Assembly (NCBI GenBank): GCA_048550195.1
Contig: JBLYYR010000051.1
Coordinates: 1 to 57,432 of the forward strand
Reading direction: 5' to 3'
Length of the DNA: 57,432 nt
Source: Arenicellales bacterium
GTDB taxonomy: Bacteria > Pseudomonadota > Gammaproteobacteria > BMS3Bbin11
Below are positions 1-57,432 of the stretch, one piece after another. Every line of letters starts with the position of its first letter. The first letter of the stretch is position 1. The notes beneath the pieces are model-generated. The model searched no databases, was not told where the DNA came from, and saw only the letters and a program-made list of their open reading frames with translations. The position numbers and the translations under genes were made by a program.

Positions 1-122
1 AATACCGCATGGAAAAGAATCGCGCCGAGCGGCGCTCCTACAATCAAGGTATAGAATAATTTAAAAATGAATACACAGGCAGCGAAAAATTAAGAAATAA
101 AATTGACAAGAAAAATACCCTG

Positions 123-1589
123 TCAACCCATTACAACATCATACTCATCAGGCATATAAAGTGTTTCAACCTGCAATTCTATCTTCGCATTGATGAATGC
201 CTGCAGGTTGGCCAGACTCACCTGCTCTTCATTCAGCAACATATCTATCACCTTTTCCGAGGCAAGAATACGGTAGCTGACATCTTCATACTCTCGTGAA
301 TCACGCATAATTTCACGAAAAATGTCGTAACAGATGGTCTGTGCAGTTTTCACTACCGCCTTACCATGACAAACCGGACAGACTTCACATAGAATGTGCT
401 CAAGACTTTCACGTGTTCGCTTACGCGTGACTTCCAGTAAACCCAGCGAAGTCATTTCAGTAATATAGTTTTTTGCCGGATCTTTCGACAAGCCACGTTT
501 AAGGGCGCGCAACACCTGCCGTTGATGCTCAACTTCAGCCATATCGATAAAGTCGATAATGATAATACCGCCAATATTGCGCAGGCGCAGCTGTCTGGCA
601 ATGGTCTGGGCTGCTTCAAGATTGGTTTTGAAGAGCGTCTCTTCCTGGTTGCGACGACCGACAAAAGTACCAGTATTGACATCGATCGTAATCATTGCTT
701 CTGTCTGGTCTATGACAATATGGCCACCGGATTTAAGCGGCACGATACGGCTTAACGCCTTCTGTATCTCATCTTCAATGGAATAAAGATCAAAAATTGG
801 CCGTTCGCCTGGATAGTACTCCACCCTTTCAGCCAGCTCTGGTAAATATTCAGCCGCCAGCTCACTGGCTAGCTCCCAGGTCTCACGCGAATCGATGCGT
901 AGCCTTTCTACATTATCACGGACCATGTCACGCACAGTGCGAACTGCCAGTGGTAAATCCCTGTAAACCACATTCCCGGCTTCACTGTCTTTAAGCTTCA
1001 GTTGCAGCTGTTGCCAGATTTTGCGCAATATCTTGATATCGGAATGTATCTCATCCTCAGTTGCAGTCTCAGCAATAGTGCGAATAATGTATCCACCATC
1101 CTCCCCCTCAACATAATTTTGCACGATGTCTTTCAGTCGTTTTCGTTCACTGTCCCTTTCAATCCGCTGTGAAATACCGATATAGGTTGAGAACGGCAGG
1201 AAGACCAGATTCCTGGCAGGAATAGCAAGCCGGGTAGTCAGTCGTGCTCCCTTGCTGCCGATAGGGTCCTTAATCACCTGTACGACCAGTTTCTGGCCAT
1301 CATGCAACTTGCGTGAGATGCAGTCATCTTCCTTAACCTTGCTCGACGCTCTGTCGATGGTATTGAGGTCTATGTCGGAGGAATGCAGAAATGCGGTGCG
1401 TTCAAGTCCAATGTCTATAAATGCCGCCTGCATACCCGGTAGTATGCGCACCACTTTGCCGACATAGATGTTGCTGACAATACCACGTGCGGTACTGCGT
1501 TCAATTTGCAACTCCTGCAGCAGTCCATTTTCTACCACGGCTACGCGCGTTTCCTGCGGGGTGACGTTGATCAGGATTTCTTGAGGCAT
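123..1589 (-). CDS. rng: Ribonuclease G (RNase E/G family)
   Basis: 488-aa ORF. The N-terminal S1-like region (ILINVTPQETRVAVVENG...NIYVGKVVRILPGMQAAFIDIG) and the length are typical of RNase G/CafA. It lies near maf, as in enterobacterial mre-maf-rng synteny. Confidence 0.9.
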   Translation of the reverse strand: MPQEILINVTPQETRVAVVENGLLQELQIERSTARGIVSNIYVGKVVRILPGMQAAFIDIGLERTAFLHSSDIDLNTIDRASSKVKEDDCISRKLHDGQKLVVQVIKDPIGSKGARLTTRLAIPARNLVFLPFSTYIGISQRIERDSERKRLKDIVQNYVEGEDGGYIIRTIAETATEDEIHSDIKILRKIWQQLQLKLKDSEAGNVVYRDLPLAVRTVRDMVRDNVERLRIDSRETWELASELAAEYLPELAERVEYYPGERPIFDLYSIEDEIQKALSRIVPLKSGGHIVIDQTEAMITIDVNTGTFVGRRNQEETLFKTNLEAAQTIARQLRLRNIGGIIIIDFIDMAEVEHQRQVLRALKRGLSKDPAKNYITEMTSLGLLEVTRKRTRESLEHILCEVCPVCHGKAVVKTAQTICYDIFREIMRDSREYEDVSYRILASEKVIDMLLNEEQVSLANLQAFINAKIELQVETLYMPDEYDVVMG

Positions 1590-1593
1590 AAAA

Positions 1594-2043
1594 TTATATA
1601 AAATAAGAATAAGAAAGGGAGAACAATGTTCTCCCCAACATCATCTCATTAAATCTGGTTTCCATCCTCGAACTTGGTATAGGTCCAGACATGTTTCTTT
1701 CCTTTATACTTTCTGATCTTGCCGTTTTTCTTTTTCTGAGCGCACCGTGACGCCTGGTATCAGCCTCTTTCTCGATACAGAGGTTGCTCCCATCGACACT
1801 CCATTTTCCTTCACCGCTGCTTTTTTCATCCAGGTGCTTGCTGATGTAAGTACCGTCAGGGGCAAAATCGACCATGTTTCTTTTGCCCTTAATGGCATGA
1901 TTTCCCCACGCAGTTTTACCAGAAAACGTTGCTATGATTTCGTCCTTGTTCAAGTCCTTCTTTTCTGCCAGGGCAAGCTGAGTCGTTCCCAGTAAACAGG
2001 ATACAAGGCCAACTAATGCCACCTTCTTATTGATTGCTTTCAT
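1594..2043 (-). pseudogene. Small secreted protein with an apparent frame break (alternative C-terminus ends at 1649)
   Basis: ATG at 2043 gives the signal peptide MKAINKKVALVGLVSCLLGTTQLALA. After ...LCIEKEADTRRH the listed frame becomes a low-plausibility Arg/Ser-rich tail running up to the rng start. The -1 frame reads RCAQKKKNGKIRKYKGKKHVWTYTKFEDGNQI and stops at 1649-1651. Confidence 0.4.
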
Positions 2044-2261
2044 TTCTCTCTCTTTTAGCAAATTATTAGCAACTCTCCTCTGTCTATTCTCTCTATACAG
2101 ATGAAGGTCGAACAACAAGATGTTTATTATAGGAGTAGTGCACCGGTGACTTTAAATCTAGTGGTGGATAAACGCAAATTGTTAGCATTGGGGTGGGGTT
2201 GGTGCTGGCGCACCGCTGAGTTTCATCCATCCTGGATTTGTAGGTATTATTTTTTTATTTG

Positions 2262-2703
2262 ATGTGCTGGCGCCTGGCCAAGTTTTTCGCGCCTCATGCG
2301 CGAGAGACTTTTCTTTACTCGCGTAAAGAAACACACCAAAAGAATAACAAGCGCGCCCGCATGCTTGCCCTTCGGGTTCCCTGCGATGCTCAGATGAGCT
2401 GGCGGGGTGCAAACTCGCTACGCTCAGACAAGCACACCCCGAAACCCCAGCTCATCCTGCGCTTCTCGGCAAGCCTGAACGGGATTTTAAGGTCAAAAAC
2501 AAACGTCAAAATCAGAAAGTACCCTATCGCTTGTTGCAGGAGGCCAACACACAGGGCGGTTTTTCTTTGGTTCTGTTTCTTTTGTCCGTACAAAAGAAAT
2601 GAACTCGTCCATGAAGGACGAAAAACTCAGCAATGAGCTTGCATAAGAACTAAAAAGGAACTCGCCCGAAGAGGAAAAGAATCCCAGCCATGCGCCAGCA
2701 CAT
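2262..2703. repeat. Fold-back composite repeat with terminal inverted repeats (MITE/REP-cluster-like), non-coding
   Basis: ATGTGCTGGCGCCTGGCC at 2262-2279 matches the reverse complement of 2686-2703 (ATGTGCTGGCGCATGGCT) at 16 of 18 positions. The central arms CAGATGAGCTGGCGGGGTG (2391-2409) and CACCCCGAAACCCCAGCTCATCCTG (2435-2459) pair. Internal sub-hairpins TTCTTTA..TAAAGAA and TTTCTTTTG..CAAAAGAAA occur in inverted orientation in the two arms. Confidence 0.6.
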
Positions 2704-2706
2704 TAA

Positions 2707-3363
2707 TCAACCCGATGATGAAACCTCAGCAAGCAATTCACTCAACTCATACAACGGCAAGCCAACTACCCCGCTATAACTGCCGTGCAAATCAACAACA
2801 AATCTTGCGGCAGCGCCCTGGATAGCATAGGCGCCCGCTTTGTCGGCAGGCTCGCCAGTGTCCCAGTATTGTTCTATTTCATGCAATTCTATAACTTTGA
2901 ACGAAACTGTACTCCGGCTCAATGTCTCGTGCGCAAGCTGTCCATCATAAAGGCAAAGTGCGGTTAGTACCTGGTGTGAGCGGCCGGACAAGCGCTGCAG
3001 CATGGCGATGCCATCTTCTCTGTCAGCAGGCTTGCCTAGAATTTCTCCGTCCAGGGCTATACAGGTATCTGCTCCCAGCACCGGGATTTTACAGTTCTCT
3101 GAATCGTTATAGACTATTGCGTAACCGGCTCGCGCTTTTTCCTCGGCCAGACGACTGACATACTGGTCCGGCGTTTCTGAACTTTTCAAAGTTTCATCAA
3201 CATCCAGATGGCTGATTACTTCAAACTTAATGCCTATCTGTTTGAGTAATTCCCGCCGACGTGGAGAAGCCGAGGCCAGAATCAGATCGATGCCAGTCGC
3301 GCCAGAGTCAGCCACCCTGTTCGCCTCTATGATAGGGAAGGTTCGCAATAATACTCCAGGCAC
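2707..3363 (-). CDS. maf: Maf-like nucleoside triphosphate pyrophosphatase
   Basis: Motif LILASASPRRRELL and a length of about 200 aa. The listed ATG overlaps rlmH by 56 nt. A GTG at 3315 is an alternative start. Confidence 0.85.
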   Translation of the reverse strand: MPGVLLRTFPIIEANRVADSGATGIDLILASASPRRRELLKQIGIKFEVISHLDVDETLKSSETPDQYVSRLAEEKARAGYAIVYNDSENCKIPVLGADTCIALDGEILGKPADREDGIAMLQRLSGRSHQVLTALCLYDGQLAHETLSRSTVSFKVIELHEIEQYWDTGEPADKAGAYAIQGAAARFVVDLHGSYSGVVGLPLYELSELLAEVSSSG

Positions 3364-3790
3364 GGTAAAGCTGTTCTGCCAGGACTACGCGCACCAGGGG
3401 ATGGGCCATGGTCAGTTTTGACAGCGACCAGCACTCATCGGCACGTTGCAGACAGTCGTCCGAAAGACCCTCCGGGCCGCCGACCAGCAGTACCACATCC
3501 TGACCGCCAGCCAGCCATTTTTCCATACTTGCAGACAGTTGCTCGGTACTCTTTTCTCTACCGGAACGCTCTAATGCGATGACCCGTGAACCATTCGGTA
3601 TGGCTTGCAGCAAACGCTCGCCTTCTTCCCGATTGACGCGGGCAACATCGGCGCTCCTGCTGCGTTTTCCGGCATTGATTTCAACGAGATTCAAAGCGCA
3701 ATGATGCGGCATGCGACGTGCATATTCGTCATAGGCCTGATCGACCCATTGCGGCATCTTGCGACCGACGGCGATAAGATGAATTTGCAT
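3308..3790 (-). CDS. rlmH: 23S rRNA (pseudouridine1915-N3)-methyltransferase RlmH
   Basis: 160 aa, SPOUT-type sequence MQIHLIAVGRKMPQWV...LVGGPEGL. Conserved rsfS-rlmH pairing. Confidence 0.9.
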   Translation of the reverse strand: MQIHLIAVGRKMPQWVDQAYDEYARRMPHHCALNLVEINAGKRSRSADVARVNREEGERLLQAIPNGSRVIALERSGREKSTEQLSASMEKWLAGGQDVVLLVGGPEGLSDDCLQRADECWSLSKLTMAHPLVRVVLAEQLYRAWSIIANLPYHRGEQGG

Positions 3791-3826
3791 AAGGGGTGTC
3801 CCAGAATTAACTTTTAGCTTTCTCTT

Positions 3827-4189
3827 TCAGCTTTCCCTGTTTTTCTCGACAATTTGGCGCAACTCCTCCCCCCACAGCTTATCCAGATCATAAAATACCC
3901 GGGCATCCGCCTGCATGATATGAACAATGGCATCATTCAGATCAACCAGCACCCATTCCGCCTCTTCCTGCCCTTCTACACCAAGTGGACGATGGCCATG
4001 AACTTTCATGTAATCTATCAGTTTGTCCGCGATGGCATTGACATGTCTGGACGAGGTACCGGTCGCCAGTATCATAAAATCGGTAACATTGGTCAGCCCC
4101 CTGACATCCATCACCTTGATATCCTGTGCCTTGGCTTCTTCCAACCCGGCTATAGCGGTATCCCTTACCTGTTCGAGTGTCATAGACAA
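3827..4189 (-). CDS. rsfS: Ribosomal silencing factor RsfS
   Basis: 120 aa; DFMILATGTSSRHVNAIAD motif; sits between nadD and rlmH. Confidence 0.9.
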   Translation of the reverse strand: MSMTLEQVRDTAIAGLEEAKAQDIKVMDVRGLTNVTDFMILATGTSSRHVNAIADKLIDYMKVHGHRPLGVEGQEEAEWVLVDLNDAIVHIMQADARVFYDLDKLWGEELRQIVEKNRES

Positions 4190-4216
4190 TTCTGTTTCCT
4201 CATATATTCACAATAT

Positions 4217-4852
4217 TCATTTTTCAAATTGATAAAGCCCGTTTCGTCGAATGTAATCAGCCACTTCATCTGACAACATTCCGTCTATATCCAGTCCTTT
4301 ATTTAACCGCTGACGGATATCTGTCGCTGAAATATCATAGCCCTTCAGTCTGACGGGCAGGACACTGGAACATTTCCTGTCACGTAACTTAGCCACATCA
4401 TCAATCATGTATTCAGTTGCCCAATCAGGCAGCGACGTATCCGGTTCACCTGCCCGCTCAATGACAATGATATGTGCCAGCTGCAGAATTTCCTGCCAAT
4501 GATACCATGTAGGCAGGCCGGCGAAGGCGTCGCTGCCCATTACCAGGCACAGGTTGTCGTCAGGATATTGCTGCCGGAAAGACTGCAGTGTCAGCACTGT
4601 CCATGAAGGCCCGCTACGTTCCAGTTCGCGGCCGTCCAGAATAAATTCAGGAAACTCCCGCAGTGCCAGCTGCAGCATTTCCACTCGCTGCTGACTACTG
4701 GCCACTGGTGCTGGCCGGTGCGGCGGTACCGAGGCAGGCAGAATATAAACGGCATCGGCTACCAGTTTCTGCTGCAGCTCATGCAGTGGCTCGAGGTGTC
4801 CATAATGTACCGGATCAAATGTCCCGCCGTACAGGCAGATCAAATGCGACAT
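4217..4852 (-). CDS. nadD: Nicotinate-nucleotide adenylyltransferase
   Basis: GGTFDPVHYGH nucleotidyltransferase motif; 211 aa. Confidence 0.9.
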   Translation of the reverse strand: MSHLICLYGGTFDPVHYGHLEPLHELQQKLVADAVYILPASVPPHRPAPVASSQQRVEMLQLALREFPEFILDGRELERSGPSWTVLTLQSFRQQYPDDNLCLVMGSDAFAGLPTWYHWQEILQLAHIIVIERAGEPDTSLPDWATEYMIDDVAKLRDRKCSSVLPVRLKGYDISATDIRQRLNKGLDIDGMLSDEVADYIRRNGLYQFEK

Positions 4853-4861
4853 GCCTGTGGC

Positions 4862-6127
4862 CTACTGGCGGATATGACCGTCACCCAGAACGATATATTT
4901 TAGTGATGTCAGACCTTCCAGCCCTACAGGGCCGCGTACATGCAGCTTGTCGGTACTGATACCGATTTCAGCGCCGAGCCCATATTCAAAACCATCGGCG
5001 AAACGGGTCGATGCATTGACCATAACTGAACTGGAATCAACCTGGCGCAGAAATTTACGTGATTTGCTGTAGTCTTCTGTAACGATGGCATCGGTATGCT
5101 GCGAGCCGTATTGATCGATGTGCTGAATTGCCTGGTCAATGCCGTCGACGATACGTATAGCCAGTATCGGGGCAAGATATTCCGCATCCCAGTCTTCATC
5201 TGTTGCAGCATTGATACCAGAGAGAATAGCACGTGTTTTTTCGCAGCCACGAAGCTCCACGTCCGCATCGGTGTAACGCTGTGCCAGCAGGGGTAAAACG
5301 CTGTCTGCCACCGAATCCGCCACCAACAATGTTTCCATCGCATTACACACACCGTAGCGGTGCGTTTTAGCGTTATAGGCAATCTCTACGGCTTTGTCGA
5401 TATCTGCCCGGTCATCAATGTAGACATGGCAGACACCATGCAGATGCTTAATAACAGGTATGCTGGACTCGTTCATTACCCGCTCTATCAAACCCTTGCC
5501 ACCGCGAGGAATGATGACATCTACATATTGATCCATGGTCAGCAACTTGCCGACGGCGGCGCGATCCGTGGTGTTAATTACCTGAACGAGCGTTTCAGGC
5601 AAACCTGCCGCCTCCAGCCCCTGCCGGATACAGGCTGCCACCGCCAGGTTGGAGTGCAGAGCTTCCGAGCCGCCTCTGAGAATACAGGCGTTGCCAGATT
5701 TCAGGCACAATGATGCGGCATCTGCGGTCACATTCGGGCGAGACTCATAAATGATTCCAATCACACCCAGTGGTACGCGCATGTGACCGACCTGTATACC
5801 GGAGGGCCGGTAACTCAGGTTGGTAATTTCACCGACAGGATCAGCCAGCGCCGCTACCTGTCGCAGTCCTTCAGCCATGCCGGCAATACGCCCAGCGGTC
5901 AATTCGAGACGATCCAGTAACGCGGCATCCAGTCCATGTTCACGCCCTGATTCTAGATCCCTGCTGTTTTCTACTGCCAGATTCGCCGCCTGATCTTCAA
6001 TCGCGCCAGCCGCTGCCAGCAGAGCCTTGTTCTTGGTGGCGCTATCCATTGCAGCAGCCTGTCTACTGGCGGCTCTTGCCTGAGAACCTAGCTGATCCAT
6101 GTATTGTTCAATCGATTGTTTATTCAT
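4862..6127 (-). CDS. proA: Gamma-glutamyl phosphate reductase
   Basis: 421 aa aldehyde-dehydrogenase-like protein with typical ProA regions ([18 protein letters not shown]). Confidence 0.95.
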
Positions 6128-6146
6128 TGCATTGCATTAAATTGCA

Positions 6147-7190
6147 TTAAATCGTTTTAAGCCCGCAGATTTTCATAGAAAGCTTTTCGATATCGAACCA
6201 GATCGATACCCCTTCACTGCTAGCCCTGCCTTTGGCGATCTTATCAAGCTTTGCTATCTGCTGCAGGATTCGCTGCCATTGATCCTGGCCGTGGCGTCTG
6301 ATTGCACCGTCAATCTTGCTCTGATCTGCGCCCCATACCCTGTATTTCTTGAAAACCTGACCTTTATTTGCACCACCCGCCAGGGCCGAGGCCATTTGTG
6401 TCAGCCTTCTCACCTCACGGCTCAGCATTACGATGAGAAATACTGACTGATCTCGTTCTGCTCTCAGGGCATCAATAATACGGCTTGTTCGTTGCCAGTC
6501 ACCTGCCAGACAGGCATCCAGATAACTGAAGACAGAAAACCGAGAATTATCTGAAACGGAAGACTGCAGGGTGTCAAGTTGCAGTTTTGCGTTGGAGGTG
6601 GAATCATTTTCCGATGAGACATTCAGTGCAAGTAAATCGATTTCCTGGGCAGCCGCCAGCAGATTTCCTTCAAAATAATGCGTTAATAATTCGATGGATT
6701 CCTTATCACTAAGCAGCCCTTTGCTATGCAGGCGGCGTGACAACCAGCCGGGAAAGTCTGCCAGCTTAACCTCTTTGGCTTCTGCACTAACGCCCACCGC
6801 ATCAAGTGCCTTGAACCATTTCTGGTTCTGCCCCGCCCTGTCAACAGGGCCGCAAATAACCATCAACAGGGTGTCGGGAGGCATTTTTTCAGCCAGCTCG
6901 ACCAGCATACGGCTGCCAATCTGGCCGGGTTTGCCTGTTGGCATGCGCAACTCGATCAATCGTTTGTCATCAAATAATGACATACTGCTGCCCGACTGCA
7001 GCAGGGCACCCCAGTCGAACCCCTGCTCAACGACAAAACAATCACGCTCTGTGTAACCCTGTTGTCGTGCCTGCTTGCGTAATCTATCAGAAGCTTCTTC
7101 AAGCAGCAGAATTTCGCTACCAAACAGCAGGTAAACCGGTTTTAGCTCTTTTATGTCTGAATCAGTCAGACTTTGTATAGCAACACGCAA
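6147..7190 (-). CDS. holA: DNA polymerase III delta subunit
   Basis: 347 aa. Position in the lptE-holA-nadD synteny and an N-terminal YLLFGSE-type motif. Confidence 0.8.
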   Translation of the reverse strand: MRVAIQSLTDSDIKELKPVYLLFGSEILLLEEASDRLRKQARQQGYTERDCFVVEQGFDWGALLQSGSSMSLFDDKRLIELRMPTGKPGQIGSRMLVELAEKMPPDTLLMVICGPVDRAGQNQKWFKALDAVGVSAEAKEVKLADFPGWLSRRLHSKGLLSDKESIELLTHYFEGNLLAAAQEIDLLALNVSSENDSTSNAKLQLDTLQSSVSDNSRFSVFSYLDACLAGDWQRTSRIIDALRAERDQSVFLIVMLSREVRRLTQMASALAGGANKGQVFKKYRVWGADQSKIDGAIRRHGQDQWQRILQQIAKLDKIAKGRASSEGVSIWFDIEKLSMKICGLKTI

Positions 7191-7214
7191 GAGCCTTCAG
7201 CCTTTCCGGATGAA

Positions 7215-7697
7215 CTACCTGATGCGGGACATTTTACGTAGTATGCCCTGCGCTGCATCTCCACGCATTTCATCACGCAGCAGCTCTTCTTCCCGCGTCG
7301 CTGACAGCAGTTGCTCCTGATCAAAATTGTAATCGCGTCGCGCTGCAGAGACTGAAGGTTTTACCAGCTCTTTGCCCTTGCTGTCGATGACCAGATAGCC
7401 GACCCTGAGAATCAGCACGTAACCCGTGGACTTGCCCCGATCATCAATCGTTCTCACCTCGCGGCTAAAATCGGCGCTGGTAATTTTAATATGTGCACTG
7501 TCTGAAGTCGGGCTAGCGACAACGATCACCTTGTTGGATTCCAGCCTGTCGACAAGGACATCTCTGAGCTTTACGTCAGGCGATGAAATTGAAACTGTGC
7601 GGATTGAATCAGGCAGCGCAATAGATCCACGCAGGTGAAAACCACAACCGGAAAGCAGGCTGGCTGTTAACAGAAAAATCAGGGCAAAACGTTTCAT
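7215..7697 (-). CDS. lptE: LPS-assembly lipoprotein LptE
   Basis: Internal ATG at 7697 gives MKRFALIFLLTASLLSGCGF, a lipobox. It lies immediately downstream of leuS, as in many gammaproteobacteria. Confidence 0.75.
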   Translation of the reverse strand: MKRFALIFLLTASLLSGCGFHLRGSIALPDSIRTVSISSPDVKLRDVLVDRLESNKVIVVASPTSDSAHIKITSADFSREVRTIDDRGKSTGYVLILRVGYLVIDSKGKELVKPSVSAARRDYNFDQEQLLSATREEELLRDEMRGDAAQGILRKMSRIR

Positions 7698-7796
7698 CAG
7701 AATATCCTTACAGGAAGATTTAATTTCAATCACTACGGTCAGGTCGAGTATACCGGCAAAACTGAACAGGCTAAACACTCATATGTGCACAACTAG

Positions 7797-10247
7797 TCAG
7801 CTGACAACAATATTTACCAGTCGCCCCGGCACGACAATAATCTTGCGTACGGTTTTGCCTTCAGTATGCCGTTGCACACTTTCGCTGGCCTGCGCCAGCT
7901 GTTCAATCGCAGACTGATCTGCATCTGCGGCCACCTGTATGCGATCGCGCAGCTTGCCATTGACCTGAACGATATACTGGATCTCATCCTGCACCATAGC
8001 CGCTTCGTCAGCAAGCGGCCAGGCTGCATCAATAATATCACCTGCCTGGCCAAGTTCCCGCCACAGCACGGTGGTAATGTGCGGCACTACCGGCGTCAAC
8101 AGCAGGCAGGCCGTTTCCAGCGCCTGCTGCACCACCGCTCTGTCATTGTCATGTTCCGGCGTAAATTTGCTGACTGCATTCATAAGCTCCATAACCGCTG
8201 CTATTGCCGTATTCATCTGCAGTCTGCGCTCTATATCATCAGTCACTTTTTTGATAGTCAGGTGAATCTGACGATTGAGATTGTTTGCCGCATCTGACAG
8301 GTCATTAATACTGCCTGTCACTGCACCACCGGCCACATGTTCTGTCACCAGGCGCCACAGTCGTCGAAGAAAGCGCGATGCCCCTTCAACACCTTCATCA
8401 GACCACTCCAGTGACATCTGTGGCGGCGAAGCAAACATTATGAACAAACGCACCGTGTCGGCACCATAGCGATTTATAAGCGACTCAGGATCGACCGTAT
8501 TGCCCCTGGACTTCGACATCTTGCTGCCATCCATCAACACCATACCCTGGGTCAACAGGCGTTTAATCGGCTCATCGACCTGCAACAGGCCTTCATCACG
8601 CATCAATTTCGTGAAAAAACGGGCGTACAATAGATGCAGAATGGCATGCTCGACACCGCCGACATACTGGTCGACGGGTAGCCAGTAATTTGCCCGTTCG
8701 TCAAGCATCGCCTTATCCTGATCCGCACAGGTAAAACGTGCCAGGTACCAGGAAGACTCAAAAAAAGTATCAAATGTATCGGTTTCCCTGTGTGCGTCAG
8801 CGCCACAGGATGGACACTTCACATGACTAAAGTCAGGATGGTCGACTAGCGGCGAACGGGCACCGTCTAACTCTACATCAAGCGGTAGCAGCACAGGTAG
8901 ATCCTTATCCGGCACCGGCACCGTGCCACAATCATCACAATAGACAACAGGAACCGGGCAGCCCCAATAACGCTGACGGGAAATACCCCAGTCGCGTAGC
9001 CGGTAATTCACTCGACGCTCGCCTTTGGACTGTTGTTGAAGCCAGTCAGCAATGGCCTCAAAGGCCTGCTCCGAGGTCAGGCCATTAAACTGTCCGGAAT
9101 TTTTCAACACACCGTAGTCGGTAAATGCCGCTGTCAGCGGTAGCTCCAGCTCCCCGTCTACCGGGTAAACGACTAGCCTGACCGGGATGTCGTATTTACC
9201 GGCGAATTCAAAATCTCGCTGATCATGCGCCGGCACGGCCATCACGGCTCCGGTGCCGTAGCCCATCAAAACAAAGTTTGCGACCCAGACCGGAACGTCT
9301 TCACCCGAAACCGGGTGGCTGACAGTAAAGCCGGTATCCATGCCCTTCTTTTCCATGGTTTCCATGGCTGCTTCGGCCGTCTCTGTGTTGCGGCATTCTT
9401 CGATAAATGCCTGCAGATCGGGATTGTTTTCAGCGGCTTTCAGGGCCAATGGATGCTCGCCAGCAACGGCCACATAGGTAACACCCATCAGGGTGTCCGG
9501 TCTTGTGGTATAGACAACAAGATCATCCACCTCACCTTCTGCTGCAAAACTCAGCTCTACACCCTCCGAGCGGCCGATCCAGTTTCGCTGCATAATCTTC
9601 ACCGCATCCGGCCAGCCCTCTAGCTGATCCAGGTCCGCTAGCAATTCATCCGCATAGGCGGTGATCTTCATAAACCATTGCGGGATCTCCTGACGCTCCA
9701 CCGGGGTATCGCAACGCCAGCAGCAACCGTCGATGACCTGCTCATTGGCCAGTACGGTCTTGTCATGCGGGCACCAGTTAACCGGCGCCGTACGCTTGTA
9801 GACCAGTCCTTTCTGCAACAGGCGGGTGAACAGCCATTGTTCCCAGTGATAGTAATCCGGATCACAGGTGGCCAGCTCACGATCCCAGTCATAACCGAAG
9901 CCAAGGCGCTTCAGCTGATCACGCATATAATCAATATTCTCATACGTCCATTTGGCCGGTGGCACGCCATGTTTAATTGCTGCATTTTCAGCCGGCAGGC
10001 CAAAGGCATCCCAGCCCATCGGCTGCAATACATTCTTCCCCAGCATACGCTGGTAGCGGGTAATCACATCCCCTATGGTGTAATTTCGTACATGCCCCAT
10101 GTGCAATCGGCCACTGGGGTAGGGGAACATGCACAGGCTGTAGAAGGACTCCCTGTCAGGGCCTTCTGTTACCTTGTAAACTTTGTCCTTTTCCCACTGC
10201 GCCTGTAGCGCAGTCTCAATACTCTGAGGGTAGTATTTTTCTTCCAT
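7797..10247 (-). CDS. leuS: Leucine--tRNA ligase
   Basis: 816 aa with HMGH ([13 protein letters not shown]) and KMSKS motifs. Confidence 0.97.
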
Positions 10248-10319
10248 CGCTGTAGGAGATACCGGTAATTTTCTAGTGATTTAACTACAGTGCGTAGTAG
10301 TGCCTAAATCTTCAGGGGT

Positions 10320-10625
10320 TTATAGTTTACCTGCATCCAGCTCAGTACCCTCGTTGTCCCAGTCGGCAAACGGGAAAGGCTTTTCTTCACTATTGAATGT
10401 CAGGTAGCGCAGTATTCTGTATGCATACAGGCTTAACATAGAACCAAAACCAAGCAGCCGCTGATTTTTCTCGCCTGTGAACAGCAGCACCAATACCTGG
10501 AAAATGACCAGTGCGGCAATCAATAATTCAACAATATTAAAAATGATGACAAAAATTGCCATATACAGGACGCGCATCCAGGTGGAATTATCTTTCAGGC
10601 TTTCTTTAATGTCGTCATTCATCAT
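10320..10625 (-). CDS. Small membrane protein (DUF4389-like)
   Basis: 101 aa with two hydrophobic helices. The family assignment is from memory of similar sequences only. Confidence 0.55.
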   Translation of the reverse strand: MMNDDIKESLKDNSTWMRVLYMAIFVIIFNIVELLIAALVIFQVLVLLFTGEKNQRLLGFGSMLSLYAYRILRYLTFNSEEKPFPFADWDNEGTELDAGKL

Positions 10626-10769
10626 AGAGCTCTTTAATGTATAAAATACAGGGACGGCGGATTATAGCACTGAAAATGCCTGGCAGTTTAAAGACTTCGT
10701 AGCGAGGCTGCACCTACATATTGAGGGGAAAGATTAAAGACTGAAAACTGCATATCTTTCATTCCTTAA

Positions 10770-11966
10770 TCATGCACTTTCTTTGTTACGAGACCAGGGG
10801 GTAACCAGCAGGCGCTCTTCTGACTGTTCTACGCCAATTTCTTCATCGCTTAGATAACAGGCGGGATCTTCTGCCCAAAAGTTACCGGTCAACTGGTAGG
10901 CACGTACGCGAGTATTGCCGCCACATACATCCAGGTATGTGCACTTACCACAGCGGCCTTGCAATGGTCGAGGGTGAGATTTCAGTCCATCCATCAAGGG
11001 ATCACTTCGGTCCTGCCAGATTTCCGAAAAAGGACGTTCCTTAACATTGCCTAAAGGATAATCCCACCAGAAGGTGTCCGGATGAACAATGCCCAGGTTA
11101 TCAATATTGGAAATGTTTACACCGGATGAGTTGCCGCCCCATTGAGATAATTTAGCTCGCATATGTTCGAGCCTGTCGGGAAAATGTTTTTCTATCCAGT
11201 ATAAGAGATAAACCCCATCGGCATCATTATTTCCGGTTACAAACTCGCGTTCACGTCCTTCTTCAGTATGTTGCCAGCAGGTATCAAACAGTAGATCCAT
11301 GGCTTTGCGGGTAGTTTGATGGACCACATCATCCTTACGGTTCTTGTTGCCACGCCCGGCATAGTTCAGATGAGAAAGATAAAACTTATCAATCTGCTGC
11401 TGCTCCATCAGGTCTAATAATTCCGGCAGCTCATGGGCGTTATCTATGGTAAGGGTAAAACGCATACCAACCTTGATGCCTGCTTCATGACAAAGACGTA
11501 TGCCATGCATGGATTCATCAAAGGCCCCCTGCTTACGGCGGAACCTGTCATGGGTTTCGCGAATGCCATCTATGCTGATGCCGACATAGTCGTAGCCGAT
11601 ATCAGCTATGGCTTCGATATTTGATTCATCGACAAGGGTGCCATTGGTCGACAGGCCAACGTAAAAACCCATTTCCTTTGCACGTCGGGAGATATCAAAT
11701 ATATCTGGACGCAATAACGGCTCACCACCAGATAAAATCAGCACCGGGACCTTAAAGGCCTTCAGGTCATCCATAGTGGCAAATACTTCTTCGGTGGAGA
11801 GCTCGCCCGGAAAATCTTTGTCTGCTGAAATGGAATAGCAATGCTTACAGGTCAGGTTGCAGCGTCTGATCAGGTTCCAGATAACGACGGGGCCGGGTGG
11901 ATTGTGTTTTTCACCAATCGGTGTCGGTTTGCTTAATTCACGCATATATTGGCTGATACGGAACAT
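10770..11966 (-). CDS. nirJ: Heme d1 biosynthesis radical SAM protein NirJ
   Basis: CNLTCKHC radical-SAM cluster motif, a C-terminal Cys-rich SPASM-like region, and position after nirDLGH. Confidence 0.85.
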   Translation of the reverse strand: MFRISQYMRELSKPTPIGEKHNPPGPVVIWNLIRRCNLTCKHCYSISADKDFPGELSTEEVFATMDDLKAFKVPVLILSGGEPLLRPDIFDISRRAKEMGFYVGLSTNGTLVDESNIEAIADIGYDYVGISIDGIRETHDRFRRKQGAFDESMHGIRLCHEAGIKVGMRFTLTIDNAHELPELLDLMEQQQIDKFYLSHLNYAGRGNKNRKDDVVHQTTRKAMDLLFDTCWQHTEEGREREFVTGNNDADGVYLLYWIEKHFPDRLEHMRAKLSQWGGNSSGVNISNIDNLGIVHPDTFWWDYPLGNVKERPFSEIWQDRSDPLMDGLKSHPRPLQGRCGKCTYLDVCGGNTRVRAYQLTGNFWAEDPACYLSDEEIGVEQSEERLLVTPWSRNKESA

Positions 11967-11986
11967 CTTTGACCTCTCAACAAACT

Positions 11987-12523
11987 TTATGATATCAGGC
12001 GCATGCCGGTTTTCTTCAGGATACGCGTACTAAAGAGCACATCATGCCCCCTCTCGTCCTCTTCTAGCAAGTCGGCAATCCTGGATACTAATGTTAATGC
12101 TTCTTCACGAGTATGCGCATGCACCATAGCAAACAGGTTATATGGCCAGCCTGGTAAATAGCGCGGCCGATGGTAACAATGACTGACAAACTCAAGCGCC
12201 CCCACTCGTTTGCCAAGTTCATCAATTCGATCATCAGGCACATCCCAGACCGTCATACCATTGGCTTTATAACCCAGTGCATAATGATTTGGTACAGCGG
12301 CAATACGACGAATAATGCCGGATTGCTGCATATTGTGCATGCGCATTATAACTTCATCTGCGCTAATACCAATGTTTTTGGCAATCTCATCATAGGGTCG
12401 AGATACCAGTGGCAAGCCTGTTTGCGTAATCTGGATAATCCTGCGGTCAGTATCGTCCAGCTGAATATCGCGTCCTGATTCGGGTGCTTGCTTTACTGGT
12501 GAGGTTGCCATAACAGAACTCAT
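11987..12523 (-). CDS. nirH: Siroheme decarboxylase subunit NirH (Lrp/AsnC-like)
   Basis: 178 aa. It is the fourth of four tandem AsnC-like paralogs with an N-terminal HTH plus a WPYNLF-type C-terminal domain. The name follows the nirDLGH order in Pseudomonas. Confidence 0.7.
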   Translation of the reverse strand: MSSVMATSPVKQAPESGRDIQLDDTDRRIIQITQTGLPLVSRPYDEIAKNIGISADEVIMRMHNMQQSGIIRRIAAVPNHYALGYKANGMTVWDVPDDRIDELGKRVGALEFVSHCYHRPRYLPGWPYNLFAMVHAHTREEALTLVSRIADLLEEDERGHDVLFSTRILKKTGMRLIS

Positions 12524-12537
12524 TTCGGACTCATTGG

Positions 12538-12981
12538 TTAAACTGGCAATTGCAAGCCAACAAAATACTCAGCCAGTTTTGGAAAATTATAAACTTTAAG
12601 CCCGGTACGTTGCTCTACATCACGGTTCACCTCATCAATCTGGCCGGGTGTTTCCGTTGCAATAACGTACCACATATTAAATTTATGATCGCGCTGATAA
12701 TTATGCGCCACCTCTGAGTAACTGTTCACCACTTCCGTTACTGTATCAAAGTCTTCTTCAGGAACCTGTATCGCAACAAGGCTGAAAGAACCGCCCATTT
12801 TCTGCGCATCATACATAGGACCAAAACGTGATAATATTTTATTATCAAGCAGGGCCTGCAAGCGGGTAATTAGCTCAGTCTCTGTAATTCCCATTTGGTC
12901 TGCGACGTCTGCATAGGGTTCATTTGATAACGGAAATCCCGATTGCAGTGCATTAATGATTTTTCGATCCAGCTCGTCCAT
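12538..12981 (-). CDS. nirG: Siroheme decarboxylase subunit NirG
   Basis: 147 aa AsnC-like paralog; third in the nirDLGH series. Confidence 0.7.
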   Translation of the reverse strand: MDELDRKIINALQSGFPLSNEPYADVADQMGITETELITRLQALLDNKILSRFGPMYDAQKMGGSFSLVAIQVPEEDFDTVTEVVNSYSEVAHNYQRDHKFNMWYVIATETPGQIDEVNRDVEQRTGLKVYNFPKLAEYFVGLQLPV

Positions 12982-12984
12982 TAT

Positions 12985-13524
12985 TTAATCTGCCATTCCT
13001 GTTTTACGATAGATAGCACCACGTTGCTTAAAGCGTCGTGTGCTAAACAGGACTTTATGGCCAATTTCATTCAAACCACAGCGTTCAACCAGTATTTGAA
13101 CGTTCTCCAGTACATCATCACGATCCTGCCCATGAATCATGGTAAACAGGCTATAAGGCCATTCTGGCAAGCGGCGTGGACGGCGGTAACAGAGAGTCAC
13201 AAAATCGAATTGCCCCATACAGGAACCCAGTTCACTGATAATGTCATCCGGAACATCCCACACGACCATGGCATTAGCACGGTAACCGAGTTCATGATGA
13301 CGCACCACCACACCAAAACGCTTGATGACGTTGTCTTCAATGAGACCTTTGAGGCGTTTAATGACTTCTTCTTCATCCATACCCAGGCTTTTGCCGAGAT
13401 CCGCATAAGGTGTTTTGCTGATCGGCAGGCCGGTCTGGATCAATGTAATCAGATCCTGATCACGCTCATCCAGAATAGCCTGCTCGGGCAAAGGAGGATG
13501 ACGATGCCGGACCTTCATGTCCAT
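12985..13524 (-). CDS. nirL: Siroheme decarboxylase subunit NirL
   Basis: 179 aa AsnC-like paralog, second in the series. It overlaps nirD by 10 nt. Confidence 0.7.
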   Translation of the reverse strand: MDMKVRHRHPPLPEQAILDERDQDLITLIQTGLPISKTPYADLGKSLGMDEEEVIKRLKGLIEDNVIKRFGVVVRHHELGYRANAMVVWDVPDDIISELGSCMGQFDFVTLCYRRPRRLPEWPYSLFTMIHGQDRDDVLENVQILVERCGLNEIGHKVLFSTRRFKQRGAIYRKTGMAD

Positions 13525-14009
13525 TTCAAATCAAACCCGAGATCTATGTGAAAATCTTCCTGCATGGGTAAGTACATAACAGGTAGACTGCTGCGATGTT
13601 CAATTTCATCGAGCACAACATTTAATGCCTGCTCATCACAGGTTGTTACCACAAACCACAGATTGAAATGATGCTCACGCTGGTAGTTGTGGTTAACTTC
13701 GCTATAGCTGCTTATCATCGCTGCGACTTCTTCCAGCCTGTCCTCCGGAACTGACATGGCCGCCAACGTGCTGGCCCCTATACTGTTGGCTCGAAACACT
13801 GCTCCGACACGGGAAACCACCCCTTTATCCTGCAGCTCCTGCAAACGCCCCATCACAACATCCTCAGTAGTTCCGAGCCTGTCTGCTATCTTTTTAAAAG
13901 GCCGTGTTTCTAACGGAAACCCGTACTGGAAATCATTAAGTAAATGCTTATCCAGCTCTCCTGGTGTATCTGCTTTCAGGTCGTTCATATCTGTACTAAT
14001 TTGCGACAT
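13515..14009 (-). CDS. nirD: Siroheme decarboxylase subunit NirD
   Basis: 164 aa AsnC-like paralog; first in the series, downstream of nirF. Confidence 0.7.
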   Translation of the reverse strand: MSQISTDMNDLKADTPGELDKHLLNDFQYGFPLETRPFKKIADRLGTTEDVVMGRLQELQDKGVVSRVGAVFRANSIGASTLAAMSVPEDRLEEVAAMISSYSEVNHNYQREHHFNLWFVVTTCDEQALNVVLDEIEHRSSLPVMYLPMQEDFHIDLGFDLKWT

Positions 14010-14024
14010 AAAATTAACCCACCA

Positions 14025-15200
14025 TTACAGGCCAGTTCGATGAGCACGGCTGGTAAAAAATATACCACTGGGCTTATTCATCGGCATGGTCGTGATTGCC
14101 TTAAAACTCTCTGTGTCGTAAACCGTTACCTTTCCAGCATCTCGCGCAGAAATCCAGACATGTTCACCGCGTGGTGTAAACTCCATATGCAGGACAGCCT
14201 TACCCGGCTTGAGTGTCTCTGCGACCTGTAATGTCTCTGTATCTAATACCTGAACCGTATCATTGCGTGGAAAGGCAAAATTAACCCAAACCTGTCTGCC
14301 ATCAGGACGAGCCATAACAAACACTGGCTGTCCGTGTACCGGTATTGAAGCGAGTTGCTTCCAGCTGCGACGATCTACCACCAACACTTCGTTTCGCCCG
14401 ACCGCCGGCAAAAAAGCGTAGTCTTCCGTCATCGCCCAGCCTTCCAGGTGAGGCATTTTATAAACAGGCATTTTCTTTGACCCACGCCCGTAATCATTCA
14501 ATATACTTTTAACACCCTTTTCCAGATGCCATAAATCCAGCAGTGCGAGGCCATCTTCACCAAATAACCCTGCAATATAGTAACGGCCATCTGGAGTAAT
14601 CAGGCCATCATAGGGCTGCTTGCCAATACCCTTGAATCGGGTAACATCGGGTGCATCGCCCTGACTGAAGTCAGCGATCCATATTTCACCCGCATCATAC
14701 AGTGAAAAGACAAATTTCTGGCCCGGTGCGTCGACCAGCCCCACCACCTTGGATTGCTGCTTGTCCTCACCGTATAATGCAGGAATATCCGCGACCAGCT
14801 GCAAAGTCTCTGCATCAAAGACCTTGACACCACCAGGCGTGTAGTTGGAAACAGCGACCAGTTTTCCATCCTGTGAAATCGCACCTCCAATACTATTGCC
14901 CGACTGGATAATTCTTTTATCAATCTTTGCCGTCAGAAGATCAATTTTCGTCAATCCACCGTCACGGCCGAACACATAAGCAAAACGTTCATCTCGCGAA
15001 AATACTATCGATGCATGCGACAGGTCGCCCAGACCATCCACCTGATTTAGTTTCGTCTGTTGCGTGGTTTCTATGATTTGAACACTGCCTGTAGCACGTT
15101 CAATAACAACACCCATGTCACCGGTGCCACGCAATGTATGGCAACCGCTCAGAAAGACCAGCAGGAATATAGCAAAGAGTGTGTTGACAGGTATCTTCAT
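14025..15200 (-). CDS. nirF: Heme d1 biosynthesis protein NirF (d1-type beta-propeller lipoprotein)
   Basis: 391 aa with a LSGC lipobox. It is a paralog of the NirS/NirN d1 domain (C-terminal PSGIFF versus PTGKFN / PSGKYN) and lacks a cytochrome c domain. Confidence 0.8.
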   Translation of the reverse strand: MKIPVNTLFAIFLLVFLSGCHTLRGTGDMGVVIERATGSVQIIETTQQTKLNQVDGLGDLSHASIVFSRDERFAYVFGRDGGLTKIDLLTAKIDKRIIQSGNSIGGAISQDGKLVAVSNYTPGGVKVFDAETLQLVADIPALYGEDKQQSKVVGLVDAPGQKFVFSLYDAGEIWIADFSQGDAPDVTRFKGIGKQPYDGLITPDGRYYIAGLFGEDGLALLDLWHLEKGVKSILNDYGRGSKKMPVYKMPHLEGWAMTEDYAFLPAVGRNEVLVVDRRSWKQLASIPVHGQPVFVMARPDGRQVWVNFAFPRNDTVQVLDTETLQVAETLKPGKAVLHMEFTPRGEHVWISARDAGKVTVYDTESFKAITTMPMNKPSGIFFTSRAHRTGL

Positions 15201-15562
15201 TGTTTGATTCCAGTATACAAGGTATCGACCAGCCAGCGTATTTCATCCTGGCTTAGAATACCTTTCCACGGTGGCATTGGTGTTCCACTGCGCCCCTCAC
15301 GAATAGTAAGCTCGATGAATTCACGAGGTTTGTCTTTCAATGCTTCTGGCGTCAAAGCAGGCCCCAGTCCTCCTTTCAAAGTCATGCCATGACAGGAGCC
15401 GCAATCCTGCAGCAGGAGATCACGTAACTCGGCACGTCGCTGCTCAGACAGCATTGCTGATAAGGCTTGTGTTGCATAAACAGAGTGAGACAATAACATC
15501 AATCCGGCGTATAAAAAAATGCTAATAAAAACTGTTCGCCACTGTCCCCGTATCCTAACCAT
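15197..15562 (-). CDS. nirC: Monoheme c-type cytochrome NirC
   Basis: ATG at 15562 gives a signal peptide. There is a single CGSCH heme motif. It has a 4-nt ATGA overlap with nirF and overlaps the end of nirE. Confidence 0.7.
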   Translation of the reverse strand: MVRIRGQWRTVFISIFLYAGLMLLSHSVYATQALSAMLSEQRRAELRDLLLQDCGSCHGMTLKGGLGPALTPEALKDKPREFIELTIREGRSGTPMPPWKGILSQDEIRWLVDTLYTGIKQ

Positions 15563-16355
15563 AAGAAATTTTTTCTTTTTCAGTAAAACCTTGCCCAACC
15601 TCGTCTTCAGCAGCAAACCAGTGCAGTTGATTCGCCAGACTAACCACCTTGCCTATAACAAAAATCACCGGTGCCTGCAGTTTTTCTGTATACGTATCTT
15701 GTGCAAGATTAGCTAATGTTGTCAGTACGCGCCGCTGTTGATCACTGGTGCCATTTTCAATTGCTGCGGCAGGAATATTCTCATCAAGGCCAGCCTCAAT
15801 GAGTTTACATGCAATCAAATCAATATTGGCTAACCCCATATAAATTACCAGTGTTGAATCAGGGTCAGCGATAGATTGCCAGTTGAGATCAAGCGGTTTG
15901 TCATCATTAAAATGTCCAGTAATAAACTGTACTCTGCGGCTCATGCCACGATGCGTTAACGGGATACCACTGTAAGCGCTACAGCCTGATGCCGCTGAAA
16001 TGCCAGGCACTATTTCAAAAGCTATCTGGTGTTTTATTAGTGTCAGAGCTTCTTCACCACCACGCCCGAACATGTAAGGGTCCCCGCCTTTGAGACGCAC
16101 GACATGACGCCCCCGCTTCGTCAGACAGACGATGGTTTCGTTTATTTTTTCCTGCGGCACACAGTGCCTGCCTACTTCCTTTCCTACGGAAATACGGCTG
16201 ACACCGGAGGGAATAAGGCCGAGAATATCAGCCGAGACAAGTCTATCATAAACGACGACATCTGCTTGCTGAAGCAAGCGGACTGCTTTGACTGTCATGA
16301 GTTCTACATCACCAGGCCCTGCTCCAACCAGTGATACAAAGCCTGTCTTTCTCAT
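15555..16355 (-). CDS. nirE: Uroporphyrinogen-III C-methyltransferase (NirE/CobA type)
   Basis: VSLVGAGPGDVELMTVKA SUMT motif. ATG at 16355 (the listed start at 16358 is TTG). Confidence 0.85.
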   Translation of the reverse strand: MRKTGFVSLVGAGPGDVELMTVKAVRLLQQADVVVYDRLVSADILGLIPSGVSRISVGKEVGRHCVPQEKINETIVCLTKRGRHVVRLKGGDPYMFGRGGEEALTLIKHQIAFEIVPGISAASGCSAYSGIPLTHRGMSRRVQFITGHFNDDKPLDLNWQSIADPDSTLVIYMGLANIDLIACKLIEAGLDENIPAAAIENGTSDQQRRVLTTLANLAQDTYTEKLQAPVIFVIGKVVSLANQLHWFAAEDEVGQGFTEKEKISYG

Positions 16356-16456
16356 CAATAACCGCCTCTAGTGGTAATAATTGCTTATTTGTGTGTTTAT
16401 CACAGTCAAAAAAGTTTAATTTGTGATGATGATGTCTTTATTGGGTCTATATGACA

Positions 16457-16470
16457 TTGACTTAGGTCAA
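16457..16470. promoter_or_regulatory. FNR/DNR-type palindrome TTGAC-TTAG-GTCAA
   Basis: Perfect 5+4+5 palindrome about 100 nt upstream of nirE, in the divergent nirE/hemerythrin intergenic region. It matches 8 of 10 positions of TTGAT-N4-ATCAA. Confidence 0.5.
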
Positions 16471-16585
16471 ACTATAGCAACTTTGCCCTCGAGAATAGTG
16501 TGGAATTATAAAAAAAACAGCAGCTTACAGTAATTTATCATGGCATTTCTTTCAAATCTCGTGAACAGCAGGTTTTGCTGTAAAT

Positions 16586-16599
16586 TTGATGTAGATCAT
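16586..16599. promoter_or_regulatory. FNR/DNR-type box TTGAT-GTAG-ATCAT
   Basis: 9 of 10 match to TTGAT-N4-ATCAA, about 113 nt upstream of the hemerythrin ATG at 16712. Confidence 0.5.
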
Positions 16600-16711
16600 T
16601 TCAGTTCGCAATTGTCATTGTTTATAATGTAAAGTATTAATTGATATTTTATATTTCCTGACACCATGACAGCACTGCCTTCAATAAATTGTTAAAAAAA
16701 GGAAAACACAC

Positions 16712-17296
16712 ATGACTAACAAAATTTGCAGTTCTAAACAGCTATGCATGTTCGGCGTTGCACTGCTTATTTTGATGCTAGTCATAGGACTAGTATTGGG
16801 GATCATGGCGGGACCAGGCAGTCCGTTGACCTGGCTGCTGGTCGCTGCATTACTAGGGATACCGTTTATTCACAGGAAGCTGACAGCGAAGCGTTTCTTT
16901 ACCTGGAAAGACGAATACAGCGTTGGAATCGATTCCATTGATCAGCAGCATAAAAAGCTTCTGGGTTTGATTAATCAACTGCAGACGGCTGTAGATTACT
17001 CAACAGGTGAAGAATTTGAGCGTGAGACACTGGACGAGCTGGTCGCTTATACGAAAGACCATTTCAGTTTTGAAGAAGGCTTGATGGAGAAAAATGGTTA
17101 TCCTGATTATGAGCCGCATAAAGCCCAGCATGCAGCGATGATTGAAAAGGTTGGTGAGGTGCTGGCTGAGTATGACAAGGATCCTGACACAGCAATGAGT
17201 AATGCAGTTGAATATCTCCAGAACTGGTTGATCAACCACATCAATGGCACTGACAAGCAGTACAGCAGTTTTCTAATTGATAAAGGCGTGAAGTAA
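16712..17296 (+). CDS. Membrane-anchored bacteriohemerythrin
   Basis: Two N-terminal hydrophobic helices are followed by a hemerythrin domain (WKDEYSVGIDSIDQQHKKL, HFSFEE, HKAQH, WLINHINGTD). AAGGAAA Shine-Dalgarno sequence. Confidence 0.8.
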   Translation: MTNKICSSKQLCMFGVALLILMLVIGLVLGIMAGPGSPLTWLLVAALLGIPFIHRKLTAKRFFTWKDEYSVGIDSIDQQHKKLLGLINQLQTAVDYSTGEEFERETLDELVAYTKDHFSFEEGLMEKNGYPDYEPHKAQHAAMIEKVGEVLAEYDKDPDTAMSNAVEYLQNWLINHINGTDKQYSSFLIDKGVK

Positions 17297-17376
17297 GTTA
17301 ATTGTTGTCATGCCAGGGCTGGAAGTCAACAGACTCGAGCCAAAACTAAATTCGTAAAGGTTTTTTTACCAGAAAC

Positions 17377-18222
17377 TTGAAACGTATCCCTACTCTTCTA
17401 CTGCTAGCGTTAATCATCGGCATTCCGATGAAACTCATCGCTGCAGATTCCCGGGTCAGTCTCAACTCTCCTCCGGCCTCACTGGAAGAATGGTATAAGC
17501 CAGCCAATAAACGCCAGGTATGGTTACACACTATGTTTCGACTCCGTCGTGAAATGCAGGCCATTGGCGAATATGCCAAAGTGAATGATCACGATGCGAT
17601 GGAAAAATGGATAAAGCGTCTTGAAAAAGATTACAACAAGATCACCGACATGGTGCCTGAGTGGGAAAAAAAAATAAAACCCAGACTTTTGTCCGATCTC
17701 GAGACGTTTTCAGAGAAAGGAGATACTAATCGCCTGGAAAAAACCCTGGATATGATTCAACGTACCTGTGACGATTGTCATGACAGTTACCAACCACTGG
17801 TAACCGCGCTCTACCGTTCACCGGATTATGATGAAATCAAGGTGAATAACCTTGATGGAAAAAAACAGAATTATGTAGACAACATGGAAGCGCTGTCCAA
17901 ATCAGTAAACCGAATCCTGATCGCTCTGGATGATGGCCACCAGCCAGTTGCGCTGCAGGCCACCCAGGACCTGGCCAGCCAACTGCAAAATCTCGGTGAC
18001 AGCTGCAGCAGTTGCCATAAAGAAGACAAGTACCCACACGAGCGCATACTGGGGATGGCTACCCGGCAACGTTTTGAGACACTCCAGACAAGCATCAGTG
18101 AAGGACGTGTGAAAGACAGCCAGAAACTAATGGGTGAAATCGCAGTCACCGTGTGTGCACGTTGTCACAATACGCACCGTATCGTGAATGATTTACGCAA
18201 GTCATTGATGCCTGAAAAATAA
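17377..18222 (+). CDS. Periplasmic all-helical c-type cytochrome with three CXXCH motifs
   Basis: The TTG start gives the signal peptide KRIPTLLLLALIIGIPMKLIA. Heme motifs are CDDCH, CSSCH and CARCH, each at the end of a predicted helical stretch in a cytochrome c-prime-like arrangement. I recognise no named family. Confidence 0.65.
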   Translation: MKRIPTLLLLALIIGIPMKLIAADSRVSLNSPPASLEEWYKPANKRQVWLHTMFRLRREMQAIGEYAKVNDHDAMEKWIKRLEKDYNKITDMVPEWEKKIKPRLLSDLETFSEKGDTNRLEKTLDMIQRTCDDCHDSYQPLVTALYRSPDYDEIKVNNLDGKKQNYVDNMEALSKSVNRILIALDDGHQPVALQATQDLASQLQNLGDSCSSCHKEDKYPHERILGMATRQRFETLQTSISEGRVKDSQKLMGEIAVTVCARCHNTHRIVNDLRKSLMPEK

Positions 18223-18239
18223 AATCCTTCGTCCAGTAT

Positions 18240-19835
18240 TCAATGACTAGTCCCTTCTAAATATCGCGTCTTGTTGTAAACATTATACTTCCCTGACGGC
18301 TTGTTCATAGGCAGGCGTTTTATTTCTTCCAGCGTTGCCGCATCGTACACGATCACAGCACCATCCGGATCCCAGATACTGAGTAGTGCGTATTTTCCAT
18401 CACGGGTAAATTCAACATGGGCGGCCGTTTTCCCCGGTGCAGGACGCAGGGTCCTGACGATTTCAAGAGTACGTTTGTCGATCACATGCATTACATCCTT
18501 GTTGGGACCGAAAAATACATCCACCCACGCAAAGGGTGTATTTTTGTGGCTACGCATGAAAAAGCCGGGGCCCAGCGTTTTTATTTGCTTAATCGTTTTC
18601 CAGCTTTCCATATCTATCACACTGACATCACCTTTTTTAAGATTGGGGGTCGCCAGCACCTGTTTGCCTTTGTACTCAAAGGTGATTCCTGAGCCAAGGT
18701 GTGGCATGCCCGGTAGCTCCAGGTCGGGGACAATGACTCTGCCTACATCCATATCAACCACCTGCCCTTTGCCTTCGCGAGATGCGCCTATCAGCGATAC
18801 ATATTCCTGATCGAAGAAGAAATCATCCAGATAATCGTCAACACTGATACGCCTTACCGGGAATGGCTCAAGTTTTGTGTTTTCACCAGAGTCCGCGCGA
18901 TAATCATGCATCCACATACCAAAGCCCATAGGCGGTTCATCTTCGTATGAGATTTCCCACAGCTCGGGAATATCTTTGAGCGCGGCGATAAAACTGTTAC
19001 GTGGCGGAGCAGTGTAAACCGCACTGACGCGGGATGATTTGCCGTCAGCATCTTTGACTTCGTAAAGCTTGATAGGGCTCAGGTCTTTTGCATCGAGCAA
19101 TACCAGTGTGTGCGGCAGGTAGTTGGCGATCATAACGTACCGACCATCAGCCGATACCGCCTGGTTGCGGGTATTGATGCCGGCGCGAACTTCGGCGACC
19201 AGTTTCAGATTATAGATATCATACTTGCTGATCCAGCCGTCACGTGAGGCAAAATAAACGAAGCGGCCATCTGGTGAATACTTGGGGCCGCCGTGTAATG
19301 CAAAACGTGATTTAAAACGGTGTATCGGTTCAAACTTGTCGCCATCAAGCAGGGTGACATGGTGATCACCCAGTTCCACAACCAGGAACAGGTTGAGCAG
19401 GTCGTCCACTTTAAAAACAGGCTTATCGGATAAATCACTTTCCCTGTTATGAATGATATGGCTGGCCCTGATTTGCTCCATGCCCCAGACGGGCGTTTGC
19501 TTTAGTGGGGTATAAACATAGTCAACCAGCGACTGAATTTCTTCGTCACTCAACTTTTCTTTGAAAGCAGGCATTTGCGTCGCTAGCCGGCCATTACTGA
19601 TTACATCGATAGCGGCCTTCTTACGAAGGCGCTTAAGGTTTTCCGGCAGCAATGCTGGCCCCATGCCGCCCAGCCGATGTTCATTGTGGCATTCTGCACA
19701 ATTATCTTTATACAGTTTTACTGTATCTGCCTGTATAACGGTCGGGTTTGCAGGGGTTGCTGAAAATGAGGGATTAATGATGCAGAGTAATAAACCGAGT
19801 GCAGTGATTTTTAGTAAAACAGGTTTGGCTGGCAT
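18240..19835 (-). CDS. nirN: NirN-type cytochrome c / d1 beta-propeller protein (dihydro-heme d1 dehydrogenase)
   Basis: 531 aa with a signal peptide, an N-terminal CAECH cytochrome c domain and a d1-type propeller. It is a paralog of NirS and lies within the nir cluster. Confidence 0.75.
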   Translation of the reverse strand: MPAKPVLLKITALGLLLCIINPSFSATPANPTVIQADTVKLYKDNCAECHNEHRLGGMGPALLPENLKRLRKKAAIDVISNGRLATQMPAFKEKLSDEEIQSLVDYVYTPLKQTPVWGMEQIRASHIIHNRESDLSDKPVFKVDDLLNLFLVVELGDHHVTLLDGDKFEPIHRFKSRFALHGGPKYSPDGRFVYFASRDGWISKYDIYNLKLVAEVRAGINTRNQAVSADGRYVMIANYLPHTLVLLDAKDLSPIKLYEVKDADGKSSRVSAVYTAPPRNSFIAALKDIPELWEISYEDEPPMGFGMWMHDYRADSGENTKLEPFPVRRISVDDYLDDFFFDQEYVSLIGASREGKGQVVDMDVGRVIVPDLELPGMPHLGSGITFEYKGKQVLATPNLKKGDVSVIDMESWKTIKQIKTLGPGFFMRSHKNTPFAWVDVFFGPNKDVMHVIDKRTLEIVRTLRPAPGKTAAHVEFTRDGKYALLSIWDPDGAVIVYDAATLEEIKRLPMNKPSGKYNVYNKTRYLEGTSH

Positions 19836-19864
19836 GAATGCTCTCTTCTATCCGCAGTGTGGGG

Positions 19865-20200
19865 TTATTCTATTACAACAACCGTGCCGGTCATCTCAGG
19901 ATGTGGGCCGCAGCGGTATGGGAATGACCCCGTTTGTTTGAATTCACGTTCATAGGCATCATCGGGAAACAGGTAGTCATCCGGTTCTTCTTCCCCCAGT
20001 GCTTCGAACCAGACGCTATGATACTGGCGTTTTTCACGGTTTTCCCAACGCAGTATCTGGCCACGTTTAATGGTGATTTCCTGCGGTACAAACTTGTAGT
20101 CCTTGATTGTCACCAATGGCTTAGCATCATCAGCGAATGCGCCAGGTAGAAACGCTGTCAGTATAAAAACCAGTACCAGAGATTGCCACTTCATCAACAT
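19865..20200 (-). CDS. Small cupredoxin (amicyanin-like blue copper protein)
   Basis: 111 aa with a signal peptide. Candidate ligands are His in QYHSVW and the loop C-G-P-H-P-E-M (C-X2-H-X2-M, compare amicyanin CTPHPFM). AAGAGGA Shine-Dalgarno sequence. Confidence 0.75.
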   Translation of the reverse strand: MLMKWQSLVLVFILTAFLPGAFADDAKPLVTIKDYKFVPQEITIKRGQILRWENREKRQYHSVWFEALGEEEPDDYLFPDDAYEREFKQTGSFPYRCGPHPEMTGTVVVIE

Positions 20201-20252
20201 GTCCTCTTCATTTAATGACTATTCAGGCAATCATAACCGAGGCACCGCTCAC

Positions 20253-20287
20253 AAAAAAGGCCACGGGGCAGATATGCCCCCGCGGCC
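20253..20287 (-). terminator. Rho-independent terminator after the NirT-fusion gene
   Basis: The minus strand reads GGCCGCGGGG..loop..CCCCGTGGCC followed by TTTTTT. Confidence 0.6.
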
Positions 20288-20307
20288 CAGTTTACAAATC
20301 AGCCTCT

Positions 20308-22119
20308 TTATTTACCTATTGCGTTGATTTCCGCATCTTCATCATCGAATCCAAGCTTGAGGCCCAGTGAGACATGATGGAAACGGCTGCTGCTGAAGTC
20401 ATCATGAATGGCGAAGCCTATGTTGTACCACTGGTCGGTAGCCATACTGATATCACCCGGCTGATCAGATGTCAGCTTGCGGGTCATCAAAACTGTCCAT
20501 GTTCCGTCTTTTAGCTCGCCGCTGAACTGGACACCCTGGCCGCCGGTCATTACACGCTCAGCAAGGATATAGCCATCCTCCGATTCACCGCTGCCGGATT
20601 TGTAACGCAGCAGATCCATGAAGCTACCGTTCTCCAGTAAGGCCTGCAGTTCGGCTTCATCTTTCAGCTTGTCCCAGCCACCGCGCTTTTTACCCTCTTT
20701 GCCTTCAACTTCGATCGCAGTACGGCTTTCTTTCAGGTACTTGGTGTAGCCATGGCTCAGATCAAGACGTTGAGCCAGGGGGCTTGATGTACGAACAGAA
20801 TCATCGGGCTGGTGTGGCATGTAGTTAGCATCGTGATGGCAGGTTTGCCAGCAGCCGGCACGTTCTGCGTATTCCACTTTGGGGTCATCTTCACTGTCTG
20901 TAGCAAGCATAACGGCTAGCTTGATCTGGTTCTCAGTATCCATCTTGCCGCCTTCGACAAACGAAACCGGCACATGTTGCTCACCCTCTTGCCACTGAAA
21001 CCGCATGTACAGGTTATCAGCATCGTGTGCTGCCTGCATGTTGACCGGTATGCTTCCGCGCTTGCCAGCTATCGGTGTAGATTCTGCCTTTTCACCAGAT
21101 ACAATCAGGTCGCCGATATCCACTTCCTCGTCTTCGTGACAATCGAAGCAACGATCACCTGTTACAAAGGCACGTTTGCCTCCGTGGTCACTGCCTTTCA
21201 GAGCCCATTCCATTGAAGCCTGCCCAGGGTAAAACAGCATGACTTCGCGTGGTTCGATGCTCGACCAGTCGATGTTCGCCGCCGGATTTTGCCCTGAAGC
21301 AGCCACTGCAGCAGCAACCGGTGCCGCTGCTTCGCTTATCGCTGCTGGCTCTTCGGTTGGTTTCGCAACCGTTGTTTCTGTTACGGTTTCCGCAACGGGT
21401 TTAGCTGCAGCAGTCTGGTCAACTTTCTTGTCTGCCTTCTTATCTGTACCATTGCCTGCGCTCTTAGCATCGATGAATGCCTGCCACTGCGGTGGGATCG
21501 GGCGCTTGTTATCCGGGTTCGGTACTTCCAGCGCCGTCAGTTCTTCATCAGTCAGCTGGTCGTGTACTTTATTGTGCGCAATCCCCTTGTGGCAATCGAT
21601 GCAGGTATTACCGACCTGCATACCGTTAATGTGCTGTTTGCGCGAACGTTTTTTCTGATTTTCCGGGTTCATCGAACTGAAATCATGGCAGTTACGACAT
21701 TCACGGGAATCTGTTTCTTTCATGGCACGCCAGACGTTCTGTGCCAGCTGAAGGCGCTTCTTATCGAACTTCTCAGGTGTATCAATGGTACCGAGTACCT
21801 TGTGAAACACCTCGTTACTGGCCTGGACTTTGCGCACGACCTTGTGTACCCAGGGGTCCGGCACGTGGCAATCTGAACAGGTGGCGCGTACACCACTGCG
21901 GTTGGTGTAGTGAATGGTTTTTTTGTATTCCTGAAACACATTCTCTTCCATTTCGTGACAGGAGATACAGAAATCAAGCGTATTGGTTGCTTCCATCGCT
22001 GTGTTGAAACCGCCCCAGAAAACAACACCGACAATCATAAAAAACAATGCGGCGCCAAGCGTCGTGCCCAGCAGAACCTTACGTGACATCAAGCCGAATT
22101 TTCGGGATGAATTAGCCAT
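20308..22119 (-). CDS. nirT: NapC/NirT-type tetraheme quinol dehydrogenase fused to a diheme periplasmic domain
   Basis: N-terminal TM helix plus CISCH, CSDCH, CRNCH and CIDCH. An Ala/Pro/Thr/Glu-rich linker spans about residues 215-285. The C-terminal domain of about 320 aa carries CFDCH and CWQTCH. Confidence 0.85.
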   Translation of the reverse strand: MANSSRKFGLMSRKVLLGTTLGAALFFMIVGVVFWGGFNTAMEATNTLDFCISCHEMEENVFQEYKKTIHYTNRSGVRATCSDCHVPDPWVHKVVRKVQASNEVFHKVLGTIDTPEKFDKKRLQLAQNVWRAMKETDSRECRNCHDFSSMNPENQKKRSRKQHINGMQVGNTCIDCHKGIAHNKVHDQLTDEELTALEVPNPDNKRPIPPQWQAFIDAKSAGNGTDKKADKKVDQTAAAKPVAETVTETTVAKPTEEPAAISEAAAPVAAAVAASGQNPAANIDWSSIEPREVMLFYPGQASMEWALKGSDHGGKRAFVTGDRCFDCHEDEEVDIGDLIVSGEKAESTPIAGKRGSIPVNMQAAHDADNLYMRFQWQEGEQHVPVSFVEGGKMDTENQIKLAVMLATDSEDDPKVEYAERAGCWQTCHHDANYMPHQPDDSVRTSSPLAQRLDLSHGYTKYLKESRTAIEVEGKEGKKRGGWDKLKDEAELQALLENGSFMDLLRYKSGSGESEDGYILAERVMTGGQGVQFSGELKDGTWTVLMTRKLTSDQPGDISMATDQWYNIGFAIHDDFSSSRFHHVSLGLKLGFDDEDAEINAIGK

Positions 22120-22198
22120 GATTATTCACCTTGAAGTTTTATCAGTGGATTGCGCAAGGGTCCTGTTGAAAAGCCCCTTGAGTAATACCTGACTGTGG

Positions 22199-22236
22199 AA
22201 AAAAAGGGCGGACGCACTTTCCTGTGTGCCCGCCCT
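22199..22236 (-). terminator. Rho-independent terminator after nirS
   Basis: The minus strand reads AGGGCGG..loop..CCGCCCT followed by seven T. Confidence 0.6.
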
Positions 22237-22266
22237 GATTCATTTACATCGTAACTTATATACTTA

Positions 22267-23934
22267 TCAAGTTACGTGGTTAACACGGTTATACACGTTG
22301 AATTTACCTGTTGGAGCGTAAAGACCTTTAACGCGTGCTTTTTCTTCCAGTGTCTTGGCATCGAAAATGATGATTTCACCGTTAGGTTCCAGGCTGTCCG
22401 CACGATTCCAGACTGATGCCCACACTTCAGTACCATCTTTGTTGAACTCGAAATGAACAGCTGCATAGCCTTTCTTCTCGGTCAGACGGATAGTCTTAAC
22501 AACCTTGCGGGTCTTCTTATCGATGACCTTAACAGACTGCTGGATAGCAGGCTCAGGGTGTTTAGTCTGGTCAGCCCAAACGTAATCACTCTTAGGATGG
22601 GTACGCAGGAATACGCCAGCACCGTCGGTATCGACTTCGTAGCAGATTTTCCAGGCCTGGTCTTTATGGCCTTTAGGATCGTTGCCCCATGCGGTTACCT
22701 TACCAACACCTAAGTGCGTAGTACCGCCTACAGGACCACACTCAGGATCGATCCAGTTTGCACCAGGACCTGGGTGAGGTTTCTTGTCTACGTCGATCAT
22801 TGCTTCCAGTTTTTGACTCACTGTATCAATAACTACCATCTTGTTAGATGCGTTAGCTGCGATCTGGAAATATTGACCGGTAGGATCGTAGAAACCGTCA
22901 TGCAGGAACTTGGCAGTGTTGATCTTGGTAGTCTTGAGGTTTTCCAGGTCAGAGTAATCAACCTGCCACATCTGACCTAATTCCTTCGCAGCCACTAACC
23001 ATGTAGGAGCCATCGGCGTGTCATAGATCGCAGCAACACGTGACTCGTTAACATACTCACCATCAACGTTAATACCACGAGTAGAAACTACTTTCAGCGG
23101 TTCCATGGTTTCAGCATCAGCGATAACGAAATGAGGAGGCCAGTAACCGCCACCGATAACATACTTGCCATCACCGGATACGGCAACGTCACGTGCATCA
23201 TAAGCAACCTGCACCTGGGCCACTTTCATGTTGTCTGGATTAGCCCAGAGGTCGATCTTGGTCATCATGCCATCACGACCCATGATGTACCAGAAACGGC
23301 CAGGATCCTTGGCTTTCAAGGTATCATGATGCTCGACTGTCTTCAGTACATGTACCGCATAACCGGTAGGAATACGCGCAAACACTTCTTTTTTGTCACC
23401 GTCAATAACCGCGATTGTACCTTTATCACGTTCGATGGCGATGAAGAAGTTTTGCCAGTTACGGTCATGCATTGGCTTGGTTGGATAGGCTGCAGGCTCC
23501 ACAAAAACCTTGTGACGTTCTTTCATGAGAGCCAGAGACATTTCAGGGGGAACCGGTGGATCCATCTGGATATAACGAGCCAGCAGGTCGATCTCTTTAT
23601 CATTAAAGATATCATCGAAGTTATTCATGCCGCCTTCGGTACCTATCTTAATAATTTTTGCCAGACGTTTTGTGCCTAACTTAAGAGTACCTTTGGTTTT
23701 CTTGGCTTTATTAGGCTGCGGTTCCAGGTTTTTACCTGTTGCACCTTTACGTAATACGCCATGACAACCGGCACAACGCTGGAAATACATGCTTTTCGCC
23801 TGTTCGAATTCAGCATCATTAAGTGGTACGAATGCCTCCTTCTTGGCGGCTAAAGCAACTCCCGAAGACGCTGCCACCCCTACACATGCAGCGAATAAGA
23901 CTGCTCCGTATTTTGTTGTATGTTTTATACTCAT
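22267..23934 (-). CDS. nirS: Cytochrome cd1 nitrite reductase NirS
   Basis: ATG at 23934 is preceded by AGGAG. It has a signal peptide, a CAGCHG heme c domain and a d1 propeller. It is the first gene of the nir cluster and has a perfect FNR box upstream. Confidence 0.9.
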   Translation of the reverse strand: MSIKHTTKYGAVLFAACVGVAASSGVALAAKKEAFVPLNDAEFEQAKSMYFQRCAGCHGVLRKGATGKNLEPQPNKAKKTKGTLKLGTKRLAKIIKIGTEGGMNNFDDIFNDKEIDLLARYIQMDPPVPPEMSLALMKERHKVFVEPAAYPTKPMHDRNWQNFFIAIERDKGTIAVIDGDKKEVFARIPTGYAVHVLKTVEHHDTLKAKDPGRFWYIMGRDGMMTKIDLWANPDNMKVAQVQVAYDARDVAVSGDGKYVIGGGYWPPHFVIADAETMEPLKVVSTRGINVDGEYVNESRVAAIYDTPMAPTWLVAAKELGQMWQVDYSDLENLKTTKINTAKFLHDGFYDPTGQYFQIAANASNKMVVIDTVSQKLEAMIDVDKKPHPGPGANWIDPECGPVGGTTHLGVGKVTAWGNDPKGHKDQAWKICYEVDTDGAGVFLRTHPKSDYVWADQTKHPEPAIQQSVKVIDKKTRKVVKTIRLTEKKGYAAVHFEFNKDGTEVWASVWNRADSLEPNGEIIIFDAKTLEEKARVKGLYAPTGKFNVYNRVNHVT

Positions 23935-24043
23935 CAATAATACTCCTACTTGGTTTACCAAAAGTTTTTATCACAAACATTGCTAGAATCATTGTTATAA
24001 CCCGATACAGGCGTAACAATATTCTCTATTGATTTCAGGGTCA

Positions 24044-24057
24044 TTGATTTATATCAA
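24044..24057. promoter_or_regulatory. Perfect FNR/DNR/NNR box TTGAT-TTAT-ATCAA
   Basis: Exact match to TTGAT-N4-ATCAA. It is centred about 117 nt upstream of the nirS ATG at 23934. Confidence 0.7.
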
Positions 24058-24601
24058 TTTTTCATAAATTTCTAAAATACTCAGAACAGGCAGTGATTAT
24101 TGGCTAATCATCTGTTTAATAAGCACAAGAGTAGAGATTCTACCCTTTAAAGATGCCAGTAGAAAGCTACTTCCTCCCTGATTAGTTAACCGAATCGATG
24201 CATACTGGTTATGCTATTCATATTTTGCAGAAGAAGGGTACGGTGTTGATACTGACAGGCCAACAGATTTTTTTGCCTGGTTGAACAGGGCTAAACCACT
24301 TTCCGGGAAAACACGACGGTTCTGCATTGAATAGCCATTAATTTCCTCAATGTAATAAGTTCGAGCTATTTAGCTGTAGTTTGCGCACAGGACAGTATGA
24401 AATCTTTAATTTAAAAATTTATCTATCAATTTCTGGCAGTCAGTATTTTTCGAAATTGAGCTGGCTTTAAGCATCTGCTCTTTCATATTGTTGTACTCAC
24501 CATGATTTATACAGGTTGCGGCAAATTCAAAGGTTTGTTTAATTTTTTCAGATTCTAACTGGTAATCCTCAATATATATCTTCATTATTTTTTTGAAACA
24601 T

Positions 24602-25230
24602 TTACCCTTCCATTTCGAAAATTTCTGCAGACACTTCTGTCCTGATAAGACCTCGAGAAATGGCAACCTCTCGCAATGACGCCATGGTAGTGCCATTGAG
24701 TACCATGGTAGTGATTGTTGCGCCGTATATGCTATCCAGGGTGATGTAACCCTCTCGATCACCACCTCCCAACTGAACACAGTAATCTGCATACAGTCCC
24801 AGGTACTGGTTTTTGAAATCCTTCAGGTCCTGTTCGGAAACACCGGCCAGCAAAACGGGCTCTTCATGACTCACAATCTCTAAACCGACAATTTTCCCCT
24901 TCAAATCAAACCCTACCAGAGTATGCATAGACTTACCGGAGTAGCCGGGTACGGGCAGACATGGTCAGTAAAAAATACATAACCAAGCAGCTTGTTGGCA
25001 TCGTAGACTGCTGCTGATTCAGGCTCACCTTCAAATGGGTCCAGGCTATCTTCAGTCGGGAAAAATGTCAGGGCAAACGGAGTGGCTTCAGCAACAGGGT
25101 CATTTTTTTCAGTAAACCGGCATTTGCATAGTTCTGAAGGGTGAATAAACAAACCATAATAAGAACAATTGTCAGGCAGAACTGCTGTCGTTAATTTTTC
25201 ATCCTGCAAAACATCGAATATAGATTGCAC
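24602..25230 (-). pseudogene. NosR/NirI-family N-terminal FMN-binding domain fragment, frameshifted and truncated
   Basis: Two ORFs join as ...LLGYVFFTDHVCPYP / GYSGKSMHTLVGFDLKGKIVGLEIVSHEEPVLLAGVSEQDLKDFKNQYLG...SIYGATITTMV if one G is restored in the CCGG run near 24945. There is no signal peptide, no TM region and no ferredoxin region. Confidence 0.65.
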
Positions 25231-25308
25231 AGTAAATTATATTCCGTGTGATGCTTAACACTAGGAGGATGATTCATTAAGTTCGAAAATATATATCTGG
25301 CACCAGGA

Positions 25309-25779
25309 TCACAGGCTCCATATCCGTCTACCCTGTTTCATTTGCACAGCGTTCAGGCGTTCAATAATTTCTTCACGTCGCATGAGTATTGACTGGTTTG
25401 CCATGTTTAGAAAAATTATTTCCTCGTGATCATTGTGTTGTTTAATAGCCTTTTTCAAGGGCACCAGCGAATCTAGAAAGTGATCAAAATCATTTTTCTT
25501 AATAATAGATGAAAGGTCATGAACCAGGCGCACGATATAGTCATGTTCTTCGCTCAGATGAATAATGGCGCCGACCGAATCACTGTTCTCCTCAATAAAT
25601 AAAGGATAGAGTACTTCGTCTTCCATTTGCATGTGAAGCTTAAGTTCAGATACGAAGTTCTGAAACAGGTGTTTTGCTTTTTTCCATTCTCCCACATCAG
25701 CCGCTATTTCGCATTTGTTGAGTGCGGCATCGTATTTATCGTGGTCATGTACCAGCCAGTTGTTAGATGTGCTTTTCAC
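25309..25779 (-). CDS. Hemerythrin HHE cation-binding domain protein (DnrN/NorA/ScdA-like)
   Basis: 156 aa with a GTG start. His/Glu-rich helical repeats (HMQMEDEVLYP, LSEEHDYI, HNDHEE) are typical of di-iron HHE proteins. Confidence 0.7.
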   Translation of the reverse strand: MKSTSNNWLVHDHDKYDAALNKCEIAADVGEWKKAKHLFQNFVSELKLHMQMEDEVLYPLFIEENSDSVGAIIHLSEEHDYIVRLVHDLSSIIKKNDFDHFLDSLVPLKKAIKQHNDHEEIIFLNMANQSILMRREEIIERLNAVQMKQGRRIWSL

Positions 25780-25812
25780 CTTTTAACTTCCTGGATGTTT
25801 AGGCTGCTGAAA

Positions 25813-26492
25813 TTAAGTCTCATTCATGTCTTTCCGTAAGCGTAGTAACGATTTTGCCGAAAGTAAGCGGATGTAGCTGATTACATCTTCGATCTCTTTA
25901 TTCGACAGAATGTCCTTCCAGCCGGGCATAAGTGCTGCTCCACTTGAACCATGAGAAATTATCGAGTAAATTTTTTCATTCGACATAAGTTCCATGCTGC
26001 TGGCATCGGTATGATCTGCAGGTTCCATATCAAAGACTTTTGTTATCGTTCCTTTTCCCTTGCCATCAGGTCCGTGGCAAATAGAGCAGTTATTATCATA
26101 AACCTGTTTTCCCATCTGTGGATTACCAGAAACAGGGTGCTTTGAACTGTGTAAATAACGTATGTATCTTATTTGTGCCTGTGGAATCACCAGACCCCAT
26201 TGCGGCATATCACCGGATACCTGACCATGGGGTGCGGTGCCTTCTATTATCTTGAATAACTCACGGTCACTTTATTCTTCAGCCTCTCGTTATTGGTTAA
26301 ATCAGCTGGTTTTGTATCCAGCTTGCCGGCCAGCGTGCCATTGCCCGTGCCATCTTATCCATGGCATACGAAACAGTTGGCTCTGAAAATATGGTAACCA
26401 TCAAAACTTTTAGAATAATCGGCGAATGCACAAGAGGGTATTATACTAACTGCAAGAATCGCAAATTTTTTCCACACTGTCATTTTTTTCAT
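25813..26492 (-). pseudogene. Diheme class I cytochrome c, disrupted by a nonsense codon and a frameshift
   Basis: ATG at 26492 gives a signal peptide and CFVCHG. An in-frame TAA follows at 26355-26357. The frame continues as DGTGNGTLAGKLDTKPADLTNNERLKNK and then breaks at the A-run near 26271-26273. The second frame reads SDRELFKIIEGTAPHGQVSGDMPQWG...CSICHGPDGKG. Confidence 0.7.
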
Positions 26493-26847
26493 CAACCTGC
26501 CCACTTTTGAAACCAGGCAGTTAGATGTGTAGTTCGTATCTCATCTCCCTTCTTCCCCAGTATGTATAGCACTACGATTCCAGAAGTGTCCAATTTAATC
26601 CAGACAGGGAAATCAATATGATCATGATCCCTGGGCTGCTCTTTTTCACGACACTTATACTTATCGTCCCTGCTACCAGTAATTTGTCTTTCTCTACTTG
26701 ACCTGCGATGCCCTTACCTGCTCATTCGGTTGGGGTATCACTACTGTCAGAGACAGCAGAATCAGTAAGATCGCCCTGTTTAACATTTAGCACTTATATA
26801 AAGTATAATCCCGCACAATTCTTAGCCGCTAGAAAGGTCTTATCGAC

Positions 26848-27288
26848 GTGACCCTCAACGAAATCATCCCCTATCTCCCTCATTTCCAGGCAATACTTAA
26901 TACTTTATCTGCTATTTTGCTGGGAACGGGTTATTACTTTATTCGATCTCAAAATCGTAGCGCGCATCGTCTGTGCATGATGTCGGCATTTTTAATCTCG
27001 ACAGTATTCCTGATTTCATACCTGACCTATCATGCCAAGGTCGGATACATGCCGTTTACGGGTCAGGGGAGTATCAGGCCGTTTTATTTCACCATGCTTG
27101 CTTCCCACGTTATCCTTGCCGCGGTCATGGTGCCGATGGTCCTGGCAACGGTTACCTATGCACTTTTGGGCAATTTCAACAAACATCCACGCATTGCACG
27201 CTGGACATTACCCGTGTGGCTTTATGTGTCAGTGACCGGTGTACTGATTTACATACTTGGTTTTCACATTTACAAACCTGAACTATAA
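26848..27288 (+). CDS. DUF420 (CtaM-like) membrane protein associated with heme-copper oxidases
   Basis: GTG start, 146 aa, four TM helices. Characteristic HRLCMMSAF...YLTYH...SHVILAA...HPRIARWTLPVWLYVSVTGV pattern. Confidence 0.8.
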   Translation: MTLNEIIPYLPHFQAILNTLSAILLGTGYYFIRSQNRSAHRLCMMSAFLISTVFLISYLTYHAKVGYMPFTGQGSIRPFYFTMLASHVILAAVMVPMVLATVTYALLGNFNKHPRIARWTLPVWLYVSVTGVLIYILGFHIYKPEL

Positions 27289-27311
27289 AATAGTCAATAA
27301 AGGGTCGACTT

Positions 27312-27539
27312 ATGGCATACCTCTACTTCACAATTACAGCTGTTTTTCTCTACCTGTTTTCGGACTGGCTACTCAACAAAATAGAAGCCTACTATGGCAA
27401 ACGGCTTGAGTATCGATCAGTTATTTTTTTTGTGATTATTATGGTGCTGGCTGTTGGCTCATTTGAAATTATCGATCGAATAGTCGGCGAGCCCCAACAA
27501 GCTTCACCAACACCGCAAACTAGTCCAGCCAAAAAATAA
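27312..27539 (+). CDS. Small two-helix membrane protein, unknown function
   Basis: 75 aa hydrophobic ORF with a Pro/Gln/Ser/Thr-rich tail. Confidence 0.4.
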   Translation: MAYLYFTITAVFLYLFSDWLLNKIEAYYGKRLEYRSVIFFVIIMVLAVGSFEIIDRIVGEPQQASPTPQTSPAKK

Positions 27540-27681
27540 ATTTGCAGGAAGAGGAACCGCAGAGAGTACTGCAGGATTTTTGTACACTAAGACGATAATT
27601 TCTGTGTGACGTGCATGGGATAAACTAAAACCGCAATCGCAGGACGAACAAGAGTAGCCCTTTGCGGTAAGTATTTAGTAC

Positions 27682-28194
27682 TTATTGAACAGAAAATCCT
27701 TTCAGTTGATCAAACTCAACCAGCAGGATTTGGGCAGGCTTAATGTCTACATCCTTCTCTATTGAATGATTGAACCCCTGTTCACGAACACTGTCATCCA
27801 TTTTTATCTGCAAATGATGTTTACCGACAGGGATTCTACTGCTGTAGTAAATATTTATACTGCCGTCTTTAAATATACCCGGCGGCTGCATTGATTCGTT
27901 GAAGATTACTTTACCGTCCAGTAAAGCTTCAATAATAACTGGCGACCTTTCACGGGGACAATCATCAGGCTTGCGCATGTTTGGAGGCAACTTCATTAAT
28001 TCTTCCTGGCTGATCTTGCGACATGGCTCACGCAAATCACCGGCATGTGCGAAGGCAATAGTAACAATCGCCTCGTCATCTTCGATAATCCGAATTGCTG
28101 GCTGAAAGGAAAAATACCATACCAATGCCATAAAAATGGTGTAATTTATAGCCTGCAATAGATACCGAAGCGCTTTGTTATTCACCCCCTGCAT
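27682..28194 (-). CDS. Membrane-anchored protein of unknown function, coupled to the cytochrome b fusion
   Basis: 170 aa with one N-terminal TM helix. Its ATG overlaps the TGA of the upstream gene (TGATG). Confidence 0.6.
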   Translation of the reverse strand: MQGVNNKALRYLLQAINYTIFMALVWYFSFQPAIRIIEDDEAIVTIAFAHAGDLREPCRKISQEELMKLPPNMRKPDDCPRERSPVIIEALLDGKVIFNESMQPPGIFKDGSINIYYSSRIPVGKHHLQIKMDDSVREQGFNHSIEKDVDIKPAQILLVEFDQLKGFSVQ

Positions 28195-29777
28195 CAGCCA
28201 TTTCCTCCACCAGCATCCTCGGTCACACCGCTGTCGGCTGTATCTTCGAGCTGTTTCAATTTCACCAGCTCAGCGCGAAAATCATTCAAATCATTTTCGA
28301 TTTCATTCTTGTCGGTTTCTGCGCCACCGTGTACACGGATACGACTACGATCAGCACGGCCTCGAAGTATCGGTTTACGTTTACCTTCAAAACGCAGTTT
28401 GGTCCAGCGGTTGCCAAATCGGTAGAAACAGTCATTATGCCGGCAGCCGGCTACCATGATACCATCGGCACCGTTTTTTAAAGCATATTCAACCAGTGTT
28501 GGCGGCAGCATACCGCTACAGAGCAGGCGAACGCCTTTTGTATCATCACTGTCCAGGCGGTTAACATTTAATCCGTGGCCACAGCCATAAATCAGTACTT
28601 TTGTTTCGCCCTGCAAAGCAGCTATTGCCTCATTGGTTTGTGAGCGCATTTTATCAACCGAAAGCTGCGGCATATCTATTCCGGTTTTCAGTTCTTCTTT
28701 TCGTGAGCGGAAGGGATTAGATGAAGGACAGGAACCTGCACAAATCCCGCATGCGGCACACAATGCTGGGTCGACAACCACTTCCTTGTCAAATTTTGCA
28801 CCATCAGTTCGTGCCTGTACCGAGATTGCATCAAAAGGGCAATCATCAAAACACAACTCACAACCATTACAATGATCAAGGTCAACCACCGCTTTTGGGC
28901 CCTCCTTCTTCGGTGGCAGCCACGGTAATAATATTAAAAACCACGTTATGCTTATTGTCAGAATCCAGACCTGGCCTTCCGTCCAGTAGTCAAGCAACGG
29001 GTAAACATTAAGATAAAACCAGTCAAGATTTATCACCTGCGGCATGCTGCTCAGGTCGGCAGGAGCATGACTAACAGCCGGCTTTGCAAAGGACAACGCC
29101 AGTAAAGCCAATAAGGTACCGATAGCGAGACCACGCGGAGGATTTATCTCAACATTGGATAAACGTTTTACGTGCAGCCATAACATAAATGCCAGTAACA
29201 ACGGCTGACCCAGAAGATGTAAAAATTCGATCAAAATAAAAAAACGGTCAGTCATTTCACCGGCGACAAAATTGCGTGTCATGGTGCTGGGAAATAACGG
29301 TAATGCATCCAGCAATCGGGCTGAACCAACCGCAACATATTGCGCCATTTCATCCCACACCAGCCAGTAACCGGTTATGCCTAGAGTAATAATAACCCAC
29401 AGGTTTGGCACACCGGTCACCCAGGAGAACCAGCGGAAGCCACGATAACGACCAGAGGCAAACTCTTTGAACATGTGTAACAAAACCGTAATGATGACGG
29501 CGTCAGATGCATAGCGGTGCAGACTGCGCATAACGCCAGCGGCATACCACTGATCATGCGTAATGTATTCTACTGAGGCGTGGGCACCATCCAGACTACC
29601 GTGAAAGGGAATGAACAGATAGACTCCCGTCACCAGAATCACCCAGAACAGGAAAAAAGATAAGGTGCCCAGATGATACAAAGGATTCCACTGGGTACCA
29701 AATGAAAGGTTAAACCAGGACTCCAGAGCCAGATAGACTCGCTTGACAGGGTTAACTAACACTGAGAAATGTTCCAA
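28194..29777 (-). CDS. Fusion protein: diheme cytochrome b (bc1/b6 type) + 2x[4Fe-4S] ferredoxin + MvhD/FlpD-like domain
   Basis: About six TM helices, with SLH-x13-H (helix B) and FLH-x14-H (helix D). Next come CNGCELCFDDCP and CAACGICAGSCP. The final domain reads IYGCGHG...LLCSGMLPP...GADGIMVAGCRHNDCFYRFGN. The start is TTG at 29777 or GTG at 29762. Confidence 0.8.
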   Translation of the reverse strand: MEHFSVLVNPVKRVYLALESWFNLSFGTQWNPLYHLGTLSFFLFWVILVTGVYLFIPFHGSLDGAHASVEYITHDQWYAAGVMRSLHRYASDAVIITVLLHMFKEFASGRYRGFRWFSWVTGVPNLWVIITLGITGYWLVWDEMAQYVAVGSARLLDALPLFPSTMTRNFVAGEMTDRFFILIEFLHLLGQPLLLAFMLWLHVKRLSNVEINPPRGLAIGTLLALLALSFAKPAVSHAPADLSSMPQVINLDWFYLNVYPLLDYWTEGQVWILTISITWFLILLPWLPPKKEGPKAVVDLDHCNGCELCFDDCPFDAISVQARTDGAKFDKEVVVDPALCAACGICAGSCPSSNPFRSRKEELKTGIDMPQLSVDKMRSQTNEAIAALQGETKVLIYGCGHGLNVNRLDSDDTKGVRLLCSGMLPPTLVEYALKNGADGIMVAGCRHNDCFYRFGNRWTKLRFEGKRKPILRGRADRSRIRVHGGAETDKNEIENDLNDFRAELVKLKQLEDTADSGVTEDAGGGNG

Positions 29778-29867
29778 AATTAGACGGGACCAAAATTATA
29801 TCACCGTTTCCTAATAAACGTGTTGATCCATATCAAACCGGTATGACCCTGATGATCGTACTGAACA

Positions 29868-30710
29868 TTACCCTTCAGATGATTTTTTACCCTTGCGCCA
29901 TTCACGGCCTATAAAAGTCACAATAAAGAAAATGACGGTAATGCCAACAAAGATTTCTACAAAAAACGAATAGTCAAAATAATATCCATCACTACGTGGG
30001 TCATAGGTAGTGCAAAACAGTTTAATTTTATCGCTCAACCCTGAAAAAAATGACTGCTCAGGTTTGGGTCTCCCCAGCACCAGTTCAAGTAGCGGGTCAA
30101 CCAGTAGTGGTGTATCAAAAACCTGTCCATAAACCTGCCGGTAGACTTTGCCATCAGCATCAATAACCGTTGCCTGAATTAAGTGGTCAAAACCACTTGC
30201 TGTCGGATAATAAAGAAAGCCCAGGTCTTCTGATAAAGCGCCTAAATCTTCTTCAGCAACACTCAACAGATTCCATTTTTTATTACTGATGCCCTGTTTA
30301 TTAGCAAAATATTGCATCGCATCAGGTGTATCAACGCTGGTATCAAAACCAATAACTGCAACAGAGAAACTATCTTCGCCCAATGCATCGCGTGCCTTCT
30401 CCACCACTTTAGACAGGTGCCGGGTGGTCATCGGGCATATCTGATAACAACTGGTGTAAACCATGCTCAATACCAGCGGTTTGCCACGAAAGTCATCCAG
30501 TGTTACCGGCTTGCCTTCAGCATTGATAAAGGCATGGTTAGCTAGCTGTTGGCCAATTGCTGACTGACTGGTTTTTAGTGCCGTATCGTAATCGAATTCC
30601 TGTTTGACCTCTTTATTAATTGGTACTTCCGCAGAAAGAAAATCTACCCCAGCAACACGGAATGGGATTATAAGCAGCAAAAGACAGCTTAATATAATGG
30701 TATATCGCAT
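29868..30710 (-). CDS. SCO1/SenC-family copper chaperone with C-terminal TM extension
   Basis: Signal peptide, thioredoxin-like CYQICP (CXXXC) motif, and a C-terminal hydrophobic helix. Confidence 0.85.
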   Translation of the reverse strand: MRYTIILSCLLLLIIPFRVAGVDFLSAEVPINKEVKQEFDYDTALKTSQSAIGQQLANHAFINAEGKPVTLDDFRGKPLVLSMVYTSCYQICPMTTRHLSKVVEKARDALGEDSFSVAVIGFDTSVDTPDAMQYFANKQGISNKKWNLLSVAEEDLGALSEDLGFLYYPTASGFDHLIQATVIDADGKVYRQVYGQVFDTPLLVDPLLELVLGRPKPEQSFFSGLSDKIKLFCTTYDPRSDGYYFDYSFFVEIFVGITVIFFIVTFIGREWRKGKKSSEG

Positions 30711-30739
30711 AATAAATCTATTGTGGGTCTAACTGGCAG

Positions 30740-31603
30740 TTAAGCGAGAAAATAGACGTCAAGAAGAGCGCCAACGAGAAGCAGCACCAACTGTACCAGT
30801 GAGGCAAAAAAGCTCTTCATTGCAACCTCTGGCGAAGGATCGAGGATCATTTTATAATTTTGATAAATAAAATACCCCCCCCCGATGACAGCGCCTGTAA
30901 GATAAATCCAGTTCAAACCATAATAATATGGCAGTATAGAAATACCAACCAGGATCAGAGTATTGCCCATCACCACAATCGCAGTCGACTTGTCCCCGAT
31001 CACAACCGGTAACATGGGTATGCCGGCTTTGGCATAATCCTGATGCTTGGCAATGGCCAGACTCCAGAAATGTGAAGGTGTCCAGAAAAACAGGACGAGT
31101 GCCAACAAAACAGGCACCGGGCTCAAAACCGGATCTACAGCAGCGGCACCTGCAAGCACAGCAAAACTGCCTGATGCACCGCCAATAACTATATTCATCC
31201 AGGTGCGGCGCTTCAGCCATACCGTGTAGATGATGGCATAAAAGAAAGCACCTAAAAAGATATAAGATGCAGCCGCAGTGCTTAAAAATATAGCTGCGGA
31301 ACCCACACCTGCGCCCAATAGCGACAATATAAACAATATCCACAACGGACTTTTATGGAAGCGACCGGTTACAAACGGTCGGTCTTTTGTGCGTTGCATC
31401 ACACTGTCGAGGTCAACCTCAAAGTACTGGTTAAACGCACCCGCGCTACCTGCAGAGATAAGTACAGCAAACGCCAGCACCAGAATCTGCATACTATCAA
31501 GCGCCGGTCCCGGCGTGACGACCATGGCAACCAGTGCTGTGAGCATCATGATAACGCCAATACGCAGTTTTAAGAGATTTGATATTTGTTTGAACATATC
31601 CAT
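30740..31603 (-). CDS. ctaB: Protoheme IX farnesyltransferase (heme O synthase)
   Basis: 287 aa polytopic UbiA-family protein with typical CyoE/CtaB regions (NQYFEVDLDSVMQRTKDRP). Confidence 0.9.
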   Translation of the reverse strand: MDMFKQISNLLKLRIGVIMMLTALVAMVVTPGPALDSMQILVLAFAVLISAGSAGAFNQYFEVDLDSVMQRTKDRPFVTGRFHKSPLWILFILSLLGAGVGSAAIFLSTAAASYIFLGAFFYAIIYTVWLKRRTWMNIVIGGASGSFAVLAGAAAVDPVLSPVPVLLALVLFFWTPSHFWSLAIAKHQDYAKAGIPMLPVVIGDKSTAIVVMGNTLILVGISILPYYYGLNWIYLTGAVIGGGYFIYQNYKMILDPSPEVAMKSFFASLVQLVLLLVGALLDVYFLA

Positions 31604-31708
31604 TAACGGCTTCTCATAATACAGTAATGCGAACGGCTTACGCCGTCTTTAGGAAGTTTAAATCCTGTCGGTAGTTTCAGCCGCAAATTACCAGCATTAT
31701 TTACTGGC

Positions 31709-31750
31709 GAAAAAAAACGCGGGACAAGCTTCGCTCATCCCACGTTTTTC
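31709..31750 (-). terminator. Hairpin terminator between oxidase subunit I and ctaB
   Basis: AACGCGGGA (31716-31724) pairs with TCCCACGTT (31738-31746). T/A runs lie on both sides. Confidence 0.55.
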
Positions 31751-31765
31751 AACAAGCTTACAATA

Positions 31766-33496
31766 CTAACTAAGCGGCCAGACAGATGCCAGATAGTCCC
31801 AGTTGATAAAGTAGTAAACAACAAAACACACCAGTAGCGCCATCGCAAGAACAAATGTTCCCGGGGCTTCAAAACCAGCAGAACCGTGTTGCTCTACCAC
31901 TGGTGGAGCCATTGGTAAACGCTCAGGTTGATCAATGGTATAGGCATTTGCCGCCAATGGCACACCAAAGCTCTGCAGGAAACCAGCCTCTGGAGCCAGC
32001 TTCTTACCGAATAGTAAAGTACCTACAGTAACGATCAGATACATCGCACCACCGACAACACCCAGTACACCACCGATAGCACCCACCGCCATCATCAGGT
32101 AGGCCGTGCCTGGATATTCAAAGCTTAATGCAGCGCCGGTAAAATCCATGTCCCAGTGACGGCGTGATACACCAAGAGTACCTGCACCCAGCATGAACAG
32201 AATCATCATCGTCATGCCGCCACCGAATACATAAGGCTGCATTTTAGCCACCCAGGGCAGAATCATTGCACGTCTGAATAACAGTGGAAGTAAAAGGTAG
32301 GTCAAAGCCATAAATGTCAGCGTAGTACCTGTCACTACGGTAGCGTGGAAATGAGCCGGTACATAAATGGTGTTATGAATGATCAGGTTAATCTGCTCAG
32401 TACCCATAACTACGCCGGTTATACCGCCAATGAAACCAAAGGTAACCAGCGATATGAAGAAACCAGAGAAGACCGGATTGCCCCATGGTGCTTTGCGTAA
32501 CCACTCAAACAGACCCTTGGTATAACCTTTGCCTCGTTGCGCAACTTCCATCGCACCCGGAACAGTCAGACCGTGGATCATACTGGCCAATACGGCAAGA
32601 TACATCGCATAACTGGTGTTAAATACTTTCCACTCAGAGCTTATGCCTGGATCAACCAGAATGTGGTGAGCACTGGCTAACTGCAGGAAGAAGATATAAA
32701 GCAGGAACGCACTGCGGCTGACTTTCTCTGACATCGGACGGGCACCGAATAAAACGCCGGTGATCAGATACCAGACAGAAACGTGAGCGGCGACGTTAAT
32801 CTGCTGAGAAGAGTGACCCATACCCCACCAGATAACACGGTACATTTCTGCATCAATATGATTGATATAACCGATAGACCAGAGGAAAGTCGGTACCAGA
32901 ATGATTGCACCACTGGCAATGGTGAAAACAGCAATAATGGCCGCTGTCAGCGCACCAAAGGTTACCAGCGGAATAGAGCCATCATAGGTTTTATCCTCTT
33001 TGGCGATAACCAATGTGCCAAGAAAGACGAAACAGCCGATTAATGCACCCACGGCAAACAGGATTAAGCCCAGATAGAAGTGGGGCTCTGCCTGCATCGG
33101 TACATAGGAGGTCATCATTACGCTTGAATTGCCCTGCATCACTGCGACGTTGTTCATCACTGCACCGACAAGCATCAGCACAAACCCTGTCCAGGCCCAC
33201 CGTGGCGCAGCCAGTCGCGTACGCAACAGCGTCGACGAGGCAAAATACAGGATCGCAATTTCAAAGAAAATAATCCAGAAGATCAGCGCATTAATACCAT
33301 GCGAAGTCAGTACCTGGTAGAACATATCTGCTGGCAGCAAATGTACTTCCTGCCAGCGAGTCAAAACGACACCCAGTGCCATTATTCCGGCAACCAGCAG
33401 TGCTACAGCACCCGCCACGGCATTCGCCTTCATCAGGCTTTCAGCAGACTTGTCAAAAAAGAAACCCGTATCCGGGCAAACCCTGAATTTTGCCAT
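31766..33496 (-). CDS. Heme-copper oxidoreductase subunit I, B-family (ba3)-like, lacking the cross-link Tyr
   Basis: 576 aa. Motifs are TSHGINALIFW, WWGMGHSSQQINV, LASAHHILVDPG, GLFEWLRKAPWGNPVF and YVPAHFHATV. By eye these align closely with Thermus ba3 subunit I as I recall it. Confidence 0.9.
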   Translation of the reverse strand: MAKFRVCPDTGFFFDKSAESLMKANAVAGAVALLVAGIMALGVVLTRWQEVHLLPADMFYQVLTSHGINALIFWIIFFEIAILYFASSTLLRTRLAAPRWAWTGFVLMLVGAVMNNVAVMQGNSSVMMTSYVPMQAEPHFYLGLILFAVGALIGCFVFLGTLVIAKEDKTYDGSIPLVTFGALTAAIIAVFTIASGAIILVPTFLWSIGYINHIDAEMYRVIWWGMGHSSQQINVAAHVSVWYLITGVLFGARPMSEKVSRSAFLLYIFFLQLASAHHILVDPGISSEWKVFNTSYAMYLAVLASMIHGLTVPGAMEVAQRGKGYTKGLFEWLRKAPWGNPVFSGFFISLVTFGFIGGITGVVMGTEQINLIIHNTIYVPAHFHATVVTGTTLTFMALTYLLLPLLFRRAMILPWVAKMQPYVFGGGMTMMILFMLGAGTLGVSRRHWDMDFTGAALSFEYPGTAYLMMAVGAIGGVLGVVGGAMYLIVTVGTLLFGKKLAPEAGFLQSFGVPLAANAYTIDQPERLPMAPPVVEQHGSAGFEAPGTFVLAMALLVCFVVYYFINWDYLASVWPLS

Positions 33497-33497
33497 T

Positions 33498-34037
33498 TTA
33501 ATTCTCCGTCACAATGATTTTGCCAAGCATGGTATGGTGGCCGATGCCGCAATATTCGTTACAAACAACAGCAAAATCACCTGCCTGATCAGGGGTCATG
33601 GTGACAACCATTTCATAGCCAGGAATAATTTGCAGGTTAATATTTACAGGCTGTAAAGAAAAACCATGGTTCCAGTCCATCGATGAAAGATGCACACGAT
33701 AGGACTGATCCTTTTCCAGTTCGAAAATTGGATACCACTGCCATAACCTGCCCAGCATATAAATATCGCTGCCAGCCGGTGGACGTACAATAGGAATGCC
33801 GGCTTCCTCACCGACCTTGTATTTCTCGACCATTTCATCGACCCTGGCCTGAAATTTTGCCGGTGTCGTCTGATAGGCTTCGTTAGAAAGGTTTTGTTTA
33901 CCGTAGATATGCCAGTAAGGCATCATGAAAAACATGATTAAACACCACACCAGTGCAATGCCTATCCACACAATCTCCTCTTTACCAACCGGGACATTCC
34001 ACCAGATCCGCTCTGAAGGGGGTAAAAATGAAGTCAT
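33498..34037 (-). CDS. Heme-copper oxidoreductase subunit II with complete CuA site
   Basis: ATG at 34037 is preceded by AAGGAG. It has one TM helix and a cupredoxin domain with DWNHGF and CNEYCGIGHHTM. The stop lies 1 nt from the subunit I ATG. Confidence 0.85.
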   Translation of the reverse strand: MTSFLPPSERIWWNVPVGKEEIVWIGIALVWCLIMFFMMPYWHIYGKQNLSNEAYQTTPAKFQARVDEMVEKYKVGEEAGIPIVRPPAGSDIYMLGRLWQWYPIFELEKDQSYRVHLSSMDWNHGFSLQPVNINLQIIPGYEMVVTMTPDQAGDFAVVCNEYCGIGHHTMLGKIIVTEN

Positions 34038-34048
34038 TGATATTCTCC

Positions 34049-34207
34049 TTAAGGTGCGACAGGTATAGTGGCGATTTCCATGACTCCCCACAATATATAG
34101 AAAACTGTGGGCATGGCGATACCGATGAACAGTAACAGGAATGGGTTATCGAGCATCCTCTGAAAAAATGGGATTTTCTCTGGTTTAGGGATATCTTCCT
34201 CGGACAT
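34049..34207 (-). CDS. Unlisted 52-aa single-TM ORF (possible subunit IIa-like small subunit)
   Basis: MSEEDIPKPEKIPFFQRMLDNPFLLLFIGIAMPTVFYILWGVMEIATIPVAP. It ends 11 nt before the subunit II ATG. It is too short for the ORF track, and the listed 34091 start of subunit II runs through it in another frame. Confidence 0.5.
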   Translation of the reverse strand: MSEEDIPKPEKIPFFQRMLDNPFLLLFIGIAMPTVFYILWGVMEIATIPVAP

Positions 34208-34378
34208 AAGTTAAGTCTCCTGGTTTTTTTATGTTTTAGTGGCCACTAACTGTAGTATTTCTACAATAACCTCTCCCGCAGCCTATGAAATAGGCCTATA
34301 CAGACCAAATGACGCCCTTTACTGCGTCAAATGGCTCATTCAGTTGTTCAGATTACTACACACAGAGTGTGATATTAC

Positions 34379-34392
34379 TTGATCTATGTCAA
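34379..34392. promoter_or_regulatory. FNR/DNR-type box TTGAT-CTAT-GTCAA
   Basis: 9 of 10 match to TTGAT-N4-ATCAA, in the divergent region between the oxidase operon and the hemerythrin gene. A weaker TCAAT-CTAC-ATCAA lies at 34399-34412, 20 bp away. Confidence 0.5.
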
Positions 34393-34668
34393 ATGTCCTC
34401 AATCTACATCAAAAATAACGTCAAAACTCTAACACGAATATTGTCAATATCCACTAACTACCGAATAAATAACGGCTACTTGACCTGCATCATAGATAGC
34501 GACACGCAATAATTATATCCTGCAAAGCCACTGACCAGTACAAATACTGCTTGAAGGGGATATAACGATATCCTGCAAGATATAATCAGCAGTATCATTT
34601 AAGACGATTACAATATAATACAAAACGGATCGTGTAGAGCGGTCTTAATCTTACACAGGAACCTGTTG

Positions 34669-35145
34669 ATGGCATTAATTGAATGGCGAGAAGAGTTTTG
34701 CACCGGTGTACCGGGCGTCGATTTCGAACACCAGGAGCTCATAAACGAGATCAATTCGATCTTTGCATTGATTGATGACAGGGCAGATAAGGACGATGTG
34801 CTAGATAGCCTGGGTGATATTTATGGAAGTATATCGGCTCATTTTGCACTGGAAGAGCAGATGATGGAAAAGCACAATTATGATCATTTCAAGGAACATC
34901 AGGCTGATCACGAACGCCTGCTTGATGAAATTCGTGACATTACCATTGAATTTGAAAATGCTACTGAACTGGACGCGGAGAAATTCACCCAAAAACTGAA
35001 CGACTGGTTCCAGCTACATTTTGGGACACATGATTCACGTTTACACGGTCTGGCACACTTGATAAATCATCAAACGGTTAGCGAATCAACACTGAAAACG
35101 ATGATACGTAACGCAAAAAATGCTTTCTTGACCAAGACAGGGTGA
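34669..35145 (+). CDS. Bacteriohemerythrin
   Basis: IEWREEFCTGVPGVDFEHQELI, HFALEE, HQADH and WFQLHFGTHD motifs. ATG at 34669 (the listed start at 34666 is TTG). Confidence 0.8.
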   Translation: MALIEWREEFCTGVPGVDFEHQELINEINSIFALIDDRADKDDVLDSLGDIYGSISAHFALEEQMMEKHNYDHFKEHQADHERLLDEIRDITIEFENATELDAEKFTQKLNDWFQLHFGTHDSRLHGLAHLINHQTVSESTLKTMIRNAKNAFLTKTG

Positions 35146-35206
35146 GGTTCTCTGGCTAAACAGACTTATCACGACTATTAAAACTATTTGAACGAGCATT
35201 TACCCA

Positions 35207-35719
35207 ATGAGAAACCCTTTACTAAAAATTTTGTTTACCGGCTTATTAACTGTACTGACCGTATTCCCTGGGATTTCCCATGCACTGCAGGCAACAGATA
35301 ACACGAGCATCTTTAATGGTTATTATGCTCGCGCAGGCAACAATGGCAGCCCGTCAAGAACACTCCATCATAATGTCTATATGAAACTGTATGCAGACGA
35401 AGGTCAGCAATGGGTTGCATTGCTGCATATTCCGCTGCCTTATGGCTCCACTGTTGATGAGGCCGTTATCCCAGAAATTTTCAAAAAAATCCGTAAACAG
35501 CTAAATTCCAGTTCTTTCGTCAGGGACACCTTTGGCTATTTAGATGAAAAAGCAACCGTACAGTTTGAACGGTTTGGTTACATTCAGGATAAAATCATTT
35601 TCGAATGCGGCTCGCTGGCTCCCTGCACGATCAGACCGGCTGATGGTTATCTGGAGCTAATAAAACCAGGAATGATCAATGAGCATATCATCAAGTACGA
35701 TCACGTGGTTACGCAGTAA
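35207..35719 (+). CDS. Secreted protein of unknown function
   Basis: 170 aa with a signal peptide ending ISHA-LQ. I recognise no family. Confidence 0.55.
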   Translation: MRNPLLKILFTGLLTVLTVFPGISHALQATDNTSIFNGYYARAGNNGSPSRTLHHNVYMKLYADEGQQWVALLHIPLPYGSTVDEAVIPEIFKKIRKQLNSSSFVRDTFGYLDEKATVQFERFGYIQDKIIFECGSLAPCTIRPADGYLELIKPGMINEHIIKYDHVVTQ

Positions 35720-35756
35720 GCATCAGAGCAACACTTTATAAGAAACAGGACAAATC

Positions 35757-36398
35757 ATGACCAGCAAAAAAATACCTATTGGCACAATTGTTATATTTGG
35801 ATTTTTTTTGATTACCATGGTTGCTGCTTATTTTCTGACGAAACCATCACCGCCACCAGCAGAACTGGCGGGCGTACTTCGTCCGGACTTTAAACTACTT
35901 CAACCATTCGAACTGACAGACCACAACAATACAGTGTTCAACGAGAAAAACCTTCTGGATAAATGGAGTTTTGTGTTTTTTGGTTTCACTTCCTGCCCCC
36001 ATATCTGCCCTACAACATTGAATGTTCTGAATTCGGTTCATGGTTTACTGGTAGAGGAAACAGGTGAAATCCCTGATGACATGCAGGTGGTCTTTATCTC
36101 GGTAGACCCAGATCGTGATAGCATCGAAAAAATCGCGGGTTATATTACGAAATTCAATAAAGACTTTATCGGTACAGGAGCAGACAAGGCAAAAATCGAC
36201 AAAGTAGCCCGACAATTTGGTTCTGGTTATGTCAAAGACCCGGAAACCTCTGCTGGCGAATACAACGTCTCACACACCAGTGCAATATTTCTGGTAGACC
36301 CTTATGGTCGACTGGTAGCTACTTTTTCACAGCCACACCAGCCGTCTACCATCGCCTCGCAGTATAATAAAATACGAAAGTATTTTTCCTGGGACTAA
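35757..36398 (+). CDS. SCO1/SenC-family copper chaperone (second paralog)
   Basis: N-terminal TM anchor, FGFTSCPHICP (CXXXC), and a downstream conserved His (SHTSAIFLVD). Confidence 0.85.
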   Translation: MTSKKIPIGTIVIFGFFLITMVAAYFLTKPSPPPAELAGVLRPDFKLLQPFELTDHNNTVFNEKNLLDKWSFVFFGFTSCPHICPTTLNVLNSVHGLLVEETGEIPDDMQVVFISVDPDRDSIEKIAGYITKFNKDFIGTGADKAKIDKVARQFGSGYVKDPETSAGEYNVSHTSAIFLVDPYGRLVATFSQPHQPSTIASQYNKIRKYFSWD

Positions 36399-36614
36399 CT
36401 AAACGGTATCGTTACGCCCTTTCCGCTTATCTGCCTTTTTCCACGCCCTGAAAGCCCAGATAAAATACGCAGATATCATTACGATGTTGATGACGCCGCC
36501 TATCAGATAAAAATTATTGGTGAGATCTTTTTCCTCAGCAGCTGGAACAGATACAGGCTGCTCTGTGTAAAGATTAACGGTGTTCTTGGCGGGAGATAGT
36601 TCTGTTGTATTCAT
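36399..36614 (-). CDS. Small single-TM protein
   Basis: 71 aa with one hydrophobic helix and a basic C-terminus. It is divergent from the 458-aa HCO-like gene. Confidence 0.4.
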   Translation of the reverse strand: MNTTELSPAKNTVNLYTEQPVSVPAAEEKDLTNNFYLIGGVINIVMISAYFIWAFRAWKKADKRKGRNDTV

Positions 36615-36695
36615 AAGAATTATTCAACCACTCTATTTCGTGGTCATGTGGTTAATATATTTCACGAACTCTATCCTGTGTTTAATCATAAAACA

Positions 36696-36709
36696 ATGAT
36701 ATAGGTCAA
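36696..36709. promoter_or_regulatory. Weaker FNR-like box ATGAT-ATAG-GTCAA
   Basis: 8 of 10 match to TTGAT-N4-ATCAA, about 137 nt upstream of the ATG at 36846. Confidence 0.35.
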
Positions 36710-36845
36710 ACAACGGTATTGGGTCGTTGTCTTTAAGGTATCAGCAGATGCATTGAAGCTTGAATGCCATTACAATATCGTCAACATTTGTGACTCTGCC
36801 ACCTTAAGCAAGCCCTACTAACAAAATAGTTTTAGTAAACCCACC

Positions 36846-38222
36846 ATGCTGCCCAACCAATTCTCCCTGCTAACGCAACAGTTCACGTTACCTGCACCCG
36901 ATAACGATGCCCGGCGGATGACGGCCGGCTGGTTATTCCTTGGTCTGGCGGCACTGGTCATCGGTGGTCTGTTTACCATCCTGATTGTTCTCTCCCGTAC
37001 CCCTTTCTTTCAGGACATCATCCCCTGGGTAGATTTTTTCCGTACCGCCCTGGTGGTCCATGTTGACCTGACTGTACTGGTCTGGTTCCTGGCATTCTCT
37101 GGTGTTTTATGGAGCTACAATAGTACGAATAAATGCCTGCAGTGTGGATGGGTCGCTTTACTGATGGCCAGTGCAGGAACCCTGATCATAACAATCTCCC
37201 CTTTTACCGGTGAAAGCCACCCGTTAATGAGCAATTATGTGCCGGTATTACAGAGCACAGTATTTTTTACCGGCCTCGGTTTATTTGGGCTCGGCTACGG
37301 CCTGCTGGTACTGCGCATGCTTATGACTACATTGGCAGCACGAAACAATAACGGAGGCGAAGTCTTACGCTTTGGTCTGTTTGTCGCTGTTGTCGCCTCC
37401 TTATTCGCCTTAGCTGCGCTCATGTTGTCTTATCTTGGTATCAACGACGACTTCAAAGGCGAGGCTTATTACGACCGACTGTTCTGGGGCAGTGGCCATA
37501 TACTGCAATTTAGCCATACCCAGTTGATGCTGGTTGCCTGGTTATGGCTAGCTACGGTCAGTGGTGCCTTCCTCAGACTAACACCCCGTGTAGTGCTTAT
37601 ATTATTTGTCATGGGTTTGTTGCCGGTATTAATGGTACCCATCATTTATGTATCATTTGATGTCAGCTCCGGTGACCATATGTTCTGGTTTATTCAGCTA
37701 ATGAAGTACGGCGGTGCAATTGCAGCTGTTCCCATTGGCCTGGCAACCACGCTCGCCATCGTAGAAAGATGGCGACCTGTCCCTGGCTTTGAAATTGAGC
37801 GCAGCGCACTGATTTTTTCAATTCTGCTATTTGGCGTGGGTGGTATTATCGGCTTCATGATCAGTGGCAGCGACGTAAGGGTCACCGCCCATTATCATGG
37901 CTCTATCGTTGGTGTAACACTTGCCTTCATGGGTATGGCCTATCACCTTCTTCCACAGCTGGGCTTCAGAAAAGTCAGCGGACGTGCAGCACGATGGCAA
38001 CCTGGAATCTACGGCATTGGCCAGCTGCTGCACATCATTGGCCTGGCATGGTCGGGCGGGTATGGCGTGCAACGTAAAACGGCCGGTGCAGAACAGGGCC
38101 TGGAAAAGTTTGAACAGATTGCTGGAATGGGTTTAATGGGGCTGGGAGGATTAATCTCAATTATTGGTGGTATTATTTTTCTGGTTGTTGTCTATCAGGC
38201 AATAAAACCGGATAAGAAATGA
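36846..38222 (+). CDS. Heme-copper oxidase subunit-I-like membrane protein with an altered active-site ligand set
   Basis: 458 aa, about 12 TM helices. Motifs are ALVVHVDLTVLVWF, LFWGSGHILQF, SSGDHMFWF (Asp-His where His-His is expected) and VTAHYHGSIVG. No subunit II gene is adjacent. Confidence 0.75.
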   Translation: MLPNQFSLLTQQFTLPAPDNDARRMTAGWLFLGLAALVIGGLFTILIVLSRTPFFQDIIPWVDFFRTALVVHVDLTVLVWFLAFSGVLWSYNSTNKCLQCGWVALLMASAGTLIITISPFTGESHPLMSNYVPVLQSTVFFTGLGLFGLGYGLLVLRMLMTTLAARNNNGGEVLRFGLFVAVVASLFALAALMLSYLGINDDFKGEAYYDRLFWGSGHILQFSHTQLMLVAWLWLATVSGAFLRLTPRVVLILFVMGLLPVLMVPIIYVSFDVSSGDHMFWFIQLMKYGGAIAAVPIGLATTLAIVERWRPVPGFEIERSALIFSILLFGVGGIIGFMISGSDVRVTAHYHGSIVGVTLAFMGMAYHLLPQLGFRKVSGRAARWQPGIYGIGQLLHIIGLAWSGGYGVQRKTAGAEQGLEKFEQIAGMGLMGLGGLISIIGGIIFLVVVYQAIKPDKK

Positions 38223-38297
38223 TAAGCGGGGGCCAGATACCAGTTGCTTCTACTATCAGGAACAATATAGGCCTGACCCGGGGTGACCGAATACTGG

Positions 38298-38705
38298 TCA
38301 AGGTCCAACATGTATCAGCAAGCGTCGTCGATGCCCTCTTCTGCGGTGTTCCCACAAGTAAAGTCCTTGCCAGCAGCCCAGTCCCAACCTGCCGCTGATG
38401 ATGGGAATGCCCAGTGATGTGCTGGTGAGGATGGCTTTGATATGGGCAGGCATGTCATCCGGCCCTTCGGTAGTATGTGTATACAGGCCATCATTTTCCG
38501 GTACCAGTCGGTTCAGCCAGTTTTCCAGATCTCGCCGCGCTGACGGGTCAGCATTTTCCTGGATGATCAGGCTGGCCGAGGTATGGCTGACAAAAACAGT
38601 ACAAAGCCCATGCTCGAATCCAGAAATCGTGACAAAGTCTCTAATCTGACTGGTAATATCGAGCAGGCCCTGTCCCGGCGTTTCAATTATTAGTTCCTCG
38701 ACCAT
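38298..38705 (-). CDS. YjbQ/UPF0047 family protein
   Basis: 135 aa with HTSASLIIQENADP, DDMPAHIKA and GLGCWQGLYLWEHR motifs. Confidence 0.8.
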   Translation of the reverse strand: MVEELIIETPGQGLLDITSQIRDFVTISGFEHGLCTVFVSHTSASLIIQENADPSARRDLENWLNRLVPENDGLYTHTTEGPDDMPAHIKAILTSTSLGIPIISGRLGLGCWQGLYLWEHRRRGHRRRLLIHVGP

Positions 38706-38769
38706 TTTTTCTCCACACCCATTATTTAAAACATTTGGCCAGTAATGACAATCTGTCTGCTAGAATTGT

Positions 38770-39453
38770 ATGCAGAACATTGAATTCAGAATTGTTCGAC
38801 AGAGTCTAATTATGCAAGAAATCAGGCTACCAAAAAACATACCGATTTTCCCGCTTACCGGTGTACTGTTGTTACCTGGCGGGCTACTGCCATTACACAT
38901 ATTTGAACAGCGTTATCTCGACATGTTCAGAGATGCACTTGCAGGCGATGGCATTATTGGCATGATTCAGCCAGAACTGGAACAGGCTCACTTGCAAAAC
39001 CCGGCTGTATTTTCAACCGGCTGTGCTGGAAAAATCTCACACCATGAAGATACCAGTGATGGCCGTATGCTGGTCACGCTACGTGGTCTGTGTCGCTTTG
39101 AGACAATCAAGGAGCATGATAACGGTCTCTCCTACCGAACATCTGAAGTAAATTATTTGCCTTCCGGAAATATCATCCTGGATGAGACTGAAAACAGCAA
39201 ACGACAACGACTTTTAAATGCCGCCTCATTATACCTTTCACTGCTGGAAGAAAATGCACGGCTTGAGCCGATACTGGAAGCCGGCATGTCCGAGCTGGTG
39301 ACCGTACTTTCGATGCACTGCCCGTTCAGCTCGCGGGAAAAACAAAGCCTGCTGGAAGCACCTGACCTGAATATCCGTGTCGATCGCCTGATTGAATTGC
39401 TGGAACAGTCAGCACTCGATGGCTGGCAGTCAGATGACCAGACGGTAAATTAA
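38770..39453 (+). CDS. LON substrate-binding (Lon N-terminal) domain protein
   Basis: IPIFPLTGVLLLPGGLLPLHIFEQRYLDM motif. The start may instead be the ATG at 38812. Confidence 0.75.
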   Translation: MQNIEFRIVRQSLIMQEIRLPKNIPIFPLTGVLLLPGGLLPLHIFEQRYLDMFRDALAGDGIIGMIQPELEQAHLQNPAVFSTGCAGKISHHEDTSDGRMLVTLRGLCRFETIKEHDNGLSYRTSEVNYLPSGNIILDETENSKRQRLLNAASLYLSLLEENARLEPILEAGMSELVTVLSMHCPFSSREKQSLLEAPDLNIRVDRLIELLEQSALDGWQSDDQTVN

Positions 39454-39523
39454 AAATTCGTGTTAAGGTTTACGTTTTATGTATTACGTAAATCATAAAA
39501 CCTAATACGTAAAACAGCTCTTT

Positions 39524-40732
39524 TTAAGACCGCAAAGCTTCTACAGGGTGCAAGCCTGCTGCCTTGATTGCAGGATAGGTCGCTGATAGCACCCCGGCAA
39601 GCAGTGCAATAGCAAAACCTGTAAGCACTGTTTGACTATCGAATAATACTGGCAGATCAAACCAGCTGGAGACGATGACACCCAGCCCCCAACCGGCCAG
39701 CAGGCCAGCTGTTCCACCAACAAGGGCGAGCATAAGACCTTCAACCATGAACTGCTGCAAGATATCATTTCGTGTTGCGCCGACGGCTCTGCGCAGGCCA
39801 ATCTCACTGCGCCGGGTATTGATGCTGACCAGCATCACATTCAACACACCGGCTATGCCTACAGTAAGTATGATACTGGATATACCCAGCAGAAAAAGTT
39901 CGAGCATATTCTGAAACTGCTTCTTTTTTATTAGCAGTTGATAAGGAATGATCAGTTCCAGTTTCTGTTGACTGAAACTGGCACCGAAAATACGCTGCAA
40001 TAATGGGATGGCGGCAGGGATGCGCTGATCATCAGCAAACTTAAGCAACAGCTTGCTGAACTGCAGATCATCCACTGCTTTTGGCGTCATAACTGTCAAT
40101 GGGACATAAATTGTACGGCTCGTATCAGGCGTCTGATAACCTGACAATTTCATTATCGGCGATCTACCTGTCGCCAGCACACCGATCACTGTAAACCACT
40201 CCCGGCCCAGCCGAAACAGCTGCCCGTTTGCCTGGGTGGTGGCAAACAAGGCCATCGCCGCCTGATGACCAAGCACCGCTACCCGCTTACGGTGCCGTAA
40301 ATCATAAGGTGCCAGAAATCTGCCGTTAGCCAATGCCAGCGAAAATACATCACGATAGGCGTTGCTGGTTCCTACAATTCTTATTCGTTGTGACTTACGC
40401 TGCATATAGGTGGTTCGATATGTTTGTTTAACCGGTGCCATTGCCGACAACTCATGCCCCATCAGCTTCTTCATAGTGGTCAGCATCTGCGAGTTCAGTT
40501 GTGGAAGACCATCTGCCGAGGTGCTGTTAACAATCACTGTACTGGTACCTAATACGCCAACTGCTCGGGAAAATTCCTCGCGAGCACCCTGGCCCATGGC
40601 AACAACAACGACAAAGCCCATTACACCAATAGCTATACCTGCGATACTCAGCAGTGCCTGCAGGCGCTTTACCTGCCACAATTTGTAGGCAGGAAGTATA
40701 TAGCTGAAGAGTCCCGGCTTAGTGGCTAGCAT
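39524..40732 (-). CDS. ABC exporter permease, FtsX/MacB-type
   Basis: 402 aa with an N-terminal TM helix, a large periplasmic domain and a C-terminal FtsX-like three-helix bundle. Confidence 0.8.
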   Translation of the reverse strand: MLATKPGLFSYILPAYKLWQVKRLQALLSIAGIAIGVMGFVVVVAMGQGAREEFSRAVGVLGTSTVIVNSTSADGLPQLNSQMLTTMKKLMGHELSAMAPVKQTYRTTYMQRKSQRIRIVGTSNAYRDVFSLALANGRFLAPYDLRHRKRVAVLGHQAAMALFATTQANGQLFRLGREWFTVIGVLATGRSPIMKLSGYQTPDTSRTIYVPLTVMTPKAVDDLQFSKLLLKFADDQRIPAAIPLLQRIFGASFSQQKLELIIPYQLLIKKKQFQNMLELFLLGISSIILTVGIAGVLNVMLVSINTRRSEIGLRRAVGATRNDILQQFMVEGLMLALVGGTAGLLAGWGLGVIVSSWFDLPVLFDSQTVLTGFAIALLAGVLSATYPAIKAAGLHPVEALRS

Positions 40733-41390
40733 GACTCAGGGCACCGTCTTCCATGATGAAAGTTCTATCCGCCGCCTTAGCCACGGCTTCGTCATGCGTG
40801 ATCAGGACTATCGTTAAGCCTTGAGCGTTCAAGTCCCTTAACATGTTAACGATTTCAGTGGAATTGTGACTATCGAGATTACCTGTTGGCTCATCCGCCA
40901 GCAATAAGCGAGGGCGGTTAAACAGGGCACGGGCGATCGCCACACGCTGGCTTTCGCCGCCAGACAACTGTCTGGGAAGGTGTGACAGGCGATGCCCAAG
41001 GCCGACTTGTTCAAGCAGATCAATGGCCCTCTGCCGGCTGTCGGCACGGGACATACCTGAATAAAAACCCGGCATGGCAACATTATCAGGCAGATCAAGA
41101 TAATCAATAAAGCTTGTAGCCTGAAAGACAAAACCCAGTTTGCGGTTTCTGATATCAGCCAATGCCCTGTCATCCATTTTCGATATCGTTTCCTGATCGA
41201 GAATGAAACTGCCGGTGTCTGCGATGTCCAGACAACCAAGAATATTAAGCAAGGTCGATTTACCGGTACCAGAGGGTCCCATAATAGCTACAAATTCCCC
41301 ATCAGTGACCTCCAGTGAAACTTTTTTCAGGACAGGAACCTGCTGCCCCGGCAACTGGTAACTTTTAACTAAGGATCGAGTCCGGATCAC
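40719..41390 (-). CDS. ABC transporter ATP-binding protein (MacB/LolD-type)
   Basis: Walker A GPSGTGKST, signature LSGGESQR, Walker B LLLADEPT. Confidence 0.9.
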   Translation of the reverse strand: MIRTRSLVKSYQLPGQQVPVLKKVSLEVTDGEFVAIMGPSGTGKSTLLNILGCLDIADTGSFILDQETISKMDDRALADIRNRKLGFVFQATSFIDYLDLPDNVAMPGFYSGMSRADSRQRAIDLLEQVGLGHRLSHLPRQLSGGESQRVAIARALFNRPRLLLADEPTGNLDSHNSTEIVNMLRDLNAQGLTIVLITHDEAVAKAADRTFIMEDGALSHASH

Positions 41391-42859
41391 GAGCTTGGCT
41401 CATTCACCAGTACTTTTCGTGGATCATGCAAAAGCAATTTTTCTCCGCCCGACAGCCCTTTGGTTACCACAACAAAATTGCCATCACTGGGGCCGGTTTC
41501 AATGTCAATCGCTTCAGCCTTATTCATTTTCCACAAAAAGCTCACTGTCTGGTCGCCCGAATAAAACACGGCCTCTACCGGTACACGCACAACATCTTCC
41601 AGATGGTCTGCCTGGATTCTGGCACGTACTGTCATACCCGGGCGAAGTTTTGGGTCAATACCATTGATTGCCACACGAACCAGAAACCTTGGCATTTCTT
41701 CATTCTTGCCGGTTGCCAGTGTGCCAATAGTTTCCACTCGCCCGTTCAATAACAGGTTGGGATAAGCCTGAGGACGAACCAATGCAGCCTGTCCTACTTC
41801 GAGCTGGGCAATATCTGTTTCACGAACCTTCAGGTCGGTAATAATTTCAGACATATCAGGCAGGACAATGAAACCATTGTGCTGCCAGACGGAGTCACCT
41901 ACCTGCACCTTGCGTATTTCACCCTGTACCGAGACCTTTCTATAGACGACAAAACCTGGTACTGGTGCTTTTATAATTGTTTTATCCAGCAATGCTTTTG
42001 CTGACAGCAGTGACTTTTTCAGTGCATCGTAATGATGATTTAAGCGCATCATTGCCGTGTTTTTCAGGGCTAATTTATGCTGATTAACCTTCTTCTGCTC
42101 AGAAACCTTACGCTCAAGTTCTGCCAACTTGAGTTCTGACTGCCGAATCTCACCGGGTGCTATCATTTCACGCAGCAGTTTATCCTGCTGTTTTGCCAGA
42201 TCCAGTTCAGCGGCGGACTCACTAATCGCTGCCTTTGCCTGCTCGTATTCACGGCGTTTTGTAAAACCTTGCTCAAACAGATCTTTCGCAGATTTGGCTT
42301 TTTTCTTTGCCAGCCTGTATTTTTGTTCAGCTGCCTGCAGATCATTTTTTGATTTTGTCAGGCGCAAAGGCAGCTCGGCCTGTTCCAGATTCCTGTGTTT
42401 GAGTTGAGCCACTTCGACATTGTGCAGCATACTTTCGCTACTTGCCCTGCCCTGCTGGATGGTTAGCTGGAGTTCTTCTTCAGCCTGCGCCAGCGCTGCA
42501 CTGGCATCGCTTATCTCTGCGTTCAGCTTTTCAATATCTTCAACAAACGGGGCCTTATCAAACTTGACGATGACCTCACCGGGTTTAACGGTAGCGCCTT
42601 CCTGCCTGAGAAAAATAATCTTCGCCCTGTTACTGGGAAGAGCCGAAGCGAGGGTCACAGAGCGTCGCGCTTCAAGAATGCCTGACTCGATAATAGAAAT
42701 ATCAAATGAACCCTGATCTGCTCTGGCAACGACTGGGTCCTGGAACACAGCGCTTTCGATGCCTTCTTTTCCAGAACTTAGAAAGGAAAGAACTGTGTAG
42801 GCCACGAGCAGGGCGACGCCCCCTTTAATTACATTTGATTTGCTTGCGGTAATTGCCAT
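41387..42859 (-). CDS. HlyD-family periplasmic adaptor with long coiled coil
   Basis: 490 aa with an N-terminal anchor, extended heptad-rich central region and beta-barrel C-terminus. Its ends overlap both neighbouring genes. Confidence 0.8.
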   Translation of the reverse strand: MAITASKSNVIKGGVALLVAYTVLSFLSSGKEGIESAVFQDPVVARADQGSFDISIIESGILEARRSVTLASALPSNRAKIIFLRQEGATVKPGEVIVKFDKAPFVEDIEKLNAEISDASAALAQAEEELQLTIQQGRASSESMLHNVEVAQLKHRNLEQAELPLRLTKSKNDLQAAEQKYRLAKKKAKSAKDLFEQGFTKRREYEQAKAAISESAAELDLAKQQDKLLREMIAPGEIRQSELKLAELERKVSEQKKVNQHKLALKNTAMMRLNHHYDALKKSLLSAKALLDKTIIKAPVPGFVVYRKVSVQGEIRKVQVGDSVWQHNGFIVLPDMSEIITDLKVRETDIAQLEVGQAALVRPQAYPNLLLNGRVETIGTLATGKNEEMPRFLVRVAINGIDPKLRPGMTVRARIQADHLEDVVRVPVEAVFYSGDQTVSFLWKMNKAEAIDIETGPSDGNFVVVTKGLSGGEKLLLHDPRKVLVNEPSS

Positions 42860-44262
42860 TTATCTCTCAATTGACCACTTATCAGGTCAAGATTCAGCCG
42901 TGCCAGTTGTAAATCAATAAATGCCGTCAAACTGGATTGCCTTAGCCGGGCCAGATCACGCTGGCTTTCAAGTAGTTCGATTACATCGATCTGCCCGTCA
43001 TCATATCTCCTTTTTGCCAGCACGAACCGTTTTTCTCCCAGCTCTGCCGTCTTTTGTGCCAGCAATGACTTCTCTTCGTAACGCCCCATCTGTCGAACAA
43101 CACTGCGGATTTCTGTTTTAACCGTAGCAGTAAAATGCCTGTAACTTCTCACTGCCTGCTCATATTCAAGCACAGCAAGTCTTGCCTGGTTTTTTTCTGT
43201 GGCCAGCGCAAAATCTGTTGACACATTCAGGCCCAGGCCGATGCGCTGATCATCCACCCCAAAGGTTTCATCCAGTGACTCACCCTGCCCGACCAGTGCA
43301 TAGTGGATGCTCAAGTCAACCGGGGGGCCTACCCGCCTGTTAATGATGTTCATTCTCTGCAGTGCGTAATCACGGCTTTCCTTCATCGCAACAATTTCCA
43401 GCCGATGGTCCATAGCCATTTTTTGCAGCACCTCAACCTCCTCTTGCTGAGCTGATGCCTGCTGACCTTCCAGCAGGGAAAAATCAAAATCCACTTCATC
43501 TTCAGGGTTCAGACCAAGCAGTACCTTGAGTTTGTCCAGATCATTTTGCAGCGAGGCCTCTGTGTCATTCACTGCCTGCCTGGAATGGGATGCATTTAAC
43601 TCTGCCTGTTCAACATCAAAGCTTGAAGCCAGGTCATTTGCATATCTGGCCTTAACAGCGGCAACCAGCGTATCTGCCGCTTCCAGTGCTGTCTGTTGTA
43701 CAGCTATCCCCTGTTCTGCCAGGTAAGCCCGATACCAGGCCTGTATGATTCTTGCTGTCAGTTCTTCTGCACCAACCTCACTAACACGCTGGCTGTGTTT
43801 TCTGTCACTCTCTGCTTTGTTTAGAGTCAAGACACCACTTCGCTCCGGATCAGAAAACAGGGGCCGGGTGTACTGCACTCTAAATTCACTTAGTGCACTG
43901 GTATCAAACTGTGAGGCATATACTCCGGCTTCGACCCGTGAACCATCACCCAGCTTGCGGCTTAGTGACATTCTGTACTGCTGACCAATCTCAGCACCAA
44001 CCACCGTATCTGATCTAACTGAAGCATTAAAATGTGTACGGAAAACAGAACGTGCGACATCCAGTGTCATGTCAGACTTTTTTACCCTGTCCAGCACCTG
44101 CAGATATTCATAGTTGCCATTGAAGGCTGACCTGATCGCATCGTGCAAATTCATCCCTGCATACAGGGGCTCAGCTGCCAGTAATAGAAGGAGTACTAAT
44201 ATACGTCGAGCAGGACTTCGCGATGGTGAAAAATAATTGAATCTATTCAACAAAATATTCAT
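42829..44262 (-). CDS. TolC-family outer membrane efflux protein
   Basis: 477 aa with a signal peptide and two repeated helical/beta halves typical of OEP proteins. Confidence 0.8.
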   Translation of the reverse strand: MNILLNRFNYFSPSRSPARRILVLLLLLAAEPLYAGMNLHDAIRSAFNGNYEYLQVLDRVKKSDMTLDVARSVFRTHFNASVRSDTVVGAEIGQQYRMSLSRKLGDGSRVEAGVYASQFDTSALSEFRVQYTRPLFSDPERSGVLTLNKAESDRKHSQRVSEVGAEELTARIIQAWYRAYLAEQGIAVQQTALEAADTLVAAVKARYANDLASSFDVEQAELNASHSRQAVNDTEASLQNDLDKLKVLLGLNPEDEVDFDFSLLEGQQASAQQEEVEVLQKMAMDHRLEIVAMKESRDYALQRMNIINRRVGPPVDLSIHYALVGQGESLDETFGVDDQRIGLGLNVSTDFALATEKNQARLAVLEYEQAVRSYRHFTATVKTEIRSVVRQMGRYEEKSLLAQKTAELGEKRFVLAKRRYDDGQIDVIELLESQRDLARLRQSSLTAFIDLQLARLNLDLISGQLRDKWQLPQANQM

Positions 44263-44402
44263 TCATAAACCACAGGTGGCGTAAATGAAAACCCATATTC
44301 TATAAAACCTCTGATTTATTCGTCATCGCGAGAGCTTTTTTCAGCTTGATGCTGTTGTTTCCTGTACTCTGAACTTACTGCAGGATGGTCCAGCAGAAAT
44401 TT

Positions 44403-45212
44403 CTATTTGATTCCAGTGGCGTTGTAGGTGATCGCCTGGCCGCCTTCCAGAGTTCCGTCCGAGCCAATATTGATCAAAAAACTTAAATTTGTCGAAACAG
44501 AAATAGACCCGGCCAACTGAAATAGCGTAGGAGTACCATCATAAGAACCATTTGAGCTCGCCGTGAATGACTCGCCAACGATAGTACCGGAAAGTTGAGC
44601 AGGAAAATTGGGATTATTGGAGGTCTGAAGAATTGTTAGTTCAGTTCCAATAACCTCCAGCTGCAGTACAAGGCTACTTATTAGTACAGGCAAATCTCCC
44701 GGGTTATTCGCCACCGTTGCGGTGACATTATAAGTGCCTCCTAATGAGCCTTCATCTCCACCGCCATCACCCGGGTCGCCTGTTCCCGGTTCACCTGTTC
44801 CCGGGTCACCAGTAGCAGGATCACTCGTGTCATCGCCACCTGAGCTACCGACTGCAAGCAGTATTACTGCTGCGGCACCCGCTGCAACACCTATCATTAC
44901 GGGCTTGCTCATACCTGAACTGGCTACAGATACTGTTTTTATGGTGTACCCTGACGAATCAGACAGGGTATAGACTCCACCTTTTTTGAAGTTATGCTCC
45001 AGAATGCCTTTGTCATCAGTGACCCTTTGCGTTTTTGACCCATCAGGTGAGGTAATAGTAATAAGTGTACTTTTTAGGGGCTGACCATTCTCACCTATCA
45101 TGGATAGATGTTTTGTAATCGCGTTAGCAGCGGGGGCAAGAAGGACAAGAAGTATGCCGAAAATCAGTAATGATAGCCGGCCTTTTTGAAACTGTAGGTG
45201 CGTAGATAACAA
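44403..45212 (-). CDS. Signal-peptide protein with beta-sandwich domain, hydrophobic segment and Gly/Asp/Pro repeat linker
   Basis: TTG start, 269 aa. It contains the GDPGTGEPGTGDPGDGGGD low-complexity tract and a beta-rich C-terminal domain. I recognise no family. Confidence 0.5.
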   Translation of the reverse strand: MLSTHLQFQKGRLSLLIFGILLVLLAPAANAITKHLSMIGENGQPLKSTLITITSPDGSKTQRVTDDKGILEHNFKKGGVYTLSDSSGYTIKTVSVASSGMSKPVMIGVAAGAAAVILLAVGSSGGDDTSDPATGDPGTGEPGTGDPGDGGGDEGSLGGTYNVTATVANNPGDLPVLISSLVLQLEVIGTELTILQTSNNPNFPAQLSGTIVGESFTASSNGSYDGTPTLFQLAGSISVSTNLSFLINIGSDGTLEGGQAITYNATGIK

Positions 45213-45342
45213 GTTAATACCCTCTTTGGATTACCGCCGCATAGTTTGAAATCTATTCAGCGGAGTAATTTTGTATATTCCTATTTAAATGAAAACAAAT
45301 CAATGTTCCATTGAACCGGGGCATCACCAACCTTTATGAGAC

Positions 45343-45684
45343 TCACTTTTCCTCCTTAAGCCTTCGCTCAACTTCTATCGATGGATATTTCTGTGCATTA
45401 ATCATCAGCTTGCGCTTTACCGCATCATCCAGATCAACACCACAGCGATCAGCCATGCGCACCAGATAAATCATGACGTCGGCCATCTCCAGCGCCACCT
45501 CCTCCCTGGTGTCAGCATTGAGGTTTAGACTTTGCTGCTCAGTCATCCATTCAAAATGCTCCATCAATTCTGCCATTTCGACATTCATGGCCATCACCAG
45601 GTTCTTTGGTGAATGGAACTTTTCCCAGTCGCGTGCTTCGGCAAAGTCACGAAGGTACTGCTTAAGATCTTCAATATTAATCAT
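45343..45684 (-). CDS. MazG-like nucleotide pyrophosphohydrolase
   Basis: 113 aa with FAEARDWEKFHSPKNL...EMAELMEHFEW...EVALEMADV motifs. Confidence 0.8.
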   Translation of the reverse strand: MINIEDLKQYLRDFAEARDWEKFHSPKNLVMAMNVEMAELMEHFEWMTEQQSLNLNADTREEVALEMADVMIYLVRMADRCGVDLDDAVKRKLMINAQKYPSIEVERRLKEEK

Positions 45685-45785
45685 ATTGTAAGGATATACT
45701 CTGTTAAAAATGATCTCTAAGGACTAAGGATGTATAGAGGGTTTTTCTTTTGTCTTTTGTCCTGGAACATGGAACTTTCCAATTT

Positions 45786-46526
45786 TCAAACTTTCTCTAC
45801 CCACCCCGGCAACAGCTGTCCCGCCGTTCTCAATTCTGCCCTATGCTGGTCACATTTCGGGTCAAATTTTTTCATTAGTGCCCAGAAGCGATCGGAATGA
45901 TTCATTTCCCGAGTATGAACCAACTCATGCAATAACACATGATCAACCAGATAAGAAGGCAAAAATAGCATTTTGAAATTAAGGCTGATATTTCCCTGTA
46001 TTGAGCAGGATCCCCAGCGTGTTTTCTGACCACGTATTGAAAGCCTGTTCCACTCTAGTCCAGTGGTTTTAGAAATCCCATCCAGCCGTACCGAGAATTC
46101 TTCGCGTGCCTGCGTTACCAACCAGCACCGCAGGTTCTGAAACAGCTGTTTTTCCGATGGATTTTTACAAACCAGCTTGAGTGTTTCAGCAACCACTATG
46201 CGCCTGTTCTGAGTCCCTGCATGTCGGCTTATATGATACCGCCGCTGCGTGCAAAGCAGGTCAATACTAGCTGGGAACCCGGGCTTATCAATCTGTTCTC
46301 CGTGCCGCTGCAGTACTGCGTTTTTTTGCAGATTCCGTTCTATCCAATGCCTTTTACTGAGCACAAAAGCCAGCCACTGATCTTCTCGTGTCCGGCTGGG
46401 AACAACTATCAATAAAGAGCGATCAGGCCTGAGTTCAATACGAATTCGTTTTGCACGTGGCGACCGGCGCAAATGACAGCGTGAAACGCCTGCTACAGAA
46501 ACACCATCTAACGATAAATCAGCCAT
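45786..46526 (-). CDS. YgjP-like metal-dependent hydrolase (DUF45/M48-like)
   Basis: HELVHTREMNHS HEXXH motif. ATG at 46526 (the listed start at 46565 is TTG). Confidence 0.8.
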   Translation of the reverse strand: MADLSLDGVSVAGVSRCHLRRSPRAKRIRIELRPDRSLLIVVPSRTREDQWLAFVLSKRHWIERNLQKNAVLQRHGEQIDKPGFPASIDLLCTQRRYHISRHAGTQNRRIVVAETLKLVCKNPSEKQLFQNLRCWLVTQAREEFSVRLDGISKTTGLEWNRLSIRGQKTRWGSCSIQGNISLNFKMLFLPSYLVDHVLLHELVHTREMNHSDRFWALMKKFDPKCDQHRAELRTAGQLLPGWVEKV

Positions 46527-46650
46527 ATGACCGGTTTCCTTTCTGGTTCCTGAGAAATAATGCAAGCTGAGCTGCCATTAATTCTATCAATATCCCTTAT
46601 ACTGTTGCTCTTAATCTCTTTTTTCATTGCTGCCAGAGAAATATCTATTT

Positions 46651-47490
46651 ATGGAACCCGTTGACTTAATCGCCGATCTTCACTGCCACTCGACTGCATC
46701 GGATGGCACCTTGCCGCCTGCAGAGGTGGTCGCTCGAGCCGCAGGCAACGAGGTCGATATCCTGGCACTTACTGATCATGATACCACTGCCGGGCTGGAT
46801 GAGGCATATCGCTGTGCAGAAGAAAATGATATCAGGCTGATTCCTGGCATAGAGCTTTCTGCTACCTGGCAGGGAAAGTTGCTGCACATAGTAGGACTCG
46901 ATATTGATCCTGAGTATCCGCCACTAAAACAGGGAGTCCAGATGTTGAAAGACCTGCGAGAGGAGCGGGCCATAGAAATGGGCAGACGCCTGGCGAAGGC
47001 GGGTTACCACAACGCCTATGAAAATGCTCGACGCCTGGCAGGAGAAGGAAATGTCACGCGCACACATTTCGCACGCCACTTAATTGAAGCTGGCGTGGCT
47101 AAAGATTTCACTGATGTATTCCAGCGGTTCCTGGTGCGTAACAAGCCAGGGTATTACCGCGTTGACTGGTCATCTATGGAAGATGCCGTTACATGGATAA
47201 CCGGTGCAGGCGGTATTGCAGTTGTCGCACACCCGCTACGTTATAAACTGACTGCCGGCTGGCTCAATCGTGTCCTTGCTGCATTCAAAGAGGCCGGCGG
47301 AGAAGGTATCGAGGTCATCTGCGGACGAAATACCCCAGATGATAACGCCCGCAGCGCCCTGTTTGCCCGTAAACATGGTCTGCTCGCATCACAGGGATCA
47401 GATTTTCATGAACCGGGTAAATGGGTGGAACTCGGCAGGCTGGCAAAATTACCAGACAGCCTTGAACCTGTTTGGCAAAGATGGGTTTAG
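46651..47490 (+). CDS. PHP-domain phosphoesterase (TrpH/YciV-like)
   Basis: DLHCHSTASDG and LALTDHDT motifs. ATG at 46651 (the listed start at 46627 is TTG). Confidence 0.8.
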   Translation: MEPVDLIADLHCHSTASDGTLPPAEVVARAAGNEVDILALTDHDTTAGLDEAYRCAEENDIRLIPGIELSATWQGKLLHIVGLDIDPEYPPLKQGVQMLKDLREERAIEMGRRLAKAGYHNAYENARRLAGEGNVTRTHFARHLIEAGVAKDFTDVFQRFLVRNKPGYYRVDWSSMEDAVTWITGAGGIAVVAHPLRYKLTAGWLNRVLAAFKEAGGEGIEVICGRNTPDDNARSALFARKHGLLASQGSDFHEPGKWVELGRLAKLPDSLEPVWQRWV

Positions 47491-47930
47491 TAATCAAATC
47501 AACGCGTTAAATTCAATACCCATGTTATTCGCCTTTTTATATTTCTGTTATGTAACATTTGTCACCGACGACCTCAAAATAGATAGGAAAAATCTGTAGC
47601 TAATCAGGGAAATCCCTGATTAAGACCTGCAGCCTTATTTGTGGCCATAAAGATATTAACAATTTCAATAACAAATATATTAAGTGAAACGGGTTTCAGA
47701 TTCAGCATAGGCCCTGAACGGCTGGTTGTGCACCAGACTGCTCAGACTCATCAAACAAATATCAACGGGATTTATTCGCTACAGAGTCATCTCACGACCA
47801 TCTTTCGCCAGTAAAAAAGAAAGAGTGGAGCAGTAAAGAGAGTAAAAGCGACTTGCTGCTAAGAGTGCTATGATCTACCCCACCCAGGGGACTTCCTGGT
47901 TTCATTTTCCTGAAACTGCACCGAGCTTCT

Positions 47931-48143
47931 ATGAGTCTGAACGAAGAAGAAATACAGCAAGCACGCTATGATCTCATCGAATTGAGGATCGAACACAGCG
48001 ACCTTGACCATGCCATTGATCTGATGCTGCAAAATTCCTACGTTGACCAGCTGCGTCTGCGGCGCATGAAAAAACGCAAACTTAAACTGAAAGACAGCAT
48101 TCAGCTCCTTGAAAGCATGGTCATCCCTGACATGGATGCCTGA
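47931..48143 (+). CDS. YdcH/DUF465-like small protein
   Basis: 70 aa helical protein with a LRRMKKRKLKLKD motif. Confidence 0.6.
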   Translation: MSLNEEEIQQARYDLIELRIEHSDLDHAIDLMLQNSYVDQLRLRRMKKRKLKLKDSIQLLESMVIPDMDA

Positions 48144-48178
48144 TACGGCTTTTCCGCACATAATTATCAGAAACGCGA

Positions 48179-48496
48179 ATGAGTGAAATACTTGGACTGG
48201 CTTTCATGCTACTGATCATTTTCATCTGGTACAGAAATCTTACCGTCCGCGAGCTGGCTGTGATGCATTCAAGCAGGGCGTGCAGAGAACAGGACTTCCA
48301 GCTACTTGACGACAGTGTACACCTGTCGGGACTTGGGTTAACACGTGGCCCTGACCAGCGGCGCTGCCTGCGACGAAAATTCCGCTTTGCCTACTCCAGC
48401 GATCATATTCACCGCAGCAGCGGCGTTGTTATCATGCTCGGTGACCACCTTGAGAGTATTGTTTTTTCATCACCGCCCAAATCACTGGAAGCATAA
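48179..48496 (+). CDS. Small membrane-anchored protein (DUF3301-like)
   Basis: 105 aa with an N-terminal TM helix. The family assignment is from memory only. Confidence 0.5.
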   Translation: MSEILGLAFMLLIIFIWYRNLTVRELAVMHSSRACREQDFQLLDDSVHLSGLGLTRGPDQRRCLRRKFRFAYSSDHIHRSSGVVIMLGDHLESIVFSSPPKSLEA

Positions 48497-48516
48497 AAAA
48501 GTCGTTCCACGCATTT

Positions 48517-49116
48517 ATGAAACAAACAATTGCCTACACTATTGAAGACCGCTGTTATCTGAGCATTACTGACCGCTGCACTCTGGCCTGCAAATTCTGT
48601 CCCAAGACGAAGGGAAGCATGCAGGTTCATGAATACGACCTGAGCTTCGATCATCGCCCGGAAACAGAGGAAATAATTGCGGCCGTCGGCAACGTCAGTG
48701 ACTTTTCCTGGATCGTCTTCTGTGGGTTTGGTGAGCCGACGCTACGATTGAAAACATTGCTTGAGGTTGCACGATACATCAAACAACAGGGCGGCCGCGT
48801 ACGGCTGAATACTGATGGTCTGGCCAACCTGGTCCACAAGCGCAATGTATTACCGGAAATGTCTGAATTTATCGATGCCCTGTCAGTTTCACTCAATGCT
48901 CATAATGAAGCCACCTATATTCAGCATTGCGCCCCTGCACTGGAAAACTCGTGGCAAGCTATGCTGGACTTTCTGGAACTCGCACCCGCCTTCATACCGG
49001 ATGTAACCGCTACGGCTATCAATGGCCTTGATGGGGCTGATATTGCAGCCTGCCGTCAACTGGCAGATGAACGTGGAGTCAAATTCAAGCAACGGGAACT
49101 GGACAGCGTGGGATAG
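48517..49116 (+). CDS. Small radical SAM protein (TatD-associated type)
   Basis: CTLACKFC (CX3CX2C) motif and FCGFGEPT; 199 aa. Confidence 0.75.
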   Translation: MKQTIAYTIEDRCYLSITDRCTLACKFCPKTKGSMQVHEYDLSFDHRPETEEIIAAVGNVSDFSWIVFCGFGEPTLRLKTLLEVARYIKQQGGRVRLNTDGLANLVHKRNVLPEMSEFIDALSVSLNAHNEATYIQHCAPALENSWQAMLDFLELAPAFIPDVTATAINGLDGADIAACRQLADERGVKFKQRELDSVG

Positions 49117-49141
49117 AAAAAGCAGTTCCAGGAAAGAAAAA

Positions 49142-49175
49142 CTTAGTGTCCTTTGTGACTTAGTGTCCTTTGTGG
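49142..49175. repeat. Tandem duplication of a 17-bp unit
   Basis: CTTAGTGTCCTTTGTGA at 49142-49158 is followed by CTTAGTGTCCTTTGTGG at 49159-49175. Confidence 0.85.
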
Positions 49176-49199
49176 TTGAAGCTTTTCAATTTTATTAAC

Positions 49200-49228
49200 A
49201 AAAAAAGCCGCCATATAAGGCGGCTTTT
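49200..49228. terminator. Bidirectional rho-independent terminator
   Basis: AAAAAAA-GCCGCC-ATATAA-GGCGGC-TTTT, between the convergent radical SAM and cytochrome c4 genes. Confidence 0.7.
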
Positions 49229-49250
49229 ACAATAAGTTGATTTTTTCGAC

Positions 49251-49874
49251 TTACTTCAGGCCCTGCGTATACAGTGACAACTGTTTGATCTGGTCGTTAG
49301 AAAGCAGGAATGCAATCGGGTTCATCATATAATGCTCGCGTGTGCCATCTTTGAATGCATGCAGCTGTTTTTCTGTGTAAGCAGCATTCTGTCCGGAAAG
49401 ACTAGGGTACTGTACCGGGATACCTGCACCTGACGGTCCGTGACAGCTCATGCATGCCGAGATGTTCATTTTCCGATAACCACCGCGGTAGATTTTTTCA
49501 CCTTCCAGGGCTGCAGCTTCGTCTTCCTTGCTGACACCCACTTTGCCAGCGGGAAGACTGGAATAGTAGGCATCAATATCAGCCATGTCTTCATCACTAA
49601 GTGCTGCAACCATGCCTGCCATGATCGGATCTTTGCGTCTACCATCCTTGAATGCCTTTAATTGGCTAAAGATATAACCTGGCACCTGGTCTGCTAGCCG
49701 AGGGTTGAGTGGTGCATCTTTTATACCGTTTCCATCAGCACCGTGGCATGCAGCACACGCTGCTGTTTTGCCTTTACCACTTTCAACATTGCCATGTGAA
49801 GCATGCGTTGCATGAGCCACGCCAGCAATAATCATGCCCGCAACCGCCATAGACAAGACCAGTATATTTTTCAT
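49251..49874 (-). CDS. cc4: Diheme cytochrome c4
   Basis: Signal peptide plus CAACHGADGNG and CMSCHGPSGAG. It is divergent from engB, as in pseudomonads. Confidence 0.85.
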   Translation of the reverse strand: MKNILVLSMAVAGMIIAGVAHATHASHGNVESGKGKTAACAACHGADGNGIKDAPLNPRLADQVPGYIFSQLKAFKDGRRKDPIMAGMVAALSDEDMADIDAYYSSLPAGKVGVSKEDEAAALEGEKIYRGGYRKMNISACMSCHGPSGAGIPVQYPSLSGQNAAYTEKQLHAFKDGTREHYMMNPIAFLLSNDQIKQLSLYTQGLK

Positions 49875-50046
49875 CGAACTACTCCTGAAGATTTTTTCCG
49901 GGTATCAGACCACATTGCCAACCCGAAACTGTGTGCCGCTTTATATATCAATGGCGCTCTCAGGTCAATTTTAGAATTTCCTTATATAGCTATTTTATCG
50001 ACTTATTACTTATCATAATTCCTTGCAGAATCTGACATAACAAGAC

Positions 50047-50084
50047 AAGAATCTTCGTGATAGCTAGCTATTGCGAAGATTCTT
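50047..50084. repeat. 38-nt near-perfect palindrome in the cc4/engB divergent region
   Basis: AAGAATCTTCG at 50047-50057 pairs with CGAAGATTCTT at 50074-50084. The centre contains the palindrome ATAGCTAGCTAT. Confidence 0.6.
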
Positions 50085-50208
50085 AACGCAGAAAGGGTTG
50101 GCTTTGGATACTAGATGATTATTCATGGAATAATAGAGGCGCCCGTAATGTGAGATACTTCAGGTTATTGCCAATACAACATGCCAACAACAAAACCGTA
50201 AAACAACC

Positions 50209-50814
50209 ATGGAACGACTGCCAGCCCAGCCTGCATTCATCAAGGGTGCCTATACATTACAGCAGCTGCCCGATGATACCGGAGTAGAAGTCGCCTTTGC
50301 CGGCCGTTCGAATGTCGGGAAATCAAGCACCCTTAACACGCTGGCAGGCGTCAAATCTCTGGCACGTACCAGCAAGACCCCGGGTCGGACTCAGGAAATC
50401 AATTTTTTTGACCTCGGCAATGACCGCCGTCTGGTTGATCTGCCGGGCTATGGGTATGCAAAAGTCTCAGAGGCCAAGCAGCGCCATTGGGCTGAAACCC
50501 TTGGTGAATACTTACTATCAAGGAAAAGCCTGGTCGGCCTGATACTCTTAATGGATATCAGACACCCACTAAAAGAATACGATCGCAATATGGTTCACTG
50601 GTGTACAGCCGCTGACCTGCCCATATATGTGATATTGAACAAGTCAGATAAGCTCAGCAGAGGAAAAGCGGGTGCGATTTTACTCGATGTAAAGCGACAA
50701 CTTTCTGAATACCCTATCGAAGGAATACAGCTGTTTTCCAGTCTAAAGCGCACCGGTGTGGATACAGCTCTACAGCAGCTGTGTTTATGGCTGGATTTAC
50801 CCTGTAGCAGGTAG
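50209..50814 (+). CDS. engB: Ribosome biogenesis GTP-binding protein YihA/EngB
   Basis: GRSNVGKSS P-loop, DLPGYGYA and NKSDK motifs. Confidence 0.9.
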   Translation: MERLPAQPAFIKGAYTLQQLPDDTGVEVAFAGRSNVGKSSTLNTLAGVKSLARTSKTPGRTQEINFFDLGNDRRLVDLPGYGYAKVSEAKQRHWAETLGEYLLSRKSLVGLILLMDIRHPLKEYDRNMVHWCTAADLPIYVILNKSDKLSRGKAGAILLDVKRQLSEYPIEGIQLFSSLKRTGVDTALQQLCLWLDLPCSR

Positions 50815-50819
50815 ACAGC

Positions 50820-51242
50820 TCAGTCACCTTCAACATCATCAACATCCAGCTGGCCCGTCATTCTACGGCGTATATGAGACCAGGACATACCTGTTGCCAG
50901 TACTACTGATAACACAACCAGCAAAATATACTGGAAAAACGTCGGATTGCTGACAGAGAGTAGCCCAAAATCTACCAGCATCCAGATGAGGCTGGCAACA
51001 AAGGCCAAAGCAAGAATAATCCCAAAGATACCCAGTGAACGCGCCGTTGCGCGGAGATATATGACCCATCCGATTAACAGCACTACACCGCTAAACAGAA
51101 TTAGCGGGTCAAACCGATCAGTAGCGTTACTCACCCAGTGATACCAGGAATATCCTGATGGATTGTAACTGGCAAGGACAAGAATCATTGCGGCTATCAG
51201 CCTGAGAAGAAAATCAAAAAAATTAAATCGTTGTGCGGCCAT
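50820..51242 (-). CDS. Four-helix membrane protein, unknown function
   Basis: 140 aa hydrophobic ORF with an acidic C-terminus. Confidence 0.5.
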   Translation of the reverse strand: MAAQRFNFFDFLLRLIAAMILVLASYNPSGYSWYHWVSNATDRFDPLILFSGVVLLIGWVIYLRATARSLGIFGIILALAFVASLIWMLVDFGLLSVSNPTFFQYILLVVLSVVLATGMSWSHIRRRMTGQLDVDDVEGD

Positions 51243-51658
51243 TTCTAAGTCCAGTTAACTTTCAGGGCTGCAAGGCTAACAGCAGGCGGAGATAGATTCC
51301 AGCTAGATTAAGGTCTTCTGTTAAGCCACCAAATTTGCGGAGACAGCAACCTGCCTCTGTCCATTTTCAGGCAAGTACTCACATAAAGCGCTCCGTTTAT
51401 CCTTGATACATATCTAAAAACTGGCCGATGATTGGACATAAACGTGGAATTCCGTTACTGTCCTACCCGCAACAACAGCCCGAACCACCATTTGGGAGGA
51501 GAAAGGGTCGGCAACAGACCCGACAAAATTCCGGTTAAAAGGAAAAAATCTTGAGTATTTTTTCCCATTGACTGGAATTTTTTTTGCCAGATACACCCCG
51601 CCAGGAAGTTTCTGAATTCACCGTATTAGTCATCTTTCCACGCTGCTAGAATACACCG

Positions 51659-52813
51659 ATGGACACCGAATCAGGCCAACAACGCAAGATTGCAAGCAAG
51701 CGGGCTACCTTTGCCAGCATAATTGTCAATACACTACTCTCCGCTGGACAAATTTTTCTCGGCATCGTCGGTAACTCCCAGGCTCTAGTGGCTGATGGAG
51801 TCCATACCTTATCTGACCTCTCGACAGATGCCCTGGTTCTCTATGCCATCTGGCATGGCAGCAAAGAAGCCGATGATGACCATCCCTATGGCCATGGCCG
51901 CATTGAAACTGCCGCCACAGTTTTTCTGGGTTTACTGCTCGCCTTTGTCGGTGCAGCGATTGCTATCAATGCTGCGTTGCGGCTCTCTGAGCCGGCAACG
52001 ATCCTGACACCGGCACCCATCACCCTGCTGATGGCTGTGATCACCATATTCAGCAAGGAAGGTCTCTATCGCTACACCATAGTCATTGCGACCCGCTATA
52101 AATCCACTATTCTGCGTGCCAATGCCTGGCATCACCGCAGCGATGCTATTTCCTCAATTGTTGTCCTGATTGGTATTGGTGGCAGCATCATGGGACTGCC
52201 CTATTTTGATTCCCTTGCTGCCATAGGCCTTGGCACGATGATTATTCGTATGGGTCTGCTGCTAAGCTGGAAGGCCCTTAAAGAGCTGATTGATACGGCA
52301 CTCAGTCAAGAGGAAGTAGCAGCCATCCGGCAGGCAATCATCAATATAGACGGCGTGGTTGACCTGCATATGCTGCGCTCACGTCTAATGGGAGGACGCG
52401 CCCTGATCGATGTTCACCTGCAGGTAGATGGCAATATCAGCGTCTCTGAGGGACACCAGATTTCTGAATTCGTACGACAGCGCCTCATTAATGACTTTGA
52501 AAGCGTTGATGAAGTGCTGGTTCATATTGACCCCGAAGACGATAAAGTCAGCATGGCAAATGTCGATCTTCCGCTGCGCAGTGAAATGACGACACTTATA
52601 AATGAGGCTATTGCAGGCATTGACGGCTCAACAGCTGCCGAGAAAATCACCCTGCATTATCTCGAGGGCAGCATCAATGTCGACCTGACTTTCCCGACCA
52701 TCGCAAACACCACCGATGAGAAACGTCAGATGATTGCCAGGAAGGTGGTAGAAACCCTGCACCAGAACCCGAATATCGGCAGTATTGAGGTCTTCTTCCA
52801 CTGTTTGCATTGA
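51659..52813 (+). CDS. Cation diffusion facilitator family transporter with extended C-terminus
   Basis: Six TM helices with HTLSDLSTD and HHRSDAISS motifs. The cytoplasmic domain carries an extra C-terminal extension. Confidence 0.85.
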   Translation: MDTESGQQRKIASKRATFASIIVNTLLSAGQIFLGIVGNSQALVADGVHTLSDLSTDALVLYAIWHGSKEADDDHPYGHGRIETAATVFLGLLLAFVGAAIAINAALRLSEPATILTPAPITLLMAVITIFSKEGLYRYTIVIATRYKSTILRANAWHHRSDAISSIVVLIGIGGSIMGLPYFDSLAAIGLGTMIIRMGLLLSWKALKELIDTALSQEEVAAIRQAIINIDGVVDLHMLRSRLMGGRALIDVHLQVDGNISVSEGHQISEFVRQRLINDFESVDEVLVHIDPEDDKVSMANVDLPLRSEMTTLINEAIAGIDGSTAAEKITLHYLEGSINVDLTFPTIANTTDEKRQMIARKVVETLHQNPNIGSIEVFFHCLH

Positions 52814-53027
52814 AACTACTGTCTGCATTTGTATTTGCGCACTAATCTGGTGCAAAATGACGCCTCATTTAATTTTACCCGTGCCTGGATGTATTAAATT
52901 CAGGCATTTGCGCAACGGGCACAGGTCTTAATTGGAAAGAATACTCTATCAAGGCCTTATTGAGATTATTAAAACCATTTCGTATAACCGTGCTATTTGC
53001 ACACTAGATATATAAAAGAGGAAATCA

Positions 53028-54434
53028 ATGTCCGCCGAAATTTTGAAAATTATCAAGGACAACGGGGTCAAGTTTGTTGACTTTCGTTTTACAGATACCC
53101 ACGGAAAAGAACAGCACGTTTCAGTACCTTCTCACACAGTGAGCGAAAGTACCTTCGAAGATGGGAAAATGTTTGACGGCTCGTCTATCGCCGGTTGGAA
53201 AGGTATTAATGAATCAGACATGATCCTGATGCCCGACCCGTCAACAGCGGTTATGGATCCTTTCTTTGATGATCCGACACTGATCATCCGTTGCGATATT
53301 CTCGAGCCGGCTACCGGTGAAGGTTATGAAAGAGACCCTCGCTCGATTGCCCATCGCGCTGAATCCTATCTGAAATCCACCGGTGTCGCTGACACCGCCT
53401 ATTTCGGGCCGGAACCTGAATTTTTTGTCTTCGACGATGTTCGTTGGGGCAATGACATGAGAGGTTCTTTCTTCAAAATCGATTCCGATGAATCATCCTG
53501 GAACTCAGAAAAAGTATTTGAAGACGGCAATATCGGTCACCGTCCTGGTGTAAAAGGCGGTTATTTCCCGGTACCACCCGTTGACTCGCTTCAGGATTTG
53601 CGCTCTGCCATGTGCCTGACCATGGAAGACATGGGTGTTGAAGTTGAAGTTCACCACCACGAAGTCGCAACGGCCGGCCAATGTGAAATCGGTACTCGCT
53701 TCAACACACTGGTAAAGCGTGCTGATGAAAATCAAATCCTGAAGTACTGTGTCCACAACATTGCACACGCCTATGGTAAAACAGCAACATTCATGCCCAA
53801 ACCTGTCGTCGGCGACAATGGCAATGGTATGCATGTCCATATGTCTCTGGCAAAAGATGGCAACAATATCTTTTCGGGTGATGAATACGGCGGGCTGTCT
53901 GAAACTGCACTTTACTACATCGGCGGAATAATAAAGCACGCCAAGGCACTGAATGCCTTTACCAATGCCTCCACCAACAGCTACAAGCGTCTGGTTCCCG
54001 GTTTCGAAGCGCCTGTGATGCTGGCATATTCTGCTCGCAACCGCTCTGCATCTATCCGCATTCCCTTCGACAGCAACCCTAAAGGGCGCCGCATCGAAGT
54101 GCGCTTCCCTGATCCTACCGCCAACCCGTACCTGGCATTCTCTGCACTGATGATGGCCGGCCTTGATGGCATCATTAACAAGATCCACCCTGGTGACTCC
54201 ATGGACAAGGATCTGTACGACCTGCCAGCTGAAGAAGAAGCCATGATTCCTCAGGTAGCGAGTTCGTTTGAAGAAGCACTGGCCGCACTGGATAGTGACC
54301 GCGACTTCCTTAAAGCCGGCGGCGTATTCACAGATGATGTGATCGACAGCTTCATAGACCTGAAAATGGAGGAAGTCACACAGTTGCGCATGAGTACTCA
54401 CCCTGTTGAGTTCGATCTCTACTACAGCTGCTGA
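53028..54434 (+). CDS. glnA: Glutamine synthetase type I
   Basis: 468 aa with typical GSI motifs ([33 protein letters not shown]) and the adenylylation-region Tyr context (DKDLYDLP). Confidence 0.97.
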
Positions 54435-54456
54435 GTTCGGCCTGCCAGCCTGATAC

Positions 54457-54486
54457 AAACGCCTCTATACGGGGCGTTTTGTTTTT
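54457..54486 (+). terminator. Rho-independent terminator after glnA
   Basis: AAACGCC at 54457-54463 pairs with GGCGTTT at 54473-54479, followed by TTTTGTTTTT. Confidence 0.7.
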
Positions 54487-54502
54487 CTGACGCCTAAAAA
54501 AA

Positions 54503-54567
54503 GTTTCAAGTTTCAAGACTAATAGAAACCCCGAAAACTTGAAACTTGAAACTTGAAACTTGAAACT
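54503..54567. repeat. Heptanucleotide repeat array in inverted arrangement
   Basis: GTTTCAA x2 at 54503-54516, then a spacer of about 20 nt, then ACTTGAA x4 plus ACT at 54537-54567. The arms are complementary. Confidence 0.85.
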
Positions 54568-54575
54568 ACCCATAA

Positions 54576-55670
54576 ATGATCAATGACACAAAAATTGACA
54601 GCAATATCTGCCGTTACCTTATTGAGAATATGGAAACGGCTGTGCTTTTGTTTAATTCTGAGTTAAAGCTGACAGCCATCAATCCTGCCGCAGAAAACCT
54701 GTTGCAGGCCAGCGCGCGCATGCTGATGGGCCAGGGTCATGAAGCAATCTTCCTGCACAATACTGAGTGCCACAACATACTCACAACTATCCAGCGAGAG
54801 AACAGGACGATCACAGAGAGGGAAATCCGCCTGAAACTCATTACAGGAAATACCATCACTATTGATTTTGCTGCCACGCCTCTCACTAGCAGCCGAAAGC
54901 TTTCAGGCATTATTGTTGAGATTACCCAGGTTGACAGACTGCTAAGACTCGCCCGTGAAGAACATCTGCAGGAACAATACGAAGCAGCCCGGCAAATACT
55001 CAAGGGTATCGCACATGAAGTAAAAAACCCTCTAGGTGGTTTGCGCGGCGCAGCTCAACTTCTGGATATGGATCTTGAAAATGAAGCACAGAAAGAATAT
55101 ACAGCTGTCATCATCAAAGAAGCCGATCGTTTATCCGACCTGGTGGACAAAATGGCAGGATCAAATCAGCCTCTGGAATTATTACCGGTCAATATTCATA
55201 TCTGCCTGGAACACGTTCGAACCCTGATTAGTTCCGAATACCCTGAGATGGTCAATATCATTACTAACTATGACCCCAGCCTGCCTGAAATACCCATCGA
55301 CCAGGATGCTATGACTCAGGTTATTTTAAATATTTCACGTAACGCTGTGCAGGCCATGCTCGATTCGCCAGAATCTTCCTCCGGAGAGCCTAACAGGCTG
55401 CAGTTGAACACGCGTCCGGTAAGCCGGTTCACTATCGGGAACACCCCCCACCGTACAGTATTACAAATTGATATTGAGGATAATGGCCCTGGAATAGCGG
55501 AAAATTTGCAGGCAAAGGTATTTTACCCAATGATCACCAACAAGCCGGAAGGGACAGGGCTTGGGCTGTCCATCGTACAAAACATCATTAATCAGCACCA
55601 TGGACTGATAGAATTCACTTCTCAGCCCGGCAAAACAGTATTCTCCATTTTCCTGCCGCTTGCTAACTGA
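54576..55670 (+). CDS. glnL: Nitrogen regulation sensor histidine kinase NtrB
   Basis: PAS N-terminus, H-box HEVKNPLGGLRGAAQLL, and N/G boxes. It sits between glnA and ntrC. Confidence 0.9.
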   Translation: MINDTKIDSNICRYLIENMETAVLLFNSELKLTAINPAAENLLQASARMLMGQGHEAIFLHNTECHNILTTIQRENRTITEREIRLKLITGNTITIDFAATPLTSSRKLSGIIVEITQVDRLLRLAREEHLQEQYEAARQILKGIAHEVKNPLGGLRGAAQLLDMDLENEAQKEYTAVIIKEADRLSDLVDKMAGSNQPLELLPVNIHICLEHVRTLISSEYPEMVNIITNYDPSLPEIPIDQDAMTQVILNISRNAVQAMLDSPESSSGEPNRLQLNTRPVSRFTIGNTPHRTVLQIDIEDNGPGIAENLQAKVFYPMITNKPEGTGLGLSIVQNIINQHHGLIEFTSQPGKTVFSIFLPLAN

Positions 55671-55690
55671 CTAACAAAAGAGACACCCTT

Positions 55691-57100
55691 ATGGCTAAAA
55701 AGGCGACAATCTGGCTTATCGATGATGATGACTCAATACGCTGGGTGCTGGACAAAGCTTTATCTAAAGCAGGATTCAAGACTGAAATATTCAGTTCCGC
55801 AGACGACGCTCTGGAGCATCTCCAAAATAGCATTAAACGACCAGAAGTTATCGTCACCGATATACGCATGCCCGGTACCAGCGGGCTGGATCTACTTGAG
55901 AAATTACGCAGCGAGCACCCAGAAATACCTGTCATTATCATGACAGCCCACACCGACCTTGATAGTGCTGTTGCCTCGTATGATCAGGGGGCATTTGAGT
56001 ACCTGCCAAAACCATTTGATATCAATGATGCTATTGCCCTGGTAGAACGCGCAGTCGAACATGCGCGGACTCACAAAGTGGGCACCACCTCGTCAGAAGA
56101 GCAAAGCGCATTCATAATAGGTGAGGCGCCTGCGATGCAGGACATCTTTCGTGCTATCGGACGCCTCAGTCAAAGTGACCTCACCGTATTGATCTCCGGT
56201 GAATCCGGCACAGGCAAAGAACTGGTGGCAGAATCCCTGCATCAGCACAGCCCCCGCCGCAGTGGTCCATTTATCGCTATCAATACTGGCGCCATCCCCG
56301 GTGAATTGCTTGAATCAGAACTCTTCGGCCATGAAAAAGGGGCCTTCACCGGCGCTCTGGCACAGCATAAAGGGAGGTTCGAACAGGCCGAAGGCGGCAC
56401 ACTGTTTCTCGACGAAATTGGTGATATGCCAGCAGAATCACAAACCCGCTTGCTACGCGTTCTTTCCGAAGGCCGTTTTTTCCGTGTTGGTGGCCGCAGG
56501 GAAATAAAAGTCGATGTCCGCATTATTGCAGCAACCAACCAGGACCTGGAAAAGCGCGTCAACGAAGGCAGGTTCCGTGAAGACCTGTTTCACCGTCTCA
56601 ATGTTGTGCGCCTGCGCATTCCATCACTGCACGAACGTGCCGAGGACATCCCGCAGCTGCTGAAATTTTTCCTCAAACGCACAGCAAAAGAATTAAATGT
56701 CGAGGAAAAGCAACTCACCGACAAGGCAAAGAATTTCCTCAGCTCCCTGCAATGGCCCGGGAACGTTCGACAACTGGAAAACACCTGCCGCTGGCTGAGT
56801 GTCATGGCACCATCCAAGCAGATAAGGATTGATGATCTGCCACAGGATATAAGACAGGATTCAGTCGATGCAACAGTCACCGTAGATAGCTGGCAGGATG
56901 CGCTGCGGCTATATCTGAAAAAAAAGTTTGCCCAGGACCATGAAAATATCCTTGAAGATCTGGAGCCTGAATTTGAGCGTATTCTCATTGAAACGGCCCT
57001 TGCACACACGGGCAGACGAAAAATTGAAGCTGCACGCCTGCTTGGCTGGGGCAGAAATACTTTAACGCGGAAGTTGAAAGAGTTGTCTATAGAGGTTTAA
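55691..57100 (+). CDS. glnG: Nitrogen regulation response regulator NtrC (sigma-54 activator)
   Basis: Receiver domain (DDDDSIRWVL...DIRMPG), AAA+ domain with GESGTGKE and GAFTGA, and a C-terminal Fis-type HTH. Confidence 0.93.
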   Translation: MAKKATIWLIDDDDSIRWVLDKALSKAGFKTEIFSSADDALEHLQNSIKRPEVIVTDIRMPGTSGLDLLEKLRSEHPEIPVIIMTAHTDLDSAVASYDQGAFEYLPKPFDINDAIALVERAVEHARTHKVGTTSSEEQSAFIIGEAPAMQDIFRAIGRLSQSDLTVLISGESGTGKELVAESLHQHSPRRSGPFIAINTGAIPGELLESELFGHEKGAFTGALAQHKGRFEQAEGGTLFLDEIGDMPAESQTRLLRVLSEGRFFRVGGRREIKVDVRIIAATNQDLEKRVNEGRFREDLFHRLNVVRLRIPSLHERAEDIPQLLKFFLKRTAKELNVEEKQLTDKAKNFLSSLQWPGNVRQLENTCRWLSVMAPSKQIRIDDLPQDIRQDSVDATVTVDSWQDALRLYLKKKFAQDHENILEDLEPEFERILIETALAHTGRRKIEAARLLGWGRNTLTRKLKELSIEV

Positions 57101-57432
57101 GGGAAAGAAGTTTCAAACTCCATAGGGAAATAGAAAATGGGAAAGAAGGATTTGTAGCAAGCGTGCCCTTGCAACGAAATGGTCTTGCTGTGGACAATGT
57201 TAAAAAATATTTGAGTCCGTAGCTTTAAACGTCCAGACTTGCACTGACATAAGTGAAATCTGGCTCAGATTTGACCTGGAATACCTTATGCTATAGGCTC
57301 GTTATCGAGACATGGCAGAAAAAAAAACGATAACAAATAAACACCTTAGTCCTTCCCAAAACAGGCTTTTAAATTTTAGGAGAATCACCTCAGTTCGACC
57401 CGAAGCGGTCATTTTTGCTATCAGAATCTCCT

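Follow-up and report, generated by a model that had tools for sequence, protein, structure and literature searches.

On the evidence of its sequence and gene neighbourhood, the cytochrome b/2x[4Fe-4S]/MvhD-like fusion protein encoded in the window (the whole 57,432-nucleotide stretch of Arenicellales DNA analysed here) is a widespread membrane redox protein that travels with eNOR, a heme-copper NO reductase. Together with the 170-aa protein encoded directly downstream, it very probably represents a real redox subunit dedicated to eNOR and, somewhat less firmly, it appears to link the quinone pool, eNOR and a cytoplasmic carrier. More specifically, we tentatively propose a Rieske-less, quinol-oxidising electron-input module of eNOR that works in the bifurcating direction, a reading to which we give a probability of roughly 0.35. 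The features discussed are listed in Table 1.

Table 1. Positions in the window of the fusion gene and its modules, the eNOR cassette and the accessory operon
Feature	Position	Strand	Basis or remark
Cytochrome b/2x[4Fe-4S]/MvhD-like fusion gene	28194..29762	-	522 aa, GTG at 29762
Membrane module, b6-like diheme cytochrome b, helices A-F	28908..29762	-	PF00033, PDB sequence matches, Foldseek, motif conservation
2x[4Fe-4S] ferredoxin module, cytoplasmic	28722..28892	-	Fer4, Fer4_7, invariant Cys
MvhD/FlpD-like module, cytoplasmic	28257..28601	-	PF02662 and four conserved Cys
Fourth module as a separate gene, 170 aa, no known family	27682..28194	-	TM helix and periplasmic beta-sandwich
SCO1/SenC-like protein with an extra C-terminal TM helix	29868..30710	-	PF02630; directly upstream of the fusion
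Heme o synthase (CtaB/CyoE)	30740..31603	-	PF01040; TIGR01473, 257 bits (cutoff 210)
eNOR subunit I, B-family-related heme-copper oxidoreductase	31766..33496	-	PF00115; Gln replaces cross-linked Tyr
eNOR subunit II, complete CuA motif (H...CNEYCGIGHHTM)	33498..34091	-	PF00116, TIGR02866, translation
Divergent accessory operon	34666..38222	+	Pfam, pairwise alignment; flanks the cassette in many loci
Hemerythrin, accessory operon	34666-35145	+	Pfam
170-aa ORF of the accessory operon, no assigned family	35207-35719	+	
SCO1, accessory operon	35757-36398	+	Pfam
COX1-like protein without the CuB His pair, accessory operon	36846-38222	+	Pfam, pairwise alignment

Structure and authenticity of the fusion gene

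The longest open reading frame of the fusion (28194..29777, minus strand) reaches a TTG codon at 29777 and encodes the 527 aa of the original prediction. The frame stands, but homolog N-termini (MLVNP...) point to the GTG in Table 1 as the likely start, which shortens the product to 522 aa. At the junction with the 170-aa gene (...GGCTGATGCAG...), the TGA stop and the ATG start have one A in common, the TGATG overlap that had been predicted. Pfam and NCBIfam profile searches bore out three modules in one ORF, and every motif quoted in the original prediction was found in the protein. Modelled as a single chain with AF2, the fusion gave a pLDDT of 92.3 and a pTM of 0.90. Promoter and terminator scans yielded counts close to shuffle expectation.

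The possibility that the ORF is an assembly chimera, raised with the original prediction, was refuted by its recurrence. Near-identical architectures were found in more than 100 independent clusters (75-85% identity), and 501 representatives (50% identity) were retrieved at E<=1e-30. The FlpD-type fusion is present in at least 563 species genomes; the genome scan used a 10-sequence alignment, the 39-sequence alignment used for conservation (29-79% identity to the window protein, mostly 30-45%) being too diverse for a scan. The fusion occurs in complete genomes and in one genome of 5.2 Mb, and the whole cassette lies in a complete genome and on a Defluviimonas plasmid from a cultured strain, where it is self-contained. 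The hosts include many sulfur- and iron-oxidising autotrophs. With a high-confidence single-chain model as well, and ligands that are invariant at ~30% identity, a chimera or a decaying gene fusion without function deserves hardly any credence.

The eNOR cassette and its neighbourhood

The run of genes with SCO1 and ctaB was recovered as predicted, but the "atypical oxidase" upstream is, by alignment, an eNOR-type NO reductase. Subunit I carries GHSSQQ where ba3 oxidases have GHPVVY, and Gln at the position of the cross-linked Tyr is diagnostic of eNOR (PMC8756737). NO reductase activity and a modified heme a have been demonstrated for the Rhodothermus marinus enzyme only (PMC11214002). With an eNOR-type NO reductase as partner, the system would be part of denitrification and not of aerobic respiration. 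An sNOR was considered on account of the similar norSY-senC-orf1 gene order of ammonia oxidisers and was rejected: the active site has the eNOR Gln, and the fourth gene differs. In sNOR clusters this gene (cbaD/orf1) encodes a six-TM protein of ~190 aa (PMC3475470), whereas in the window SCO1 is followed by the 522-aa fusion.

The order eNOR-II, eNOR-I, (CtaB), SCO1, fusion, 170-aa protein is conserved in 57 of 62 informative loci. The neighbourhood survey proposed with the original prediction asked whether the gene always occurs with the oxidase and SCO1, and in these 57 loci it lies behind both. SCO1 is naturally fused to cytochrome b in one protein (P0248), and in locus L082 a paralog with a CPR-type module is preceded by PCuAC, CtaG and SCO1. 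In ~38 of 81 loci, as on the Defluviimonas plasmid, the gene immediately after the 170-aa gene encodes a hemerythrin; many other loci lack it. In Magnetococcales, the pair of fusion and 170-aa genes heads a nirS operon, with SCO1 and eNOR absent within 10 kb. The 458-aa COX1-like protein of the accessory operon had no match in PDB and NCBIfam searches.

The cytochrome b membrane module

The assignment as a diheme cytochrome b held. Pfam Cytochrome_B (PF00033) matches residues 31-206 with 63 bits (cutoff 27.2) and PF13631 scores 45.2 (cutoff 27). The top NCBIfam matches of this part are ExtP/cytochrome b6 (E 6e-27 and 7e-23), with ExtQ over helices E-F. In Foldseek, the fusion model aligned with bc1 cytochrome b over ~287 columns (TM (target) 0.55-0.60, E 4e-8), covering helices A-F including the ef loop. 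The heme ligand pairs are H87/H187 and H101/H202 (motifs H87-x13-H101 and H187-x14-H202), and all four His are invariant in the 39 homologs and retained in the FNR- and CPR-type paralogs described below. The original description as bc1-type needs qualification: because of the x14 spacing in helix D and the best PDB sequence matches (cytochrome b6, E 1.6e-16), the module is b6-like and not mitochondrial bc1-like. Topology analysis upheld six TM helices and, by the positive-inside rule, an N-in and C-in orientation, with the Fe-S modules in the cytoplasm.

Both a cd1 motif (GYWLVWD..AQ) and an ef-loop motif (L-D252-W-F-Y) are present. D252 of the ef loop is invariant (39/39), as are G136 and D142 of cd1, and these Qo-type features, together with W141, are retained in all variants, whichever cytoplasmic module they carry. 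The analysis shows a conserved Qo-like pocket on the periplasmic side, a putative quinol site.

The fold of helices A-F, the four bis-His ligands and the cd1 motif are shared with the Rieske/cytochrome b complexes (bc1, b6f), and DWFY is the equivalent of their PEWY/PDWY. Unlike these complexes, the fusion has only six helices, followed by the Fe-S modules, and we found no helices G/H, complete subunit IV or cytochrome c1/f subunit; nor does the operon contain a c-type heme gene. The predicted lack of a Rieske partner was confirmed for the window, where no ORF of at least 80 aa contains a CxH...CxxH motif, and for the conserved neighbours in 81 loci, among which no Rieske gene occurs. A heme cn as in b6f was rejected, the equivalent of Cys35 being Q, H or Y. 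Also in contrast to bc1/b6f, the n-side is taken by the fused Fe-S chain, with no evident Qi site, and the gene belongs to a NO-reductase operon.

The cytoplasmic Fe-S and MvhD modules

Like cytochrome b, the MvhD/FlpD assignment was supported by profile scores above curated cutoffs. Fer4 and Fer4_7 match residues 296-352 (Fer4_7 35.3 bits, cutoff 27), and FlpD (PF02662) matches residues 413-507 (57.6 bits, cutoff 22.3). The ferredoxin motifs CNGCELCFDDCP and CAACGICAGSCP correspond to two CxxCxxCxxxCP motifs (C303, C306, C309, C313 and C340, C343, C346, C350), all eight Cys being invariant in 39 sequences. The C-terminal module carries the MvhD-type motif LLCSGMLPP...GCRHNDCFYRFGN; its C399 and C420 are conserved in 39/39 sequences, C445 in 38/39 and C450 in 35/39. 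In the alignment with MvhD (5odc_D, E 3e-10), C420, C445 and C450 fall on conserved MvhD Cys, and the four residues presumably form a [2Fe-2S] site.

The best NCBIfam match for the C-terminal part is the HdrA2 C-terminus (ferredoxin and MvhD, E 3e-29). As in HdrA2 and the MvhD of methanogen Mvh-Hdr, residues 294-510 consist of a 2x[4Fe-4S] ferredoxin followed by MvhD, with the conserved Cys pattern. Unlike in Mvh-Hdr, the domain is anchored to a cytochrome b in the membrane, its hosts are denitrifying Proteobacteria, and no HdrA-like flavoprotein, HdrBC or [NiFe]-hydrogenase is encoded nearby; neither the window neighbourhood nor the annotated loci L001, L082, L083 and L084 contain a HdrA-like or [NiFe]-hydrogenase partner. 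The original prediction stated that MvhD domains serve heterodisulfide-reductase-like partners. Such a partner is not required here, because the MvhD end is one of at least three interchangeable modules, the others being NAD(P)H-binding. In paralogs, Fer4 and MvhD are replaced by FNR-type (Fer2-FAD-NAD) or CPR-type (flavodoxin-FAD-NADPH) modules, with the one-electron carrier (Fer2 or flavodoxin) adjoining cytochrome b, and FlpD-type and NAD(P)H-type paralogs are found together in one operon. In databases the family bears misnomers such as "hydrogenase iron-sulfur subunit" and "F420-reducing hydrogenase delta subunit", which may lead to false hydrogenase calls in metagenomes.

The 170-aa protein as a fourth module

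The 170-aa protein had been described as coupled to the fusion. The linkage was recovered (the gene lies downstream of the fusion gene in 70 of 80 loci), but the protein is more than coupled: it is an integral, periplasmic fourth module, fused onto the C-terminus of the cytochrome b fusion in 58 of 150 representatives. An N-in TM helix (residues 7-30) is followed by a periplasmic eight-strand beta-sandwich (model pLDDT 93.4). No Pfam match was obtained for the protein and no significant PDB fold match for the model. A copper site was considered and rejected, as the model is a plain beta-sandwich that matched no solved fold significantly, whether cupredoxin, PCuAC, Rieske or another. H50, (H72), M73 and H126 are semi-conserved and C58/C79 form a co-varying pair; the module appears to be without an evident cofactor, and we claim none.

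Comparison with known systems

Nothing characterised has this architecture, as the original prediction supposed, but the family is common and related genes have been flagged as unusual. According to a 2026 preprint, genes 2878407319 and 2878407323 of the Ferrigenium straubiae eNOR operon are possibly Ferrigenium-specific markers, both proteins were detected in the proteome during nitrate-reducing Fe(II)-oxidising growth, and NO reduction was proposed to be coupled to NAD+ reduction (bioRxiv 10.64898/2026.01.22.701106). These genes share the operon type and protein family and the Gallionellaceae arrangement of L060, L068 and L078, in which a FNR-type cytochrome b fusion accompanies a cytochrome b-[Fe-S] fusion. 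The preprint says nothing of an MvhD/FlpD domain, of module swapping or of Qo-type motifs, and the occurrence of the FlpD-type form reported above contrasts with a marker specific to Ferrigenium.

The Rieske/cytochrome b complexes of anammox bacteria that include NAD(P) oxidoreductase subunits (Kuste4569-4574 and Kustd1480-1485), for which quinol bifurcation is so far a proposal (PMC12954380), also join cytochrome b on the cytoplasmic side to an Fe-S chain, and both they and the FNR-type paralogs join it to FAD and NAD(P). In that proposal, too, one branch feeds a nitrogen-oxide reaction of high potential, and the other ends at an acceptor of low potential in the cytoplasm. Rieske proteins and multiheme c subunits belong to the anammox complexes, in which the reductase is a subunit of its own, whereas the fusion is Rieske-less, has everything in one chain with a MvhD-type end, and is partnered by a heme-copper NO reductase.

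In QmoABC and NarGHI, quinol is oxidised on the periplasmic side and electrons pass through two b hemes to a cytoplasmic Fe-S chain; QmoB has a MvhD-like domain. The wiring of a diheme membrane subunit to cytoplasmic clusters is shared, but the cytochromes b of these complexes belong to the NarI/HdrE type, which is unrelated to bc1/b6, and serve a cytoplasmic APS or nitrate reductase, whereas the heme-copper partner of the fusion faces the periplasm. SoxC of the Sulfolobus SoxABCD quinol oxidase (NCBIfam match E 6e-10) is likewise a Rieske-less cytochrome b homolog encoded and assembled with a heme-copper oxidase; it carries no Fe-S or flavin module in the cytoplasm, and it is paired with an O2 reductase.

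Direction of electron flow

The electron wire from the quinone pool to the cytoplasm that had been predicted survives as a general path, and needs revision as to the role of eNOR, module 4 and the swappable ends. We infer, from gene order only, that the four-module protein would be in a complex with eNOR. Quinol would be oxidised at the Qo-like site, the first electron passing to the periplasmic side of eNOR, where the CuA domain would stand in for the Rieske head and docking would be assisted by the beta-sandwich module. The second electron would cross the membrane via hemes bL and bH, enter the Fe-S chain and be handed to a carrier in the cytoplasm. For the fusion this would be a ferredoxin-like partner, for the FNR- and CPR-type paralogs NAD(P)+. 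Highly exergonic NO reduction would thereby drive some of the electrons from quinol to low potential, a Rieske-independent quinol bifurcation. The full form of this proposal, a bifurcating NO-reductase supercomplex in which eNOR is the high-potential branch and bL/bH with Fe-S/MvhD (or FNR/CPR) the low-potential branch yielding reduced ferredoxin or NAD(P)H, is a shade more doubtful than the bifurcating input module itself.

Several lines of evidence argue for electron input: the architecture, the ligands, the coherent single-chain model, the topology, the Qo features, the missing heme-cn Cys and Rieske motif, the eNOR identity of the neighbour and its CuA site, synteny, the cassette in a complete genome and on a plasmid, the Rosetta-stone fusions with module 4, and module swapping. 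Also counted in its support are the sulfur- and iron-oxidising autotrophic hosts, the independent Ferrigenium proposal with proteomic detection, and the anammox analogy (PMC12954380). Energetics and the swappable modules stand against bifurcation. Ubiquinone lies at about +90 mV and a typical CuA near +250 mV; by our own calculation from standard potentials, the first acceptor would have to lie effectively above about +600 mV if the second electron is to reach about -320 mV with the membrane potential opposing it. To our knowledge, almost all known modules of the FNR (BenC/MmoC) type, and even more so those of the CPR type, oxidise NAD(P)H, which favours electron flow outward from the cytoplasm. 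The electron route to eNOR is left unexplained by a fourth module without evident cofactor, and the neighbouring genes encode no partner in the cytoplasm for the MvhD domain.

An outward transmembrane reductase resembling NOX/FRE or MsrQ, rather unlikely in our estimate, would turn this path around: electrons would come from a cytoplasmic donor, which is NAD(P)H for the FNR- and CPR-type paralogs and otherwise ferredoxin or some other partner acting through the MvhD and Fer4 clusters, and would pass to bH, then bL, and finally to eNOR or NirS on the periplasmic side. NO would then be reduced without recourse to the bc1/cytochrome c chain, and the Qo-like pocket would be where a partner docks, where electrons exit or where they have a second way in. 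The paralogs have just the BenC/MmoC- and CPR/CysJ-type modules, with the carrier beside cytochrome b, that in characterised enzymes oxidise NAD(P)H and pass single electrons to heme or Fe-S acceptors. The path would be downhill throughout and aided by the membrane potential, the cassette is self-contained on a plasmid, and the Magnetococcales link to periplasmic NirS fits a general electron supplier. This reading leaves the retention of the Qo-type motifs (D252, G136, D142, W141) in every variant unexplained, spending ferredoxin-level reductant on NO would be wasteful for autotrophs, and FlpD- and NAD(P)H-type paralogs in one operon are not simply redundant.

Two further readings are improbable, each to much the same degree. 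In a linear redox loop like that of NarGHI or Qmo, both electrons of periplasmic quinol oxidation would run through the hemes and Fe-S clusters to a higher-potential cytoplasmic acceptor, for which the neighbouring hemerythrin-type di-iron protein is a candidate, and proton-motive force would be made independently of eNOR. NarI-NarH and QmoC-QmoB likewise combine a quinol site on the periplasmic side with two hemes and an Fe-S chain in the cytoplasm, and the position of hemerythrin after the 170-aa gene fits; many loci lack it, however, the near-obligate linkage to eNOR and SCO1 is not accounted for, and the scheme cannot hold for NAD(P)-binding paralogs, where electrons from quinol would have to climb to NAD(P)+ and do so against the membrane potential. 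Alternatively, the protein could deliver reducing equivalents to the periplasm for assembly of the eNOR metal centres, by reduction of Cu(II) or of SCO1/CuA cysteines, by provision of Fe(II) for an FeB site, or in a redox step for the modified heme a. Eukaryotic diheme ferric/cupric reductases are a precedent; the gene lies among assembly genes (CtaB, SCO1) after the structural genes, SCO1 immediately precedes the fusion in the 57 loci and likewise the CPR-type paralog in L082, SCO1 is fused to cytochrome b in P0248, and module 4 has semi-conserved His and Met. Other heme-copper oxidases need no such protein, though, the Qo-type pocket would have no reason to be conserved, and module 4 lacks a cupredoxin, PCuAC or other metallochaperone fold. 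Both Ferrigenium fusions also appear in the proteome beside eNOR. The Magnetococcales pair, heading a nirS operon away from SCO1 and eNOR, suggests electron supply to periplasmic denitrification enzymes rather than copper assembly.

Significance

Much of the NO reduction and N2O formation in the environment is attributed to enzymes of the eNOR type (PMC11214002). Most proteobacterial eNOR operons encode a cytochrome b protein of their own, equipped with a Qo-type pocket and with a redox module in the cytoplasm, and this fusion family is a concrete candidate for the missing electron-input component of eNOR. It suggests either a Rieske-free quinol bifurcation yielding low-potential reductant or a route by which bacteria pass electrons from reductant in the cytoplasm to a respiratory enzyme that faces the periplasm. 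Either route, if true, would alter the calculated energy yield of denitrification in autotrophic sulfur- and iron-oxidisers, and bifurcation would give these denitrifiers low-potential reductant without reverse electron transport driven by the proton-motive force.

Architecture of the Fusion and Its Family

Profile searches back all three modules originally predicted for the 527-residue protein: Cytochrome_B matches residues 31-206 (63 bits, cutoff 27.2), two Fer4 motifs occupy residues 296-352, and FlpD matches residues 413-507 (57.6 bits, cutoff 22.3). Its top NCBIfam matches include the HdrA2 C-terminus (ferredoxin-plus-MvhD, E 3e-29), the b-type cytochrome ExtP, cytochrome b6 and, for helices E-F, ExtQ. 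Both open reading frames lie where they had been placed (see the table), and the stop codon of the fusion overlaps the start codon of the partner gene as described (GGCTGATGCAG, one base common to both codons). The true start of the fusion is probably a GTG, giving 522 residues, because close homologs begin with MLVNP...

By hydropathy and the positive-inside rule, the protein crosses the membrane six times and has both termini in the cytoplasm; the Fe-S modules are therefore cytoplasmic, in agreement with the original prediction. Cytochrome b6 is the top sequence match among solved structures, and the predicted structure (pLDDT 92.3, pTM 0.90) overlays helices A-F of bc1 cytochrome b. Comparison of this model with the PDB found no structure spanning the entire architecture. 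The heme ligands of helix D are spaced H-x14-H in the window protein and in a paralog with flavodoxin, FAD and NADPH domains (CPR type); the spacing is H-x13-H in seven of nine relatives compared.

Features of the cassette, its surroundings and two related loci (window coordinates unless a locus is named)
Feature	Coordinates	Strand	Remarks
NirS paralogs	22267-23961 and 18240-19835	-	nitrite-reductase cluster, 18240-23961
Cupredoxin	19865-20200	-	nitrite-reductase cluster
NapC/NirT tetraheme + ethylbenzene-dehydrogenase-like (EB_dh) fusion	20308-22119	-	603 aa
DUF420 gene	26848-27288	+	convergent to cassette
Partner ORF	27682..28194	-	170 aa
Fusion ORF	28194..29777	-	527 aa
Helix D of fusion	29160-29225		
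Probable GTG start of fusion	29762		522 aa
SCO1-like protein	29868-30710	-	
ORF without family match	35207-35719	+	170 aa; between hemerythrin gene and second SCO1 gene
COX1-like protein	36846-38222	+	458 aa
Plasmid cassette (L084)	NZ_CP156080.1 14059-20598		Defluviimonas sp. SAOS-178_SWC; proteins WP_347309654.1 and WP_347309655.1
CPR-type fusion locus (L082)	L082 5544-10484		PCuAC (LpqE-like), CtaG, SCO1 before; NnrS gene after

More than 100 clusters (75-85% identity) found by a word-indexed search share an identical domain list; NCBI names them "hydrogenase iron-sulfur subunit", IMG "coenzyme F420-reducing hydrogenase delta subunit/ferredoxin". In an exhaustive HMMER search, 4309 of the 50%-identity representatives matched at E<=1e-3, 501 of them at E<=1e-30; among the best 150, the majority align over residues ~10-505. 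The matching architecture of these clusters and the 501 representatives rule out an assembly artefact or chimera. Across 39 aligned members (29-79% identical to the window protein, mostly 30-45%), the four heme His, the eight ferredoxin Cys, C399 and C420 are invariant, and C445 and C450 nearly so; C420, C445 and C450 align with the conserved Cys of MvhD in 5odc. A pattern scan that took a single genome for each species found relatives in at least 563 species. The hosts among the species listed are Gamma-, Alpha-, Beta- and Zetaproteobacteria and Magnetococcales, with numerous sulfur or iron oxidisers.

The Partner Protein Is a Fourth Module

The small partner had been described as a coupled single-helix membrane protein. 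The coupling and the single transmembrane (TM) helix stand, and the protein is in reality a fourth module: more than 60 long members of the family match it in phmmer searches through their C-terminal ~150 residues, at E values as low as 2e-38, and the best 150 representatives include 58 four-module single chains and 60 three-module proteins. It belongs to no Pfam family and is annotated everywhere as hypothetical. In the model (pLDDT 93.4), a TM helix at the N-terminus leads into a beta-sandwich of eight strands. The sandwich must be periplasmic, because the helix comes after the cytoplasmic domain in the fused forms. Foldseek found only weak Ig/FnIII/CBM-like similarities (best E 6e-3). Some His/Met positions and one co-varying Cys pair are semi-conserved, notwithstanding which no claim for a cofactor site can be made.

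Linkage to eNOR

The fusion is preceded, in the same orientation, by a COX2-like gene, a COX1 gene, a heme o synthase gene and a SCO1-like gene. The COX1 protein is nearest to ba3-type (B-family) oxidases and has GHSSQQ against their GHPVVY, with Gln in place of the cross-linked Tyr. Since this replacement is a published diagnostic of eNOR (PMC8756737), an NO reductase family described in PMC11214002, the window enzyme is of the eNOR type. The CuA motif of its subunit II is complete. Denitrification genes surround the cassette: two NirS, a NirT fusion, a cupredoxin, a cytochrome c and hemerythrins. The sNOR cluster norSY-senC-orf1 of ammonia oxidisers was considered and rejected, its fourth gene encoding a small six-TM protein, not the fusion.

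Conserved linkage to this oxidase and SCO1, originally left as a question, was found in a survey of 80 retrieved loci and one complete genome. The order eNOR-II, eNOR-I, (CtaB), SCO1, fusion, 170-aa gene is near-universal; eNOR and SCO1 lie upstream on the same strand in 57 of the 62 loci with sufficient upstream sequence, and the 170-aa gene directly follows the fusion in 70/80. The exceptions are one orphan copy among housekeeping genes and four Magnetococcales loci (L021, L023, L028 and L029) in which the pair lies away from eNOR. It directly precedes nirS in the last three, with unrelated genes upstream, and in L021 nirS is ~7 kb downstream. The whole cassette, from the COX2-like gene to the terminal hemerythrin, is carried on a 165-kb plasmid of a cultured Defluviimonas, where RefSeq names eNOR subunit I "cbb3-type cytochrome c oxidase subunit I".

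Several neighbouring genes deserve mention. The SCO1-like protein ends in an additional TM helix, which leads the chain back into the cytoplasm. The COX1-like protein of 458 aa retains the His for both hemes and the first CuB His; neither the HH pair among the CuB ligands nor the Tyr is present, so that a binuclear centre cannot form. No NCBIfam or PDB sequence match was found for it. Its gene is near the cassette in 32/81 loci, in many of them directly after the 170-aa gene. The ORF between the hemerythrin and second SCO1 genes is kept, in that position, in ~10 related loci. The DUF420 gene, found near the cassette in 9/81 loci, presumably represents CtaM, a family associated with the assembly of heme-copper oxidases.

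Swapped Cytoplasmic Modules and a Constant Pocket

In Polaromonas and Gallionellaceae loci, the gene after SCO1 encodes a cytochrome b-Fer2-FAD_binding_6-NAD_binding_1 fusion (FNR type), with the Fer4-FlpD paralog further downstream. The CPR-type (CysJ-like) paralog follows PCuAC, CtaG and SCO1; its locus also holds a Fer4-FlpD fusion. Among 83 loci, 74 have FlpD alone, six FNR and FlpD, two a pair of FlpD forms, and one FlpD and CPR. SCO1 is fused N-terminally to the cytochrome b in one metagenomic representative (P0248).

All variants retain the four His, the cd1 motif GYW(L/M)xWD..AQ and the ef-loop motif DWFYL; D252, G136 and D142 are invariant. These cd1 and ef-loop elements are equivalent to those of the bc1/b6f Qo pocket, including the acidic residue of PEWY/PDWY. 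The heme cn-binding Cys of b6 is absent, and the window contains no Rieske motif. The cytoplasmic end is modular and the Qo-like pocket constant.

Discussion

The main text of the eNOR papers does not mention ferredoxin, and their mentions of cytochrome b describe no partner of this kind. A bioRxiv preprint (May 2026; 10.64898/2026.01.22.701106) describes the eNOR operon of Ferrigenium straubiae and calls unusual two genes "with partial similarity to bc1 complex chain C", one encoding cytochrome b + [Fe-S] + FAD + NADH and the other cytochrome b + [Fe-S]. It proposes a quinol:NAD+ oxidoreductase and a supercomplex in which the reduction of NO would be coupled to that of NAD+, reports all four proteins in a proteome, and does not mention MvhD/FlpD. 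The 458-aa COX1-like protein may be the "eNOR scaffold protein" of this preprint. The nearest older concept comes from anammox, where quinol bifurcation to NAD(P)+ was proposed for Rieske/cytochrome b complexes that have NAD(P) oxidoreductase subunits on their cytoplasmic side (PMC12954380).

The analysis establishes the architecture, its cofactor ligands and topology, the Qo-type motifs, the absence of a Rieske protein, the linkage to eNOR, the fourth module and the exchange of cytoplasmic modules. We infer a physical complex of the fusion with eNOR, and a direction of electron flow. Our tentative main reading, at a probability of about 0.35, is a Rieske-less Qo-type bifurcating module. Quinol would be oxidised at the periplasmic pocket; its first electron would pass to eNOR (CuA), and the second would travel by way of bL, bH, both [4Fe-4S] clusters and the MvhD-type cluster, ending on a carrier in the cytoplasm. 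No other reading uses the Qo-type pocket, the low-potential-type cytoplasmic module and the eNOR linkage together. Against it stand the very oxidising first acceptor needed and a fourth module without an evident cofactor.

An outward route of the NOX/MsrQ kind, by which a cytoplasmic reductant would feed eNOR, gains from the NAD(P)H-oxidising character of the FNR- and CPR-type modules and from favourable energetics; we consider it rather unlikely, and it would leave the conserved Qo pocket unexplained. A linear loop, in which the electrons would end on an acceptor in the cytoplasm (for example hemerythrin, whose gene often adjoins), would share the overall layout of Nar and Qmo but is impossible for the NAD(P) paralogs and seems improbable for the family. 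Maturation of SCO1 or metal centres has a similarly slim chance: the position among assembly genes and the SCO1-cytochrome b fusion suggest such a role, while the Magnetococcales context, the fold of the fourth module and the Qo conservation argue against it.

Overall, the original prediction held as an observation and, in part, as an interpretation. An accessory to NO reductases of the eNOR type, the fusion is common, mis-annotated and uncharacterised, and is best described as fitting the theme of a cytochrome b connected to a redox module in the cytoplasm. Its newness is tempered by its abundance in the databases and by the 2026 preprint; its chief interest is as a testable candidate for the electron feed of eNOR, possibly by Rieske-free quinol bifurcation.

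Follow-up and report, generated by a model that had tools for sequence, protein, structure and literature searches.

In haem-copper enzymes, the residue at the position of the cross-linked tyrosine differs between families, being Tyr in O2 reductases, Glu in cNOR and qNOR, Asn in sNOR, and Gln in eNOR (PMC8756737, Table A4, section 2.7.1). The eNOR family was proposed in 2008 (Hemp & Gennis) and was characterized biochemically in 2024 by using Rmar_0161 of Rhodothermus marinus (Murali et al., PMC11214002). That enzyme reduced NO to N2O; none of the donors tried supported O2 reduction, and the family models of the study's authors contained no migrated tyrosine (PMC11214002). An eNOR variant with His/Lys ligation of the low-spin haem has been described (PMC11214002), and WP_015717644.1 from Thermus has been listed as an eNOR ingroup sequence (PMC8756737). 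In gNOR, an active-site His is replaced by Asp and the cupredoxin-fold partner subunit is devoid of CuA (PMC8756737 Table A4; PMC11214002).

We analyzed a 57,432-nucleotide stretch of DNA (hereafter, the window) from an uncultured gammaproteobacterium of the sulfur cycle. Three genes on the minus strand (34207..31766) are predicted, with a probability of about 0.85, to encode an eNOR-type nitric oxide reductase composed of a small membrane subunit, a CuA-containing subunit II, and a haem-copper subunit I; the product would most likely be an electrogenic NO reductase that is fed through CuA. The catalytic subunit (31766..33496, minus strand, 576 aa) was assigned from its Pfam COX1 match (PF00115, E 9e-61), its alignment with the ba3 oxidase, and its position in trees. 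Its translation contains the helix strings VLTSHGINALIFW, VIWWGMGHSSQQINV, QLASAHHILVDPG, and IYVPAHFHATV, and its haem and metal ligands (H66, H228, H277, H278, H382, and H384) aligned with those of ba3. In the HMMER alignment, GHSSQQ of subunit I matched GHPIVY of Thermus thermophilus ba3 without a gap, so that H228 corresponds to ba3 H233 and Gln232 occupies the position of the cross-linked Tyr237; helix VI accordingly does not carry the ba3-type His-Tyr motif (H-x3-Y). Gln was present at the cross-link position in all 81 relatives examined (68-94% identity), among which the six His ligands were also invariant, save for three sequences that are incomplete at H66. Two cultured relatives, Curvibacter sp. 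PAE-UM and Piscinibacter caeni, carry homologues of 69% identity.

The PDB relatives of subunit I were exclusively B-family ba3 oxidases (E 1e-38 to 1e-42). Two neighbour-joining trees recovered the Gln-bearing sequences as monophyletic in 200/200 and 197/200 bootstraps, and subunit I fell in this clade, among B-family relatives and outside the Tyr-bearing oxidases. The Gln clade of the 197/200 tree took in Thermus, Thermomicrobium, and haloarchaeal proteins, the protein from the T. thermophilus megaplasmid among them, whereas the sister groups (35-43% identity) retain GHxxQY with its Tyr. Subunit I was 45% identical to Thermus WP_015717644.1 (E 2e-94), another member of the Gln clade. Subunit I is tied to the characterized R. 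marinus eNOR indirectly, by way of the family definition and of further members named in the literature; Rmar_0161 was not found among the named members of ten 50%-identity clusters or among the best 120 matches to the Thermus eNOR. Judged by alignment and phylogeny, subunit I adds a well-conserved sequence to the eNOR family, a type of enzyme that had been described before.

Membership in other Tyr-less families was rejected for subunit I because of its Gln and its complete set of three metal-binding His residues: sNOR and bNOR would have Asn (PMC8756737 Table A4), cNOR, qNOR, and nNOR would have Glu and here the partner is a CuA cupredoxin, and gNOR has Asp in place of one of the His ligands. 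A related question is whether a Tyr-less enzyme acts on something other than NO. For other superfamily members without the Tyr, a role as NO dismutase or N2O reductase has been proposed (PMC11214002), and no nosZ was found in the window, so a reaction with N2O, nitrite, or peroxide, or NO dismutation, could be imagined in place of conversion of NO to N2O. We regard this as extremely improbable, given that those proposed families are related to qNOR/cNOR and not to the B family (PMC11214002), that the one characterized eNOR produces N2O from NO (PMC11214002), and that subunit I lies firmly within the eNOR clade.

We looked for a tyrosine that might be supplied from another helix. The AlphaFold2 model of subunit I (pLDDT 40.5, from an alignment of 24 close homologues) was too poor for comparison with ba3, so this search was conducted on sequence alone. 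By alignment, no Tyr was present at the C-family helix-VII position in subunit I or its clade, and the residue five before the first helix-VII His, one off the C-family Tyr position, was Gln or Asn. Subunit I has the K-channel-like residues S256, Y243, S305, H308, and T311. The ba3 K-channel positions S261, Y248, S309, and T315 were kept in subunit I and its relatives, with ba3 T312 replaced by an invariant His and ba3 Y244 by Val or Ile. Tyr296 in helix VIII was found in all 83 sequences of the Gln-clade alignment and, by pairwise alignment, in Thermus, and it was absent in the Tyr-bearing relatives. Such a clade-specific residue might provide the fourth electron if the complex were a B-family terminal oxidase working at low O2 without a His-Tyr cofactor, a reading that is in keeping with the ba3 oxidases as nearest PDB relatives and with the Tyr kept by the sister groups. 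It nevertheless appears very unlikely. The Gln is invariant (81/81), the R. marinus enzyme lacked O2 reduction and the models of its family lacked a migrated Tyr (PMC11214002), and Tyr296, which is nine residues from S305, is suggested by helical phase to face away from the K-channel side, to which it would be roughly opposite.

Subunit II (33498..34037, minus strand) possesses one transmembrane helix and a CuA cupredoxin domain, as indicated by a COX2 match and by alignment with the ba3 CuA domain, its best match in the PDB (E 3e-14). The segment DWNHGF aligned with DVIHGF of ba3, and CNEYCGIGHHTM with CNQYCGLGHQNM. The CuA ligands (H124, C159, C163, H167, and M170) were invariant in 69/69 sequences, and Glu21, located at the start of the helix, was kept in 67/67. 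The most probable start codon is the ATG at 34037, which has AAGGAG 7 nt upstream, and not the GTG at 34091; with the ATG start, subunit II does not overlap the preceding small ORF. This ORF, the first gene of the operon (34049..34207, minus strand), encodes a small single-helix membrane subunit of 52 aa and was recognized from its strong AGGAG Shine-Dalgarno sequence, its synteny (immediately before subunit II in 74 of the 80 related loci), and a profile. The profile matched an annotated ORF of 41 aa that precedes the eNOR-type subunit II gene in Thermus (E 1.2e-7, compared with 2.5 for the runner-up ORF). The consensus of the small subunit reads LLDNPFLLLF..G..P.VFY.lWG.MEI..iP., and homologues occur in the operons of Thermus, Thermomicrobium, and Defluviimonas. 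A PDB search yielded no sequence match between the small ORF and subunit IIa of ba3, which it resembles by position only. These results bear out the original prediction in its reading of six canonical histidines, of Gln at the cross-link position, and of a complete CuA site; its likening of the 52-aa ORF to subunit IIa was right as to a real gene in the same position, and wrong if extended to sequence.

An FNR/DNR/ANR-type box, TTGACATAGATCAA (34379..34392, minus strand), has its first base 185 nt upstream of the ATG of the first gene. Motif scanning located a second, palindromic FNR-type box, TTGATCCATATCAA, before the gene for a cytochrome b fusion (29823..29836) and a third before nirS (24044..24057), giving three such sites in the window compared with 0.43 expected. 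A TTGAYN4RTCAA box was present within 400 nt upstream of the operon in 60 of 71 related loci, across genera, versus 59 of 3014 background windows. The gene for NirS, the cytochrome cd1 nitrite reductase and source of NO (22267..23961, minus strand; PF02239, E 1.7e-116), lies with haem d1 genes 8 kb from the eNOR operon. A Pfam scan of most ORFs of at least 100 aa in the window, which represents 57 kb of the genome, revealed no norCB, norZ, or nosZ. Between 27000 and 38500, sigma-70 promoter-like sites were not enriched over shuffled sequences and terminator-like sites were in modest excess (19 versus 11.3 ± 3.5 in shuffles), none of them being informative. FNR-type regulation would also fit a high-affinity oxidase; the proximity of the operon to nirS and the box common to both argue against that assignment.

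The window contains a second, divergent haem-copper subunit-I homologue of 458 aa (36846..38222, plus strand; COX1, E 7.6e-15), located 2.6 kb from the operon. In this protein the Tyr position is occupied by Phe, and the first His of helix VII is replaced by Asp (Asp-His for His-His). At this metal-site position, 56 aligned sequences of the second homologue showed Glu in 22, Asp in 18, Gly in seven, and other residues in nine. The gene accompanied the eNOR cluster in 59 of the 61 loci with enough flanking sequence. The protein had no PDB match at E ≤ 1 and no match in the plasmid collection, and the search for a partner in the window turned up none that is demonstrably of the cupredoxin fold. 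It resembles the published description of gNOR, a likeness drawn from the description and not from sequence comparison, and it is a candidate for a rival NO reductase. The eNOR could accordingly be genuine without being the main respiratory NO reductase, with the bulk of the NO flux passing through this gNOR-like homologue or through a norCB or norZ elsewhere in the genome, of which 57 kb was in view; the eNOR would then serve in detoxification or under a particular O2, NO, or sulfide regime. The missing Tyr, the altered metal site, and the co-occurrence of the second gene with the eNOR cluster speak for such a division of labour, as do the frequent presence of several NOR families in one organism and the typical occurrence of gNOR in sulfidic habitats (PMC11214002), the relatives here being sulfur oxidizers. 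We consider it rather unlikely all the same: a residue that varies so widely is odd for a catalytic metal ligand, the second homologue has no recognizable partner subunit in the window, and the second gene lacks the conserved FNR-type box that the eNOR operon has in common with nirS.

Most of what the original prediction said of this neighbourhood proved sound. The FNR/DNR-like box is where it was claimed to be, upstream of the operon, and is widely kept; the nirS and haem d1 genes at 8 kb were confirmed, and no norCB, norZ, or nosZ turned up among the ORFs scanned. The proposal of a non-canonical NO reductase related to the B family was borne out by the diagnostic Gln, the Gln-clade phylogeny, and the shared conserved box, with eNOR as the family, and the clade (197-200 of 200 bootstraps) stands outside the Tyr-bearing oxidases. 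Other points need revision. The gene inventory had left out the second haem-copper homologue; the implied novelty is lost, with eNOR known since 2008 and characterized in 2024; and the suggestion that the operon supplies the NO reductase of the nirS pathway agrees with the eNOR type, but a sole role is insecure with a Tyr-less homologue 2.6 kb away and 57 kb of sequence seen.

Additional genes on the minus strand extend the cluster downstream of subunit I. The first encodes a haem O synthase, CtaB/CyoE (30740..31603; TIGR01473, 257 bits, above the cutoff), and was in the same position in 69 of 80 related loci. The next encodes an SCO1/SenC-like thiol-disulfide/copper chaperone with a CxxxC motif (29868..30710; PF02630, E 2e-13), which presumably acts in CuA maturation; an SCO gene was present in the cluster in 75/80 loci. 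A DUF420 (CtaM-like) gene was also present in the window. No ctaA was found anywhere in the window; a ctaA-like gene adjoined the operon in 15 of the 80 related loci and was truncated in the closest relative. The ctaB, SCO, and DUF420 genes are of the type that assembles oxidases and, to that extent, fit the terminal-oxidase reading considered above. Domain matches identified the following gene (28194..29777) as a bc-type cytochrome b fusion, made up of a cytochrome b N-terminal domain, two further helices, a 2x[4Fe-4S] ferredoxin, and an MvhD/FlpD-like domain. This fusion occurred in 70/80 related loci and in the cluster on a Defluviimonas plasmid; the eNOR cluster showed no Rieske gene. Last, a conserved 170-aa protein with an N-terminal membrane helix and a beta-rich domain is encoded at 27682..28194, in common with 64 of the 80 related loci. 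It matched no Pfam family, and its AlphaFold2 model (pLDDT 53.6) gave only generic beta-sandwich matches (E > 0.005) when compared with the PDB by Foldseek. We rejected the 170-aa protein as a partner of the second haem-copper protein because its gene accompanies the eNOR operon where that protein is absent (L017, L067, and the Defluviimonas plasmid).

The conserved supercluster of eNOR, ctaB, SCO, cytochrome b/Fe-S fusion, and second oxidase homologue is the less ordinary feature of the locus. We tentatively raise the possibility that the proteobacterial eNOR, instead of being a free-standing three-subunit enzyme, belongs to a conserved and undescribed eight-gene respiratory module. Its proposed order, put forward just as tentatively, is small subunit, CuA subunit II, eNOR subunit I, CtaB, SCO, cytochrome b fusion, 170-aa protein, and the second haem-copper paralogue with its degenerate metal site. 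If such a module exists, the cytochrome b fusion could oxidize quinol and serve as the module's own entry point for electrons. The Fe-S domains of the fusion are predicted to lie in the cytoplasm, so that it might even bifurcate, sending some electrons to the NO/N2O couple, whose potential is very high, and others to a cytoplasmic acceptor of low potential.

For the activity, metal identity, haem type, proton path, and regulation of the eNOR itself, we infer the following scheme. A periplasmic carrier, for which the window offers a cytochrome c and a cupredoxin as candidates, would donate electrons to CuA of subunit II, from which they would pass through a bis-His low-spin haem (H66/H384) to a binuclear centre. 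This centre would be composed of a high-spin haem (H382) and a metal bound by H228, H277, and H278, with Gln232 in place of the cross-linked Tyr, and would catalyze 2 NO + 2 e- + 2 H+ -> N2O + H2O. Protons would probably be drawn from the cytoplasm along a K-channel-like path leading from Glu21 of subunit II by way of T311, Y243, H308, and S305, in which case NO reduction would be electrogenic. CtaB would provide a farnesylated haem, the SCO protein would mature CuA, and a regulator of the FNR/DNR family would turn on the operon together with nirS at low O2, in response to NO, or both.

Subunit I and its relatives are publicly annotated as 'cytochrome c oxidase subunit I' or even as 'cbb3-type', and at least 565 related stretches were present in a collection with one genome per species. 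With such labels, nirS carriers that have no norB would be scored as being without an NO reductase. Recognition of the eNOR would close the step from nitrite to N2O for widespread uncultured sulfur-oxidizing Gammaproteobacteria of marine and sediment habitats and, because no nosZ was found in the window, flags these bacteria as N2O sources. A predicted electrogenic eNOR would also change the energy yield expected from denitrification, and the conserved link to the cytochrome b/Fe-S fusion and the second oxidase paralogue offers a concrete starting point for tracing the connections of eNOR to the electron transport chain.

Among known systems, the T. thermophilus ba3 oxidase (B family; PDB 1EHK and 1XME) shares with the complex described here approximately 13 transmembrane helices in subunit I, the six His ligands, a one-helix CuA subunit II, and an extra small single-helix subunit that is encoded first; it differs in its identity of ∼29% to subunit I and in having Tyr237, replaced here by Gln, with which the His-Tyr cofactor is lost. 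Like eNOR, the sNOR/bNOR, cNOR/qNOR/nNOR, and gNOR groups are Tyr-less and (putatively) NO-reducing members of the superfamily, with Asn at the Tyr position in sNOR and bNOR and Glu in cNOR, qNOR, and nNOR, compared with Gln in subunit I (PMC8756737 Table A4; PMC11214002). The locus agrees with the eNOR family in its B-family-related subunit I with Gln, its CuA subunit II, its K-channel-like polar residues, the presence of genes for haem biosynthesis within or next to the operon, and its association with nir genes. The R. marinus eNOR contains haem A-type (As) cofactors (PMC11214002), whereas the window has ctaB and no ctaA. The 'cytochrome a1-like' haemoprotein of Magnetospirillum magnetotacticum, likened here by description, is an eNOR member that was isolated from an aerobic denitrifier (PMC11214002).

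The eNOR-type proteins of Thermus (T. thermophilus TTHNAR1 megaplasmid and T. scotoductus WP_015717644.1) are 44-46% identical to subunit I over the aligned length and share the GHxxQQ[IV]N motif, the order of small ORF, subunit II, and subunit I, a homologous small subunit, and a location adjoining nirS. Their low-spin haem is predicted to have His/Lys ligation, Lys replacing the second helix-X His, in contrast to the bis-His pair of the window protein, and the Thermus operon is followed by an Rrf2-type regulator, with ctaB, SCO, and cytochrome b genes all missing downstream. The cytochrome b/Fe-S fusion, the 170-aa protein, and the second haem-copper homologue, which are not described for eNOR in PMC8756737 or PMC11214002, are extras of the proteobacterial subclade.

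The eNOR operon is a closely packed minus-strand unit comprising a 52-aa ORF (34049..34207, with an AGGAG ribosome-binding site), the subunit II gene (listed as 33498..34091 with a GTG start; COX2 match in Pfam), and the gene for the 576-aa subunit I (31766..33496; Pfam COX1, E 9e-61), whose ATG lies one base past the subunit II stop codon. Subunit II more likely starts at the ATG at 34037, which is preceded by AAGGAG and eliminates the overlap with the small ORF. When subunit I was compared by phmmer with all PDB sequences, the matches were B-family oxidases only (Aquifex ba3, E 7.5e-42; Thermus ba3, E ∼1e-38). The helix VI alignment placed GHSSQQ on the GHPIVY of ba3 without a gap, so H228 corresponds to ba3 H233 and Q232 to ba3 Y237, bearing out the original prediction of Gln at the cross-link Tyr position. 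The sequence motifs on which that prediction drew were all found in the translations, and its complete CuA site was recovered, with ligands H124, C159, C163, H167, and M170 of subunit II matching the ba3 CuA domain residue by residue.

Scanning a collection with one genome per species identified at least 565 relatives; 80 loci encoding proteins of 68 to 94% identity were fetched. The relatives belong to uncultured Gammaproteobacteria (Thiotrichales, Sulfuriflexus, Thiohalophilus, Thiogranum, Sedimenticola, and Arenicellales), Burkholderiales, Rhodocyclaceae, Magnetococcales, and one Bacteroidota MAG. Gln occupied the Tyr position in 81/81 sequences, the six His ligands were kept in all 81 save three sequences incomplete at H66, and the CuA ligands were invariant in 69/69 subunit II sequences; the substitution thus reflects neither chance nor decay. 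Representatives of 50%-identity clusters bearing Gln include a haloarchaeal protein (41% identity), and the next relatives, archaeal GHxxQY proteins at 35 to 43% identity, keep the Tyr. Three B-family relatives of 32 to 33% identity (cluster representatives P0182, P0194, and P0212, one from a Dehalococcoidia MAG) retain the helix VI Tyr and have Tyr in place of His at the ba3 H282 and H384 ligand positions; they may represent another unusual haem-copper lineage.

The small ORF lies directly 5' of subunit II in 74/80 loci. A profile built from 64 copies matched an annotated 41-aa ORF ahead of the Thermus subunit II gene (E 1.2e-7, versus E 2.5 for the second-best ORF in that locus), and counterparts occur in T. 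roseum and Defluviimonas; on these grounds, it is a third eNOR operon subunit conserved across phyla. The likeness to ba3 subunit IIa proposed earlier holds for operon position, which is that of cbaD; a PDB search with the small ORF revealed no sequence similarity to IIa.

According to a published classification (PMC8756737 section 2.7.1, Table A4, after Hemp & Gennis 2008), the residue at the Tyr position is Y in O2 reductases, E in cNOR and qNOR, N in sNOR, and Q in eNOR, with Gln defining eNOR ingroup sequences. [quoted passage not shown] All Gln-bearing sequences were monophyletic in 200/200 bootstraps of a neighbour-joining tree. tblastn of annotated plasmids detected homologues of 44% identity on megaplasmids of T. 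thermophilus and on the Thermomicrobium roseum megaplasmid; WP_015717644.1, whose accession appears among the eNOR ingroup sequences of PMC8756737, is 84% identical to the Thermus plasmid protein and 45% identical to subunit I (E 2e-94). The Gln clade remained monophyletic (197/200) after these sequences were added. Gln232, the CuA partner, and the placement in the Gln clade support assignment of the subunit I enzyme as an eNOR, narrowing the proposed non-canonical NO reductase to a named family. Enzymes of this type have been described and validated biochemically before, and the operon is a further member; what interest remains concerns its conserved supercluster and the hundreds of misannotated public homologues.

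We considered whether another part of the protein might supply a Tyr. The Gln clade alignment does not show the C-family solution, in which a Tyr precedes the first helix VII His by six residues, and eNOR family models are reported to contain no migrated Tyr (PMC11214002). Five residues ahead of that His, the clade has an amide residue, Gln (Q272, window ∼32681..32683) or, in distant eNORs (Thermus, haloarchaeon), Asn; in Tyr-bearing relatives this position is Val, Ile, or Thr. Helix VIII Y296 (∼32609..32611) and Y299 are clade-specific, with Y296 also present in Thermus; helical phase tentatively places both ∼120 to 180° away from the S305/H308/T311 face. The His-5 amide and Tyr296 are possible second-shell signatures of eNOR beside Gln232. 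Mapping of ba3 K-channel residues through the phmmer-based alignment showed S261, Y248, S309, and T315 to be matched by Ser, Tyr, Ser, and Thr, with an invariant His at T312 and Val or Ile at Y244. The subunit II Glu (ExxW, just ahead of the helix, at the ba3 II-E15 position) is present in 67/67 sequences. These residues are consistent with the report that a K-channel-like pathway persists in eNOR, which may be energy-conserving (PMC11214002).

Scanning most window ORFs of at least 100 aa confirmed the predicted full nirS and haem d1 set (nirS, NirT/NapC fusion, cupredoxin, nirN, E, C, F, D, L, G, H, and J) and detected no norCB, norZ, nosZ, or ctaA. The tetrahaem quinol dehydrogenase (NapC/NirT) fused to an ethylbenzene-dehydrogenase-like (EB_dh) haem domain (20308..22119, minus strand) lies directly 3' of nirS and is followed by the cupredoxin gene (19865..20200). 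The motif TTGAYN4ATCAA occurs at three window sites versus 0.43 expected: upstream of nirS (24044..24057), of the cytochrome b fusion gene (29823..29836), and of the eNOR operon (34379..34392). The last, an FNR/DNR-like box already noted in the original prediction, is preserved within 400 nt 5' of the small ORF in 60/71 related loci versus 2% of background windows. The sites and their conservation support co-regulation of the operon with nirS by an FNR/DNR-family factor, for which no gene was seen within the window.

Three hemerythrin-domain genes occupy the nir/eNOR region (16712..17296, plus; 25309..25779, minus; 34666..35145, plus), one divergent beside the operon, and another hemerythrin gene follows the Defluviimonas cluster; they may function in O2/NO sensing or buffering. 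The operon is flanked by a DUF420 (CtaM-like oxidase assembly) gene (26848..27288, plus) and two different SCO1/SenC-family genes (29868..30710, minus; 35757..36398, plus), an arrangement suggestive of machinery dedicated to copper and haem insertion. In close relatives, a COX15/CtaA-type haem A synthase gene sits between the hemerythrin gene and an unknown 170-aa gene (L003 ∼7227..8300; L006 ∼6870..7928); it is shortened in the 94%-identical relative L001 (∼3671..4297), and the window lacks it altogether, with the hemerythrin gene at 34666 and the unknown gene (35207..35719, plus) just 62 nt apart. This series suggests recent loss of ctaA at the site.

Synteny downstream of the eNOR genes is strikingly conserved among the 80 loci, including ctaB (69/80), a SCO-like protein (75/80), a 527-aa cytochrome b + 2x[4Fe-4S] + MvhD/FlpD fusion (28194..29777, minus; 70/80), and a 170-aa membrane-anchored protein (27682..28194, minus; 64/80). 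The cytochrome b portion of the fusion protein is of bc type, contains a PEWY-like motif (LDWFYL), and is predicted to have 6 helices; it is joined to a pair of [4Fe-4S] motifs and a domain resembling MvhD/FlpD that is predicted to be cytoplasmic. No gene for a Rieske protein was seen in the cluster. The 170-aa protein has a membrane helix and a beta-rich domain and gave no family match.

A second, very divergent haem-copper subunit I homologue (36846..38222, plus; 458 aa; COX1 E 7.6e-15; no PDB match) was found in 59/61 loci with enough flank; in 40 of them it comes directly after the 170-aa membrane-anchored protein gene, and in the window it is placed divergently upstream of the eNOR operon. 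That 170-aa gene stays with the operon where the second haem-copper gene is missing (L017, L067, and the Defluviimonas plasmid L082). The homologue has Phe at the Tyr position (GHILQF), and its helix VII reads Asp-His rather than His-His; across relatives, the first His is replaced by E (22), D (18), G (7), and others. These features resemble the published description of gNOR, making it a candidate gNOR, so the eNOR is not the sole NO reductase candidate in the window.

On T. thermophilus TTHNAR1 plasmid 4 (L081), the eNOR-type gene (8983..10668) adjoins nirS, a multicopper oxidase gene that is probably nirK, and an Rrf2-type regulator. Its subunit I has GHGAQQVN and, in helix X, HFK instead of HFH, which is the His/Lys low-spin haem ligation variant reported for some eNORs (PMC11214002).
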